A DNA stretch of 64,000 nucleotides from a virus (IMGVR_UViG_3300011337_000669); one strand, 5' to 3'; positions 1 to 64,000 are shown, counted from the stretch's first letter. A program made the numbers and translations. The notes: generated by a model not told the origin, from the letters alone.

Positions 1-130
1 GATATTATGTAAACGTAATAGAAATAGAACCAGTTATTAAACAGTTATCAGATTTAAGTGAACAATTTAACAATAGATTAAAATTCTATAAACCAGGAAC
101 ATCTCCTGAAGGGTTTGTAATTAACCTACA

Positions 131-859
131 ATGATAAAATTCGTAGTTTGCGTTTGGAACGCAGAAAAATATATAAAAAATTGTATCAGAACTTTGAAGT
201 CCCAACAAGATAGGGATTTCAAAGTTTTTATCATTGATGATGTATCTACAGATAATACCGTAGAAATAACTAAATCATTAATTGTAGATGATAATAGATT
301 CCATTTAATAGTTAACTCAGAGAAAAAATTTAAGTTAAAAAATTTAGATGAATTAATACCAACATTTGAAGATAATGATATTATAATTGAATTAGATGGG
401 GACGATTTTTTACTTAATTCAGAAGTTGTTTCTGACATCCGTAAAATTTATTCAGATGGTAAAGTTTGGTTAACTAATGGTTCCTTTATGTATTCTAATG
501 GCAATCCAGGATTTTCAAGTAAATGTAATCCTGATACAGTTCGTAAGGATGTCTTTAGATTTTCTCACCTAAGGACTTGGAAAACCTTCTTATGGAAATC
601 CATTCCAAAAAATTATCTTAAAGATGATAATGGAGAATATTTCAAGTCAGCAGCTGATGTCGCATATACCTTTTCACTTTTAGAATTAGCAGGAGAAGAA
701 AATTATAGATTTTTACCTAAACTATATTACGTTTATAATGAACAATCTCCATATAATGATCACAAACCAGGAAGCGCAACTGGAGGGGGGCATCGAGAAC
801 AAGAAAGATGTTCAAACATAATACGTAATAAACCAAAATTAAATAAATTAATTAGATGA
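131..859 (+). CDS. Glycosyltransferase family 2 (GT-A fold)
   Basis: N-terminal FVVCVWNAEKYIKNCIRTLKSQ...IIDDVSTD and DGDD (DxD) motifs typical of GT2. Confidence 0.85.
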   Translation: MIKFVVCVWNAEKYIKNCIRTLKSQQDRDFKVFIIDDVSTDNTVEITKSLIVDDNRFHLIVNSEKKFKLKNLDELIPTFEDNDIIIELDGDDFLLNSEVVSDIRKIYSDGKVWLTNGSFMYSNGNPGFSSKCNPDTVRKDVFRFSHLRTWKTFLWKSIPKNYLKDDNGEYFKSAADVAYTFSLLELAGEENYRFLPKLYYVYNEQSPYNDHKPGSATGGGHREQERCSNIIRNKPKLNKLIR

Positions 860-1665
860 GTAACTTAATATCATGTAATTTAATGGGTGGATTAGGAAAT
901 CAAATTTTTCAAGCGGCGCACGCTATAGCTCAAGGAATTACACATAATCGCGAAGTGGTTTTTGTTCCTAGATCTTGGACTCCCATGCAGGGAAGACAAA
1001 CACAAAACTATATTAATAATATTTTCCGTAATCTAAAGTTTGTTGACAACATAGATGGATTTGAAAAAGTAATGGAAGGACCTTGGGAGTTTAGTGAAGT
1101 ATTCGTTAAAAATCACGATACCGTATTTGACGGATATTTCCAAAGTTCCAAAAATTTTTTAGGACATGATGATAGAATTAGAAATATATTCTCACCAACT
1201 GAAGAATTCATTAGTGAAATGATGGATAAACATCCTGAATTACATCAAGAAAAAACGTTGTCAGTTCACATCCGAAGAGGTGACCTATTTATGAATCCTG
1301 ACATCCACCCAATAGCAAATGAAAAATATGTTGAAAAAGCATTAAAAGAAATTGGAGAATATTCTCATGTGTTTGTTTTCAGTGATGATAAAGAATGGGT
1401 TAAAGAAAATTTAAAGTTTGAAAATGTAACATATGTTGATGATGTTGATTACAAAGAAATGTGGTTAATGTCCTTGTGTAAAAATAACATTATTGTAAAT
1501 TCTACTTTCTCATGGTGGGGAAGTTTCTTAAATAAGAACCCTAATAAAAAAGTAATTGCGCCATCGATTTGGTTTGGTCCCAGAGGTCCAAGAAATTATA
1601 AAGATATATACGAGCCAAACTGGACTGTATTAAAAGTAAATTATGAAGACGGATGGTTAAACTAA
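856..1665 (+). CDS. Alpha-1,2-fucosyltransferase-like protein (GT11)
   Basis: GGLGNQIFQ, DGYFQS, SVHIRRGD and NSTFSWWG motifs characteristic of GT11. Confidence 0.9.
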   Translation: MSNLISCNLMGGLGNQIFQAAHAIAQGITHNREVVFVPRSWTPMQGRQTQNYINNIFRNLKFVDNIDGFEKVMEGPWEFSEVFVKNHDTVFDGYFQSSKNFLGHDDRIRNIFSPTEEFISEMMDKHPELHQEKTLSVHIRRGDLFMNPDIHPIANEKYVEKALKEIGEYSHVFVFSDDKEWVKENLKFENVTYVDDVDYKEMWLMSLCKNNIIVNSTFSWWGSFLNKNPNKKVIAPSIWFGPRGPRNYKDIYEPNWTVLKVNYEDGWLN

Positions 1666-2471
1666 ACATGTTATCAAGAAATTTCGCACACGACAAAGGG
1701 TCAACTGCGAACAAAGCTCCAGTTCATATTGAATGGTGTTTTAATAGTTATGAAAATCCAATATCAGTTTATTTGGATAATGATTTGTTTAAAGGAATTG
1801 AAGACCACAAAGTTGATAATGGTACTAAGAAAAAATTTCTTTGGGTTATTGAATCAAGAAAGTTTGATGGTGGTGCTGTAGACAATATTAAAAATAATTT
1901 AGATTCAGTATTAGAAACATTTGAACAAATTTGGACACATAATGATGAATTATTATCATTACATCCAAAATTCAAATGGACACCATCATATGGTGTTTAC
2001 ATTAAAGAATTTGGAATTTATCCAAAAAATAAGATGTCTTCAATGATTACGTCTAATAAAAGATGGACTCGTCAACATGAAATCAGACATGATTTTGCCA
2101 TGGCAAACCAAGATAAAATCGATGTTTTTGGTAGAGGAATTAATGAAATACCCAATAAAGAAATAGGATTAAAAGATTATATGTTTTCATTTGCAGTTGA
2201 AAATGATACTTATGACACTTATTTCACTGAAAAGATTTTGGATTGTTTCGCAACAGGAACTATCCCTGTTTATATGGGTACAAAAAAAGTTGTAGAATAT
2301 TTCAACCCTGAGGGAATAATTTTCTTTGATGGTACTTTCGATTTATCGTTACTAACTGAAGAATTATACCAATCAAAAATGGATGCGATAAAAGACAACT
2401 ACGACAGAGTACAAAAGTACAGTGTTTTGGATGATTGGATTTTTGAAAACTATTTAATAGATTATGTCTAA
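1653..2471 (+). CDS. GT10-like (fucosyltransferase-like) glycosyltransferase
   Basis: YMFSFAVEN..DTYFTEKILDCFATGTIPVYMG resembles the GT10 donor-binding motif. Confidence 0.7.
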   Translation: MVKLNMLSRNFAHDKGSTANKAPVHIEWCFNSYENPISVYLDNDLFKGIEDHKVDNGTKKKFLWVIESRKFDGGAVDNIKNNLDSVLETFEQIWTHNDELLSLHPKFKWTPSYGVYIKEFGIYPKNKMSSMITSNKRWTRQHEIRHDFAMANQDKIDVFGRGINEIPNKEIGLKDYMFSFAVENDTYDTYFTEKILDCFATGTIPVYMGTKKVVEYFNPEGIIFFDGTFDLSLLTEELYQSKMDAIKDNYDRVQKYSVLDDWIFENYLIDYV

Positions 2472-3168
2472 GATTTGTTTAATAAGACAACCTGCAGGTA
2501 TTGGTGATATTTTTTTTACCCAAAAAATTGCCAAAGATTATATCTCAAGAGGGTATACTGTTATATGGCCAGTGATTTCACAATTTGAATTCATTAAAGA
2601 TTATATTAAGGTAGATAACTTAATGTTTGTTAACGAAAATTCTGATTTCCCTCATAAAAATATCTATCATGAAGGTTATTCCAAACCAATGGTAATTAAT
2701 GTAAACGATGTTTACCTCCCAATTCAACATTTTGATAGACATCATAATGGATCTGTTATGCATGCAAAATACAAGTTAGTCGATATGGATTTTGGAGATT
2801 GGTTAGATTATTTTTCATTCGAACGAAATTTGGAACGTGAACAAAAACTAATCGACCATTTTGATGCAAACAACAAAGAATTTGTATTTGTTAACCGAAT
2901 GTTTGGTTCTCCACCAGATTCAAAACCATGTCCACATATGGGACAATTCGAAAATTCGATTGAAATGACTTATTTAGGATGGGACAATCTTTTTGATTGG
3001 ATTGGCTTATTGTTAAAGGCAAAGCATATCTACACAGTCGAAACTTCGATTCTATATATAATTAATAAATTAGGGTTAAAAAATGTTACGGTTTACTCAA
3101 GACATAACCCTCCGAGTTTTCATCAAGTAGAACATATGTTCGATAAAGATTTAACTTATATAAAATGA
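2464..3168 (+). CDS. Putative glycosyltransferase
   Basis: RQPAGIGDI N-terminus (GT-B-like GxGD); overlapping starts/stops within the glycosylation operon. Confidence 0.45.
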   Translation: MSKICLIRQPAGIGDIFFTQKIAKDYISRGYTVIWPVISQFEFIKDYIKVDNLMFVNENSDFPHKNIYHEGYSKPMVINVNDVYLPIQHFDRHHNGSVMHAKYKLVDMDFGDWLDYFSFERNLEREQKLIDHFDANNKEFVFVNRMFGSPPDSKPCPHMGQFENSIEMTYLGWDNLFDWIGLLLKAKHIYTVETSILYIINKLGLKNVTVYSRHNPPSFHQVEHMFDKDLTYIK

Positions 3169-3548
3169 TACACGTACCTGTTAGCGTTGGAGAATTGATT
3201 GATAAATTGTCAATCCTGCATGTAAAAAGCATCAAAATAACTAATGAAGAAAAATTAGTACTAGTTAATAAAGAATTTGAATTACTTTATAATTTATCAT
3301 CAGTTTATCTAAATTCTTCTGAAATTGAATTATTATATCATCAATTGTGTAATATAAATGAAAAACTATGGGATATTGAAGATGAATTACGAATATTAGA
3401 AACAAGAAAATCTTTTAATGTAGATTTTATAGAACTTGCAAGAGGCGTTTATTATACAAATGACGAAAGATTTAGAATAAAAAATGAAATAAACCAAATC
3501 ACCGATTCAGAAATTAGAGAGGTGAAAGAATATGTAAAATATAACTAA
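3165..3548 (+). CDS. DUF6165-like protein
   Basis: VPVSVGELIDKLSIL...N.KLWDIED.LR..E...F...FIELARGVY.TND.R..IK..IN pattern; family commonly beside glycosylation genes. Confidence 0.7.
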   Translation: MIHVPVSVGELIDKLSILHVKSIKITNEEKLVLVNKEFELLYNLSSVYLNSSEIELLYHQLCNINEKLWDIEDELRILETRKSFNVDFIELARGVYYTNDERFRIKNEINQITDSEIREVKEYVKYN

Positions 3549-3557
3549 ATATAGATA

Positions 3558-4430
3558 ATGGAAAAAATTTCAATTATTTGTGTAGTTAGAAATGACCAAT
3601 ATGGACTAAATCAAGTAGATAGAACTATCGGATTTCTTAAATCATTGAATGAAATTCCAAATAAACAAAGTTATGAAATAATTTTTGTCGAGTGGAACCC
3701 GTTACAAAATGACATAAGTTTTTACGAAAAATATTTGGATTACTTTCCGAATAATATTAATTATAAAATTGTAACAGTTTCTAAACAAACTCATGAATCT
3801 ATTTATAACCCACTTCAACTACCATTATTTGAATATTATGGAAAAAATGTAGGGGCTCGTCATACCTCAACAGATTTTTTTATTTTTACAAATCCTGATA
3901 ATATTTTCTTTCCACAAACTTGGATAGACATTGAATCATATATATCTGAAGATTATTTTATGAGACTATGTAGGTCTGACGTTAGATTTACAGATTCAAG
4001 TATAATTCATAATACAAAAGGAGTTGAGACTATAAAAAGTTTAATGCAAAATCATTTTCACTTTTATGAAACTCCTGCGTATCATTTAAATAAGGCCGAA
4101 TTTTACGAAGAAATGACTGAAGGATTTATTTGGGAAATAAATCATGAAGGAGCTTCTGGTGACTTTTTTGGTATTAGTAAGAAAAACTTCTATAAACTTA
4201 AAGGATATCGTGAATATTGGACATATGGAGTTTATGACGGATTAATTTGTCGAGACTCCAAAAAAATTGGATTGAACCAATTTATTCTACCAAAATATTC
4301 AGTACACATTGATCATTCAAGACCTCATCTTGGTTCCAAACAAATGACTGATTATAATATGGAGAATGTTAACGGAGAAGATTGGGGATTACATAATAAA
4401 AACGGAATTTCAGTAATGGAATTCATTTAA
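3558..4430 (+). CDS. GT-A-like protein (paralogue of 5107..5952)
   Basis: ISII..RND.YG start, KNVGARH, TNPD, SGDF and final WG motifs shared with 5107..5952. Confidence 0.5.
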   Translation: MEKISIICVVRNDQYGLNQVDRTIGFLKSLNEIPNKQSYEIIFVEWNPLQNDISFYEKYLDYFPNNINYKIVTVSKQTHESIYNPLQLPLFEYYGKNVGARHTSTDFFIFTNPDNIFFPQTWIDIESYISEDYFMRLCRSDVRFTDSSIIHNTKGVETIKSLMQNHFHFYETPAYHLNKAEFYEEMTEGFIWEINHEGASGDFFGISKKNFYKLKGYREYWTYGVYDGLICRDSKKIGLNQFILPKYSVHIDHSRPHLGSKQMTDYNMENVNGEDWGLHNKNGISVMEFI

Positions 4431-4441
4431 AACAAAAAAAA

Positions 4442-5107
4442 ATGAGTTTATTTGGGGCATTTTGGGATTTGGGACATGATAATGATCCGAACATTGTTGG
4501 AATCCAAAATTTTGGAAATGGACGTGGGTTATTTTATAATTTACAATGGCAACCGAGAGGGGTTCTACATATAGGAGCGTGGGACGCTTGGGAGGCGAAA
4601 CAATATGCCACTTTTTGTGGGAGTAATTGTGTATGGATAGAAGCTCATCCTAATTCATTTGAAAGATTCAGGAATGAAGTTGAAAAACATGGTCAAAAAA
4701 TATACAATTACGCAGCATGGAATGTCGATGATTTGGAACTTAATTTTTATTGTCCTCCATCAAATCAAGATTCCAGTTCTTTAATTGAACAACAAGGTAA
4801 TGTTATAAAAACAAAAACAATAACTATTAATACATTGTTCAATAGAGAAAATTTGAATTTTACCGATTATGATTTTTTAAATATTGATACTGAAGGGGCT
4901 GAATTACAAGTTTTAGAAGGAATTGATGATAATATAAAAAACTTTGAATTTATTATCATTGAGGTAAGTGATTTAGGATCAGATTTCGATAAATCCATCA
5001 ATAAAATATTAGAAGAAAAAGGTTTTGTATGGATTAAAGATAGTACACATCACATTAGTTCAGTTAATGGTAAATCTTTTTGTGATAAACTTTATAAAAA
5101 AAGATAA
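4442..5107 (+). CDS. FkbM-family SAM-dependent methyltransferase
   Basis: VLHIGAWD motif I and DFLNIDTEGAELQVLEG. Confidence 0.8.
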   Translation: MSLFGAFWDLGHDNDPNIVGIQNFGNGRGLFYNLQWQPRGVLHIGAWDAWEAKQYATFCGSNCVWIEAHPNSFERFRNEVEKHGQKIYNYAAWNVDDLELNFYCPPSNQDSSSLIEQQGNVIKTKTITINTLFNRENLNFTDYDFLNIDTEGAELQVLEGIDDNIKNFEFIIIEVSDLGSDFDKSINKILEEKGFVWIKDSTHHISSVNGKSFCDKLYKKR

Positions 5108-5952
5108 TGAGAGAAAAAATTTCAGTAGTTATAATTGGAAAAAATGATAACTATGGTGGTGATTTGATACATCGATTAACTCATTGTTTAAATGTTTTAA
5201 CACAATCATTCGAAGAAATTATTTACGTTGATTGGAAATCGAACGGAAAAACTTTGATAGAAGAAGTTATTGAAAATATTGTGAGGAGAGATAAGATTAA
5301 ATCTTACATTGTTACTGAGCAAGATATAGAAAATAATAATCCTGAATATATTAATTACTCAATTGTTGAGGTAATTGCAAGAAATATCGGAATTAGACGA
5401 TCGACAAATGAATGGATATTGGTGACTAACGTTGACGTTTTAATCGAAGAGTTTGAGTTATCGGAATTTAATAAGCACACACTCTACACATCCGCAAGAA
5501 TTGATATCCCACAAGAAGTTCATATCAAATATAATGATTCAATGGAATTACTAAATTTCATTAAAGAAAATAAAAACAAATTCAAAATGCAACCTGATGC
5601 TGTTATTGACGGAAAGTCAGTTTGGGATTCAGGTGACGTATGGTCTTTGGTTGTGGGCTGTGGTGATTTTCAATTTGCACATAAAGATGTATGGTATGGT
5701 ATTAGGGGTTTTGAAGAGTCATTTGGTGGTAGATGTTATGCCGATTCTAATTTGATGAAGAAAGGTTCTTTATATTTTGATATTAAAAAGGCTGAAGTTA
5801 CACTATATCATTTAAATCACGGGACTAATAAAAATTCATTACCCAATGAAATATTACCAATGAACGATAGACTTGTTTGTGTTAATAATTTTACGGAAAC
5901 ATCAAATTCGGAAAATTGGGGATGGGGTAACTATGACTTAAAAAAATTATAA
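5107..5952 (+). CDS. GT-A-like protein
   Basis: ISVVIIGKNDNYGG, YVDW, ARNIGIRR, TNVD, CGDFQ motifs. Confidence 0.5.
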   Translation: MREKISVVIIGKNDNYGGDLIHRLTHCLNVLTQSFEEIIYVDWKSNGKTLIEEVIENIVRRDKIKSYIVTEQDIENNNPEYINYSIVEVIARNIGIRRSTNEWILVTNVDVLIEEFELSEFNKHTLYTSARIDIPQEVHIKYNDSMELLNFIKENKNKFKMQPDAVIDGKSVWDSGDVWSLVVGCGDFQFAHKDVWYGIRGFEESFGGRCYADSNLMKKGSLYFDIKKAEVTLYHLNHGTNKNSLPNEILPMNDRLVCVNNFTETSNSENWGWGNYDLKKL

Positions 5953-5965
5953 AAAATAAATTAAT

Positions 5966-6562
5966 ATGTACGGAGAACAAATGTATAAAGAATGGTTGTC
6001 GGAAATACCATCAGAATTAAATATTGTAATAGATATTGGTAGCAATTACGGAGAGTTTATAAATCTTTTAAGTAATAAAAAAATTAAAGAGTTACATTAT
6101 TTTGAACCAGATATTGATAATTTTTCCAAGTGTTCCGAACTTATGTCTAAGTTTAATTTTACTCATGGTCATAATTATGGAATTTTTTATGGTACGAAAG
6201 AATCTAAAGTGCAGGGGGTTGGAGACAATAATGATGGAGGATATATGGTTTCTGAAATTGATGATGAATTTAAAGATGAAATTTGGGGAGATAAAATAGT
6301 GACATATGATGGTAAAATATTCAAGCTTGAAACTCTTGAATATTTCTTACATCAACCTGTAGATCTCGTCAAATTAGATGTTGAAGCATCTGAATACAAT
6401 ATATTAGAAAACTCCGAACTAATAAAACAATCGAAATATATTTTTGTTGAGTGGCATAATAAACCGATGTCTTTTGTCCATAGTTTCATTAACAAACATC
6501 TTCCAATGTATGAAAAATACAAAGAACATGAACAGCATACTTTTTTGAAATTAAAGATATGA
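5966..6562 (+). CDS. FkbM-family methyltransferase
   Basis: VIDIGSNYG, YFEPD, DLVKLDVEASEY, IFVEWH. Confidence 0.75.
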   Translation: MYGEQMYKEWLSEIPSELNIVIDIGSNYGEFINLLSNKKIKELHYFEPDIDNFSKCSELMSKFNFTHGHNYGIFYGTKESKVQGVGDNNDGGYMVSEIDDEFKDEIWGDKIVTYDGKIFKLETLEYFLHQPVDLVKLDVEASEYNILENSELIKQSKYIFVEWHNKPMSFVHSFINKHLPMYEKYKEHEQHTFLKLKI

Positions 6563-7167
6563 AGTTAAATTTAGATTATACTAACGACCCGAGATGGGGA
6601 AAAATGTCGGACATACATAAAAAATCATTACCGATACCAAGTGTGTTCGTGAGTATTCTTTATCAGTACCAAGATAAAATACCTAACTTGAATGAAGTAA
6701 ATTTTGCGATTGAGACAGGGACGTACGATGCGAGTACTTCTGTAATTTTGGCGGAACATTTTGATGTTGTATTCACAGTGGAATTATTTCCTGACCGTAA
6801 CCCATATGATGGAAAAAGTTATAGAGAAATTTATAAAGAACTTTCAGAAAAATATGGTAACCTTACTTTCTTAGAAGGTAATTCAAGTGATGTATTAAAA
6901 TCAGTTTTAGAAGAATTACCTGATGAAAGATTCTTAATCCTATTGGATGCTCACAGTATGTTAGATGGTCCATTAAAAGAAGAATTAGGGGCTATTAAGG
7001 AGGCAAGTAACCGTACTGATCATGTAATGTTAATTGACGACTGTAGAGACTTAGGTCAAGGAAATTTCCCAACACTACAAGAGTTTAAAGACTCATTATA
7101 TAACATTAACCCTAATTATACAATCATAAACACAATGGAAGGTAACCACGTTTATTTAGTTTATTAA
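6559..7167 (+). CDS. SAM-dependent methyltransferase-like protein
   Basis: AIETGT motif I, LEGNS, ILLDAH, LIDD. Confidence 0.55.
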   Translation: MKLNLDYTNDPRWGKMSDIHKKSLPIPSVFVSILYQYQDKIPNLNEVNFAIETGTYDASTSVILAEHFDVVFTVELFPDRNPYDGKSYREIYKELSEKYGNLTFLEGNSSDVLKSVLEELPDERFLILLDAHSMLDGPLKEELGAIKEASNRTDHVMLIDDCRDLGQGNFPTLQEFKDSLYNINPNYTIINTMEGNHVYLVY

Positions 7168-7168
7168 T

Positions 7169-8104
7169 ATGAAAAAATTTATTATAACAACAACAATCAA
7201 TAGTCCAACAGAAGCAACTATAAAATTCTGTAAGATTGCAGATAAAAAGGATTTTCAATTTGTTATCGTTGGTGATACCAAAACTCCACATGATGAGTAT
7301 CATGAATTGGAAGAACAATATGAAAACGTAATTTATCTTACTCCTGAAATACAATCGGAATTGTATCCTGAGTTGTCCGAAATTATCGGATGGAAGACCA
7401 TTCAAAGACGTAATATTGGTTTTGTTTATGCATATGAAAATGGAGCTGAAATTGTCGCCACAGTCGATGATGATAATATACCTTATGAATTCTGGGGTGA
7501 TAACATATTACTGGGTCAAGAAATTGAAGTGGATGAATATGAAAACTTGTCATGTCCTTACTTTGATGCAATTTCCACAACAGAACATAATGATTTATGG
7601 CATAGAGGATTTCCAATTGAATATCTACAAGTAAAAAATAATATAGAATATAAAGGAAAAACTAAAATCACACCTTTAGTTCAAGCGGAGTTTTGGGATG
7701 GAGATCCAGATATAGATGCAATTTGTAGATTAAGTAAAAAACCTATCGTCAAATTCAAATCTTTTGACCCTTTCACAACAAAACAATTAACTCCATTCAA
7801 CTCACAGAACACATTCCTACACAGAAGTATCCTTAAGTATTATTCAGTATTTCCATACACAGGAAGAATGGATGACATTTGGGGATCATATGTAATGCAA
7901 CACTATTTTCCAAATTCAGTGATTTTTGCAAAAGCTTCTGTTTATCAAGCAAGAAATCCACAAGATCTTGTAAAAAATTTGGAGAACGAAGTGATTGGTT
8001 ACAGAGGTACATTAAACCTTATTGATAACATCGAAAAATTTAGGGATTTACTTCCTACTAAAACTGTCGAATATTTTGACATATATCAAAAATACTTTAA
8101 CTAA
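7169..8104 (+). CDS. STELLO/DUF288-like glycosyltransferase-related protein
   Basis: IITTTIN, VGDTKTP, RRNIGF, DDDN, WHRGFP, DGDPDIDAI, PFNSQNT, GRMDDIW. Confidence 0.7.
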   Translation: MKKFIITTTINSPTEATIKFCKIADKKDFQFVIVGDTKTPHDEYHELEEQYENVIYLTPEIQSELYPELSEIIGWKTIQRRNIGFVYAYENGAEIVATVDDDNIPYEFWGDNILLGQEIEVDEYENLSCPYFDAISTTEHNDLWHRGFPIEYLQVKNNIEYKGKTKITPLVQAEFWDGDPDIDAICRLSKKPIVKFKSFDPFTTKQLTPFNSQNTFLHRSILKYYSVFPYTGRMDDIWGSYVMQHYFPNSVIFAKASVYQARNPQDLVKNLENEVIGYRGTLNLIDNIEKFRDLLPTKTVEYFDIYQKYFN

Positions 8105-9198
8105 TGAAAAAAATTGTAGTATTAGGTGGTGGAGGGTTCATAGGTGGACACCTTGCCAAAAGATTAAAAGAAGAAGGAAATCATGTACGAGTATGTGATA
8201 TTAAAAAACACGAATACTTCTTCCAAGACGAATTCTGTCATGAATTTATATTAGGTGACTTAACAGACCCCAAAGTTGTAGAATTAGTAATCGAAGAGGG
8301 TGTTGATGAAGTTTATCAACTCGCGGCAGATATGGGAGGAGCGTTATACATTTTTACCGGAGAACACGACGCAGATGTAATGTACAACTCAGCGACCATT
8401 AATCTTAATGTCGCTCGTGAAGCGGTAAAGAAAAAAGTCGGTAAACTATTTTACTCATCTTCAGCATGTATGTATCCCGAACACAATCAGATGGACCCTG
8501 ACAATCCAAATTGTGAAGAATCCTCGGCTTATCCTGCTAATCCTGATTCTGAGTATGGATGGGAAAAATTATTCTCTGAAAGATTATACTTGGCGTTTAG
8601 TAGAAACTATAAATTGAATGTTAGAATTGCAAGATTCCACAACATATTTGGACCACAAGGTACATGGAATGGAGGTAGAGAAAAATCACCTGCGGCTATG
8701 TGTCGAAAAGCTGTCGAAACTGAAAATGGTGGAGAAATTGAAGTTTGGGGTAATGGTTTACAAACTCGTTCTTTCTTGTATGTTGATGAATGTGTTGAAG
8801 CAGTACTTAGATTAATGGAATCCGATTTTGAAGGTCCTGTGAATATTGGTAGTGAGGAAATGGTTACAATCAATCAGTTAGCTGAAATGGCAATTGAAAT
8901 ATCTGAAAAAGATATCAATATCAAAAATATTGAAGGTGTAGAATTTACTAAGAAGTATGGTTTCAAGTGTCCATTGGGGGTTAAAGGGAGAAATTCTGAT
9001 AATAAATTATACCGAGAAAAAATTGGATGGGAAGTAAGTCAACCTTTATCAGTAGGTTTGAAAAAAACTTACCAATGGATAAAATCACAAGTTGATAAAA
9101 AAAACAATGAAACTTTGTGGATTTATGAAAGTCCTGATGGGGGAGATACAGTTTATAAAAGAGAGTCAGGAAATATAGATAGACATAAAGTTAAATAA
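8104..9198 (+). CDS. GDP-mannose 3,5-epimerase-like extended SDR
   Basis: GGGGFIG Rossmann motif, LAADMGG, SSSACMYP (catalytic Cys), YGWEK, GGREKSPAAMCRK (catalytic Lys), VRGRNSDN-like VKGRNSDN. Confidence 0.9.
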   Translation: MKKIVVLGGGGFIGGHLAKRLKEEGNHVRVCDIKKHEYFFQDEFCHEFILGDLTDPKVVELVIEEGVDEVYQLAADMGGALYIFTGEHDADVMYNSATINLNVAREAVKKKVGKLFYSSSACMYPEHNQMDPDNPNCEESSAYPANPDSEYGWEKLFSERLYLAFSRNYKLNVRIARFHNIFGPQGTWNGGREKSPAAMCRKAVETENGGEIEVWGNGLQTRSFLYVDECVEAVLRLMESDFEGPVNIGSEEMVTINQLAEMAIEISEKDINIKNIEGVEFTKKYGFKCPLGVKGRNSDNKLYREKIGWEVSQPLSVGLKKTYQWIKSQVDKKNNETLWIYESPDGGDTVYKRESGNIDRHKVK

Positions 9199-9204
9199 TT
9201 AACA

Positions 9205-9939
9205 ATGGGTAGATTAACAAAACCAAAACCAACTGCAACTTTACCAAGTGAAGAAGCTCCGATTAAAAATAAAAAACAACAAATTTGTTCAATAATTAAA
9301 CGAAAAACCAAAGAAAAATTTTTAACTGAAAGTCAAAAGGAATACTATGAAAAATTAGTAAACAATCAGATTAGTATTTGTTCAGGTCCGGCCGGTGTTG
9401 GAAAAAGTTATATCGCTATGAAATGTGCGGTCGATTTATTATCTGACCCTAATACACCTTATGAAAAAATTATAATTGTAAGACCTGCAGTTGAGGCTGA
9501 AGAAAAATTAGGTAGTTTACCTGGTGGTGTTGAAGAAAAACTTGACCCATATATTTTTCCATCATATTATCTATTGAATAAAATAATTGGTAAAGATAAT
9601 AGAGAAAAATTAAAGGAAATTGAGTCAATAGAGGTATTTGCATTGGCATACATGAGGGGTATGAATATTGACAACTCAATTTTGATTTTTGAGGAAGCTC
9701 AAAATTCGACACCAAGTCAAATGAAATTGCTATTAACTAGAATAGGATTTAACTCAAAATTTTTTATATCAGGAGATTTGGAACAATTTGATAGACACAA
9801 AGACAAAACACAAACTGGTCTTTGGGATGCTCTTAAGAAATTTCAAAATATGAATGATATTGGTGTTTTTGAATTCAAGTCTACAGATATTGTTAGAAAT
9901 CCATTAATATCTAAAATATTAGAAAAATACGAAGAATGA
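9205..9939 (+). CDS. phoH: PhoH-family ATPase
   Basis: GPAGVGKS Walker A, IVRPAVE, LAYMRG, EEAQN, LLTRIG, GDLEQ.D, DIVRNP. Confidence 0.95.
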   Translation: MGRLTKPKPTATLPSEEAPIKNKKQQICSIIKRKTKEKFLTESQKEYYEKLVNNQISICSGPAGVGKSYIAMKCAVDLLSDPNTPYEKIIIVRPAVEAEEKLGSLPGGVEEKLDPYIFPSYYLLNKIIGKDNREKLKEIESIEVFALAYMRGMNIDNSILIFEEAQNSTPSQMKLLLTRIGFNSKFFISGDLEQFDRHKDKTQTGLWDALKKFQNMNDIGVFEFKSTDIVRNPLISKILEKYEE

Positions 9940-10535
9940 GAATTGGGATTGAGTTGAATGGAGTTTTAAGGGACACTCTTAAAAAAATACAACAAGAGTA
10001 TGAAAAATGGTATCTAAATAATCCATTCAAAGAAGAAAGTGACGAAGATGATTTCAAATATGAGGTTTTATCTGACCTAACTACATTAAACATTTCAAAT
10101 CATTTGAAATTTAGGTGTGAAGATGAATTGTATGATTTTCTATATAAAGAACACACTATGGAAATTTTCGGGCATGCGGGTTCCGTGGAACCTTCAGGTC
10201 TTGTAGAATTAAATGAATTTTACTTAGACCTGAGAGAATCTCATGACATTATTATTGTTTCGGATGAAATAGGTAAATCAAAACCTGCATCATTATTTTT
10301 CATTTCTAAGTTTGGTTGTTTAGTTGAAACTGTAAAATTTTATAGTGAAAGTACAATTAATTCATTGTGGGATTCTGTAGACATTTTACTTACCGCTAAT
10401 CCTAAACTATTATTGGATTATCCAAAAAACAAAATGGTAATTAAATTCAATACAATATATAACGAAGACATTGAATCCGATTTGAATATTTCAAGTCTTA
10501 AGGAGTTAAAAACAAAAATACAAGAAATAGCATGA
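9936..10535 (+). CDS. HAD-like (5'-deoxyribonucleotidase-like) protein with degenerate catalytic motif
   Basis: MRIGIELNGVLRD aligns to IxIDxDGVLxD with both Asp replaced. Confidence 0.45.
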   Translation: MRIGIELNGVLRDTLKKIQQEYEKWYLNNPFKEESDEDDFKYEVLSDLTTLNISNHLKFRCEDELYDFLYKEHTMEIFGHAGSVEPSGLVELNEFYLDLRESHDIIIVSDEIGKSKPASLFFISKFGCLVETVKFYSESTINSLWDSVDILLTANPKLLLDYPKNKMVIKFNTIYNEDIESDLNISSLKELKTKIQEIA

Positions 10536-10816
10536 TACAAGTATTAGGAGAAAATTATTTTATCGACTTAGATGAAATTGAAAGTTATCTTGATATGAGC
10601 CAGAGTGAAGATTCCTCTGATTCAGAATCAGGAGTAACAGAAACAAAAATTAACATTATTAAATTTGAAATGGTTAAGTTGTTGTTAGACACGGTCCTTA
10701 CCGAGCAAGAAGTCGTAGATGAAAAGCTTGGTATGAAGTCAAACTCTAATGTAAGTATACCATTCAAAATCGCGTTTAATAGTTTATTAAATAAAAAACT
10801 TATCAATCATTATTAA
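10532..10816 (+). CDS. Hypothetical protein
   Basis: Operonic ORF with overlapping start/stop. Confidence 0.7.
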   Translation: MIQVLGENYFIDLDEIESYLDMSQSEDSSDSESGVTETKINIIKFEMVKLLLDTVLTEQEVVDEKLGMKSNSNVSIPFKIAFNSLLNKKLINHY

Positions 10817-10817
10817 T

Positions 10818-11870
10818 ATGGAAAACCAACTTCAAGAAAAAGTAAAACAATCCATTACGATACTAAGAGAAAAACAAGCCAGAATATATTTTTTAGTTCA
10901 AGATACTAAAGGTAATGCAAAGGCATCTGTAAGACTCATATATCAAATGGCAAAAACATTAAAAGACAATGGATTTAATCCAATTATCCTTCACGAAAAA
11001 TCTGATTATGCGGGTGTTGTGGCATGGTTAGATGAAGAATACATGTCCTTACCTCACAGAGCAATCGAAGGTCAAAATTTAGAAATTTCACCTGAAGATT
11101 TTTTAGTCATCCCAGAAGTATTCGGATTTGTTATGGACCAAGTAAAACAACTTCCTTGTGCCAAAATTGTATTAACTCAACAATACGCTCACATGTTGGA
11201 AACTTTACAACCAGGTCAAACATGGAATCAATTCGGATTCCTAAAATGTATTACTACTTCGAGTAAACAAAAAGAATATATTGAAAGGGTTATGAGACAA
11301 GTCTCATTTGATATTATTGACCCTTTGATTGGTGAGGAATTTACACCTAAGTCGATACCAGCAATGCCAATCATCGGTGTTCACACAAAAGAACAAAGTG
11401 ATGCTATTAATTTAATCAAAACTTTCTATTTGAAGTTTCCACAATACAGGTGGTTTACTTTTCGAGATTTGAGAGGTTTGTCAGAAAAAGAATTTGCAAA
11501 TTCTTTAAGAGACTGTTTTTTAAGTGTTTGGATTGATGACCACAGTGGATTTGGAACGTTTCCTTTGGAATCTATGAAATCTAATGTACCAGTCATTGGA
11601 AAAGTTCCAAACCTGTCTCCTGATTGGATGAGCGAAGACAATGGTATTTGGGTGACGGACCAAACTTTATTACCTGATTTAGTTGCCGATTATGCACAAA
11701 ATTGGTTGGAAGATAATATTGACCCACAAATCTATGAAAAAATGAAAGAAACCGTTGAAAGGTATATCGATAAACAAAAGTTTGAATCATCCATTGTTTC
11801 ATTATTTGATGGTTATTTAACCACCCGAGCTGATTCATTCGAAAACCAAATCACCAAAACAGAAGAATAA
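10818..11870 (+). CDS. GT-B-like glycosyltransferase-related protein
   Basis: DFLVIPEVFG and GFGTFPLESMKSNVPVIG resemble the GT-B donor-binding (E.FG...EAM..G.PV) region. Confidence 0.55.
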   Translation: MENQLQEKVKQSITILREKQARIYFLVQDTKGNAKASVRLIYQMAKTLKDNGFNPIILHEKSDYAGVVAWLDEEYMSLPHRAIEGQNLEISPEDFLVIPEVFGFVMDQVKQLPCAKIVLTQQYAHMLETLQPGQTWNQFGFLKCITTSSKQKEYIERVMRQVSFDIIDPLIGEEFTPKSIPAMPIIGVHTKEQSDAINLIKTFYLKFPQYRWFTFRDLRGLSEKEFANSLRDCFLSVWIDDHSGFGTFPLESMKSNVPVIGKVPNLSPDWMSEDNGIWVTDQTLLPDLVADYAQNWLEDNIDPQIYEKMKETVERYIDKQKFESSIVSLFDGYLTTRADSFENQITKTEE

Positions 11871-11871
11871 T

Positions 11872-12678
11872 ATGAATAATACATTATCACTATCAGTAAT
11901 ACTTCCCATAAAATCTTCCAAAGCGAAAGATTTCGATGAATATTTTGAAAAGGCGATTTCATCTCTAAAAAATCAAACAGTTGGTTTCGAGGAATTAGTT
12001 ATCGTACATACACAAGAAGAATCTTTAATTGACCACCTAAATTCTTATGATTTTGGGGATTTGAATGTTACAAAATTATTGTGGGATAAAGACCCAAGTT
12101 ATGCAAATCAAGTAAATTACGGAATTAAAAACGCAAAGGGAACTTGGGTTTCTCTTTTTGAGTTTGATGACGAATATTCTTCAATTTGGTTCAAAAATGT
12201 ACAAAAGTATGTTGAATCATTTCCTGATGTTCAAATGTTTTTACCTGTGGTTGTTGAAACGGATGAGAAGGGATTATTTGCGGGATTTACAAACGAGGCA
12301 ACTTTCGCGGCAAACTTTTCACAAGAAATGGGGATTTTAACTAATGATACCCTACAAGAATACCAAAATTTCCAAACTGCGGGGTCTGTATTCAAAAAAT
12401 CAATTATCGAAGATTTTGGAGGTTTCAAACCGTCAATTAAATTGACATTTATTTATGAACTTTTATTAAGACTGACATACAACTCTGTTTCAATAATGAC
12501 AATACCAAGACTTGGTTATAAGCACGTTAACCTCAGAGAAGGTTCTGTTTTTTGGAACTATAAATTTGGTGTAGATAAAATGATTGAAGACGAAGTTAAG
12601 TTTTGGATACAGACAGCAAAAAGAGAATATTTTTTCACGGACGATAGATCCATAAAATATCAATCAGATAATGCTTAA
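11872..12678 (+). CDS. GT2-like protein
   Basis: LSVILPI start, NYGIKNAKGTWVSLFEFDDEY. Confidence 0.6.
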   Translation: MNNTLSLSVILPIKSSKAKDFDEYFEKAISSLKNQTVGFEELVIVHTQEESLIDHLNSYDFGDLNVTKLLWDKDPSYANQVNYGIKNAKGTWVSLFEFDDEYSSIWFKNVQKYVESFPDVQMFLPVVVETDEKGLFAGFTNEATFAANFSQEMGILTNDTLQEYQNFQTAGSVFKKSIIEDFGGFKPSIKLTFIYELLLRLTYNSVSIMTIPRLGYKHVNLREGSVFWNYKFGVDKMIEDEVKFWIQTAKREYFFTDDRSIKYQSDNA

Positions 12679-13424
12679 TGCAAGAATCACTCTCTGCTGT
12701 AACAGAGGATGTTTTATCAAAAAAACGAGGTAGAAAGGCGGTTAAAGAAAATTATTTTGATGTAAGAGAAGAAGAGGCCGTTAGAAAATTTCTAATCGCC
12801 GAAACTTCATACGAAAAAAATAAAATATATAATCAATTTTTGAGGTTACCTTTAGATAAAATGATTTCCTCAATTATACGACGATACAAGTTATATCGTA
12901 AAGACATGAATTTCGAGGAAATTCATACAGATACACATTCCTTTCTCATGACTAAGGTTGATAAGTTTAAGCCAGATAAAAATAAGAAGGCTTATTCTTA
13001 TTTTGGTACTATCTGTAAAAATTATCTTATGGGACAGATTATAAAAGACCAAAAAGAAACTAATAGAAAAATATCATACGAAGATATTTCATCAAGTCTT
13101 GAAGAAAGACCTGATATGTCTTATCGAATAGATGACGATATTATTGAAACTGATTACGTTATCAATAAATATTTGGAGGAATTAAAAGATTACATCGAAT
13201 TAGAACAACTAAACGATAATGAAAAGAAATTAGGTTATGCTCTAATTGATTTGTTTGATAATTATGAATCAATATTCTCAGGTGCTGACAATAATAAATT
13301 TAACAAAAATGTTATTCTTTTATCATTAAGAGAAATGACTAATTTAAGTACCAAAGAAATACGTAGTTCTATAAAAAGATTCAAAAAATTATACATTGTA
13401 ATTCAATCAAGAATCAAAAACTGA
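12678..13424 (+). CDS. Phage RNA polymerase sigma factor (sigma70 region 2-like)
   Basis: FLMTKVDKFKPDKNKKAYSYFGTICKNYL resembles sigma region 2.2-2.3 (F.P.....FSYF....); basic C-terminal helix. Confidence 0.65.
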   Translation: MQESLSAVTEDVLSKKRGRKAVKENYFDVREEEAVRKFLIAETSYEKNKIYNQFLRLPLDKMISSIIRRYKLYRKDMNFEEIHTDTHSFLMTKVDKFKPDKNKKAYSYFGTICKNYLMGQIIKDQKETNRKISYEDISSSLEERPDMSYRIDDDIIETDYVINKYLEELKDYIELEQLNDNEKKLGYALIDLFDNYESIFSGADNNKFNKNVILLSLREMTNLSTKEIRSSIKRFKKLYIVIQSRIKN

Positions 13425-13443
13425 TAAAAAAGTATTTATAGAA

Positions 13444-13812
13444 ATGCCGAGACCTCAAAGAAAAGAAATTAATTTCACTAAAGATTCTATATTATCACTC
13501 ATGCAAGAAATTTATAATGAACTTGTTGAGCAAAGACAGACTGCAATTAGAATTCAAAATAAAATGTTGGCTTTATTAAAAGACCCATCCGACATGACTA
13601 CTATTGGCCCTGTAATCGAGAAACAACAAAAAATTGTAAACGATTGTGTGGAGAAAAAAATTAGTTTATCAAAACTACAGTCAAGTATTTGGGAGAAAAC
13701 AAACAACAACAAAGAGGAATCATTCTCTCTTGCAGATTTAGACGATGATTTGATACAGAATCTCATTGAAAAAGATGTTTCCAAAGATGAGGAATCATAT
13801 AAAATGAGATAG
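13444..13812 (+). CDS. Hypothetical protein
   Basis: ORF preceded by TATTTATA motif at 13433-13440. Confidence 0.7.
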   Translation: MPRPQRKEINFTKDSILSLMQEIYNELVEQRQTAIRIQNKMLALLKDPSDMTTIGPVIEKQQKIVNDCVEKKISLSKLQSSIWEKTNNNKEESFSLADLDDDLIQNLIEKDVSKDEESYKMR

Positions 13813-13815
13813 ACT

Positions 13816-15912
13816 ATGCCATTAGATATAAATTCGACTCAACAATCAATTCAGAGTAAAATTGATGCTTATAAAACCTATAGAGAAGTATCTACGTCTG
13901 AAAAAGGTTTATTAGGTAAATTGGGTAATTCCGCATCAGAGGCAACTTCTCAAATTTCGAGTCAACTCGATAAAGTAAGTGAATTCCAAAAGAGATTTCA
14001 AAGAAACCCTCCAAATTCGATGGATCAACTATTGGGGTTTTTAGGGCAAACTCAGGGTAATGGAAGTTCAACTCTAAAATATCTTAGAACAAAAATATTA
14101 GAAGCCGCAGTTCAAATCGAGCCAAAAGTGGCAGGTATATTAAATAAAGAAACTATAAAAGCTCTTGGATGTTCGGTTGAACAAACATATAATGGAGTGT
14201 CAGCTGAAAGTTTGTCTCTTCAACCAATTCCATTAAGACCTCAACAAGAAGGAATATATATACCAGTCAATTCTTTAGATTTTTTTTCAAATCTAAAGCA
14301 GTCACCAGAAACTAATTTCGGTAAAATTTATTATGAAAAACCAGATCCATCTGCCGATTCAATATTTCGGCCGTATGGAGGTCCGCAACCATTCCCAATG
14401 AATAAACAATTATTCAATATGATGACTTCTGACAACGCTGGAAGGTCGTTCAATCAAATAAATGGGAAAAATTATTTAGGAAAATCAGGACAAAACCTTT
14501 TTGATTTACAATACACTAATACTAATAGTTTTGGTGTGACCGGTGATTATTACAGAGTTTTTCTTATTGATAGAGAAGATGGATCTGGTAATATAACCAA
14601 CAACGTTGGGGAGTTTATTTCTGATTACTACAGTACCATCAAATTAGTCGATTCGGTTGATATTGGTGCCCAAATTGTCAACATAATTTCAGGAGCAATT
14701 AATTATAATACTCAAGTTGGATTCGGAGAAATAAATAACCAGTCCAGATTTGCCCTTATAGTTCAGAGAATTCTTGGTTTATGCTTCGACGACAGGAGGG
14801 AAATAGATGTTAGTGGAGTTGCTAAAATTGCTGAATTAGATGGTGTTGATGATTCATTTTTTGAACTTAATGAAATTGATTTAAGAAATATCGATGTAGA
14901 AATATCAAATGTTCAAAATGGTATTATGGAATTTGAGGATTGTGATAACATCAAACTCCCCGTAAATTCTGAAGTTTTAATTGATGAATTAATTGATTTT
15001 AGAAATACTGAAAGTGGTAACACCGTAGAACAGCAAGTTGAAATTCTTGGACAAATTATTGATTCCATATCTGATAATCCTGATTGGTCTCTAACAGCCC
15101 CAACAAACTTAAATGTAAAAGTATCGATAGATAAAAATCTCATTAAAAAAATACCTTTAGCAGTTGCTGCATCCGTATTAACTCCAAAAAATTTACTACC
15201 GCTCTATACTTTATTATCCGTAATACAATCCGGAGCAACTTTTACATATAATAAATCAGTTTCTGAAGTTAATGAAACTACAGAATCAATAACTTCATTT
15301 GGAAATCAAGGAGCTAACCTCGGTACTCCGGAAAGTAACATTGTTAATAGTGCTGAAGATTTCTTAAAAAAATATAAAACTTTTGCCATTCAAGTCATTT
15401 CTCAAATAAATGCTGAGTTTCTTCAAGTCCTTTATGAGATACTAAAAAAAGACATCGTTAATTTAGTTTCGGCAATCATTGGGGATATTTCTAAATCAAA
15501 ATTATTAAAAAAATATGCGATAATTTTGAGATTAGCACAACTTGCGTTAATAGTATCTCAGTTGGTAAATGACTATCGAAAGTGTAAGAGTCTTTTGGAT
15601 AATATCTTATTACTATTGAATTTAGTGGGTCAAGGATTGAATGCAAACTCTCCTTTACGAAATGAAATACCTTTACCGCTATTGTTATTATCAAGTGTAT
15701 TACCAGGTTATTCTCCTGAAAGAGCGACAATAAACGCAATCCAATTACTTCAGGGATTAGGAATTCCTACAGGAACTTTACCTGATGGGTCACCAAATTT
15801 GATGTTATTATATAATTTAGTAACAAATAAAGCCGCAGACCAAGAGGAAACCGAGAATGGAAAAATTGAAATAGGAGTTGTGGGAGCACTTGGATTTGGA
15901 AAAAAAATATAA
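13816..15912 (+). CDS. Large hypothetical protein, probably virion-associated
   Basis: 698 aa ORF in operon with the gp5-like gene; no recognised motif. Confidence 0.5.
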   Translation: MPLDINSTQQSIQSKIDAYKTYREVSTSEKGLLGKLGNSASEATSQISSQLDKVSEFQKRFQRNPPNSMDQLLGFLGQTQGNGSSTLKYLRTKILEAAVQIEPKVAGILNKETIKALGCSVEQTYNGVSAESLSLQPIPLRPQQEGIYIPVNSLDFFSNLKQSPETNFGKIYYEKPDPSADSIFRPYGGPQPFPMNKQLFNMMTSDNAGRSFNQINGKNYLGKSGQNLFDLQYTNTNSFGVTGDYYRVFLIDREDGSGNITNNVGEFISDYYSTIKLVDSVDIGAQIVNIISGAINYNTQVGFGEINNQSRFALIVQRILGLCFDDRREIDVSGVAKIAELDGVDDSFFELNEIDLRNIDVEISNVQNGIMEFEDCDNIKLPVNSEVLIDELIDFRNTESGNTVEQQVEILGQIIDSISDNPDWSLTAPTNLNVKVSIDKNLIKKIPLAVAASVLTPKNLLPLYTLLSVIQSGATFTYNKSVSEVNETTESITSFGNQGANLGTPESNIVNSAEDFLKKYKTFAIQVISQINAEFLQVLYEILKKDIVNLVSAIIGDISKSKLLKKYAIILRLAQLALIVSQLVNDYRKCKSLLDNILLLLNLVGQGLNANSPLRNEIPLPLLLLSSVLPGYSPERATINAIQLLQGLGIPTGTLPDGSPNLMLLYNLVTNKAADQEETENGKIEIGVVGALGFGKKI

Positions 15913-15914
15913 AC

Positions 15915-16127
15915 ATGAAAGACGAAAAATTTAAGGAAATCTTAGATAGTCAACTATCTCTTAAGGATTTACCAAATACAAAGTTGGTTGAGTTTATGGA
16001 TTTACTTTCATCCGATTTTGATACAACAAAAGAATCTATAATTAAAAGTACTCTTTATTTGGACAAATTAGAAGAATTATATGATAGGGTATTAAAAGTT
16101 TATCAAGATAGAAATAATGGAAAATAA
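15915..16127 (+). CDS. Hypothetical protein
   Basis: Operonic ORF. Confidence 0.6.
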   Translation: MKDEKFKEILDSQLSLKDLPNTKLVEFMDLLSSDFDTTKESIIKSTLYLDKLEELYDRVLKVYQDRNNGK

Positions 16128-17652
16128 TTCAATATTTTTTCAGTGTAGGGTACTAAATACTGAAGACCCAATGATGTTGGGAAGAATTCGAGGTGTTAGA
16201 CTTATCGACAATTATGACGATATCTTGAAAAGTATTAGTGACCCTCCATGGAATGAAGAAAAAGATATATGGACTGCTCGAGACCCATTTATATTCAATG
16301 CATTACTTCCATATTTCGTATATTCGGTTCCGAAAGTCGATGAATTGGTTCAGGTGATTTATGTAAACAAAGATTTCCAATATCAAAATCAGTACTACGT
16401 TCAAAATACCTTCTCAAGTCCAACCGCAACCTTCAAAGAATATTATTTTGGTGGAAATAAATTCACAGGTACGGGTATGCAAATCAAAAACCCAAAACCA
16501 CTCAAAAATCAAGATGGGACTTTTACTGACCAATCAATACACAAAGGTGTGTTTCCTCAACCAGGGGATAATGCTTTAATGGGTAGAGGTAGTGCTGATG
16601 TTATTGTAAAACAAGACGAAATTTTAATTAGGGCAGGTAAATTCAAAGGAGAACAGTTGCAACCGAATGTAATACCTGTCGCAAACCAACAAAGAGGGTT
16701 TTTACAACTCTCTAAGTTTCAAAGTATCTTACAAAATTTAGAACCAAAAGTTTATTTTGAATTACAAGAAGATGTTTTATTAACCAAATATTTAATCGAA
16801 TGGACTCTTACAAATCCTGAAAATACACAAGATAAATTCTCTGGATCGGTTTATTTATATCAATTGAAGCCAAATCCTACCGTAAATTCCAAATTAATTT
16901 CAGTAGATAGTGAAATTTCAGAAAACCTTAAAAAATTGGTTGCACTTGAATCATTTGAGATGTTATCCAAAATAGAAACTATTAAATTTATAAATGATTT
17001 CATAAAGCAATGTAATGAAACAGATGTTACTAAAAGTGGTGTTAAATTGTTCAATGACAATAATGCGTCAAATAAATTTCCAATTTATTATCGGCCTAAT
17101 ACAATAATGTATTCGAAATTGAATCCATCAACACCGTTAGGATCATCAGCAACACCAATAGAAGTTAGTAACATCAGTGACGTTTATAAGGGGATAAAAT
17201 TAAATCCTTCATTGAAAGGTGGTTATGGTTTAATTTATGCAAAAGGAAAAGTTGGAATTCCGAGAACTCCTGTAAAAAAGGTAGTCAAACAACAAAAGTA
17301 TGTTAATCAAGAATCATCTTACGGGGCATTAGGAAGTGATGTTTTATTTTTAGTTTCTCACAACTCACAAATTCCTGGTAAGGGTAAAATTAACTTTGAC
17401 GATACTTTATATGGTATAACTCCCGAAAAATTTACGAATGAGTTATTACCAAAAACTTCAAGTATGGTTAGGGGAGAAGAACTTTTAGAATTAATAAATT
17501 TGATTGTCAAATTCTTGGTAACTCACACTCACGCATATCCAGGTCTTCCACCAGTACCCATAACTCAAGAAGGAACAAACACACAATCAATTCTAACCGA
17601 ACTGAATAATGCAGTCAACAAAATTCTAAGCAAAAATATTCGACTTAATTGA
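16117..17652 (+). CDS. Baseplate hub/spike protein (gp5/VgrG OB-fold-like)
   Basis: N-terminal CRVLNTEDPMMLGRIRG (V..DP..LGR.RV-type OB fold) and C-terminal THTH metal-binding tip motif. Confidence 0.55.
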   Translation: MENNSIFFQCRVLNTEDPMMLGRIRGVRLIDNYDDILKSISDPPWNEEKDIWTARDPFIFNALLPYFVYSVPKVDELVQVIYVNKDFQYQNQYYVQNTFSSPTATFKEYYFGGNKFTGTGMQIKNPKPLKNQDGTFTDQSIHKGVFPQPGDNALMGRGSADVIVKQDEILIRAGKFKGEQLQPNVIPVANQQRGFLQLSKFQSILQNLEPKVYFELQEDVLLTKYLIEWTLTNPENTQDKFSGSVYLYQLKPNPTVNSKLISVDSEISENLKKLVALESFEMLSKIETIKFINDFIKQCNETDVTKSGVKLFNDNNASNKFPIYYRPNTIMYSKLNPSTPLGSSATPIEVSNISDVYKGIKLNPSLKGGYGLIYAKGKVGIPRTPVKKVVKQQKYVNQESSYGALGSDVLFLVSHNSQIPGKGKINFDDTLYGITPEKFTNELLPKTSSMVRGEELLELINLIVKFLVTHTHAYPGLPPVPITQEGTNTQSILTELNNAVNKILSKNIRLN

Positions 17653-17673
17653 TATTTATTAGTTAAAAGATAA

Positions 17674-19176
17674 ATGTCAATCTTAAGGTCTTACATAAAT
17701 AAAAACAATACCATCATTTCAAACTCATATGTCAATACGGGTAGAAACCCTGTAATTGAGTTGAATTTTGGCGCTTCAAATTTAATTGTCCCAAACTTTG
17801 GTTACACAAGATTTATCTTTGATTTAGATTTATCTTTATTAGAGGAAAATATAATTTCAGGTGTCATATCTACAGGATGTACTTCCGCTATGACTCACAC
17901 CCTGAAAATGACCAACACATCTTCATTTGATAATGAATTACTTAATTCATTTATGTCCAATGAAAGACGAAGAGCAACTTCGTTTGACTTAATATTATGG
18001 AGAATCCCCAAATTTTCAGGTACCACAGGTGAACCCCAATTTTGGGATGAAGGTGTAGGTTATGACTATAATGATTTCAACATCGCACAAAATAGTGCGA
18101 ATGGTGGAATTTCCCCTTTAACATACGTTGACAGTAGAGCATATTCCACACGACCATCTAACTGGTATCAGACGACAACTCTCTCTGGATGGTCTCAAAA
18201 TGGTATCTACAACAATAAGAATGAAGGGTCTGTAAACTATTCAGGTTTGACCATTGTTGCTCGACAACATTTCGAACTCGGAAACGAAGATTTGAACATG
18301 GATATGACCGCCGAAATTAATGGTATATTGAATGGTTCCATAACTGGAGTCACAGGTTGGGGTATGTCATATCTACCACAAATAGAAAACATCACAGGTC
18401 TTACGGAAAGTTATAGTGTTGCGTTTTTCTCAAGACATACTCAAACTTTTTATCAACCCTATCTTCTAACAAATTACAACGATTTCGTAGAAGACGACAG
18501 AAATCTATTCCTTAAAAACCAAGAAAACAAGTTATTCTTATATGTCTATCAAAATGGGGATTTTGTAAATTTAGATTCTGACCCATTCGTTAGAATTGAA
18601 GATAGAAATGGTACAGCAGTCACAGGTATGGCTTCGCTGACAACTTGTCTTAAAACTAAGGGAATATACGAGGTTACAGTACCTAATGGATTTTCTAACT
18701 ATCCAACACCATGTGTATTTTATGATGTATGGTCTGGTCTTACAATCAATGGACAATCAATACCTAACGTAACAAACCAGTTCACATTACAACCATATAC
18801 ATCAGGTATTCAAATCGGTTCAGTCTCCAAAGACCCTGAAATATTTGGTTTTGACTTCTACGGTATTCTACAAAATGAAAAAATCCTTAATACGGATATT
18901 CGTAAAGTTGGTGTAACAATTAAGAAGGCATACACAGGACAACAACTTCTGTTGAACGTTTCAGGATTTTATCGAGTATATGTAATGGAGGGGACAACTG
19001 AAGTTCAAGTACAAGATTGGACTCCTATAAATCGTACTCCAAATGAATATTATTTCATATTTGATATGAGAGACAAAATACCAAATCAATATTTTGTCGA
19101 TATTCAAGTGAACACTTCGGGAGAAAAAGATACTTATAAAAGACAATTAACATTTTCAATCGTAAATACAAAATGA
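17674..19176 (+). CDS. Putative virion structural protein
   Basis: 500 aa Thr/Gly/Asn-rich beta-type ORF after a TATTTATT motif. Confidence 0.45.
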   Translation: MSILRSYINKNNTIISNSYVNTGRNPVIELNFGASNLIVPNFGYTRFIFDLDLSLLEENIISGVISTGCTSAMTHTLKMTNTSSFDNELLNSFMSNERRRATSFDLILWRIPKFSGTTGEPQFWDEGVGYDYNDFNIAQNSANGGISPLTYVDSRAYSTRPSNWYQTTTLSGWSQNGIYNNKNEGSVNYSGLTIVARQHFELGNEDLNMDMTAEINGILNGSITGVTGWGMSYLPQIENITGLTESYSVAFFSRHTQTFYQPYLLTNYNDFVEDDRNLFLKNQENKLFLYVYQNGDFVNLDSDPFVRIEDRNGTAVTGMASLTTCLKTKGIYEVTVPNGFSNYPTPCVFYDVWSGLTINGQSIPNVTNQFTLQPYTSGIQIGSVSKDPEIFGFDFYGILQNEKILNTDIRKVGVTIKKAYTGQQLLLNVSGFYRVYVMEGTTEVQVQDWTPINRTPNEYYFIFDMRDKIPNQYFVDIQVNTSGEKDTYKRQLTFSIVNTK

Positions 19177-19640
19177 GTAAAGTAGTTAAACTAACAGAAA
19201 AGGATTTATCACATTTAGTCAAACGAGTTTTGAGTGAGCAACAAGAATCCGAAAATTATATGTTCTTCAGTAATCTAAAACAAATTGCTAGACAATGTCA
19301 AATGTTATTGGATATGGATGAAGAAATGATTGACCAAATTCTACAAGATGGTCATGATTGGGCAGATGACCACGTCACAGAAGCTAAAGTAAATATGGAC
19401 CAAGTTTTTGATTTCATGATGAATGAAAAAAGAAAAATGGAACAATACGTTGACTATGAAGAAATGACTGAAGGTAGAAAGAAAACGGGTACTAAACTTT
19501 GTGCTAGGGGATTAGCAGCCGCGAAAGGAAAGTTTAAGGTCCACCCCTCAGCCTATTCGAACGGTTACGGAGTCCAAGTATGTAAGGGCAAGATGCCAGG
19601 TTTAGATGGTAAAAAACGTTGTTCGGGAGCATATTGTTAA
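19173..19640 (+). CDS. Hypothetical head-associated protein
   Basis: VKLTE.DL..LVKRVLSEQ N-terminus; basic Cys-containing C-terminal domain (KLCARG...HPSAYSNGY..QVCKG). Confidence 0.55.
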   Translation: MSKVVKLTEKDLSHLVKRVLSEQQESENYMFFSNLKQIARQCQMLLDMDEEMIDQILQDGHDWADDHVTEAKVNMDQVFDFMMNEKRKMEQYVDYEEMTEGRKKTGTKLCARGLAAAKGKFKVHPSAYSNGYGVQVCKGKMPGLDGKKRCSGAYC

Positions 19641-19648
19641 AAAATAAA

Positions 19649-19678
19649 TAGGGAATCTTAAGGTTCCCTTTTTTTTTG
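19649..19678 (+). terminator. Intrinsic terminator
   Basis: AGGGAA/TTCCCT stem followed by a long T run after the + strand operon. Confidence 0.7.
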
Positions 19679-19726
19679 TCAATCAATTTTCATACTTTTG
19701 TATAGTTATTATATCCCACAAAAGAC

Positions 19727-20122
19727 ATGAAAAAATTCTTCAAAAAACTTTGGATTAAGGTTTTTCTCAAAGTACACAACAGAGTTATCCCACCGATTGA
19801 ATTCGAAGATAACGAAAGAACTTCAGCCTCTATCTGTCGTAAACTTATTAATCACCAAGATTCCAAGTTTTTGATTGCTCCATTATCTCAAAAAAGATAT
19901 ATTAAAAATGAGACCCTTCAGATGTTCGTAGTACTACAAGATGATAGAATCAATATCACCAATCACATTTATAATTATGACATCACAGTACCCTCTCAAA
20001 TGACCCAAAAATTGAATCGTATGTTCGACAACAAAGTCGAAGATGCGAGACTAAAGTTTGAAAAGGAAATGCATAGTCAAGTGAGACACTCACTCAAGAA
20101 AATTTTAGAAAAACTTATTTGA
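19727..20122 (+). CDS. Hypothetical protein
   Basis: 131 aa ORF. Confidence 0.6.
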   Translation: MKKFFKKLWIKVFLKVHNRVIPPIEFEDNERTSASICRKLINHQDSKFLIAPLSQKRYIKNETLQMFVVLQDDRINITNHIYNYDITVPSQMTQKLNRMFDNKVEDARLKFEKEMHSQVRHSLKKILEKLI

Positions 20123-20810
20123 AATTTTCTTTCAAAACCTTTGTAATTAAATCCCTTAATGATTCATTTCGGGATTTTTTTGGTTTATAACTTACCATTG
20201 TTGGTTTATTACCTGTACCTGATTTCGGATTAGCCTTTTCAACCCTCCTTTTTTGTGAACATGCAGATTTTTTCTGAGCGTCCGTCATTTTAGATGCAAC
20301 ACCAGCGGCTCTACACTTTGGATAACCTTTACTATCAGCTTCAGGTCTTCCACAAGGTGGATGTCCTCCACCTTCTTTTTTTCTACAAATATTTACCCAC
20401 GGACCTTTTGGTTGTTTTGAACCTTTAGGTTTTTTCTTAGTACCAAACCAAACCGCCAAATCTTCTTTCAAAAGAGATTCTTTCAATGGATCTCCACTCA
20501 TCGTAGGATTCAGGGCTGATCCTTCTTCGTCATTTTGACCTGTATAAGACTTTTTCATATCCGCCATCATTCCACTTATTTTTTTTGTTCTTTTTTCGAT
20601 TCTTTCTCTTTGTTCAGGTGATTCTTTGTAATCACCATCAGCCTCTTGATAGGCAAGTTCCGCATTCGTATATTTGTATAAAGCATCGGTAAATGGAGCC
20701 AACTGTTCTTCTTCCCACGGTTGTGGGGCTAAAACTATTGGAACCTTGAAACGTCCACTGCTTCCTGTACCCGTCGCTTCTTTTATAATATTTTTTTTCA
20801 TATTATTCAC
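20115..20810 (-). CDS. Hypothetical protein with basic Cys-containing domain
   Basis: EDLAVWF...KGPWVNIC...HPPCGR....KGYPKCR. Confidence 0.6.
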   Translation of the reverse strand: MNNMKKNIIKEATGTGSSGRFKVPIVLAPQPWEEEQLAPFTDALYKYTNAELAYQEADGDYKESPEQRERIEKRTKKISGMMADMKKSYTGQNDEEGSALNPTMSGDPLKESLLKEDLAVWFGTKKKPKGSKQPKGPWVNICRKKEGGGHPPCGRPEADSKGYPKCRAAGVASKMTDAQKKSACSQKRRVEKANPKSGTGNKPTMVSYKPKKSRNESLRDLITKVLKENFK

Positions 20811-20839
20811 TATAATAAATATACAGTTAAATCAAAATT

Positions 20840-21064
20840 ATGGAACAAAGACAACCTATTGGATTACTATTTGGAAGCGTTGGGTATTACAGTCCTGACG
20901 ACATCAATTCTATCTGTGACGATATGAATTTAGAACAAGCTTATTTTATGATTATAAAAGCTTTGGAATATTCACATAATTCTAATATCTTTACCCTCCA
21001 AGAATCCGAATTAGCATCAAAATCACTCAGAATACTCAACAATTATTTTACTCAAGAAAAATAA
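20840..21064 (+). CDS. Hypothetical protein
   Basis: 74 aa ORF. Confidence 0.55.
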   Translation: MEQRQPIGLLFGSVGYYSPDDINSICDDMNLEQAYFMIIKALEYSHNSNIFTLQESELASKSLRILNNYFTQEK

Positions 21065-21069
21065 TCTTT

Positions 21070-21528
21070 ATGAACAAATTTGTAATTTTATTATTTTCAT
21101 TTTTATTATTCGGGTTCAAGAATCCAAATAATAATGATACTCCAATTATTATACATTTTGAACAAATATTGAACGAGTATCGATATTCAAATGGATTGAG
21201 TAAGGTAGTTATAGATGAATCAATAAAGGAGTTTGCCGATGAACGAAGTAGAACTTTGGTTCAGGATTATAGTCACAATGGATTTTCCGAGAATATAAAT
21301 CACCAAAAGTTTTCATTCAGGTTTACAGGAGAAAACATTGGAATGTCAAGAAACAATCAAACTTCTTACCACTCTACAAATTATAATATAGCAATGTATT
21401 GTTTTTTACAATGGAAAAACTCTATTTCACATAACAAACTATTACTTAATAACAAAATAAAAAGGTTCTACCTATCTTACAATAAAAATAAAACCTTTAG
21501 TTACTTTTGTTTCATTGCTATGGATTAA
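21070..21528 (+). CDS. CAP/SCP-domain secreted protein
   Basis: Signal-like N-terminus; LNEYR..NGL, SHNGF, GENI, WKNSISHNKLLL. Confidence 0.75.
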   Translation: MNKFVILLFSFLLFGFKNPNNNDTPIIIHFEQILNEYRYSNGLSKVVIDESIKEFADERSRTLVQDYSHNGFSENINHQKFSFRFTGENIGMSRNNQTSYHSTNYNIAMYCFLQWKNSISHNKLLLNNKIKRFYLSYNKNKTFSYFCFIAMD

Positions 21529-21545
21529 ACTTATTTGTTATCCTC

Positions 21546-22757
21546 CTAATAAACTTTTTGTGCCATCTTAGCATACCAATCCATTGGGTATAAACTCCAT
21601 ATTTTCTTTTGAGTTTCAATACTTGAATTTTGTATTTGTTTACCCCCACTTTGTAATCCTCGGTCAACTAACCTCCAATCAACATTTTCAGGTTTGTTTG
21701 ATATAAAATTCCAATCTGACGGAAATCCTTTTTTGATATACCAATAAATGAATAACCATGCAGATTGAAATTCTTTACTCTCATTTGGAAATGGAACTTC
21801 AAGTGCGTATGAGTCAGTAACATATGCGTTCCATGGAGCCCAATTTTTTGGTGAAGTGGGTACTTCATTACCACTCATTTGTTTCAAAATTATTACCGGT
21901 ACAGTTTGTCCTCCATTTGGAATTATTGTGGCTTTAAAAGGTGGAAGATTTAATTTTTTAATCGGAGTCTGAACATTGAGTTCCCTATTCATAGTTAATA
22001 GAGCACCAGGTAAAGTTTCTGCTTCCGACTGACTCATACCAAGGACTGCAGCAGGTGCGTAACTATAGTTATAAAATAGTGATGTATTATACTGATTTTT
22101 TGATGCAGATGGTGTTCTCGAGGTTACCACCTGTTCATCGTCAAAAGTCATAGTTGTCTCACCAGGTGTTTCTTTACCAACCACTTCTACCGTTATTTCA
22201 ACAAATTGATGTTTAGTATATTTTGGATCTTTGGCTAGTGCCGAAATTTGAGATGAAGTTAATCCTGGGCTAGGGTTCCAAGGTGTTGTTGTGTCAATAA
22301 TAGGTTGAGTAGTTACAAATTCAGGTAGTTGAGATATGATTCCTTTAGACACAAGTCCATTCATCCAGTTTGTCATAAAAGTTTGAATAGTTTCATACCT
22401 CATTTTACTGAGATCACCCGGATTCAGTTTTTTCTTTGGTGTGACTTCTCTATCATAATTTGGGACTTGAGATTCACTAGATTTTAATTTAATGATGATT
22501 TCATTATTTGGATATTTTTTCAAGAAATCTTCGATTTCCGTTAAATCTATCAGGTTATTAAGATTTACTGCAGATGAACTATGGATTCCACTTGGGAATT
22601 CAACCCGTTTGGTCAAACTAATTGAATCATTTTTGGTTTTGTTATTATTTTGTTCTGATAATATATAAAAATTCTTTGTTGCCGATTCATGAAGAGATAT
22701 AATTCTATTTCTTTCTTCGTTAGATATTTCCCAAGTTTGCTTAATCATACTGTACAA
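21546..22757 (-). CDS. Putative virion protein, possible degenerate OmpA-like domain
   Basis: ISNEERNRIISLHE...LSEQ N-terminus; F.SG...SSESQVPN...LS..R...QFV segment; TATTTATA upstream. Confidence 0.4.
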   Translation of the reverse strand: MYSMIKQTWEISNEERNRIISLHESATKNFYILSEQNNNKTKNDSISLTKRVEFPSGIHSSSAVNLNNLIDLTEIEDFLKKYPNNEIIIKLKSSESQVPNYDREVTPKKKLNPGDLSKMRYETIQTFMTNWMNGLVSKGIISQLPEFVTTQPIIDTTTPWNPSPGLTSSQISALAKDPKYTKHQFVEITVEVVGKETPGETTMTFDDEQVVTSRTPSASKNQYNTSLFYNYSYAPAAVLGMSQSEAETLPGALLTMNRELNVQTPIKKLNLPPFKATIIPNGGQTVPVIILKQMSGNEVPTSPKNWAPWNAYVTDSYALEVPFPNESKEFQSAWLFIYWYIKKGFPSDWNFISNKPENVDWRLVDRGLQSGGKQIQNSSIETQKKIWSLYPMDWYAKMAQKVY

Positions 22758-22790
22758 TTTATTATAAATATCAGGATATAAAAAAAGGGA

Positions 22791-23507
22791 CTATTCAGTC
22801 CCTATTATCTTATTTGATTTACGAATGTTATCCGTTCCCCACATTGGTTGAAGGTTTTCTAAAGACCAACATCTCATAAACTCCTCATCACCCATTTCTT
22901 CTATGTTAAAGGATGTAATTGGTAATTTATGGTCAACGTGCCACTCACCATAGTTATCCCAATTCATATTATTCTCGAATTGAGATTCCAAATGTTTAAT
23001 CAATGATTCAGGTGTATATTGTAATATATCAAAGTAGTGTTTGTTTTTCTCAACATTACTTTCTTTTAACACCTGATAAATCGCAGTTCTGAAATTAGAT
23101 ATTAGTTTATAGAGGGGGTCACTCTCTTTACGATTTCTTTCATAATCACGTTTAGTTTTTCTAATATTTTCTATATTTTTTTCTCGGTATTCTTTAAGAT
23201 ATTCTTTACGATGTTCTTTATTTTTTTCGTTCCAAGTTTTAACGTACTCTCTAACACTATCTTTATTTTTTTCTCTCCATCGTTTATCAGCAACTTGTTT
23301 ACCACCAATATTTTTTCTACCGGATGGGCCCATTATAACACCATTTTCTTTTAACATTCTTAATATTGTTGGTTTACTAATACCGGTTTTTTCAGAAATA
23401 GTATGTGAACCTAACAACTCATCATTATACATTTTAAGTATAATGTTTAATTCATCTTTACTTAATTCTATCTTTTTCATATATATAAATATAGCATATT
23501 TTACCAA
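22791..23507 (-). CDS. HNH-type homing endonuclease-like protein (probable start 23480)
   Basis: N-terminal HTH, Lys-rich linker, WHVDHKLP...ENLQPMW..DNIRKSNK. Confidence 0.7.
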   Translation of the reverse strand: MVKYAIFIYMKKIELSKDELNIILKMYNDELLGSHTISEKTGISKPTILRMLKENGVIMGPSGRKNIGGKQVADKRWREKNKDSVREYVKTWNEKNKEHRKEYLKEYREKNIENIRKTKRDYERNRKESDPLYKLISNFRTAIYQVLKESNVEKNKHYFDILQYTPESLIKHLESQFENNMNWDNYGEWHVDHKLPITSFNIEEMGDEEFMRCWSLENLQPMWGTDNIRKSNKIIGTE

Positions 23508-23533
23508 AAAACATATAGTTAATACAAAGATAT

Positions 23534-23566
23534 AAAAAAAAAAGGGACAATTTCTTGTCCCTTTTT
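23534..23566 (-). terminator. Intrinsic terminator downstream of the major capsid gene
   Basis: AAAGGGACAA/TTGTCCCTTT stem with T tract on the minus strand. Confidence 0.75.
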
Positions 23567-23584
23567 ACCATATTGAAATTTCGA

Positions 23585-25375
23585 TTATCTCAATTCTCTT
23601 AAGTCGAATGTTCTAACACCATCAACTGTAATTCTGCCATAGAAGCGGTTATTTACCATCTTCTTCGCGTATCTCGTCATAATACCCTTAATCGGAGTAA
23701 AGTTGAACGGATTGTACATTGTAGGAGTTAATTGTAGAGGTACATACGGTGCGTAGATGTAACCAGTGTCCAATAGAGAAGTTCCTTTGTGACCCATCAA
23801 TACTTGGTTTGGTGGGAAGTAAGGGTCTCTATACACTTGATAACGACCTGCTAATGTACCAACTCTTTCAATACCCATGTTGTATTGATCCTGCTCAGGA
23901 GCTGCGTTTGATACGTGGAAGTATTCCAAGTCATCAAAGATAGCACTGATTTCAGAAGATACAACGATCCAGTTAGCTCCACCTCTCAAAGTTGATTTGT
24001 GGATTTGTGCTGAAATTTGGTTGATTGCAGTGATAAGAGTTTGGTTCCAATCTTTCTGAGTGTAAGGAACTGCGTTAGATCCTAATCTCTTCCATCCATT
24101 GTAATCCCATCTTAAGTTCCAAGCTGCACCTTTTCTAAGGTCTCTCAAGATTTCTCTATCGATTTCAGCTGCAACTTGCTCAGATAACAATGCAGTTAAT
24201 TCAGCTTCAGCGTCGATGTTGTGGAATGCCGCAACGTCCTGAGCCATTTCTGGAGACCACTGTGCTCTTAATTTTCTTTCAGTTACAGAAACTGTTACTG
24301 ACATAAGGTCGAATGAAACTTCACCAATCTTATCTTCGAATTCCAAGTTCTTATAGATTCTATAAGTTGCTGTGAATGCGTTGTTAGCAGCTGCAGTTGA
24401 TTCGAAAGTTGAACCTGTATAACCGTCTAATGAACCACCACAAGTGATACATACTGGTACTTGTAAATCAACCTCTAAATAAATTTTACCTTCAGCATCA
24501 CATAAGTTGTCATATTGACCACCATCTGTTTTAGATTGAGGGAAAGTTAATGTAGCGTTGTTATTACCATACTGAACAATACCTTTACCATATCTTTGAG
24601 TTACTACTCTAAATAAGTAAGGGTTAGAAGTGTTTGCAGAAGTGTAAATGTTTGCTGCAGAACCGTAAACTGTCAAATCAGATAAGAATGCTTCGTTATC
24701 CATTGGTTGACCATCAGGACCGATTAACTTACCAGCTCCATCAGAAGCAAAACCTGACATAACTATCAATACTTTTCTGTAGTTATCCAAAGTGTAAGCA
24801 GAAGGTACCAAGTTGTCAGCTAACCATGCTACAGTTCCAACTTGTGCTGTAATAGCAGAATATTGTCCTTTAGAATAGTCGAACAATCCAGGAGGATCCA
24901 AAGCTGGTTCGTTACCTTCGTAGAATCTGTCGTAAAGATCCTTAGTGTTATTGTAGTCATAACCACTGTTTGGAGTTTGACCAGCAGCAGCGTTTGGAGA
25001 ACCATAAGGTGCGTAGTGCTCAGAAGTACCTGGTTGGTAAGCCTGAATGTTAGGTACGAAGTAGAACAATTTACCGATAGGTAAGTTCATAGCTTGTACT
25101 GAAACGATATCGTTTGCTAATAATTTAGAGAAAACTCTTCTAACGATAGGAAAAACAACTGTTTCAAATGCACCTGTATCAGATGTAGATGATGCTTCGT
25201 TAATTAAGTGTGAAGCTTGGTTTTCATAAAGTTGAGCTACGTTTTCTCTCATGTGACCCTTAAGACCCTCTAAGAATCCTAATTTGTCCCATTTGTTGAT
25301 TGTGTCTTCTTTGATAACTTTAAGGTGCTTAAGACCGATGTTACCTACAAGACCTGATTCTAATAATGCTCCCAT
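23585..25375 (-). CDS. gp23: Major capsid protein (T4 gp23-like)
   Basis: VQAMNLPIGKLFY, RKLRAQWSPEMAQDVAAFHNIDAEAELTALLSEQVAAEIDREI, YAPYVPL, GIMTRYA. Confidence 0.95.
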   Translation of the reverse strand: MGALLESGLVGNIGLKHLKVIKEDTINKWDKLGFLEGLKGHMRENVAQLYENQASHLINEASSTSDTGAFETVVFPIVRRVFSKLLANDIVSVQAMNLPIGKLFYFVPNIQAYQPGTSEHYAPYGSPNAAAGQTPNSGYDYNNTKDLYDRFYEGNEPALDPPGLFDYSKGQYSAITAQVGTVAWLADNLVPSAYTLDNYRKVLIVMSGFASDGAGKLIGPDGQPMDNEAFLSDLTVYGSAANIYTSANTSNPYLFRVVTQRYGKGIVQYGNNNATLTFPQSKTDGGQYDNLCDAEGKIYLEVDLQVPVCITCGGSLDGYTGSTFESTAAANNAFTATYRIYKNLEFEDKIGEVSFDLMSVTVSVTERKLRAQWSPEMAQDVAAFHNIDAEAELTALLSEQVAAEIDREILRDLRKGAAWNLRWDYNGWKRLGSNAVPYTQKDWNQTLITAINQISAQIHKSTLRGGANWIVVSSEISAIFDDLEYFHVSNAAPEQDQYNMGIERVGTLAGRYQVYRDPYFPPNQVLMGHKGTSLLDTGYIYAPYVPLQLTPTMYNPFNFTPIKGIMTRYAKKMVNNRFYGRITVDGVRTFDLRELR

Positions 25376-25422
25376 TTTTAGTATTTTGTTTTGTTTTTTT
25401 TTATTTGTTTATTAAATTTTAA

Positions 25423-26946
25423 TTACCCAATTTTACTCATCAAATCTTTCATTCTTAAGAATTGAGGATTCTCATAAGTTTTTGATTCAATTAGGGTAGT
25501 TGATGAACCTGTAGAAACACCTTTGTTTAATTTAGTTTCAACTGATTCGTTAATTGGTGTTGATTCAGTTTTAGACAATTCGTCCTTAATCGACTTATAA
25601 AGATTTTTAGATTCTTTCAAAGTATCTACGTTATCAAATCTTCTAAGAATGTTAATTTTTTCTTTTTTGGTAGTCGAATGTTCGGTGAATAATCTTGTAG
25701 CGTATGCCAAGTTTGAATTGAAAATAGCAACTTCATTAAGTTTTTCTCTGAAAATATTTAATGCTTTTCTGTATTCTTCATTTTTCTCTCTCAACGTTGC
25801 AACTTCTGATTCTGAGGATTCAACTTTTACTCCGTTATTACCGTAAACATAATTTCTGTTATTAGTAATACCTTTTCTAAGTCCTCTTCCTTCTTTTGAA
25901 CCCATTCCATAAGTTCTAGCAGCCTCTTTGGTTTCTCTTTTTTCAAAACCTGCATCATCTCTACGAGATTTAGTAGTTTTAAGATCCTTTGAAGCCATTT
26001 TACCATGCTTCATTGCCAATCTTTCATCTTCTTTGTCATCGTATCCTTGACCTTCTTTTGTTTCTGCCTTAACAACTTTGGATTTTTGTTCCATATTTTC
26101 ACCTTTCTTGTATTCAAATTTTGGTTTACCAGTACCTACTGATTTAGGTCCTTCCTTCATCTTATCATCGAATCCGCCTTTAGCTTTATCTTTGTAAGTG
26201 AATTTAGGTCCTGACCCAATTCCAACACCTTTAGGTTTTACTGTCGATTTTGCCTCTCTAACAGCTCTTCTATGGTTGTAAGATTCGTCCAAATCTTCGT
26301 CTTCTTCATCCATCATGTCGTCATCTTCCATCATGTCGTCATCTTCCATCATGTCGTCATCTTCCATCATATGCTCATCTTCGTCAAATTCGATTTCATA
26401 CATGACTTCATCTTCCTCAAGGTTATCTCCTTGCCCGAAAATAGCATTGATTACATCTTCTGTATCTAGATCCATTTTTTCCATGTCATCCATTTCATCT
26501 AATTCTTCTTCCTCTTCTTCAGACTCACCAAGCTTAACTAAGTATTCTGAATCAGTGTCATTATCGGTTAAGTGAATGTCTTCACCATCTTTTTTTACGA
26601 TGATACCATCTTCTTCACCCATAGCCTTAAATACCTTCAGAATTTCTTCGTCAGAAGCGTCAGTCAAATCTATTGGACTTTCTTCTGAATCCATATCCAT
26701 GTCCATGTCAAATTCCATGTCCATTTCCATATCATCTTCATTATCAACAGTATCATCCATATCGATGTCTGTATCTAATTCAACCTCATCTTCCATGTCT
26801 TGTTCTGATAGAGATTCTTTTACTAACTGATTGATTTCTTCCTTCATAGTAGAAGCAAGTATTCCTTTTGCGTTCTGGGCGATTGCTTCTTCAACATTTT
26901 TCATTTGAATTAACGCCTCCTGTACTAAGTTTTTATTTTCTTGCAT
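25423..26946 (-). CDS. Prohead core scaffold protein (T4 gp22 position)
   Basis: Very acidic low-complexity protein immediately upstream of the capsid gene with coiled-coil C-terminus. Confidence 0.75.
   Translation of the reverse strand: MQENKNLVQEALIQMKNVEEAIAQNAKGILASTMKEEINQLVKESLSEQDMEDEVELDTDIDMDDTVDNEDDMEMDMEFDMDMDMDSEESPIDLTDASDEEILKVFKAMGEEDGIIVKKDGEDIHLTDNDTDSEYLVKLGESEEEEEELDEMDDMEKMDLDTEDVINAIFGQGDNLEEDEVMYEIEFDEDEHMMEDDDMMEDDDMMEDDDMMDEEDEDLDESYNHRRAVREAKSTVKPKGVGIGSGPKFTYKDKAKGGFDDKMKEGPKSVGTGKPKFEYKKGENMEQKSKVVKAETKEGQGYDDKEDERLAMKHGKMASKDLKTTKSRRDDAGFEKRETKEAARTYGMGSKEGRGLRKGITNNRNYVYGNNGVKVESSESEVATLREKNEEYRKALNIFREKLNEVAIFNSNLAYATRLFTEHSTTKKEKINILRRFDNVDTLKESKNLYKSIKDELSKTESTPINESVETKLNKGVSTGSSTTLIESKTYENPQFLRMKDLMSKIG
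26311..26382. repeat. 18-bp tandem repeat (MMEDDD x3 plus one variant) in the scaffold gene
   Basis: CATCATGTCGTCATCTTC at 26311, 26329, 26347; variant at 26365. Confidence 0.9.
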
Positions 26947-27071
26947 AGAAAAAATTTGTTTAATTTATCTTATAAATAGTACCAAATTGAAAAAAAGTCA
27001 TTTTACAATATCCCCAAAATAAAAAAAGTGGTCTATTGACCACTTCATTTGTTTCAGTTTAATAATGTTGA

Positions 27072-27281
27072 TTACTCAATCACCTCGTCGATTTTACTTT
27101 CAGACACAGCGGTGATTCTCCAATCATGAGTAAATCCCTCATACTTCTTGGTGACTTTTGCCTCCACGTCTGTGACAGAGTAACCTTTTACCAATTTCTC
27201 TTCTCTAACTTTTTTAATTTTGCCTGTGTTTTCATCAGGAAAATCATACTGAATTTTTGCTACAAAATATTTTTCTTCCAT
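27072..27281 (-). CDS. DUF4494-like small protein
   Basis: YF.AKI.Y...E.TGK.KKV.E..LV...SVT.VEA pattern known from Bacteroidetes and their phages. Confidence 0.55.
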   Translation of the reverse strand: MEEKYFVAKIQYDFPDENTGKIKKVREEKLVKGYSVTDVEAKVTKKYEGFTHDWRITAVSESKIDEVIE

Positions 27282-27285
27282 AATC

Positions 27286-28002
27286 TTATTTTTTTAAAAA
27301 ATCGTCTAATTTTTTCATTAAGTCAACTGACTTTTCAACATACTCATTATTTTGTTTAGATATTCTCTCTTCCTCTAAATTTTCTTCATATTTACTTCGT
27401 TCATCAGGGTTTGTGAATAAATAAGCACCTGGAGTAGATGGTGATGATACCAAATCAAAACATATCAATTCAAAGTCATCTTGTACTTCATTTTTCTCTC
27501 CAACTTTTTTTAATGACCCAACTCCTCTGGAAGAGATACCTAAAGTTACACCTTGTCTCATTAAGTTAGCCGCTTGGTCTCCCTTAGTCGAAACTATACC
27601 TCTTTCGTGAAACCCTGGAGATGTCAATAATTTGAGTTTTCCCATGAGTATATTTTTATCCCACCATATATCTGTTATGATGTGAGATACTCTGTCTAAG
27701 TCTATTAATGATGACTCAGGGTGGTTTAATTCTGATGTTGACAAACCCTTAGAAATAGATTGTTTATATCTATCTGCTTCTCTTTTCAGAATCCTTTCAG
27801 GATATGTTCTACCATTTCTATTTGGAGTATCATATTTTTGAAGAACTGCATAAAATTCAAATGGATTTCTATAATCTAAATTTGATGCTTCTTTTATAAT
27901 GTCAATATTCTGAGCGTCTTTTGGAGAAACCCAACCCGCATCCATTTCAATCAATATCCCGTGGCCAAGCTCACTAGCTTCTAAAATTCTTAAATTTTTC
28001 AT
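27286..28002 (-). CDS. gp21: Prohead core protein protease (T4 gp21-like)
   Basis: NRNGRTYP, ELNHP (His), GISSRGVGS (Ser), FDLVSSPSTPGAY. Confidence 0.92.
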   Translation of the reverse strand: MKNLRILEASELGHGILIEMDAGWVSPKDAQNIDIIKEASNLDYRNPFEFYAVLQKYDTPNRNGRTYPERILKREADRYKQSISKGLSTSELNHPESSLIDLDRVSHIITDIWWDKNILMGKLKLLTSPGFHERGIVSTKGDQAANLMRQGVTLGISSRGVGSLKKVGEKNEVQDDFELICFDLVSSPSTPGAYLFTNPDERSKYEENLEEERISKQNNEYVEKSVDLMKKLDDFLKK

Positions 28003-28041
28003 CTAATCTTTTAAGATAAATATACGGATTTGAATAGTTTG

Positions 28042-28479
28042 TTAGATTTCGTCTTTTTTAGAAATTGAAAAATCAAAGTATTTGTTTTTAATCACGTTAT
28101 TTTTATAGATTGATTTAACAATTTTTTTTATGGATTCTTTAATTTCATCACTTTTGAAATCCATTTCTCGGAGGGTATATAGATTGATTTCCAAATTGAA
28201 AAATGATTTTTTCCCTTTTGATATCCCACTTGTTCGAAGGTCCAAATCAACAATATTTTTTTCTTGAAAAATTTTTGAATCGATTGATTCAAAAACTGAA
28301 TTTTTTATTTCTCTCCCTAAACTTAAGACAATTCGGTTCCAATTTTCTAATTCTTCTTTTGGTGTAACCCATGATTGGATGTTTATGTAAACTGATTTTA
28401 AGTTTTTAGAATCTACTGTCCCATACTGTGATTTTATGGGATTGAACAGGTTAAGTTTAACACTTTTTCCTTTTTTCAT
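28042..28479 (-). CDS. Hypothetical protein
   Basis: 145 aa ORF in the head module. Confidence 0.6.
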   Translation of the reverse strand: MKKGKSVKLNLFNPIKSQYGTVDSKNLKSVYINIQSWVTPKEELENWNRIVLSLGREIKNSVFESIDSKIFQEKNIVDLDLRTSGISKGKKSFFNLEINLYTLREMDFKSDEIKESIKKIVKSIYKNNVIKNKYFDFSISKKDEI

Positions 28480-28548
28480 TAATAATGATATTATGTATGT
28501 TTATTAATGAAATTATATACATAATATGTATGATTGTCAAAATTTTTT

Positions 28549-28556
28549 TATATTTG
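28549..28556 (+). promoter_or_regulatory. Bacteroidetes-type -7 promoter element for rpsU
   Basis: TATATTTG matches TAnnTTTG, 16 nt upstream of the ATG. Confidence 0.6.
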
Positions 28557-28572
28557 TAGATATTTCTAAGAT

Positions 28573-28764
28573 ATGATAATAATAAAAATAACACAGGGCA
28601 ATCCTCTTGAGAAGGCTCTCAAAACCCTAAAGTCTAAAGTAATTAAAACGAAACAAAATCAAATTTTATTTGAGAAACGGGAATACACAAAAAAATCTGT
28701 ACTTAAGAGAGCACAGATTCTGAAGGCAAAACATATTCAAAGTCTTAAAGACAAATCAAATTGA
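28573..28764 (+). CDS. rpsU: Ribosomal protein bS21
   Basis: IIKITQGNPLEKALKTLKSKV...KREYTKKSVLKR; 63 aa, basic, matches the S21 pattern (I..AL..FK.K...R..Y.KPS..R). Confidence 0.85.
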   Translation: MIIIKITQGNPLEKALKTLKSKVIKTKQNQILFEKREYTKKSVLKRAQILKAKHIQSLKDKSN

Positions 28765-29454
28765 TTCTTCCAAATTTTTTAATTTTAAGAAATTCAATTG
28801 GTCAAACTTTTCAGACTTAACTTTATCAATTGTTTCAGAAATTTTTGTTTTAATATCCAGTGAATCTTCACTATTTTGGAGTGCGGTTAATTTAGATATT
28901 GCACTTTCTTTTATTGTCTCAAATTTCGTCTCTAAAATTTTGACATCTTCAGAAACTATTTGGAAAAATTCTTTTTTAGAATTTTCATCCAAATTAAGTA
29001 TGTAATTGTTAACTGTTTGGTTTGCAATGGAAACCATAGAACTAATTGGAATATTAATACTTTCTTTAATAGACTCTTTGGTTGATGTGATTACCTTTAG
29101 AATATTTTTCTTCGCATTTAATCTTTCGATTAAATTAACACCTTGGCTATAAACTAACGTATCAATTTCAGAATATTTGTTTTCTGTTTTTTCGGAAAGT
29201 GTAGTTGGAAGTTTGATACTTGGTAAAATTTTGTTTAATAGAGAAATCCCTTCTTCAATAAATTCTTTTGCGTCCTGTTCACCTAATTCTTGGGGTGAAC
29301 TCAGTTGATCATAAATAGCATATGCTTTAGACATAGCTTTATTATTCAAAACGTTGTGTTTGAATTCTCGTAAAGTCTTCTTGAATTCCATTTCATTTTT
29401 GTAGGATTCCAAGAGATTTTTTTCAATTAGGGATTTTACTGTTCCGAAGGTCAT
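28756..29454 (-). CDS. Hypothetical protein
   Basis: 232 aa ORF downstream of portal. Confidence 0.6.
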   Translation of the reverse strand: MTFGTVKSLIEKNLLESYKNEMEFKKTLREFKHNVLNNKAMSKAYAIYDQLSSPQELGEQDAKEFIEEGISLLNKILPSIKLPTTLSEKTENKYSEIDTLVYSQGVNLIERLNAKKNILKVITSTKESIKESINIPISSMVSIANQTVNNYILNLDENSKKEFFQIVSEDVKILETKFETIKESAISKLTALQNSEDSLDIKTKISETIDKVKSEKFDQLNFLKLKNLEESI

Positions 29455-29475
29455 TGTGTCTTTTTCAAATAAATA

Positions 29476-31317
29476 TTATGAATTTAATAACTTATCTAAT
29501 TCTTTTGAAATTTCTCCCAAAGAATCTTGAGCCTGCCCCAAATTTATTACTCGTGATCCTTCAATTAAATTATTTTCCACTAGAATATTTAGATCTTTTT
29601 TCTTAGATTCTGGTGTTATTTCGGATGGAGGGGCTTCAACTGCTGGTGGTAACTCAGGTTCTCCTCCAGGTATCTCAGCACCTCCTCCGAATGATGGTGG
29701 TGACCCTAATTCCTCTCCTCCATCCATTGTTGTCGAGGCACCTGCTGTTGGTGTTGACCCTGTTTGACTACCATATAATTTGTCAATATTATCAAACAAT
29801 CCAGTTTTTGTTATAACTGTTGGAGTAGCCTTTAGCTCTTCACCAACGGCTCTTTCAATTCTTTGTTGTTGTAAGTCTAAACGAACTTCATCATCTGACC
29901 ATCCAAAAATATGTTTCTTAGCCCATGTAGATGAAGTTGCCTGAATTCCATTTCCTGGATCAGAAACCAAATCCTTATATAATAATACTTTTTCTTTCCA
30001 AACATCGATCTTTAATAAATCTGCTTGAGTGGATGGATTTGTTAATCCAATTGTAAAATTTGAAAGTTCATCTTCAAATCCTAATAAGAATAAATGTACG
30101 ATTGCAATCTTGTTAAGTTCAGCAATCATACTCTTTTGAATTCTATTGATTGTACGTGCAAATCGAATATCTTGTAATGCCAAATTTTTACCATCACCAA
30201 CAACTTCTTCAAATCCTAAAAAGGCTTTTGGTACTCGAAGAGCTGTTAGTAACTTCTTTTGGATATATTCAATGTCTGCAATTTCAGATAGGTTAGTTGC
30301 ACCTGGCAACGTATCAATAGGTGTCGGTGCCGCTGGATCACGTACAGGTATAAAATAATCTTGGTCAACCGCCATTTGATTAAATCTCATGTCTACGTTA
30401 CCTGTTTTACTGTCAACAACTTGTTCCCTCTTGAATTTGTTGGCAACACGTTGTACATACGCTTCTACATCATCGTCATTCATATTACCAACGAACACTT
30501 TGAATATTCTTCTTTCAGGTGCTCGGGATGTACGGTAAATCAACATAGCGTCTTCACAAAGTAATAATTGTTTCCAAATACGTCTTGCCTTTTCTAACAT
30601 AGATGTTCCATAAGGAAGTTTTCTGTCATCACCCAATAATCTGAAGTGAGCCATCTCCCAAGATTGAAACTCCATATTTTTATTTTTCCATGTAAAGTGT
30701 AATGCCTTTCTATCTTTATCTACTTCATTTGTTACATCGACAGATATTTTACCACTCGCTCCAACCTCATGTCTTTCTATTTCTATAGTTGGTAGTTGTT
30801 GACACCCCACAATACCTTTCTCAGGGTCTAACTTCAAATAGACAAAGTTGTCACCATACTTACATGTGTTACGTGTCCACATTGGTAAGTTTGTATTGAT
30901 GTCTAATGCGTTGTTAAATAAATCAGCAAGAACACCCTTTATTCTTTTTGATTCTGAATAAATTTGTAGTATGAACCCGTCTTCATTTGTTGTAGTTGAC
31001 TCTTCAGCATAAATGTCTAATGCTGCGGAAATCTCAGGAGTATATTCCATCGATTCGTAGTCATACTGAGCAGATAATCTTGTAGGTTCATAATATATGG
31101 CTTGAGAATAAAGATTATTCTCCACTTTAGCCCATTGATTGGTAAGATAATATGTTTGTTGTGCTTGAAGTTTTTCTTTCTCATATTCCTCTCTACTTTT
31201 TGTGCGTAGCAGTTCCTTTTTATCAAACTTGAAAGTCGGATAGTCTTGATTTAATAATGAGTTAGGTCCAAATGTTTGTGACAGTCTTTGCCAAACCGTC
31301 ATATTTTGTTCTTCCAT
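29476..31317 (-). CDS. gp20: Portal protein (T4 gp20-like)
   Basis: EDAMLIYRTSRAPERRIFKVFVGN, DYFIP, IDTLPGATNL.EI.DI.Y..KKL..AL.VP. Confidence 0.93.
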   Translation of the reverse strand: MEEQNMTVWQRLSQTFGPNSLLNQDYPTFKFDKKELLRTKSREEYEKEKLQAQQTYYLTNQWAKVENNLYSQAIYYEPTRLSAQYDYESMEYTPEISAALDIYAEESTTTNEDGFILQIYSESKRIKGVLADLFNNALDINTNLPMWTRNTCKYGDNFVYLKLDPEKGIVGCQQLPTIEIERHEVGASGKISVDVTNEVDKDRKALHFTWKNKNMEFQSWEMAHFRLLGDDRKLPYGTSMLEKARRIWKQLLLCEDAMLIYRTSRAPERRIFKVFVGNMNDDDVEAYVQRVANKFKREQVVDSKTGNVDMRFNQMAVDQDYFIPVRDPAAPTPIDTLPGATNLSEIADIEYIQKKLLTALRVPKAFLGFEEVVGDGKNLALQDIRFARTINRIQKSMIAELNKIAIVHLFLLGFEDELSNFTIGLTNPSTQADLLKIDVWKEKVLLYKDLVSDPGNGIQATSSTWAKKHIFGWSDDEVRLDLQQQRIERAVGEELKATPTVITKTGLFDNIDKLYGSQTGSTPTAGASTTMDGGEELGSPPSFGGGAEIPGGEPELPPAVEAPPSEITPESKKKDLNILVENNLIEGSRVINLGQAQDSLGEISKELDKLLNS

Positions 31318-31354
31318 AATTTAAGTTTACTCTTTACCTCAGTAATATAAATAG

Positions 31355-33115
31355 TTATTTAGCGCCAAATAACCATCCATATTTTTGGTAATCTGCTTTA
31401 GACGCCCCATTATTATTTAAGTTGGAATCTCTACCCATCTGAGGTATCAAGGGGTTAAAAAAATCTGAAGTGTTTTTACTTTCATTAATCACAGAGGACC
31501 AGGAATTTAACATAGCCTTTGTGTGATTAACAACTTTTGTTAGTGATTGGAATGACTTTTCAGCGACATAAATCGCCATTGATAGTCCCATAATACAATC
31601 ATCATGTTGACCTTTTTGGTGGTCAGGTCTTCCATGAATGAACACAAAAGTATTCATCTCATTGTATGTTCTATGGGAATATATTTTGAATCCATGTCGA
31701 ACACCTTCTTCAAAAGCTGCAATAATTTGGACCCTTTTTGTATTAAAGTTAATTCCAGGGATTTTTTCATTTATTTTGGGGTCCCACTTCCATTTATTTG
31801 AAGTGTCAACACCATCAACATATAATCCAGGTTGATATTGTAATTCTTGCATTTTTCTTGCTGTCGAAACTCCCATACCACCAGTAATATCAATTACACA
31901 AAATGCATTGTACATTGTTCCCCATTTATAGGCAATCTCGGCTAATACATCTGGAGGAATCTTTCCAACATATTCTAATACTTGTTCCCGTTCATCAAAA
32001 TCAATTATTTGGATTGATGAAAAATCTTCAGAGTCCCCACGAGAAACGTCAACTCCCATAACATACTTATGGCCATTTACAGGTTCCTTAAAAATCCATA
32101 AAGCATTACCCATAAGTTTTGCTTGAGGGGCTTGTAATTGATTTTTAGAGATGTTCTGCATCAAATCAGAATCGAATACGTTATCACCCGATCCCAAGAA
32201 GTTGCATTCAAGTTCTTGTGCAACTTTACGTCTATCGTATTTGAGTTTTTTTACCATCCCCTCAAACCATGCTGAACAAGGCTTATATCCTTGAGAAATA
32301 TAATCTGTTACAATATTATGATCTCTTTCGTAGGGATTATCATTACTTAAGGAAATAACGGTGTCTAAAGGATAATCTTCTCGATTCAAAAGGTAATGAA
32401 CCAAATCATTTGTCTTTACCATGTATAAATCTCTGGTATAACGAGGGTCTCGATACCAAAACATTTCAGAGATTTTGAAATCATTCATACCTCTTAAGGC
32501 TTGGTCATATATTTCATAATATATTGGATCGTACCCGTTTGGGGTGGAAACTACAATAACTTTACCACCAGTAGATAGTGACGCCATACAGGCAGACCAA
32601 AAATCTCCGTCAGCCTCGATAAAGGCGGCTTCGTCAAAAATAAGAATTGTTGGTGTATAACCTCTAAGAGCATCTTTGGATGTTGCAACCGCTTTGACCT
32701 CACATCCATTATTAAGTTTGAAATGTCTTTGAGAGTTTTTTTCCACTGAAAACCCGATTGAAACCCAACTAGGCCATTGTTCAATAAATGCCCTTATCTT
32801 GTTAGCCATTTCAACTGAAGTATCTAACTTGTTGGCGATGATTAGAACTTTTTCAGGCCTTTCCTTTCTTGCAAATGCGAGTTTTTTTGACGCCCAAGCT
32901 GCGGTTACAGTTGAAACCCCCGCTTGTCTATATTTTAACGCAATGTTTTCGTTGTGGGTTTCGTAATCTTCAAGTAGTGAAACTTGGTCAGGAAAAAGTT
33001 CTAATGGGACATACTTTGACACTGTATTATCGTATGTCTGTAAATAAGTACGAAGTGCATAAGGGGTATTCCTCATACACTTCGTATATTCTATTATTAA
33101 TTGTTCTTTGTTCAC
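31355..33115 (-). CDS. gp17: Terminase large subunit
   Basis: KYRQAGVST Walker A, LIFDEAAF Walker B, VSTPNG, MGVDVSRG..D.S nuclease motif, HDDCIM. Confidence 0.95.
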   Translation of the reverse strand: MNKEQLIIEYTKCMRNTPYALRTYLQTYDNTVSKYVPLELFPDQVSLLEDYETHNENIALKYRQAGVSTVTAAWASKKLAFARKERPEKVLIIANKLDTSVEMANKIRAFIEQWPSWVSIGFSVEKNSQRHFKLNNGCEVKAVATSKDALRGYTPTILIFDEAAFIEADGDFWSACMASLSTGGKVIVVSTPNGYDPIYYEIYDQALRGMNDFKISEMFWYRDPRYTRDLYMVKTNDLVHYLLNREDYPLDTVISLSNDNPYERDHNIVTDYISQGYKPCSAWFEGMVKKLKYDRRKVAQELECNFLGSGDNVFDSDLMQNISKNQLQAPQAKLMGNALWIFKEPVNGHKYVMGVDVSRGDSEDFSSIQIIDFDEREQVLEYVGKIPPDVLAEIAYKWGTMYNAFCVIDITGGMGVSTARKMQELQYQPGLYVDGVDTSNKWKWDPKINEKIPGINFNTKRVQIIAAFEEGVRHGFKIYSHRTYNEMNTFVFIHGRPDHQKGQHDDCIMGLSMAIYVAEKSFQSLTKVVNHTKAMLNSWSSVINESKNTSDFFNPLIPQMGRDSNLNNNGASKADYQKYGWLFGAK

Positions 33116-33136
33116 ACAGTTAAATCACATTCTGAT

Positions 33137-34411
33137 TTATGGTCTTGGAATTCCCAAATCTCTATAAAGTTGGTCCAAATCATCATCTTCATCTTCGGAA
33201 CCTTCTTCTCCTTTAAAATCATCATACTCACTCTTTGACTGTTGAGCTTGTTTCATAATTTCTTTGAATTTTGCAGTTGCCTTTCTAACTTTGGATTCAT
33301 CTTCCGAAATTGCATTACCAATAATATCTAAAAATTCTTTAGCTTCTGTCTTGTAAAGAATTGAATAAAACCAAGGTACCAACCCTTTGTTTGCTTCATC
33401 ATACATTTCGTCAGGTAATGCAAACCTTAATTTTTCAACAATTTCAGGACCTATTCTAAGTTGCATCGGTTCGTTTGATAAAACATCCGTTACTCCTCTA
33501 ACTTGTTGAGACATTTCTGGATCTTCAGGTAATCCATGTCTTGCAATAGATTCCTCTAACCCTTTAATTATTTCATGACACAAAATTGGGAATATTAAAC
33601 CTTCTGCAACAATTTTTGTATCAGGTTCATCTTCACCCTCGCCACCCTCGTCTTCGTCTTCATCTTTATTTTCTAACTTGACTTTTCCGGCAACACCATT
33701 TCCTGTTTGCGACATCATTTCAATCATTTGTTCCATAGAAAAATACATGAAATCATTGATTGACATAATTTTCAAATAAGAAGGATATAATTGTGGGTCA
33801 ATTTCATCCAATCTTGATTTAATCTCAGGTTTTTGGAAAATATAATGACCTTTTTTCGCAGCACCTTGGACAAGAGCATTAATCATATTTCTTTTATGAA
33901 TTTCCAACTCCATTACTTCTTCGTCAGTTAAATCTTCAACGTCAAAAGAAGGAATTTCAGGTGTTTCTTCATCTTCCTTTTTCTTTGGTTTAGTCGCCTG
34001 CATTCTAAAGTCTGAAATATTAATAGGTGCTCTATTCAGTAATGCTTCAATTGTAAACCAATCAGCAGGAACTTGAGTTTCCTCCAAGCATGCGTCAATT
34101 GCAAGTTGTTCTAATTCTTCTCTATGTCTCCCTTCAATTCTTGTTATTCCTGGAACTTTACTCATCATTTCTTGAAAAAGCATTCCTTGAACTTGTTGAG
34201 AACTAAGATCCTGTACTCCGGTCACTTGTTTCAACTTATCTGCGACTTTTCCGAATCTTGAACTTACCAATCTTTGTACATCCTCAACTCCCTTTCTCAT
34301 TGCAGGATTCTTCGCGTACAAACTTTCAGGACTTCCCAATTTTCGTTCTAATCTTGGGTCCATTCTTTCGGGTCTATCCCCGTAATTTATTTGTTCTTTA
34401 ATCTTCGCCAT
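33137..34411 (-). CDS. Hypothetical protein with HE motif
   Basis: 424 aa ORF; LCHEIIKG; acidic patches. Confidence 0.6.
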   Translation of the reverse strand: MAKIKEQINYGDRPERMDPRLERKLGSPESLYAKNPAMRKGVEDVQRLVSSRFGKVADKLKQVTGVQDLSSQQVQGMLFQEMMSKVPGITRIEGRHREELEQLAIDACLEETQVPADWFTIEALLNRAPINISDFRMQATKPKKKEDEETPEIPSFDVEDLTDEEVMELEIHKRNMINALVQGAAKKGHYIFQKPEIKSRLDEIDPQLYPSYLKIMSINDFMYFSMEQMIEMMSQTGNGVAGKVKLENKDEDEDEGGEGEDEPDTKIVAEGLIFPILCHEIIKGLEESIARHGLPEDPEMSQQVRGVTDVLSNEPMQLRIGPEIVEKLRFALPDEMYDEANKGLVPWFYSILYKTEAKEFLDIIGNAISEDESKVRKATAKFKEIMKQAQQSKSEYDDFKGEEGSEDEDDDLDQLYRDLGIPRP

Positions 34412-34415
34412 TTTA

Positions 34416-35330
34416 TTATTTCAATAAATTTAAGATAACATCAATTACTTCTTGTTTCGCATCTTCAGGAGATATTCTTCCTGCTTTCGGGTCAATTTGT
34501 TCTCCCGGTCTTGGATTTTTTCCAGGATGTGAAGGTCTTGTTGTTGGTTTGGTGTCAGGTTTAGTAATTGGTCTAGTTGGTGCTGTAGTTGGTTCACCAG
34601 CTTTTGGGTCTATTTGTTCTCCCGGTCTTGGATTTTTTCCAGGATGTGAAGGTCTTGTTCCAGGTTTAGTATCTGGTTTTGTTGTTGGTTTTACAGGTGC
34701 AGTTAATGGTGAATTTGCTTCTGAAAGATATTTCATTAAGTCACCTTTAGTTATTCTTGGAGGTAAGTTTTTTTCCACGATTTTTGTTATTTCTGATTCT
34801 ATAAACAAAGATACAGGATTTTTTCCTTCTTCCAATTGTTTTTTTACAGACTTTACGCATCTCTCGAATTTTCTTGTTCTTTTAGGTCCAACCTGTGCAT
34901 GGCATATTGCCCATGGATTTGGTTGACCTGGCTTAAGGTCTGATTCACTTTCAAACATACCCATACCATCAGTCTCATTACCAAATCCATCATCTGATGA
35001 AGGACCCACTTGTTTTGGGTCTTGAGTTTCAATTTCTTTATTTGGGTCTGTAGTTACTTCTACATCTTCTTCAAGTTCGCTTTCAGCCGCAGTTGCCATA
35101 ACTTCTTTTGTATTTGGATCTTGTCTTACTGAGTATCCTTTTGGGTTTGGAGGTAAACTACCACCTTTAGATCCAATTTTATATGTTGGTTTAGAAGGTA
35201 CTTGTGTAACCTGTTCGGATATAATCAATTTACTATGAAGAATTTCAATTTGGGATTCTGTTAATTTCCCAACTGTTTTCGCAGATAATCCTTTATCAAT
35301 CAATTCGAGTGCTTTTTTATTAACTTTCAT
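34416..35330 (-). CDS. Hypothetical Pro/Thr-rich protein with internal duplication
   Basis: TKPDTKP.TRPSHPGKNPRPGEQIDPKAG occurs twice. Confidence 0.65.
   Translation of the reverse strand: MKVNKKALELIDKGLSAKTVGKLTESQIEILHSKLIISEQVTQVPSKPTYKIGSKGGSLPPNPKGYSVRQDPNTKEVMATAAESELEEDVEVTTDPNKEIETQDPKQVGPSSDDGFGNETDGMGMFESESDLKPGQPNPWAICHAQVGPKRTRKFERCVKSVKKQLEEGKNPVSLFIESEITKIVEKNLPPRITKGDLMKYLSEANSPLTAPVKPTTKPDTKPGTRPSHPGKNPRPGEQIDPKAGEPTTAPTRPITKPDTKPTTRPSHPGKNPRPGEQIDPKAGRISPEDAKQEVIDVILNLLK
34495..34659. repeat. Direct repeat, 117-bp period, inside 34416..35330
   Basis: 48-bp identical core ATTTGTTCTCCCGG...GAAGGTCTTGTT at 34495-34542 and 34612-34659. Confidence 0.9.
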
Positions 35331-35715
35331 AAACTACTTTTTTTTCGAATTCTAATATTAAATCTCTTTCGTAGAGTTTGTCTTTTATTTGTTGTTCGGA
35401 CATTCCAAATCTAAAAACCATTCTTTTATGATTTCCATATTCGTCTGTTTCCCATGCTAACGCAACTACATCGTCGATTGCATCTTCCATAGAAAAAAAA
35501 TCGGAGTTCTGAATCAATTCCAATTTTACATCAGTATTTCTCAGAACTCCTACTTTTTTAATATGATGTATTTCGGGAGGACTTGGATAACCGTTAGCCG
35601 GTCTACTTTCCCAAGAATCTCCCCAAACATCAAGACTATCAGAGAAAATGAATTCGTAAAGATTGTCTCCCTTATAATTGGGACCTAAACCATTTACGTA
35701 TATCAAATAACTCAT
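35320..35715 (-). CDS. Hypothetical protein
   Basis: Operonic ORF. Confidence 0.65.
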   Translation of the reverse strand: MSYLIYVNGLGPNYKGDNLYEFIFSDSLDVWGDSWESRPANGYPSPPEIHHIKKVGVLRNTDVKLELIQNSDFFSMEDAIDDVVALAWETDEYGNHKRMVFRFGMSEQQIKDKLYERDLILEFEKKVVYES

Positions 35716-36920
35716 ACTAATAATCCTTCAGGTGATATTTTTACTTGTTTACCTTTATTTTCAAATACTAAATTTTTCTTATTCGTAACTCCAACAATTT
35801 TTGCTGAAGAATTTTCTTCTAAGAATTTTTTAGCAGAAAATTCTTGTTCGATAGTTTCACTTAATCTTACAACTTCTTTCATTTGTTTTTTAACTTCAGA
35901 AACTTTTGTGTTTTTCCCCTTACTTTCAAGAATTTCTTTTTTAGAAATTTCAAAATACTTGGAGATTACTTTATCAACTTGTGATTCTCCGAAAATACTA
36001 TCAATGATTGCTCCGTTTCCATATCCCCCTTCTTCCATTTCATATCCCTCAACAGGAACATCCATATCTGCTTGAATATCTTCAACTTCACTATCATCAG
36101 TCATATCTAATCCACCCATATCATCTCCACCTAAATCTTCTGATTCTTCATCGAATTTAGACATAATATCTTCTTTATCTTCTTCGGATAATGACTTAAG
36201 GTCTAATGAAGATAATACCATGTTGATAACATACTTTATATCTTCAGAAGTCATTCCTTCTTGAGTGTCTAAAGTTCTAATTTTTTGGGTTAATTTTCCC
36301 GTAAGTTTTTGAATAGTTTTGAACGTAACTTGGTCTTCTTCTCCCGTTGCAGGAGTTTCAATATCCATAGATACATCTGTATCAACGTCTCCTTCAGGAC
36401 CCATATCCATACCCATGTCGATGTTTAATTCATCTTCTCCATCAGGCATTTCAGCACTTGGAGCTGGTGGTAAAGATGGTGAAGGAACTGCTGGTGGTGC
36501 TGCAGGTACCTCGGCAGCAGGCATTGGTTCTGCCGCTGGTTTAGGAGTTTTTAACGTGAATCTTTTTTGTTCTCCGTATAAAGAAACTTCTTCTTCGTTT
36601 TCATTGATTCTATTCAACTCTCCTGCCACTAAATTTAATCTTTTGAATGCTTGAGAATATGAAGAATAGTATTTTCTATTTTTCATTGGCTCAATATAAT
36701 CAGTCTCAGATTCTGAAATGGTTTTTTTAATAATATAACCCTGTCTTTCTTTAACTATTTCATACTTATTCCCATCGGCAAGAGAAATTGAATATTCAGA
36801 TCTCGCGGTTTCATTAATATTCGATGGTATTACCTCGTTAAAACGAGCAATTTCCATGATTCTTTTTAATTTATCTTGTCCAGTCAATTTTTCACTGCCA
36901 AGTGGTTTCAAATCTGCCAT
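35712..36920 (-). CDS. Hypothetical acidic head-associated protein
   Basis: LKRIMEIA...NE N-terminus; Pro/Ala and acidic low-complexity segments. Confidence 0.6.
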   Translation of the reverse strand: MADLKPLGSEKLTGQDKLKRIMEIARFNEVIPSNINETARSEYSISLADGNKYEIVKERQGYIIKKTISESETDYIEPMKNRKYYSSYSQAFKRLNLVAGELNRINENEEEVSLYGEQKRFTLKTPKPAAEPMPAAEVPAAPPAVPSPSLPPAPSAEMPDGEDELNIDMGMDMGPEGDVDTDVSMDIETPATGEEDQVTFKTIQKLTGKLTQKIRTLDTQEGMTSEDIKYVINMVLSSLDLKSLSEEDKEDIMSKFDEESEDLGGDDMGGLDMTDDSEVEDIQADMDVPVEGYEMEEGGYGNGAIIDSIFGESQVDKVISKYFEISKKEILESKGKNTKVSEVKKQMKEVVRLSETIEQEFSAKKFLEENSSAKIVGVTNKKNLVFENKGKQVKISPEGLLV

Positions 36921-36948
36921 ATTTTGATTTATTTATATATTTTTGTTT

Positions 36949-37131
36949 TTAATTGTTTAATCCTTGGAATCCTCCTAATGCAATAGCACTTAAGTCGTTA
37001 ACTGTTGTTCCTGTACCTGAAACGGCAACTGGGTGTGGGGCGACTGAACCCGCAGGTGCGGTACCTCCACTGAAATCCCCCAATATGTTTATGGTATATG
37101 CATATTGTACGTTTACATCTATAGTTCCCAT
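36949..37131 (-). CDS. Small hypothetical protein (60 aa)
   Basis: Gly/Ala/Thr-rich ORF preceded by TATTTATA at 37145-37152. Confidence 0.55.
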   Translation of the reverse strand: MGTIDVNVQYAYTINILGDFSGGTAPAGSVAPHPVAVSGTGTTVNDLSAIALGGFQGLNN

Positions 37132-37184
37132 CTAATTTTTTCTTTATAAATATATGGTTATTCACATTTATTAAGGTGTAAGTA

Positions 37185-37928
37185 TCAGTCTTCCAATTTT
37201 CTCTCGATAGAAAGTTCTTTATCGAGAGCTTTATTTGACATATCAAACAATTTTTCGATGTGTCCCGACCTTCTTAAAAACTTAAAAACCAAGTTTTCGT
37301 AAGAAAGTTCACCTTCTTTTTCCAAACCTGATTTTCTATAATTTTTTAACTTTTCTTTGATTGAATCTATCAATTTAATATCATCTTCCGAATTTTCGGA
37401 TTCAATTACCTTATCAATTTTTTCAGTCCAGTTTTTGATTTTCTTTTCCAAAACTGATTTATCAATCTCGTTTTCAAACTGTTTAGGTTTTGTTACCCAC
37501 TCATCATTCATTACTGAATAAACACCTGTTGCGAAATGTGGCTCTTCATTATCTTGTGCATATAATTCGACATCATATCCAAATATTTTAATATCATGTT
37601 TGTCGTTGAATACTTGTTTCTTTAGATTATATAATTCTTTATATAACGGCGATTCATCTTCGAATTGTTGTAAATCTACAAGAATGTGTAAATCAAAATC
37701 AGAATATTCCGACCAATTAAAATTTGCTAATGAACCAGTCAAAACAATATCTTCAACAAAAACATCTTCGCCAAGATAATCAATGAATTTTTCAGCAATC
37801 TTTAATAAAGCGTTTTTCACCTTCGGAACCATCTTTGCTTTCTGTGGGTTCTCAGGATTCTCCCAAATTTTTGGATTGAGGGTTTCTTGTACTGAAAAAC
37901 TATTAAGGATTTTTTGAAAATTATTCAT
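37185..37928 (-). CDS. Pol-beta-superfamily nucleotidyltransferase-like protein
   Basis: LTGSLANFNW..YSDFDLHI (GS...DxD) and later VELY. Confidence 0.7.
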   Translation of the reverse strand: MNNFQKILNSFSVQETLNPKIWENPENPQKAKMVPKVKNALLKIAEKFIDYLGEDVFVEDIVLTGSLANFNWSEYSDFDLHILVDLQQFEDESPLYKELYNLKKQVFNDKHDIKIFGYDVELYAQDNEEPHFATGVYSVMNDEWVTKPKQFENEIDKSVLEKKIKNWTEKIDKVIESENSEDDIKLIDSIKEKLKNYRKSGLEKEGELSYENLVFKFLRRSGHIEKLFDMSNKALDKELSIERKLED

Positions 37929-37939
37929 CTATATAAATA

Positions 37940-38182
37940 CTATAATTTCTTATACTTGAACGTATTTGATATGTCCGTAGTAAAAAACTTTCCTTGTGAC
38001 TCTGACATTCGGAATTTTGTATATATTTGGTGAGGGACATTTTCATACTCATATTTGAATCCATTATTAAATTCTACTACAAGTTTTTTTGTTTCAGTAT
38101 CGTATTCTGTTTTTTTAATGTTAGAAGATTTTATTTCATTAATAATCTTCGTCCCCTGAATTTCTTCTTTCAGTATTGCCAT
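37940..38182 (-). CDS. KTSC-domain protein
   Basis: SSNI....YD.....L.VEF.NG..Y.Y.NVP...Y..F....SQGKFF. Confidence 0.85.
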   Translation of the reverse strand: MAILKEEIQGTKIINEIKSSNIKKTEYDTETKKLVVEFNNGFKYEYENVPHQIYTKFRMSESQGKFFTTDISNTFKYKKL

Positions 38183-38471
38183 CTCTAAGTGGTATTAGTT
38201 CGTTTATCTTTTTCAGTCGTGGTACTATAAAATCATCAAATTCATCTTCAGAAATATCAAACCCAAAATCATTAACTTGTTTTAGTAAGTTAGTATGAAT
38301 CTTATTTAATCTCTCATGAAATAAAAACATTTTTTCAGTATACATTGGCGGACTTTCCATGTCCTTTTCAGAAAAATTTAATTCTTGAAAATATTGTCTC
38401 ATTTCCAAATATGCGTCCAAAAATTCTCTTAAACCACTTAGGTTGGATAGGTATTTTTCAAAAGGTTTCAT
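38139..38471 (-). CDS. Hypothetical protein (start MKPFEKY)
   Basis: TATTTATA at 38475-38482 directly upstream of this ATG. Confidence 0.55.
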   Translation of the reverse strand: MKPFEKYLSNLSGLREFLDAYLEMRQYFQELNFSEKDMESPPMYTEKMFLFHERLNKIHTNLLKQVNDFGFDISEDEFDDFIVPRLKKINELIPLRDGNTERRNSGDEDY

Positions 38472-38552
38472 AAATATAAATATTATAAAATTTTTTTGTA
38501 TATAAAGTACTACAAAAATAAAAACCCTCACATCTCTGTGAGGGTTTTTTAG

Positions 38553-38924
38553 TTACTTCAACTTCCTAAGTTGGTCTCTAATTTCAATCGATTTTTCAAA
38601 ATTTTGTTCTTCGATTGATTTTTTAAGTTCCTCTTCAAGTTTGTCGATTTCCTTTTGGTTAATTTCTAATTTCTTGATTTGGTCTCTTAGTTCAACCGCT
38701 TTTTCAAAATCTTCATTTTCAATTGAGATTTCAAGTTGTTGTTTCAAATTTTTTGAAGTTGGGTTTGTTTTGGTGTTGTCGTGGTAATACGTAGTTATTT
38801 TCATTGTCCCATCTTCTGAAACTTTAGTTTGAGTTTTCCACTCTCCGTTATTTGGGGTTAATTGTGCGAACATTTCATCGAACGCTCTAAAGATGTCATT
38901 ATAAGATCTTCTGTTACCAAACAT
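38553..38924 (-). CDS. Protein with two UvrB/UvrC (UVR) coiled-coil motifs
   Basis: IENEDFEKAVELRDQI and IEEQNFEKSIEIRDQL. Confidence 0.8.
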   Translation of the reverse strand: MFGNRRSYNDIFRAFDEMFAQLTPNNGEWKTQTKVSEDGTMKITTYYHDNTKTNPTSKNLKQQLEISIENEDFEKAVELRDQIKKLEINQKEIDKLEEELKKSIEEQNFEKSIEIRDQLRKLK

Positions 38925-39102
38925 AATTTTAGTTTTTTATTTTAAGTTTATTTGTTATCTTTGTTCCAAGATTTATGCCGATAGTGATTATATGACATTA
39001 TGACAGAAAAAGATTTAATAACATTAAATATTTCCTGACAATTTGTCCAATCATTGGGATAAGAATAAAAATTGTTATTACTTTGTAAAAACTAAAAACG
39101 TT

Positions 39103-41118
39103 ATGAACGACTTAATGGACGACGAAGACAAAATGATGAGTAAAAGACAGAAGTCAGGCGGGGACAGCTCGACTCCTGTACTGGACAATTTCAGTAGAGA
39201 TTTGAATAAGCTCGCCGAAGAAGGAAAATTAGACCCCGTAATTGGAAGGGATAGAGAAATCCTGAGAATTGCACAGATTCTTTCCCGAAGAAAAAAGAAT
39301 AACCCAATCATTATTGGAGAACCTGGTTGTGGTAAGACCGCTATTGCTGAAGGTCTAGCAATGAAAATCGTAAGTGGTGAATGCCCTCGTAATTTGTTGG
39401 ATAAACGACTCGTTAATTTGGATTTGACTTCAGTTGTTGCTGGTACAAAATACCGTGGTCAATTCGAGGAAAGAATGAAAGTAATCCTTGAAGAACTTAG
39501 TGCAAACCCTAACATTATTGTATTCATTGATGAGATCCATACTCTAGTTGGTTCAGGTAATTCATCAGGAGCTATGGATGGTTCCAACATCTTCAAACCA
39601 GCATTATCTCGTGGTGAGATTCAAGTAATCGGTGCGACAACTTTGGATGAGTTCAGAAAACACATTGAAAAAGATGGAGCGTTAGAGCGTAGATTTCAAA
39701 AAGTAATTGTTGAACCATCTACTGTGATTGAAACAATTGAAATTTTGAACAACGTTCGAGATAAATACGAAACATACCACAAGGTAATTTACTCCAATGA
39801 AGTTATCGAAACTTGTGTGAAGTTGGCTGACAGATATATTACCGACCGTGAGTTTCCAGACAAAGCATTCGACATTATGGATGAAGTTGGTGCTAGAATG
39901 CAGACCGAACTTAAGGTTCCTGAGGTAATCGAAGAGTTGAAGCGTAAAGCCGCTGACCTGAAACAACAGAAAATGGATGTTGTGAAGAAACAAAACTATG
40001 AACAAGCCGCCCAACTGAGAGACAAAGAGAAAAAGTTGTTGGACAAATTGGAACAAGAAAAACAGAAGTTTGAGGAACAAATGTCCAAAGACAAACAAAA
40101 GATTAGTTTGGAAGATGTTTATGATGTAGTGTCAAACATGACTAAAATTCCTGTCAATAAAATGTCTGTGGATGATACCAAAGCGTTGTTGAATTTGGAT
40201 AAACACATCGTTGGAACTGTCATTGGTCAGGATGCTGCGGTTATCAAGGTTGCAAAATCAATCAAGAGAAACCGACTTGGCATCAAAGACCCAAATCGTC
40301 CGATTGGTTCATTCGTTTTCTTGGGTTCAACAGGTGTCGGTAAAACTCACCTCGCAAAACAACTTGCAAAAGAAATGTTTGGTAGCGAGGACGCTCTAAT
40401 CCGTGTGGATATGTCCGAATATCAAGAGAAGCATACCGTATCCAAATTGGTTGGAGCGCCTCCAGGTTATGTTGGATACGAAGAGGGTGGATTGTTAACC
40501 GAGAAAGTTAAGAACAAACCTTACTCTGTTATCTTGTTTGATGAGGTTGAGAAAGCTCACAAAGATGTATTCACCGTATTACTTCAAATCTTGGACGATG
40601 GTCACGTTACGGATAGTTTGGGTAGAAAGATTAACTTCAAGAATACCCTGATTATCTTAACATCAAATCTTGGAGTTAAAAAATTACAGGACTTCGGAAC
40701 TGGTATTGGATTCTCAAATAATACCTATAGTAACGAAGAAGCGAAGAAAGAAATCTTGATGAAAGAAATGAAGAATTTCTTTTCACCTGAATTCATCAAC
40801 CGTATCGATGACACCATCGTTTTCAATTCTCTATCTCAAGAGGATATCAAGAAAATCACAGACATCGAACTTAAGAAGTTGATGAAGCGTCTTGACGAAA
40901 TGAAGTATAAGATTACTTACGATGAATCACTTTTGAATTACCTATCAAAAATCGGATATGATGAGGTATACGGTGCAAGACCACTCAAGAGAGCGATTCA
41001 GGACAAAGTTGAAGACTTATTATCTGAAGAAGTTCTGACCGACAAAATTATCGTAGGAAAAACCTACGTGATTAAAGTCGAAGATGAAGTAGTCAAAGTA
41101 GTCAAGAAAGGTCGGTAA
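39103..41118 (+). CDS. clpC: ClpC-like AAA+ unfoldase lacking the N-terminal Clp domain
   Basis: GEPGCGKT/FIDEIH, UVR middle domain (QNYEQAAQLRD), GSTGVGKT/LFDEVEKAH, IGF ClpP-docking loop, GARPL. Confidence 0.9.
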   Translation: MNDLMDDEDKMMSKRQKSGGDSSTPVLDNFSRDLNKLAEEGKLDPVIGRDREILRIAQILSRRKKNNPIIIGEPGCGKTAIAEGLAMKIVSGECPRNLLDKRLVNLDLTSVVAGTKYRGQFEERMKVILEELSANPNIIVFIDEIHTLVGSGNSSGAMDGSNIFKPALSRGEIQVIGATTLDEFRKHIEKDGALERRFQKVIVEPSTVIETIEILNNVRDKYETYHKVIYSNEVIETCVKLADRYITDREFPDKAFDIMDEVGARMQTELKVPEVIEELKRKAADLKQQKMDVVKKQNYEQAAQLRDKEKKLLDKLEQEKQKFEEQMSKDKQKISLEDVYDVVSNMTKIPVNKMSVDDTKALLNLDKHIVGTVIGQDAAVIKVAKSIKRNRLGIKDPNRPIGSFVFLGSTGVGKTHLAKQLAKEMFGSEDALIRVDMSEYQEKHTVSKLVGAPPGYVGYEEGGLLTEKVKNKPYSVILFDEVEKAHKDVFTVLLQILDDGHVTDSLGRKINFKNTLIILTSNLGVKKLQDFGTGIGFSNNTYSNEEAKKEILMKEMKNFFSPEFINRIDDTIVFNSLSQEDIKKITDIELKKLMKRLDEMKYKITYDESLLNYLSKIGYDEVYGARPLKRAIQDKVEDLLSEEVLTDKIIVGKTYVIKVEDEVVKVVKKGR

Positions 41119-41121
41119 ATT

Positions 41122-41148
41122 AAAAAGGGGAGAAATCCCCTTTTTTTT
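41122..41148 (+). terminator. Intrinsic terminator after clpC
   Basis: AAAAAGGGGA/TCCCCTTTTT stem with T tract. Confidence 0.75.
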
Positions 41149-41160
41149 ATATTTATAATC

Positions 41161-41775
41161 ATGAGTAATTTTTCCCGACTGTTAGATAAATTCAAAAATT
41201 CACTTCCAGAAGATTTACAATCAAAAGTTGATGTAATAGAAAACTTTGTTGTAAACTATATTCGTGATAATGAGATTAACGTAAAATTTTTGAATTCATG
41301 TTCAGCATCAGCAGGGTTCACAGGAGTTAGGACAAGAGACCAAATAATTATTTGTTCTCCAATCAGTATGGAAACCATCGGGGATTTTTTATATACGATA
41401 TTTCACGAAATCAGGCATGAGCAACAAATTAGAGATTTGAAAATGTTAAACCCTTTAACTGATTTTGATTTGGAGGATTTTGAGGCTCTTTACGAACAAT
41501 ACTGGAATATGGAGTTAGATGCTGACAAATTCGCAAAGGAAATGGTAGCAAAACTGGTAATCAAATTGGAGATCCCAATTGATATTGCAAAAAAATTATT
41601 TTCGTTGTCACTATACGTCCAGCAATATCCAACCATGTCAAACATGGTTCGTGGAAGTATTCAACAAATTATTAACGACATTAAGAGAATAAAAAAATCG
41701 GGTGGAGAATATACTGATATTCAAGACCACCCGATAGTACAAAGACACATCGATAAGTTAGAGGATTTTATTTAA
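41161..41775 (+). CDS. Zincin-like (HExxH) protein
   Basis: IFHEIRHEQQ and downstream MELDADKFA. Confidence 0.6.
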   Translation: MSNFSRLLDKFKNSLPEDLQSKVDVIENFVVNYIRDNEINVKFLNSCSASAGFTGVRTRDQIIICSPISMETIGDFLYTIFHEIRHEQQIRDLKMLNPLTDFDLEDFEALYEQYWNMELDADKFAKEMVAKLVIKLEIPIDIAKKLFSLSLYVQQYPTMSNMVRGSIQQIINDIKRIKKSGGEYTDIQDHPIVQRHIDKLEDFI

Positions 41776-50017: not shown

Positions 50018-50758
50018 ATGGAAACCAAAATATGTAAAACTAAAATAAAAAACGCAACTGCATGTGGATTAGAAAAACCTAAAGAAGAATTTTATAAAGG
50101 TTCCTCGTTGTGTAAATTATGTCATAAACAACTTTATCAGTTAAATAAAGAATACAAATTAAAACTTTCGAGTAAAAATTATAAAAAAAATAAGGATTAT
50201 TATAAAAAAAAAGGAGAAGAATATAGAGAATTAAATAAAAATTACTTTGTTGAGTATAGAAAAAATAATAAAGAATCAATAAATAAAAAAGTAAGAGAAT
50301 ATTATATAAATAACATCGATAAAGTACAAGAAAAAAATAAGAAGTGGAGAGAGAGTAATCCCGAAAAACATAGAGAATACAATAGAATTTCCGCAAAAAA
50401 AAGTAGAAAATGTGAACCCCAAAAACATAGATGGAGAGGAATTTTGAAAGAGACCTTGAAGAAATTAAACAAAGATAAATCAGAAAAAACAATTTCGTTA
50501 TTAGGTTACTCCCCTGAAGAACTACACTTATATTTGAAAACTATGTCTTTGAATTGGTATGAGTATGAAATTGACCATAGGATACCACTAAGTTGGTTTA
50601 TAGATGAAACCCCTGTTAATTTGGTAAATGATTTCAGAAATCTACAACTTTTAGATAAAAGTACAAATAGTAGTAAGCGAAATTTTTACATGAACAACGT
50701 CGATGAAAAGTACTTTGATGAAATAAAACAATATATTAAAAAAGAATACTTAAAATAA
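50018..50758 (+). CDS. HNH-type homing endonuclease-like protein
   Basis: CxxC zinc motifs, Lys-rich linker, YEIDHRIP...RNLQLL...NSSKRN; related to 22791..23507. Confidence 0.65.
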   Translation: METKICKTKIKNATACGLEKPKEEFYKGSSLCKLCHKQLYQLNKEYKLKLSSKNYKKNKDYYKKKGEEYRELNKNYFVEYRKNNKESINKKVREYYINNIDKVQEKNKKWRESNPEKHREYNRISAKKSRKCEPQKHRWRGILKETLKKLNKDKSEKTISLLGYSPEELHLYLKTMSLNWYEYEIDHRIPLSWFIDETPVNLVNDFRNLQLLDKSTNSSKRNFYMNNVDEKYFDEIKQYIKKEYLK

Positions 50759-50763
50759 TACAA

Positions 50764-51369
50764 ATGCGAGTTTTATTTTTGGATAATGATGGAGTAATTT
50801 GCCTCAGTAGTAATTGGGGTTCCCGCCACAAAAAACAAGATAAGTGGGGTGGGAAAAAATTGTCTATGGATATAACATCAATTCCTGTTGAATGTCGTTT
50901 TGATAATTTCGATAAAAAAGCGGTAAAAGTTCTAAATCAAATATTAGAAACCACAGGTGCTGAAATCGTAGTTAGTTCTGATTGGAGATTACACGGTACC
51001 TTAGAAGAGTTGGGAGAATACTACACATCTCAAGGTATCATCAAAAAACCAATCGGATTCACCGAAGTATTCCATTACACAAATTGGTTAGAAGACGGTC
51101 GTGTCCCATCTGATTTTGAATGGAATAGGACCGATGGCCGAGAACAAGAAAGACATTTCGAAATTAAAGATTATCTAAAATCACATCCCGAAATTACACA
51201 TTGGGTAGCCATTGATGACCTTCACATGGGTATTCATGTCACAAACAGCTCTTATGGCCCATTTGATAGAGATTGGGGGTTAGAACACTTCGTATGGACA
51301 CCGAGAGATTGGGAAGGAATAAAACAAAGTGGTATTAAACAAAAAATAATAAAACATTTATCATGCTAG
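50764..51369 (+). CDS. HAD-domain protein (Swiss Army Knife RNA repair-associated type)
   Basis: VLFLDNDGVI, IVVSSDWR, WVAIDDL. Confidence 0.75.
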   Translation: MRVLFLDNDGVICLSSNWGSRHKKQDKWGGKKLSMDITSIPVECRFDNFDKKAVKVLNQILETTGAEIVVSSDWRLHGTLEELGEYYTSQGIIKKPIGFTEVFHYTNWLEDGRVPSDFEWNRTDGREQERHFEIKDYLKSHPEITHWVAIDDLHMGIHVTNSSYGPFDRDWGLEHFVWTPRDWEGIKQSGIKQKIIKHLSC

Positions 51370-51557
51370 TTAACATTAAAAAAATATTGGAAGAAGAAGG
51401 TGAAGTTCGTAAATTCGGTGGAGTCGCACCCGAAGGTTTTATTTTGGTTCATGAAAAAACTCTTGAATCTTTGAAAGATTTTGAGACATGGAAAATGTGG
51501 AAACATAATCAAATTACCATAAAAGAATTAAATAAAACTAACTTTGATAATAGTTAA
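51363..51557 (+). CDS. Hypothetical protein
   Basis: Operonic 64 aa ORF. Confidence 0.5.
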   Translation: MLVNIKKILEEEGEVRKFGGVAPEGFILVHEKTLESLKDFETWKMWKHNQITIKELNKTNFDNS

Positions 51558-51563
51558 TAATAT

Positions 51564-51887
51564 ATGACAGTTTCACCAAAAAGACACATCGCAAAAACGA
51601 TTTCGTATCGAATAATCAGCAGTGGAATAGGGTTTCTCACCATGTGGTTAGTAACAGGATCCATCGAAATCGGAGCGGCATTCAGTATTATCGAACTAAT
51701 ATGGAAACCAATTCAGTATTATATTCACGAACGTGTTTGGTATAAACACATTAGGTTCGGATTAAAAGAATCTAAACCACCTATTAAGTCCGAAGTTCGT
51801 ATTGTAGAATCAATTTCAACTGGAACCTCAGAAACAGTAACGACCACAGGACCAAAAAGATTAGTTTATACAAAGAAGACCGAATAA
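51564..51887 (+). CDS. DUF2061-domain membrane protein
   Basis: RHIAKTISYRII...YYIHERVW. Confidence 0.75.
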   Translation: MTVSPKRHIAKTISYRIISSGIGFLTMWLVTGSIEIGAAFSIIELIWKPIQYYIHERVWYKHIRFGLKESKPPIKSEVRIVESISTGTSETVTTTGPKRLVYTKKTE

Positions 51888-51922
51888 CTCGGTCTTTTTT
51901 TTTGTCTTGATATTTATTTAGT

Positions 51923-52648
51923 ATGAGTATCGAAAAAAACATTTCAAGAATTTTTGAAGAAATTGATTCATCCAAAAATTTTATAATCGAAGTTCTTTCA
52001 GGCAGTGACAAATTATTTGGAGGAACGAGTGTTAGAATTCCATCTGACGGGTCTCATGCGGGACAATCAGGATGGGCAAGTGGTAACGCGTGGGATATTT
52101 TTGCGCCGGCTGGAACACCAGTGTATTCCATTTCTGACGGTGTAGCGACAACATTTAATGATTATGGTCCGAGAGTTATAGCCACCGCTGACGGTAAAAA
52201 ATTATTTGGGCAAGGATTCACAGTTGAAACTGCAGGTAATATACCAAACCTATTTTATACTCACCTACAAGGTTCAACAATCGGGAAAGGGTCTCAAGTA
52301 AAATGTGGTCAACTTTTAGGTTATATTATGGATTTTCCTGGCGGATCAGACCACGTCCATATTGGAGTTGAGAGTGGTAGTATTAAACAATTTTTGAATG
52401 GAGATGGGACAATTAAATGTGCTTCAGGTCAAGAAATAACAGGAACTGATGTCACACCATTGGTACCTGTAGTATCAACTGGTGGTGAACCATCAGAATT
52501 GACAGGTAACATTCCTACTAGTGGTTCTGAAGAATTTGAATTTTTCACTGGAACTCCGGATGATAATTCTGAAGACTTAGAATTTTTCAAAGGAATAAAA
52601 GAACGAAAAATCTCGGAAAATATAAAAAGAATAAAAAATTTGTTATAA
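51923..52648 (+). CDS. M23-family peptidase (virion-associated type)
   Basis: H...GW.SGNAWDIFAPAGTPVYS, YTHL, DHVHIG. Confidence 0.8.
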   Translation: MSIEKNISRIFEEIDSSKNFIIEVLSGSDKLFGGTSVRIPSDGSHAGQSGWASGNAWDIFAPAGTPVYSISDGVATTFNDYGPRVIATADGKKLFGQGFTVETAGNIPNLFYTHLQGSTIGKGSQVKCGQLLGYIMDFPGGSDHVHIGVESGSIKQFLNGDGTIKCASGQEITGTDVTPLVPVVSTGGEPSELTGNIPTSGSEEFEFFTGTPDDNSEDLEFFKGIKERKISENIKRIKNLL

Positions 52649-52692
52649 AAAAACCCACCATAAGGTGGGTTTTTTTATAGGTTAAGTTGAGA

Positions 52693-52878
52693 TTACTTTA
52701 CTGCCTCACCTTGAGCGGCTTCAACTGCTACTGTGTCTGCAACTTCTACCGCTACTGAGTCAACTGCTACTGAATCAACAGCTACTGAATCAGCGGCTAC
52801 AGTTTCAACTGCCTTACCTCCGCAAGATGCGAGAATCATGGTAGATAGGATTGCGAATACTACTAAACTTTTTTTCAT
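52693..52878 (-). CDS. Small lipoprotein with DSVAV repeats
   Basis: Lipobox ILASC; (A/V)DSVAV x3. Confidence 0.75.
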   Translation of the reverse strand: MKKSLVVFAILSTMILASCGGKAVETVAADSVAVDSVAVDSVAVEVADTVAVEAAQGEAVK

Positions 52879-52978
52879 TTTTTTTTGTGTTTTTGTTTTT
52901 TATTTAATTTACGAACTATAAATATACGAAAGTTTCTTGAGGTCGTCAAATTTTTTGTATTTTTTACAAAACTTTTTT

Positions 52979-53365
52979 TTAAGATAAAATCTGTATAAAG
53001 TAATATGACAGTTTATATCCTGTGAAAGCTCCTAATGTAGATGGTATCGGAAATACAATTAATTTACCCAAATCTGTGACGTATTTTGGTCTATTTACAA
53101 TTTTACCCATAAAGAAATAATAGGTCAAATAACCTATTAAAACTGCAATGTCAGTTTCAGTTGCAATGAAAACAACCAAAGTTGCTGCAATAAATCCAAA
53201 GATAAAATTATCTCGGACTCCCTCCCAAATCTCATAAGAACTTGCGTCCTTATATTCTTTTACAATCTTCTCAAGTTTTATCTTGTTTTTATTTTTTTTT
53301 AATTCAAGATCCTTAGTTGGAAAATCCTGATCCTCTTTGATGTAATCCTTTAGATTGATTTGCAT
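52979..53365 (-). CDS. Hypothetical membrane protein
   Basis: Hydrophobic segments in the C-terminal half. Confidence 0.55.
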   Translation of the reverse strand: MQINLKDYIKEDQDFPTKDLELKKNKNKIKLEKIVKEYKDASSYEIWEGVRDNFIFGFIAATLVVFIATETDIAVLIGYLTYYFFMGKIVNRPKYVTDLGKLIVFPIPSTLGAFTGYKLSYYFIQILS

Positions 53366-53368
53366 TTG

Positions 53369-53923
53369 TTATAATTTGAATGTTGGTAATACTTTATCTT
53401 TGTGTGATACTTTAACATCGATATCTCTTACACCCCAATCAATCTTAAGAGTTGGGTCATTATAAACAATGCCACCTTCGGATTCTTTATTGTAATAGTT
53501 ATCTACTTTGTAATTGAATATTGCTTCGGTTGATAAAACTGAGAATCCATGTCCACATCCTTTCGGTACAAACACCATCTTACCATTCTTATCACTTAAA
53601 TCAACGGTGATGTGTTTACCATATGTGTCCGAATCATGTCTTAAATCTACAATCACATCTCTTACTAATCCATATGAACATCTTACTAGTTTAGATTGTG
53701 CCCATTCTCCTTGTTGAAAATGAATACCTCTAACAACTCCATACTTAGAAAATGATTCGTTATCTTGTACAAATGTAATGTTATGACCTAATGTAAGTCT
53801 TAAAATATCTTCAAACGCATCCTTAACGTATGGTGTTGAAAAGTATCCCCTTTCATCTTTATAGATTTCAGTATTTACAATGAAACAATCTTTGATTTTT
53901 GTTTTTTCTAATTTGTATTCCAT
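53369..53923 (-). CDS. rfbC: dTDP-4-dehydrorhamnose 3,5-epimerase
   Basis: DERGYF, FVQDNESFS..GVVRGIHFQ, VDLR, FVPKGCGHGF, YKVDNYY, YNDPTL.IDW. Confidence 0.9.
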   Translation of the reverse strand: MEYKLEKTKIKDCFIVNTEIYKDERGYFSTPYVKDAFEDILRLTLGHNITFVQDNESFSKYGVVRGIHFQQGEWAQSKLVRCSYGLVRDVIVDLRHDSDTYGKHITVDLSDKNGKMVFVPKGCGHGFSVLSTEAIFNYKVDNYYNKESEGGIVYNDPTLKIDWGVRDIDVKVSHKDKVLPTFKL

Positions 53924-53949
53924 GACTATTTTTAATTTGAATTTCCATG

Positions 53950-54100
53950 CTGTAAGGGATGGATTCGAACCACCACGAGGAGATTCAACAAGTAACATAT
54001 CGCCGGCCGGCTGGTGGTCTACCCCCTCATATTACTTATCTATTTCTTTATCCCCACCCCCGAGACAGGAGGGTTTGTCTGCCAATTTCAACACCTTACA
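53950..54100 (-). ncRNA. Oversized tRNA-like RNA (151 nt), GUC loop, very long extra arm
   Basis: Acceptor UGUAAGG/CCUUACA, D region UGUUGAAAUUGGCAGAC, ACCCUC-CUGUCUC-GGGGGU hairpin, T arm GGUGG-UUCGAAU-CCAUC. Confidence 0.6.
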
Positions 54101-54210
54101 AGATAATAGTAAAGGTAATAAAATATTACCATTATAAAAAATGAAATATGTTTTTTTCAAAAAAAAAACCCTCAGATTTCTGAGGGTTCTTTATCTATTT
54201 TTATTTCATA

Positions 54211-54789
54211 TTAAAAATATGTTTGTTCAAAATAAAGAACTTGAAATTTGTCCGATTTGTCAACTAAATTCGATCCATTAATTAAATCATTAAATTCTAC
54301 AACTGATTCCCTTTGAATATTTCTGAATTGTTCAAGAAAGTCGAAAGTAATCAAATCTTCTGCAAATACATCCTGTGAATTTTTGGTGTATTGTTTCATC
54401 AAATACAACTCAAACTCATATGCTTGATGAACGATATCGATCAGGTTGTCAAATTCAAATTTCTCTTTGTTTCCTTCCACAAAAGGGATGATGTTGAAAT
54501 CTGTCATGTACTTTTGAAGGATTTCCGCATGTTCCAACTCTGTTTTGGAGTCAGCATCAAAAAATGCTGCAGCTTTTTTATAATTTTGGTCATGGCACCA
54601 GTTTGCAGCTGCTCTGTATAATCCATGAGCGTGATATTCGTCTTTGATTCTGTCATTAAGCATTTTAACAACCTTATCACTTAACTTATAAAGTTTCGGT
54701 TCATTATTTTTCGATGGAACGTTTTTTGCTTGTTCTGAAAGCTGCACCATTCTATATAATTGTTCTTTAGTTAGAGTTACTTTTTCCAT
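54211..54789 (-). CDS. Ferritin-like protein
   Basis: LNDRIKDEY.AH.LY...A.WC, E.EHA, YEFE, Q..E ferroxidase-type spacing. Confidence 0.75.
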   Translation of the reverse strand: MEKVTLTKEQLYRMVQLSEQAKNVPSKNNEPKLYKLSDKVVKMLNDRIKDEYHAHGLYRAAANWCHDQNYKKAAAFFDADSKTELEHAEILQKYMTDFNIIPFVEGNKEKFEFDNLIDIVHQAYEFELYLMKQYTKNSQDVFAEDLITFDFLEQFRNIQRESVVEFNDLINGSNLVDKSDKFQVLYFEQTYF

Positions 54790-54885
54790 ATTAATAAATA
54801 TATCAAAATAAAAAAAAATAACATTCTATGTGCGTTGCGCCCTCACTTCCAGTTCCCAATCGAGTTCCTTCGTCATAGAATGTTA

Positions 54886-54973
54886 TGGCAGAGAATATTG
54901 GATTCGAACCAATGCATCCCTTTCGAGATGACAGATTAGCAATCTGCTCCTTTAACCACTCAGGCAATTCTCT
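54886..54973 (-). tRNA. tRNA-Ser(GCT)
   Basis: AGAGAAU/AUUCUCU-G-CCA acceptor, GCAGA-UUGCUAA-UCUGU anticodon arm, long variable arm. Confidence 0.92.
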
Positions 54974-55035
54974 ATTAATTTATTCATGTTCCAAAACTCG
55001 CTTTTTTTTGATGTTTTGGAACATCAATAACTCAG

Positions 55036-55106
55036 ATGTCTTATGAGGATTCGAACCTCAACTAAGTCAGCCAAAGTGACTTGTGCTACCGTTACACCAT
55101 AAGACA
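55036..55106 (-). tRNA. tRNA-Gln(TTG)
   Basis: UGUCUUA/UAAGACA acceptor, AGUCA-CUUUGGC-UGACU anticodon arm. Confidence 0.88.
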
Positions 55107-55111
55107 AAATG

Positions 55112-55192
55112 TGGGATCGGAGGGATTTGAACCCCCAATGTCGAAAGACGGATGATTTACAGTCATCGGAGCAGCCGTTGCTCAACGATCCC
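55112..55192 (-). tRNA. tRNA-Tyr(GTA)
   Basis: GGGAUCG/CGAUCCC-A acceptor, GAUGA-CUGUAAA-UCAUC anticodon arm, variable arm. Confidence 0.9.
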
Positions 55193-55415
55193 AAAGTTAG
55201 GAAAGGAGAAGATGGTTCAGTGGACATCTCCTTTTACGATTGGCGTTACTATAATGATTTCAAACTCCAAATGTACCACCTCCATCATCAGGTTAACATA
55301 CATTCATTCCCCAATCAACCTATAAATGTTCTTCAGCATTCTACTCCCAGCTCCGAGGAATCGTATCTAACTTAGCCCATCTCACTGCTGTATGGGTACT
55401 GAAGTTTACATTTTG

Positions 55416-55486
55416 CACACCCACCAAGACTCGAACTTGGAACAACGGGTTTGGAGACCGTGATGATGCCATTTCACCATAGATGC
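55416..55486 (-). tRNA. tRNA-Trp(CCA)
   Basis: CUCCAAA loop, G73, T arm CCAAG-UUCGAGU-CUUGG; acceptor stem with three G:U pairs. Confidence 0.82.
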
Positions 55487-55903
55487 TTACTTCTTTAACA
55501 ACCAAGACGAAGATTGGATTTTATCTCCGAGTCCATCAATCAACTTAATCCCCCACCAATCACATACCTGTCTCTCAGGGATCGAATTATTGTTTTGGTC
55601 TCCACCATTGGCGAAAATAAGTTCGTTTGCTGGATCCTCTCCAGAATGAATCATACCGAGTGTCTGACACACAGTTCTATCTGTATCAATAGATAGAATT
55701 GCTTTGTCAACCATTTTCAGGTTTTCGATAATGAACATTCTTTCATCTTCGTCTTGGAACTCTTTACTACCTTTTAATTCTCTCTGTTTGTCGTTGTTGA
55801 CAATCACATAGAGTTTATCACCATGTTCTTTGGCTTTATTGAAATATTCAATATGACCTTTATGAACAGGATTAAAATAACCGCTTACAATTACAATTTT
55901 CAT
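55487..55903 (-). CDS. Cytidylyltransferase-like (HxGH) protein
   Basis: SGYFNPVHKGH, FANGGD, SSSWLL. Confidence 0.85.
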   Translation of the reverse strand: MKIVIVSGYFNPVHKGHIEYFNKAKEHGDKLYVIVNNDKQRELKGSKEFQDEDERMFIIENLKMVDKAILSIDTDRTVCQTLGMIHSGEDPANELIFANGGDQNNNSIPERQVCDWWGIKLIDGLGDKIQSSSWLLKK

Positions 55904-56109
55904 CTCATTTCGTAGGTTAAAGTTTCCAATTCTAATTCACTTTCATAGAAATATGGACAAGCCCAAACAGGTTTATCACATTTGAGTTTAACCATTCTTC
56001 CTTTGTTGTATCCAAGAGAAATGACTGTTGCCCATCCTGAATATCTTGTCTTAACTCTGTCACCAACTTTTAATTCACTAAATGTCATCTTCTGCAGTAT
56101 TGAGTTCAA
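55900..56109 (-). CDS. Small hypothetical protein (SH3-like start)
   Basis: LKVGDRVKT motif. Confidence 0.5.
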   Translation of the reverse strand: MNSILQKMTFSELKVGDRVKTRYSGWATVISLGYNKGRMVKLKCDKPVWACPYFYESELELETLTYEMR

Positions 56110-56386
56110 AGTTACTAAATTTTAATCCCCACATCAAAGAAATCATAGACATTTCTTTTTCAGCCATTTTAGCATACATACGAAGTTCTTTCATAAGGTA
56201 TTTTTTACCCCATTTTTTCCATTCTTCGTTTTGTTCCATAGTCATAGTCCAATCAGTATACCAACTATCCTTACGGTCCTTAACATCGTCAAAAGTTACA
56301 GGATGACCTGCAATCTCGAACATCTTGTTTATCATATCGACAACCATTTTTTGTTTTTTCTGATCTTTAGATAATCTCGGTTTCAT
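56078..56386 (-). CDS. Hypothetical protein
   Basis: 102 aa ORF. Confidence 0.6.
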   Translation of the reverse strand: MKPRLSKDQKKQKMVVDMINKMFEIAGHPVTFDDVKDRKDSWYTDWTMTMEQNEEWKKWGKKYLMKELRMYAKMAEKEMSMISLMWGLKFSNFELNTAEDDI

Positions 56387-56425
56387 AATTTTCTTTGTTT
56401 ATTGGTTGATGAGGTACTAATATAG

Positions 56426-56510
56426 AGGTGAGAGTGAGATTCGAACTCACGAGAAACTTTCGTTTATCAGTTTTGCAGACTGTTACCTTCAACCACTCGG
56501 CCATCTCACC
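56426..56510 (-). tRNA. tRNA-Cys(GCA) with long variable arm
   Basis: GGUGAGA/UCUCACC-U73, ACAGU-CUGCAAA-ACUGA anticodon arm, AAAC-GAAA-GUUU extra hairpin. Confidence 0.85.
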
Positions 56511-56542
56511 TTAAGCCACTTGGGTATCTGACCATTGATAAG

Positions 56543-56610
56543 GTGCCAGGACGGGTTTCTAACCCGCTCTTCAGTTAATCACTGCGTGCTGCCATTTACA
56601 CCACCTGACT
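56543..56610 (-). ncRNA. Degenerate tRNA-like element E0
   Basis: 5' AGUCAGGUGGUGUAAAUGG; altered T arm GCGGG-UUAGAAA-CCCGU; imperfect acceptor. Confidence 0.45.
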
Positions 56611-56676
56611 AATTTTTAGATTTCTAAAACTCATCCCTGACGGGGTAAAGAAACTCCATCTTATTTGTTTTTTGCG

Positions 56677-56793
56677 TAGTCAGGACAGGATTCGAACCTG
56701 TAATAGAAAGAGTACGCTATCTCGCTGCGTGACCAGTTACCTATCTATGTCAGTAACGCTAAACTCTGTGTCTACCAATTCCACCACCTGACT
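56677..56793 (-). ncRNA. tRNA-Leu-like scaffold element E1 (117 nt)
   Basis: AGUCAGG-UGGUGGAAUUGGUAGAC ... ACAGG-UUCGAAU-CCUGU-CCUGACU-A; unique structured centre. Confidence 0.7.
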
Positions 56794-56797
56794 ATTA

Positions 56798-56917
56798 TTA
56801 TTTCAGTAATTTTGACCAAATCTTAATTACCATGTCTCTTTGTGGAGATGGTTGTAATTTAGACCACCTATCAATCCACATTTGAATTTCATCTTTACTA
56901 ATAACTTTTTTACTCAT
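56798..56917 (-). CDS. 39 aa peptide between E2 and E1 (not in ORF track)
   Basis: MSKKVISKDEIQMWIDRWSKLQPSPQRDMVIKIWSKLLK; stop 4 nt before E1. Confidence 0.55.
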   Translation of the reverse strand: MSKKVISKDEIQMWIDRWSKLQPSPQRDMVIKIWSKLLK

Positions 56918-56933
56918 AACTTTTGATTTTAAG

Positions 56934-57039
56934 TAGTCAGGACAGGACTCGAACCCGTATTAATTTACATATTGAATGGGTGTCAACTTAATGTCTTCCA
57001 ATCAATCATCAATCTACCATTAGCTTTCGCCACCTGACT
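56934..57039 (-). ncRNA. tRNA-like scaffold element E2 (106 nt)
   Basis: Same acceptor and T arm, different centre. Confidence 0.65.
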
Positions 57040-57105
57040 AATTTTTAGATTTCTAAAACTCATCCCTAACGGGGTAAAGAAACTCCATCTTATTTGTTTT
57101 TTGCG

Positions 57106-57215
57106 TAGTCAGGACAGGACTCGAACCTGTATTATCACGATGCGTAGAATTAAGGGAGCTTATTCCTTAATTGTGATATTACCTACATAGCGTACACCAA
57201 TTTCGCCACCTGACT
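57106..57215 (-). ncRNA. tRNA-like scaffold element E3 (110 nt)
   Basis: Same ends; centre with AAUUAAGG/CCUUAAUU hairpin. Confidence 0.7.
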
Positions 57216-57327
57216 TAAAAAACACTTTAGTCGCGGGGAACCCATCTTCCGCTTCTTACTAGATTCTTGTAGCTTACTTACTTAAGTTCATACCGTTACT
57301 ACTAGGGAACCCAACATTGTGTTTTTG

Positions 57328-57386
57328 TGGAGTGGAGGGAGTCGAACCCTCTGCCTGTACCTGTACGGCTTTAAACAAACCACTCC
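57328..57386 (-). ncRNA. Minimal tRNA-like structure (59 nt)
   Basis: GGAGUG/CACUCC-A stem, T arm GAGGG-UUCGACU-CCCUC, one internal hairpin, no D arm. Confidence 0.5.
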
Positions 57387-57835
57387 TAAGCCTGCAGAGC
57401 TGTTACAACTATCGCATTAATCTCATATGCTATTTCCATAGGTTAGAAAATGTGAGTCTCAAACCAACATTATATAGTTGCCTATTCTTTTTCAAACTTA
57501 GTTTTAGTTGCTTTCCATGCGCAAGGCTCATAACTAATTTCCAGTATCGCCACGTGGAGGCGTTTGAATGATACCGCTGGGCTTCGTTATTCTCCTTTCG
57601 GATATTGTTTCATACCTTACTCCGGCCTTATCTCGAGTTGACCGTTTGTGGCTTCTTATACAATTTATTTTAATTCAGCATCCCCTACTGCCCGTTTGGA
57701 TGCGTTTATGAATTTATTAGTCTATTCCTAATAGGCAACTCTGGAATCACCAGAATATCTGTCCGGTCTGTTCACATTATCGTAACCGCCTGTTACGTTA
57801 AGAACCGAAGCATGTGGCCGGCAATCATTACATTG

Positions 57836-57975
57836 TAGTCAGGACAGGATTCGAACCTGTAAGAGAGTTACTATCCTTCACTCTCCCGTTTAGTTATTAT
57901 CAGACTTTTAATGAGGTCGTATCTCGTGTTGAACTGTTTTACCTAAATAGCGTCTCTCCATTGCGCGACCTGACT
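57836..57975 (-). ncRNA. tRNA-like scaffold element E4 (140 nt)
   Basis: Same acceptor and T arm, unique centre. Confidence 0.65.
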
Positions 57976-57980
57976 GTATT

Positions 57981-58118
57981 TTAGATATAAATTTGAATTA
58001 TTAAGAAAGGAATTTCCAATGAAATATATCTACGATTTGGTATACTAGAAGTCCCCCATGCTATCATCAATCCTATTTGATTGGAAGTCATTAGTCTTCC
58101 CCATTTATATTCTTTCAT
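57981..58118 (-). CDS. 45 aa peptide, copy A (not in ORF track)
   Basis: MKEYKWGRLMTSNQIGLMIAWGTSSIPNRRYISLEIPFLIIQIYI; duplicate at 58888-59025 differs only at synonymous sites. Confidence 0.7.
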   Translation of the reverse strand: MKEYKWGRLMTSNQIGLMIAWGTSSIPNRRYISLEIPFLIIQIYI

Positions 58119-58134
58119 ATATTTTTTATTTAAG

Positions 58135-58212
58135 TAGTCAGGACAGGATTCGAACCTGTGATAGACGCTCCTTAGAGTCCGCTATCTTGGCAGCCAATTC
58201 CGCCACCTGACT
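58135..58212 (-). ncRNA. tRNA-like scaffold element E5 (78 nt)
   Basis: Same ends; centre is one GAUAG/CUAUC-closed hairpin without a canonical anticodon arm. Confidence 0.65.
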
Positions 58213-58241
58213 TTATTCTATTTATTAAGTTATCGTTTTGC

Positions 58242-58469
58242 TTATTTATGAGTTATGCGATAATTGCCTTTAAACTTTGAGTATAAGATTTCGTTGTAAT
58301 GTCTATTACATTCGTACTGATATACAAATTCACCATTGTTTTTACACCACATAACGAAATCTATTGCTTCTTTTTGTAGCAACATATCACTAACATTAGA
58401 TAACCACAATTGCTTGTTGTATTCATCTATTGTGGTTTGTGCTTTTTTATAATCCTCTTCTGTTATCAT
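58242..58469 (-). CDS. Hypothetical protein between E6 and E5
   Basis: 75 aa ORF. Confidence 0.55.
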   Translation of the reverse strand: MITEEDYKKAQTTIDEYNKQLWLSNVSDMLLQKEAIDFVMWCKNNGEFVYQYECNRHYNEILYSKFKGNYRITHK

Positions 58470-58513
58470 AATTTTTTTATTAAATTATCAATTGTGTTTA
58501 TCTGTAACTGTTG

Positions 58514-58643
58514 TAGTCAGGACAGGATTCGAACCTGTAAAATAGTTTAACAAACTATTGGTGTGCACTACCTTTAAGGTTTCTAAGTCTTACAAGTTAT
58601 TATGCTTTACTTCCCGAGCGTCTACCAATTCCGCCACCTGACT
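58514..58643 (-). ncRNA. tRNA-like scaffold element E6 (130 nt)
   Basis: Full AGUCAGGUGGCGGAAUUGGUAGACGC 5' end; centre with AAUAGUUU/AAACUAUU hairpin. Confidence 0.72.
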
Positions 58644-58749
58644 ATTGTTTTAAAAGATTAACCATTCAGGAGCTTCACCTGCTTTTGATAGGACTGATAC
58701 CTCCAAGTTAATGGTCAATATCGAGCTTTTTACTTTAGTTAATCTTTTG

Positions 58750-58882
58750 TAGTCAGGACAGGATTCGAACCTGTTACAATAGATTCAATTGGTTTCCCAT
58801 CTTTTGCAGGTTATTACACTATCTCAGATTTTCGCCCTACTCATAGTTTATTATACCGCTATTGTACTTCCGCCACCTGACT
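58750..58882 (-). ncRNA. tRNA-like scaffold element E7 (133 nt)
   Basis: Same acceptor and T arm, unique centre. Confidence 0.65.
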
Positions 58883-58887
58883 ATTTT

Positions 58888-59025
58888 TTAGATATAAATT
58901 TGAATTATTAAGAAAGGGATTTCCAATGAAATATATCTACGATTTGGTATACTAGAAGTCCCCCATGCTATCATCAATCCTATTTGATTGGAAGTCATTA
59001 ATCTTCCCCATTTATACTCTTTCAT
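58888..59025 (-). CDS. 45 aa peptide, copy B
   Basis: Identical protein to 57981-58118. Confidence 0.7.
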   Translation of the reverse strand: MKEYKWGRLMTSNQIGLMIAWGTSSIPNRRYISLEIPFLIIQIYI

Positions 59026-59036
59026 ATATTTTTTAT

Positions 59037-59246
59037 TTATTTCTCCAAAACGTACTTCATCATCTCTTGCATCTTGATAATCATAAGTTCCATTTCGTCC
59101 TTACTAAGATACAACCTACCGTTTAATGTTTTATCATCCAACTCCCTGACTTCAACTATGATACCATCAAACATCTCAGTTGGATAAATTTCAACATTCT
59201 GTTCTTCAGTTGCAATAACTGTTTTGTTCCAAACTTTATTTTTCAT
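59037..59246 (-). CDS. Hypothetical protein
   Basis: 69 aa ORF. Confidence 0.55.
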   Translation of the reverse strand: MKNKVWNKTVIATEEQNVEIYPTEMFDGIIVEVRELDDKTLNGRLYLSKDEMELMIIKMQEMMKYVLEK

Positions 59247-59249
59247 AAC

Positions 59250-59834
59250 TTATTTCTTTTTGAATTGTTCAAACCATTGTTCTAATGTCATCTTCTTTCC
59301 TGCTAACAAATCTTCTGTATGCTTATAAAGTATATTTAATACTTCTTCCTCACTATACATTCTTTCTTCTTTAGGTTTTTCTTTTGGAAGAAACATATAT
59401 GTTTCTTTTGGAATGATTATTTTGTAACCAAACTTTTCAAACCCGTATGAATTAACAGAAATTTCAGAGCCATATTCATTTAATGCAACCAATTCCACTT
59501 CAACTTCCTCACAACTTGAGTTCTTAACAAACCATTGTAAAAACTCATCATCAATAGCTTGAACACCATATTTGATTAAGTCTCGGTCTGTTGTTAGGAC
59601 TACTGGGTTAGAAGCACTTTCTAAATCTTTAGACATCAAATATGACACTTGAACTAATCTACCATATTTAGTGATAACATAATCACTATCGTTAATATCT
59701 TCATCAGAAGTGATGTAGATATTTACTTCATCATCACAAACTGAATTTTTATACTCACTTGTAATCGTCAAATTATCTTCAATTAAATGCAGCCTACTTG
59801 GTTTATCTGTTGGTAATATGTGAATGTTTTTCAT
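59250..59834 (-). CDS. Hypothetical phage protein
   Basis: MKNIHILPTDKPSRL...IYITSDE...IDDEFLQWFVKN...MYSEEEV pattern seen in Bacteroidetes phages. Confidence 0.65.
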   Translation of the reverse strand: MKNIHILPTDKPSRLHLIEDNLTITSEYKNSVCDDEVNIYITSDEDINDSDYVITKYGRLVQVSYLMSKDLESASNPVVLTTDRDLIKYGVQAIDDEFLQWFVKNSSCEEVEVELVALNEYGSEISVNSYGFEKFGYKIIIPKETYMFLPKEKPKEERMYSEEEVLNILYKHTEDLLAGKKMTLEQWFEQFKKK

Positions 59835-59927
59835 GGCTTTTACAGTTTAAGTTCCTTTCTTATTACTCCACTAATGTCCGAAAAAGATTTTAGAATTCCA
59901 AGAGGTTTATCAATTATTTATCTTTTG

Positions 59928-59952
59928 AAGCCAGGACAGGACTCGAACCTGT
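59928..59952 (-). repeat. 3' half (T arm plus acceptor strand) of a scaffold element, E8
   Basis: ACAGG-UUCGAGU-CCUGU-CCUGGCU directly after the stop of 59958..60149; no matching 5' half seen. Confidence 0.6.
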
Positions 59953-59957
59953 AATTA

Positions 59958-60149
59958 TTACTTACGGAAAATATCCCATTTATTTAATAAAGTTTGAGGA
60001 GTCCAATTATATTTCCTATTTTCAACTAACATCTTTGCGACATTTTCATATAATTCGTGGTATAATTGTTTATAATCAATATCACTAACATCAGCCATAT
60101 CCAATTTGGGTGTCTCTGCTTTATTAAAATCCTTTTCTTCTTTTTTCAT
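59958..60149 (-). CDS. Hypothetical protein
   Basis: 63 aa ORF between E9 and half-element E8. Confidence 0.55.
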   Translation of the reverse strand: MKKEEKDFNKAETPKLDMADVSDIDYKQLYHELYENVAKMLVENRKYNWTPQTLLNKWDIFRK

Positions 60150-60168
60150 TTAATCTTAATTTTAATTG

Positions 60169-60308
60169 TAGTCAGGACAGGAATCGAACCTGTAAATTAT
60201 TAAGTGTTTCATTCTATAAATCTCTCTCACCATTACGTTTAGAGTAAGTTTTTAATTCATTATAGAGAACTACACAGGTTTTAACGTTTGCCATTCCGCC
60301 ACCTGACT
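60169..60308 (-). ncRNA. tRNA-like scaffold element E9 (140 nt)
   Basis: Same ends, unique centre. Confidence 0.65.
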
Positions 60309-60428
60309 AAATGTTTTTAGTTACTTTATCAACACTTCTCCAAGAACCACCTCGGCCAATTTATATCAATTTCACTTAGGTTACGTCATGATTCTACTGG
60401 TTAGGCGTCCTCAATCTAAACCTGTTTG

Positions 60429-60506
60429 TAGTCAGGGCCGGACTCGAACCGGATAAACAACCATTTCTGGATTCGGGAACCAATCCCTCATTACGTCCAC
60501 CTGACT
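60429..60506 (-). ncRNA. tRNA-like scaffold element E10 (78 nt)
   Basis: Same acceptor; T arm UCCGG-UUCGAGU-CCGGC; close relative of E12. Confidence 0.65.
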
Positions 60507-60717
60507 ATTTTAATATTTCATTTTTTCTACCACTAACAGTTTCAACTAACCAAGCAGTCTCAATTAACTCTAAATAAGATATTGGTTTTCCTCTATCAGT
60601 ATCACAAATAACTTTTTGTCTTTGTTCACAGTAATATCCTTCGGAAGTTAATCGAAATTCCTCACCATCAGACATTCTAACCAAATCACCTTTTCTCCAA
60701 GCACTTAACACATTCAT
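60505..60717 (-). CDS. Hypothetical protein whose TAG stop overlaps E10
   Basis: 70 aa ORF; stop shares 2 nt with the acceptor stem. Confidence 0.55.
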   Translation of the reverse strand: MNVLSAWRKGDLVRMSDGEEFRLTSEGYYCEQRQKVICDTDRGKPISYLELIETAWLVETVSGRKNEILK

Positions 60718-60738
60718 ATTTTTTATTTAAGTTGTTTG

Positions 60739-60829
60739 TAGCCAGGACAGGACTCGAACCTGTAACTTTTGTCTTTTGGTTCCGAAAATCGGATTACTCA
60801 CCAACACGCTACCCTTGCGTCACCTGACT
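60739..60829 (-). ncRNA. tRNA-like scaffold element E11 (91 nt)
   Basis: AGUCAGG/CCUGGCU acceptor (one G:U), same T arm. Confidence 0.65.
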
Positions 60830-60830
60830 A

Positions 60831-60965
60831 TTATAATTTCCACCACCTACCACATATTTGACATTCTTGTGGTCCGTAAGCTTTATGCATTTTATGTTTA
60901 TCTAAAACAAAGTCATGTACAAATAAACACCGTACGTTTCCAAATTGTCTAATAATCCATTTCAT
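60831..60965 (-). CDS. 44 aa putative zinc-binding peptide (not in ORF track)
   Basis: MKWIIRQFGNVRCLFVHDFVLDKHKMHKAYGPQECQICGRWWKL; C/H...CxxC; stop 1 nt before E11. Confidence 0.6.
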   Translation of the reverse strand: MKWIIRQFGNVRCLFVHDFVLDKHKMHKAYGPQECQICGRWWKL

Positions 60966-60979
60966 ATATTTTTCATTTG

Positions 60980-61057
60980 TAGTCAGGGCCGGACTCGAAC
61001 CGGATAAACAACCTTTTCAGGACTCAGGAACCAATCCCTCATTACGTCCACCTGACT
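60980..61057 (-). ncRNA. tRNA-like scaffold element E12 (78 nt)
   Basis: Near-copy of E10 with four central substitutions. Confidence 0.65.
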
Positions 61058-61066
61058 GTGTTGATA

Positions 61067-61098
61067 CAAATATGGTAAACTATTTTCGATATGCCAAA
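61067..61098 (-). promoter_or_regulatory. Candidate promoter driving the scaffold-element array
   Basis: Minus strand TTTG (61095-61098), 20-nt spacer, CATATTTG (61067-61074; one mismatch to TAnnTTTG), 10 nt upstream of E12. Confidence 0.5.
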
Positions 61099-61099
61099 T

Positions 61100-61861
61100 T
61101 TATTTTTTTCTCGTTTTAGAATTCCTATTATTACCAACTCCAGCACATGTTCTCGAACAATATACATTTTCTTCTTGACATGATTTTCCACATACTCTAC
61201 ACTCGTTCGTTAACTTTTTATGCGGGTTTTCTTCATACAAACGTATAAAATCTTTTCCATATTTACCTTCAACATACTCAAACTCTTTTTTCAAATTTTC
61301 CTTGTATATTACTTGCAGGTTTGAGACGGATTTTAATTTTGTTCGTATGTGTTCATCCGTATACCCTTTAATTTCAATCAACTCACCATTTATAATAAAA
61401 TCCGGAACATACTTTCTTTTTTTGCCTTCCCAAACATATTCAAATTCCTGAGTGTTTCTAACAAAAGAGTTCCCATGTTCAATGTTGAAGATGACCCAAG
61501 CCAGTTCATAACTACTATCACACCAATAACCTTTATACCACCCACCCTTACCGACACCAGAACCTTTACGATATCCACCCGAACATTTCGTCCAACATTC
61601 TGCATGATATTTTTTCGGTTTCCATTTTGTGTGGATTATTTCATTACCACAAAATAAACAAATGGATTTAACTAAACTTTCTTCACCTGATGTTTTTCCC
61701 TTGTTCCAAGGGATCTGACCCAAATTCGAATTTCTTTTCTTTTCATTAGTTTTCTCACTGAAAACTCTACTATTCCTACACTGTATGGTACAATAGTTAA
61801 TCAACCCTTTAGTGGGGGTAAACTCAACACCACATTTCTTACAATTAGACATACAATCCAT
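61100..61861 (-). CDS. Zinc-finger plus PD-(D/E)xK endonuclease-like protein (homing type)
   Basis: CxxC repeats; SSYELAW...YVPDFII...IEIKGY. Confidence 0.7.
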   Translation of the reverse strand: MDCMSNCKKCGVEFTPTKGLINYCTIQCRNSRVFSEKTNEKKRNSNLGQIPWNKGKTSGEESLVKSICLFCGNEIIHTKWKPKKYHAECWTKCSGGYRKGSGVGKGGWYKGYWCDSSYELAWVIFNIEHGNSFVRNTQEFEYVWEGKKRKYVPDFIINGELIEIKGYTDEHIRTKLKSVSNLQVIYKENLKKEFEYVEGKYGKDFIRLYEENPHKKLTNECRVCGKSCQEENVYCSRTCAGVGNNRNSKTRKK

Positions 61862-61913
61862 TTAATTATAAATATCAAGTCGAACCCGAAAAGTAATCGT
61901 GATTACTAAAAAG

Positions 61914-61985
61914 TATTGCTATGGGGATTCGAACCCCAGACTCCTCATAGAAAGTGAGACGTGATAACCCCTTCACTATAGCAAC
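61914..61985 (-). tRNA. tRNA-Glu(TTC)
   Basis: GUUGCUA/UAGCAAU-A acceptor, UCUCA-CUUUCUA-UGAGG anticodon arm; own TATCTTTG promoter at 61996-62003. Confidence 0.88.
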
Positions 61986-62036
61986 ATTTCAAGGACAAAG
62001 ATACTACAATATTTCAAAGAACAAAAATAAGTCATA

Positions 62037-62072
62037 AAAAAACCCCAAACTTTTTTTAAGAGTTCGGGGTTT
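62037..62072 (-). terminator. Intrinsic terminator after the 29 aa peptide
   Basis: AAACCCCGAAC/GTTTGGGGTTT stem followed by T run on the minus strand. Confidence 0.75.
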
Positions 62073-62109
62073 GAAAAATTAGTTTTTACAAGTAAAAAAA
62101 ATTTCTATC

Positions 62110-62199
62110 TTATGACATCCGAACTACAGGGCAAATAGGTTCATAACAACAATTTTCTTGTTGATTATTACTGATGATATTATGACTTGTAGTTCTCAT
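62110..62199 (-). CDS. 29 aa peptide with own promoter and terminator
   Basis: MRTTSHNIISNNQQENCCYEPICPVVRMS; upstream TTTG-19 nt-TACATTTG. Confidence 0.5.
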   Translation of the reverse strand: MRTTSHNIISNNQQENCCYEPICPVVRMS

Positions 62200-62258
62200 T
62201 GTTCTATAATTACTTCAAATGTATGAAATGTTTTTATTTTGTCAAATGTTTTTTTTCG

Positions 62259-62330
62259 TAGCCCCACCAAGACTCGAACTTGGAACATCTGCTTAGAAGG
62301 CAGAAGTTATATCCCTTTAACTATGGAGCC
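62259..62330 (-). tRNA. tRNA-Arg(TCT)
   Basis: GGCUCCA/UGGGGCU-A acceptor, UCUGC-CUUCUAA-GCAGA anticodon arm. Confidence 0.9.
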
Positions 62331-62343
62331 ATAATCTATTGAA

Positions 62344-62508
62344 TTACTTCAATAAATCAATCTTTTTTGCAACTTCTTCGGCTTCCGCCATAAGTTTGTC
62401 CGCTTGTGCTCTGTTGGAATGAGAAGCCTTATACGCGTCTTCCATCAACTTTTTGTAAGTTTCCTGTAACTTTTCCTTCTCAGTCTTCTTCTTGAATATT
62501 CCGAACAT
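62344..62508 (-). CDS. Lacal_2735-family-like small protein (54 aa, not in ORF track)
   Basis: MFGIFKKKTEKEKLQETYKKLMEDAYKASHSNRAQADKLMAEAEEVAKKIDLLK. Confidence 0.7.
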   Translation of the reverse strand: MFGIFKKKTEKEKLQETYKKLMEDAYKASHSNRAQADKLMAEAEEVAKKIDLLK

Positions 62509-62551
62509 AATTTAGAATTAACACTATCGTCTTTGAAAGTTTATTTAACGT

Positions 62552-62797
62552 TTATGCCTTTCGGCTAGATAATTTACTTTCAAGTTTATCAAGACGTGAA
62601 TCTATTGTTCGATAAATGTCGTCAACAATTCTATCACGATCTCTCAGTTGATTTTCAATCTCCCTTGCGAGATATTGTTCAATCATTTCAATCTCCTTTT
62701 TTTGTTTATTCACCCTAACAAAAGCTATAACCGCAACCACAGCAACCGCAATGACCACAACTATAGACATTCCTAAAATAAATGATATTAAATCCAT
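62552..62797 (-). CDS. Small membrane-anchored coiled-coil protein
   Basis: N-terminal TM helix, C-terminal IDSRLDKLE. Confidence 0.65.
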   Translation of the reverse strand: MDLISFILGMSIVVVIAVAVVAVIAFVRVNKQKKEIEMIEQYLAREIENQLRDRDRIVDDIYRTIDSRLDKLESKLSSRKA

Positions 62798-62833
62798 ATG
62801 ATTTTCTCCTTTATTTCAAAGAACGATAGTGTC

Positions 62834-62919
62834 TGGTATCAGAGATGGGAGTCGAACCCACACGAGCTTTCGCCCAGCAAATTTTAAGTCTGCCATGTAT
62901 ACCATTTCATCACTCTGAC
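62834..62919 (-). tRNA. tRNA-Leu(TAA)
   Basis: GUCAGAG/CUCUGAU-A-CCA, GCAGA-CUUAAAA-UUUGC anticodon arm, variable arm. Confidence 0.9.
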
Positions 62920-62945
62920 ATTATTTAACAAATATAGTGAAAGTT

Positions 62946-63596
62946 TTAGATACTTTCAACCCGATTTTTCATTATCTCACAGTATTTCTCATCCACCTCG
63001 TAACTGATAGAATCAAACCCCAACTCTTTTGCAACTTTACTGGTGGTACCACTACCACCGAAAACGTCGATGATTGTTTGGTTCGGTTCCGCAGTTGTTA
63101 AGATAATTCTTCTGATAACTTCCTCAGGGATTTGACAAGGGTGTTCGGTCTTTTCCTTACTCACATTCTTTACCTGATTGATTTCCCACCAATCATAAAG
63201 TTTTGCTCCCGTCTTTCCTTCGGCAATTCGTTGTTGAATCCTTTTATCTTTGAGATTTTTGTATGGTTGTCTAACCTTTCTAAAATCAGGTTTGCATCCC
63301 CACCATGAAATTAAACGACTTTGTTTCCCTGTGTTTGAATTATACACCCAACAAACAACCTGTTCACACTTGGCGTTTATTGCCTTTGGTAACAAGTTGA
63401 TTGTTTCTTCAGGGTAATGAATGATTACACAAGGGGTGGGTATTTTGGATAATAGTTCAATATAATCCTCTTCACTTAACTTGTCTTTGTATTCGTTGTA
63501 CGAATATTCTTGATTATAAGGTGGGTCTGTAATTGTTAATCCTTTCGGTATGACGCAGTTTCTGAAGTCGTCATTGATAATTGTTGTTTCCACCAT
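62946..63596 (-). CDS. DNA N6-adenine/N4-cytosine methyltransferase (beta class)
   Basis: TDPPY catalytic motif, HPCQIP, DVFGGSGTT SAM motif. Confidence 0.9.
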   Translation of the reverse strand: MVETTIINDDFRNCVIPKGLTITDPPYNQEYSYNEYKDKLSEEDYIELLSKIPTPCVIIHYPEETINLLPKAINAKCEQVVCWVYNSNTGKQSRLISWWGCKPDFRKVRQPYKNLKDKRIQQRIAEGKTGAKLYDWWEINQVKNVSKEKTEHPCQIPEEVIRRIILTTAEPNQTIIDVFGGSGTTSKVAKELGFDSISYEVDEKYCEIMKNRVESI

Positions 63597-63613
63597 AAAA
63601 TTAGTTAATCACC

Positions 63614-64000
63614 TTAAAATTCTTCTTCCCATATTGTATTGGTTTCATCCAACATGGTATTGTATGTGTGTTGTAATATAACTGTTTTTTCATTAAAATC
63701 AAACTGGAATTCTCCTTGAGATCCTTCATTAATTTCCCAACCTCCGAAGTTATCACTCAATTGTTGATAACACCATTCTTCTACTGCTCCTGGTGATGGC
63801 TCTCCATTATCAAAATCCGATTCGATGTATCCACTATCCCCACCTCCATTATACTTCAAGGTCAAATAACCATCTTCAGGAATTGAGACATCATCGAAAA
63901 CACCTTTTTCTTCCCACTCTTCAATCATATCATCGTATTCGATCCCCATTGAATCTCCCTCAGTGAAATAACTATAGATGTGAGTTAAGGATATTTCTCT
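63614..64000 (-). CDS. Acidic hypothetical protein, frame open to the window edge
   Basis: YNGGGDSGYIE and GWEINEGSQG motifs; no stop between 63949 and 64000. Confidence 0.6.
   Translation of the reverse strand, partial: REISLTHIYSYFTEGDSMGIEYDDMIEEWEEKGVFDDVSIPEDGYLTLKYNGGGDSGYIESDFDNGEPSPGAVEEWCYQQLSDNFGGWEINEGSQGEFQFDFNEKTVILQHTYNTMLDETNTIWEEEF

What the first reader, a model, noticed from the sequence alone, without database searches (positions are those of the whole stretch)
56611..61057. Cassette-like alternation of tRNA-like elements and small ORFs
Seen: the intervals between elements hold single small ORFs or short non-coding blocks. ORF stops sit at or within a few nt of the next element (60831 adjacent to E11, TAG overlapping E10, 56798, 57981, 58888, and 59958 next to the half element). 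Whole intervals are duplicated at non-adjacent positions: about 65 bp at 56611-56676 and 57040-57105, and about 150 bp at 57980-58133 and 58887-59039. Inference: the conserved ends act as recombination points that shuffle cassettes (integron-like in effect, no integrase seen), and/or as tRNA-style punctuation that cuts a long transcript into single-gene mRNAs.
Basis: partly seen in the sequence, partly recalled or inferred. Interest (0 to 1): 0.62.

Follow-up and report, generated by a model that had tools for sequence, protein, structure and literature searches.

The report
Phage gene cassettes joined by tRNA-like ends
In the tRNA region of a very large freshwater phage, small genes and short RNA blocks sit between a dozen tRNA-shaped elements with identical ends, and close relatives show these pieces gained, lost, duplicated and reordered at those ends, so the region works as a gene-shuffling array.

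Summary
On the minus strand, 56543-61057 holds 12 tRNA-Leu-like elements plus one 3' half. All share the ends AGTCAGG...CCTGACT-A and have unrelated cores. They alternate with eight small ORFs and several non-coding blocks. Six ORF stops lie 0-6 nt from the next element, and both reported duplications are real (95-96% identity).

Six close relatives keep both flanks at 83-98% identity but carry between 1 and about 10 elements, with shared pieces in a different order. One relative has a chimeric element whose crossover lies inside the conserved 5' arm. The 70-aa gene sits between element arms with the same joints in three other phage lineages, but beside unrelated cores.

No integrase was found, so this is not an integron. 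The closest analogue is the PeSL cassette system of T4-type phages.

tRNA-style punctuation is untested, because no RNA data could be obtained. It is plausible: the elements share the 5' leader (U-1, A-2, A-4) and the 3' trailer (C-A-A-A) of the real phage tRNAs.

A PD-(D/E)xK nuclease gene heads the array, and its family sits beside tRNA genes in 48 of 54 loci.

The scan reported the same device earlier on another genome (e1-5648886). I found no published description.

The parts
61913..61985 (-). tRNA-Glu(UUC), first gene of the co-oriented unit. A TATCTTTG box (Bacteroidota -7 type) lies at 61996-62003.
61100..61861 (-). 253-aa PD-(D/E)xK-type nuclease with CxxC motifs at both ends. It looks like a free-standing homing endonuclease, 51 nt downstream of tRNA-Glu.
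60980..61057 (-). tRNA-like element A (78 nt, CCGG T-stem variant).
60831..60965 (-). 44-aa ORF. Its stop is 1 nt before element B. A 95% identical copy in L122/L123 sits in another context.
60739..60829 (-). tRNA-like element B (91 nt). It is also the only array element with a core in L124/L125.
60505..60717 (-). 70-aa ORF of a conserved family. Its TAG stop overlaps element C.
60429..60506 (-). tRNA-like element C (78 nt), a 92% identical copy of A.
60309..60428 (-). 120-nt non-coding block between C and D. In L121 it follows tRNA-Glu instead.
60169..60308 (-). tRNA-like element D (140 nt; Rfam tRNA model 35 bits).
59958..60149 (-). 63-aa ORF. Its stop is 6 nt before the half element.
59928..59951 (-). 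3' half of an element (T arm plus acceptor 3' strand only), a deletion remnant.
59250..59834 (-). 194-aa ORF with about 41% identical homologues in five other phage loci.
59037..59246 (-). 69-aa ORF. Homologues are 65-93% identical; the one in L026 is flanked by elements on both sides.
58888..59025 (-). 45-aa ORF, copy 1 of the 172-nt duplication.
58750..58882 (-). tRNA-like element E (133 nt).
58514..58643 (-). tRNA-like element F (130 nt).
58242..58469 (-). 75-aa ORF with five related protein clusters at 76-96% identity.
58135..58212 (-). tRNA-like element G (78 nt). The same core type occurs in L122 and L076.
57981..58118 (-). 45-aa ORF, copy 2 of the duplication.
57836..57975 (-). tRNA-like element H (140 nt). 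Its core is fused to a D-type 5' arm in L121.
57216..57835 (-). 620-nt ORF-poor, GC-richer non-coding block (a cassette without a gene).
57106..57215 (-). tRNA-like element I (110 nt).
57040..57105 (-). 65-nt block, copy 2.
56934..57039 (-). tRNA-like element J (106 nt). Its core is 89% identical to one in L122, at another position in the order.
56798..56917 (-). 39-aa ORF with homologues at 70-77% identity in L114, L122 and L187-L190.
56677..56793 (-). tRNA-like element K (117 nt; Rfam tRNA model 39 bits).
56611..56676 (-). 65-nt block, copy 1. It is present in all six close relatives.
56543..56610 (-). Short element L (68 nt, degenerate 3' acceptor strand), conserved in all close relatives.
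56425..56510 (-). tRNA-Cys(GCA), the first canonical tRNA after the array.

Best explanation
This is the hyperplastic tRNA island of a jumbo (at least 276 kb) freshwater phage, probably of Bacteroidota.

Structure. A phage-borne family of tRNA-Leu-derived genes keeps constant acceptor, D and T arms around unrelated cores. These elements are interleaved with small ORFan genes and non-coding blocks, all on one strand.

DNA level. The roughly 24-28-bp arms are near-identical in every copy. They act as portable homology where general homologous recombination deletes, duplicates, reorders and exchanges the pieces between them, both within a genome and between co-infecting phages. Two kinds of module are swapped: 'arm-interval-arm' units (an ORF or RNA block) and element cores. 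The double-strand breaks that start such events may come from the PD-(D/E)xK nuclease gene at the head of the array. This is inferred, by analogy with SegB in T-even phages.

RNA level (inferred). The island is read as one long transcript starting at tRNA-Glu. Each element is then cut out by the tRNA-processing enzymes (RNase P at the 5' end, 3' trimming), which would release the small mRNAs with 13-25-nt leaders.
For: Shown by comparison.
1. Six close relatives keep both flanks at 83-98% nucleotide identity, but their arrays differ:
   - L126 has only tRNA-Glu, the 65-nt block and element L.
   - L124/L125 have element B in addition.
   - L121 has the C-D block, element H, the 65-nt block and element L.
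   - L122/L123 have about 10 elements, with window pieces in another order.
2. L122/L123, L124/L125 and L246/L247 are each pairs of independent assemblies with identical arrangements.
3. The L121 element is D-type for its first ~20 nt and H-type after that, so the crossover lies inside the 5' arm.
4. L248 and L249 are collinear at 92-99% identity but differ by about 360-nt and 520-nt insertions or deletions bounded by arms.
5. The 80%-identical homologues of the 70-aa gene in L246, L248 and L249 keep the same joints (3' arm, 13-14 nt, ATG; TAG overlapping AGTCAGG) next to unrelated cores.
6. Against L122, five of nine shared modules are 94.7-95.5% identical, while the flanks are 83-85% identical. 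This points to more recent exchange of the modules.
7. The window's own duplications run from arm to arm or from leader to arm.
8. Remnants exist: the half element at 59951-59928, and a 10-nt element stub between two ORFs in L122.

Support for the RNA part.
- The element leader is T(-1) 84%, A(-2) 72%, A(-4) 70%. For 220 canonical phage tRNAs it is 71%, 62% and 61%.
- Elements and canonical tRNAs share the trailer C-A-A-A, and 0 of 219 canonical tRNAs encode CCA.
- D-stem pairing is kept through different sequences.
- Inside the array there is only one minus-strand TAnnTTTG box and no minus-strand terminator.

Nuclease.
- P153-D154...E163-x-K165 is invariant in 19 homologues.
- 48 of 54 homologue loci have a tRNA within 1 kb, and 25 of 54 carry AGTCAGG elements.
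- The ten closest homologues all lie 43-60 nt after a tRNA-Glu.
- SegB-driven rearrangement of phage tRNA regions through homologous recombination is published (PMC13096335).
Against:
- Some junctions lie at the ends of canonical tRNAs that share no arm homology with the elements: tRNA-Glu followed directly by the 65-nt block or by the C-D block, and a tRNA-His inserted before element L. The L122 stub junction also has no homology. So part of the turnover must come from illegitimate recombination filtered by selection.
- Because the arms are conserved everywhere, homology blocks will tend to end at them whatever the mechanism.
- The nuclease's target is unknown, and its fold matches are weak (Foldseek E above 0.06).
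- RNase P cutting at -1/+1 would destroy the overlapping TAG stop of the 70-aa gene, which complicates a simple punctuation model.
Confidence: 0.68

Rival explanations
1. Modules are shuffled by random illegitimate recombination, and selection keeps only junctions that leave tRNA-like units and ORFs intact. The identical arms are conserved for RNA function only and play no special role as crossover sites.
For: - Junctions occur exactly at the ends of canonical tRNAs with unrelated acceptor stems: tRNA-Glu followed directly by the block, and a tRNA-His insertion.
- The L122 stub junction has no homology.
- The left edge of the 172-nt duplication lies in an A-rich ORF leader, not in an arm.
Against: - The L121 chimera has its crossover inside the 5' arm.
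- The L248/L249 insertions or deletions overlap in arms.
- The arm-ORF-arm joints of the 70-aa gene are kept across lineages.
- 24-28 bp of identity repeated 12 times in 4.5 kb is a sufficient substrate for phage recombinases. This rests on established knowledge, as argued for PeSLs in PMC2839356.
Confidence: 0.17
2. The elements are themselves mobile DNA. They would be MITE-like, with 8-bp inverted ends TAGTCAGG/CCTGACTA, or spread by the neighbouring nuclease, and they insert between otherwise static ORFs.
For: - The termini are inverted repeats.
- Elements occur in more than 120 viral contigs.
- They co-occur with homologues of the nuclease in 25 of 54 loci.
- The same ORF is found with and without flanking elements.
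Against: - Cores are nearly all different (198 unique sequences among 204 copies), unlike copies of one transposing element.
- No target-site duplication is seen; the flanks read A-T upstream and A-C downstream.
- D- and T-arm features and D-stem covariation point to selection on a tRNA-like RNA.
- The closest nuclease homologues are tied to tRNA-Glu, not to the elements.
Confidence: 0.07
3. A true integron-like system: a site-specific recombinase encoded elsewhere in the genome excises and inserts cassettes at the tRNA-like sites.
For: - Cassettes are co-oriented and apparently promoterless, with one repeated boundary element.
- Cassette content differs between relatives.
Against: - No Phage_integrase match in 170-kb and 142-kb relative contigs, although all 14 control genomes matched.
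- None among the 20 window ORFs of 250 aa or more that were scanned.
- Boundaries lack the attC core GTTRRRY; they read T|AGTCAGG and CCTGACTA|C.
- Junctions also occur at canonical tRNAs.
- The window's genome is only partly seen, so absence is not proven.
Confidence: 0.04
4. This is an ordinary phage tRNA cluster with degenerate or intron-containing tRNA genes and the usual interspersed small ORFs, and the apparent rearrangements are assembly errors across repeats.
For: - Phage tRNA clusters often hold small ORFs (established knowledge; T4 and T5).
- Rfam's tRNA model passes its threshold for three elements.
- With introns allowed, ARAGORN calls nine elements.
Against: - ARAGORN with default settings calls none of the 12, and the intron fits are arbitrary.
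- All 12 share one acceptor stem, unlike real isoacceptor sets.
- Three arrangements are each reproduced in two independent assemblies.
- The repeated arms are shorter than 30 nt, below typical assembler k-mer sizes (inference).
Confidence: 0.04

Closest known systems
PeSL (promoter-early stem-loop) cassettes of T4-type phages (Arbiol et al. 2010, PMC2839356; Comeau et al. 2014, PMC4122927)
   Same: - Hyperplastic region full of ORFans.
- One conserved repeated motif flanks single ORFs.
- Close relatives differ by insertions, deletions and replacements bounded by the motif.
- The motif is proposed as a preferred site of homologous recombination that also carries expression signals.
   Different: - The repeat here is a tRNA-shaped gene (acceptor, D and T arms) with a variable core, not a sigma-70 promoter plus terminator.
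- No promoter or terminator motif was found in it.
- The core of the repeat is itself a swappable module.
- Mini-circles were not tested.
SegB-dependent segmental amplification and homing in the T-even tRNA gene region (PMC13096335; PMC2330249)
   Same: - A free-standing nuclease gene sits inside a phage tRNA cluster.
- SegB cuts inside tRNA genes, with a motif matching the T-loop, and the breaks are repaired by homologous recombination, which changes copy number in the tRNA region.
   Different: - The nuclease here has a PD-(D/E)xK fold, not GIY-YIG.
- Its cleavage sites are unknown.
- The duplications here are dispersed, not tandem ladders.
Integron gene cassettes (IntI, attI, attC)
   Same: - A row of co-oriented, apparently promoterless single-gene units, each ending at a repeated structured element.
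- Content differs between relatives.
   Different: - No integrase was found.
- The elements are tRNA-like, not attC.
- Junctions also occur at ordinary tRNAs.
- Crossovers fit homologous recombination.
Mitochondrial tRNA punctuation and plant mitochondrial t-elements (Forner et al. 2007, PMC1920247)
   Same: tRNA-like structures directly abut coding regions, where RNase P and RNase Z cleavage would define mRNA ends. One stop codon here overlaps the cleavage site, as incomplete stop codons do in animal mitochondria (own knowledge).
   Different: - The setting is a phage, with a repeated family that shares one acceptor stem.
- Cleavage has not been shown.
Linker or boundary-sequence model of modular phage evolution (Susskind and Botstein 1978; own knowledge)
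   Same: Short conserved sequences between modules serve as crossover points for exchange between phages.
   Different: The linkers here are halves of a structured RNA gene and recur a dozen times in 4.5 kb.

Membership tests
Integron | IntI-type tyrosine recombinase next to the array | tested here: not met
   There is no PF00589 match in 170-kb and 142-kb relative contigs, while all 14 controls were positive. None was found among 20 window ORFs of 250 aa or more. The genome is only partly seen.
Integron | attC sites with R''/R' core (GTTRRRY) at cassette ends | tested here: not met
   Boundaries read T|AGTCAGG and CCTGACTA|C, and the elements carry tRNA D and T arms.
Integron | Co-oriented promoterless cassettes read from one upstream promoter | tested here: inconclusive
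   All units are on the minus strand. There is one TAnnTTTG box at the head and only one inside the array, with no minus-strand terminators. These are motif scans only.
PeSL cassettes | Repeat consists of a strong sigma-70-type early promoter plus a stem-loop terminator | tested here: not met
   Promoter-like hits are at chance level (47 found against 37 +/- 5.6 expected), and there is no terminator on the transcribed strand within the array.
PeSL cassettes | ORFans flanked by the repeat; close relatives differ by insertions, deletions or replacements bounded by the repeat | tested here: met
PeSL cassettes | Excised mini-circles carrying one chimeric repeat | not testable with these tools
tRNA punctuation / t-elements | tRNA-like fold directly abutting the coding regions | tested here: met
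   - Rfam tRNA model scores of 31-39 bits for three elements.
- 7-bp acceptor stem, 5-bp T stem, TTCGAAT loop, and a GG-containing D loop in 178 of 198 elements.
- ORF stops 0-6 nt upstream and ORF starts 16-22 nt downstream.
tRNA punctuation / t-elements | Endonucleolytic cleavage at the element borders generates mRNA ends | not testable with these tools
   There are no RNA data. The only indirect support is the leader and trailer shared with canonical tRNAs.
Canonical tRNA genes | Cloverleaf with a 5-bp anticodon stem and 7-nt loop | tested here: not met
   ARAGORN with default settings calls none of the 12. They are called only with forced 12-58-nt 'introns' and arbitrary anticodons.
Free-standing homing endonuclease in a tRNA cluster (SegB-like role) | Nuclease gene embedded in the tRNA cluster and absent from close relatives that carry a different allele of the adjacent gene | tested here: met
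   - The 253-aa ORF lies 51 nt after tRNA-Glu.
- L121, L124 and L126 lack it and carry an unrelated tRNA-Glu sequence at the same site.
- The ten closest homologues all lie 43-60 nt after a tRNA-Glu.
Free-standing homing endonuclease in a tRNA cluster (SegB-like role) | GIY-YIG catalytic domain; demonstrated cleavage in tRNA genes | tested here: not met
   The motif is PD...ExK, and the weak fold matches are all to PD-(D/E)xK nucleases. Cleavage cannot be tested here.

The most novel reading that the evidence does not exclude
The tRNA-shaped elements are dual-use joints. As DNA, their two constant halves are standard connectors that let jumbo freshwater phages capture, duplicate and trade single small genes and RNA cores between lineages, with breaks supplied by tRNA-associated PD-(D/E)xK nucleases. 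As RNA, the same joints are cut out by RNase P and 3'-end enzymes, so every captured gene is automatically expressed from the shared transcript. Stop codons overlapping the cut site would then couple translation to processing.
Probability: 0.3. Interest if true: 0.8.

Novelty: new variant of a known kind. Interest (0 to 1): 0.63.

Why it matters
Phage ORFan regions are where anti-defence and host-takeover genes turn over fastest, yet few mechanisms for that turnover are known. PeSLs in T4-type phages are the main example.

Here the joint is a tRNA-derived gene with invariant ends. It occurs in more than 120 uncultured phage contigs and is absent from isolate bacterial genomes.

If the arms are both crossover points and RNA-processing signals, they would explain two things at once: how promoterless small genes can be moved between phages, and how they are expressed on arrival.

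The finding also offers a defined, testable system of short repeats, small cassettes and a candidate nuclease, and a natural counterpart of the tRNA-flanked multiplex expression arrays used in biotechnology.

Tried and rejected
- blastn of the region against 50,697 GenBank phage records found no match.
- No whole genome is held for the window.
- Pfam and PHROGs gave nothing for the eight small ORFs.
- A sequence search of the PDB with the nuclease gave only a spurious kinesin light-chain hit. Foldseek gave only weak matches.
- ARAGORN with introns allowed produced arbitrary anticodon assignments. I rejected these as evidence that the elements are intron-containing tRNAs.
- I considered a CRISPR-like reading (constant repeat plus variable 'spacer' core) but did not test it, because cores vary in length from about 20 to 200 nt and recur as conserved types in relatives.
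- I rejected a MITE reading: there is no target-site duplication and the cores are unrelated.
- Literature searches for the arm sequences and for descriptions of such elements found nothing.

Full report
**What the window is**

The window is phage DNA. It encodes an HK97-type major head protein, a portal and a large terminase. GC content is about 33%. The exact product of one array gene is recorded on a contig of 276,376 bp, so this is a jumbo phage.

A Bacteroidota host is likely, on three grounds:
- The only matches to the element in 185,579 species genomes are 22 MAG contigs, mostly Chitinophagia, Flavobacterium and Saprospirales. None is from an isolate.
- The phage carries a SusC-like TonB-dependent receptor gene.
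- A TAnnTTTG box sits just upstream of the first tRNA of the island.

**The observation**

All genes of the region lie on the minus strand. Between tRNA-Glu (61985-61913) and tRNA-Cys (56510-56425) I find 12 elements. Each begins AGTCAGGTGGCGGAATTGGTAGAC-like and ends ACAGGTTCGAATCCTGTCCTGACT-A. There is also one isolated 3' half.

The elements are 68-140 nt long, and their centres are unrelated to each other. ARAGORN with default settings calls none of them. Rfam's tRNA model passes its threshold for three.

Between the elements lie:
- ORFs of 44, 70, 63, 194, 69, 45, 75, 45 and 39 aa;
- non-coding blocks of 65, 107, 120 and 620 nt.

ORF starts follow the preceding element by 16-22 nt in five cases.

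Both duplications are real and run into the element arms. The 110-nt pair is 95% identical and the 172-nt pair 96%. Elements A and C form a third duplicated pair.

**The pattern is a property of a widespread family**

The 25-nt 3' motif occurs in more than 120 IMG/VR contigs, often several times and usually inside tRNA clusters. From these contigs I collected 204 full elements, 198 of them unique, 69-250 nt long.

An ORF of at least 30 aa ends within 10 nt upstream of:
- 28% of elements,
- 9% of 220 canonical tRNAs of the same loci,
- 4% of random positions.

In 13 of 199 elements a TAG stop overlaps the first two bases. In 55 of 199 the next ORF starts 13-25 nt after the 3' end. Of 154 gaps between neighbouring elements in other loci, 39 hold exactly one ORF, with a median length of 47 aa.

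**The small ORFs are real genes, at least mostly**

- The 70-aa protein has 43 related clusters at 56-100% identity.
- The 75-aa protein has five related clusters.
- The 69-, 45-, 39- and 194-aa proteins have homologues at 41-93% identity in other phage loci.
- None matches Pfam or PHROGs.

**The decisive test: cassette order in relatives**

Using the 102-aa gene just downstream of the array, I fetched six close relatives with 93-97% protein identity. Their flanks align to the window at 83-98% nucleotide identity. The arrays differ radically:

| Relative | Array content |
|---|---|
| L126 | tRNA-Glu, the 65-nt block, element L (5.3 kb absent) |
| L124/L125 | as L126, plus element B |
| L121 | the C-D block, one element, the 65-nt block, element L |
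| L122/L123 | about ten elements |

In L122/L123 three elements have the window's J, G and L cores and five have new cores. The shared pieces come in the order C-D block, J, 194/69-aa genes, G, 44-aa gene, 39-aa gene. In the window the order is 44-aa gene, C-D block, 194/69-aa genes, G, J, 39-aa gene.

Each arrangement is seen in two independent assemblies, which argues against misassembly.

**Where the exchanges happen**

- The L121 element matches window element D, and the block upstream of it, for its first ~20 nt. After that it matches element H. The crossover therefore lies inside the conserved 5' arm.
- In a second lineage, L248 and L249 are collinear at 92-99% identity. They differ by ~360-nt and ~520-nt segments whose alignments overlap in arms.
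- The 70-aa gene's 80%-identical homologues in a 400-kb phage (L246/L247) and in L248 and L249 all keep the same joints: 3' arm, 13-14 nt, ATG, and TAG overlapping AGTCAGG. The six flanking cores are unrelated to the window's and to each other.
- The heritable unit is therefore 'half element - interval - half element', exactly the shape of the window's duplications. The cores are a second set of swappable modules.
- Against L122, five of nine shared modules, including coding ones, are 94.7-95.5% identical, while the flanks are 83-85% identical. In the flanks, 0-14% of 150-nt windows reach 94.5% identity. This suggests the modules were exchanged more recently than the backbones diverged.

**Limits of the homology model**

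Some junctions fall at the ends of canonical tRNAs whose acceptor stems are unrelated to the elements:
- The other tRNA-Glu allele is followed directly by the 65-nt block in L126, or by the C-D block in L121.
- A tRNA-His is inserted between the 65-nt block and element L in L122.

In L122 the 44-aa gene is followed by a 10-nt stub of a B-type element fused to the leader of the 39-aa gene. The window's half element is a similar remnant. So illegitimate events filtered by selection also contribute.

**RNA level**

The 15 nt upstream of the elements were not part of any search pattern. They show T(-1) 84%, A(-2) 72% and A(-4) 70%. The 220 canonical tRNAs of these phages show 71%, 62% and 61%. This is the leader preference known for bacterial RNase P (own knowledge).

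Both classes are followed by C-A-A-A after the discriminator, and none of 219 canonical tRNAs encodes CCA. D stems are kept through different sequences, and 178 of 198 D loops contain GG.

Inside the array I found one minus-strand TAnnTTTG box, promoter-like hits at chance level, and no minus-strand terminator.

Together this makes co-transcription with excision of the elements plausible. This is the logic of mitochondrial punctuation and plant t-elements (PMC1920247).

One complication: RNase P cutting at -1/+1 would remove the TAG of the 70-aa gene, and that overlap is conserved in four lineages.

**The nuclease at the head of the array**

The 253-aa ORF (61861-61100) has an invariant PD...ExK motif and CxxC pairs. 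Its model has mean pLDDT 78. It gives only weak fold matches, all to PD-(D/E)xK nucleases, including the homing endonuclease I-Bth0305I and T7 endonuclease I.

- Of 54 loci with homologues, 48 have a tRNA within 1 kb, at 2.0 tRNAs per kb against 0.75 per kb in the rest of the locus.
- 25 of the 54 carry AGTCAGG elements on the same strand.
- The ten closest homologues all sit 43-60 nt after a tRNA-Glu(UUC).
- L121, L124 and L126 lack the gene and carry an unrelated tRNA-Glu sequence at that site.

This is the pattern of a free-standing homing endonuclease. SegB of T-even phages cuts inside tRNA genes, with a motif that matches the T loop, and drives recombination-dependent copy-number change there (PMC13096335; PMC2330249). 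A similar role here is a hypothesis.

**Comparison with known systems**

- No integrase was found and the boundaries are not attC-like, so this is not an integron.
- The closest analogue is the PeSL system of T4-type phages (PMC2839356). It shares ORFans flanked by a repeated motif, insertions and deletions between close relatives bounded by the motif, and proposed recombination at the motif.
- The repeat here is different: a tRNA-shaped gene with a variable core, without promoter or terminator motifs.
- Literature searches, including searches for the arm sequences, found no description.
- The scan had reported the same device on another genome (e1-5648886). I saw that note only after reaching my conclusion, and it agrees.

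**Verdict**

The shuffling inference is supported by comparison with relatives. Punctuation is plausible but untested. This is a new variant of a known kind, repeat-mediated modular shuffling in phage hyperplastic regions, with tRNA-derived joints.

Noticed in passing
window 61100-61861 (-); L170-L223: A family of PD-(D/E)xK nucleases with CxxC motifs lies next to tRNA genes in 48 of 54 phage loci, including phages of 300-485 kb. The closest ten homologues all sit 43-60 nt after tRNA-Glu(UUC). Relatives without the gene carry a different tRNA-Glu allele. This looks like a homing endonuclease family tied to tRNA genes, a functional parallel to SegB.
   Followed up: partly
window 60505-60507; L246 4211-4213, L248 4211-4213, L249 3386-3388: The TAG stop of the 70-aa gene is made of the leader's T(-1) plus the first two bases of the next element, and this is conserved in four lineages. 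RNase P cleavage there would leave an mRNA without a stop codon, reminiscent of the incomplete stop codons of animal mitochondria.
   Followed up: no
window 56611-56676 and 57040-57105; L122 9678-9749: The 65-nt block holds an 11-codon mini-ORF (MEFLYPVRDEF) and a small hairpin. L122 changes CCC/GGG to CCT/AGG, a compensatory change, while the mini-ORF stays open. It could be a small RNA or a leader peptide.
   Followed up: no
window 57216-57835 (-): A 620-nt ORF-poor, GC-richer block between two elements. It has no Rfam match apart from a weak tmRNA-3'-end-like piece at 57325-57386. It behaves as a gene-less cassette, and it is absent from L121-L126.
   Followed up: partly
window 45382-47934 (-): A phage-encoded 850-aa protein with CarboxypepD_reg, Plug and outer-membrane beta-barrel domains (a SusC-like TonB-dependent receptor), unusual cargo for a phage.
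   Followed up: no
window 856-12678 (+): A cluster of sugar-modification genes: glycosyltransferase families 11, 10 and 2, and an NAD-dependent epimerase/GDP-mannose dehydratase.
   Followed up: no
window 39043-41118 (+): A 691-aa ATP-dependent protease gene (phrog_4871, E = 7e-241).
   Followed up: no
120 IMG/VR loci (L001-L120) and the window: None of 219 canonical phage tRNAs encodes CCA. After the discriminator, 91% have C, followed by A-rich sequence. The phages therefore depend on a CCA-adding enzyme and share one 3'-trailer pattern with the elements.
   Followed up: partly
window 54211-54789, 55487-55903, 62946-63596 (-): The island's neighbours are a ferritin-like protein, a cytidylyltransferase-like protein and an adenine DNA methyltransferase.
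   Followed up: no
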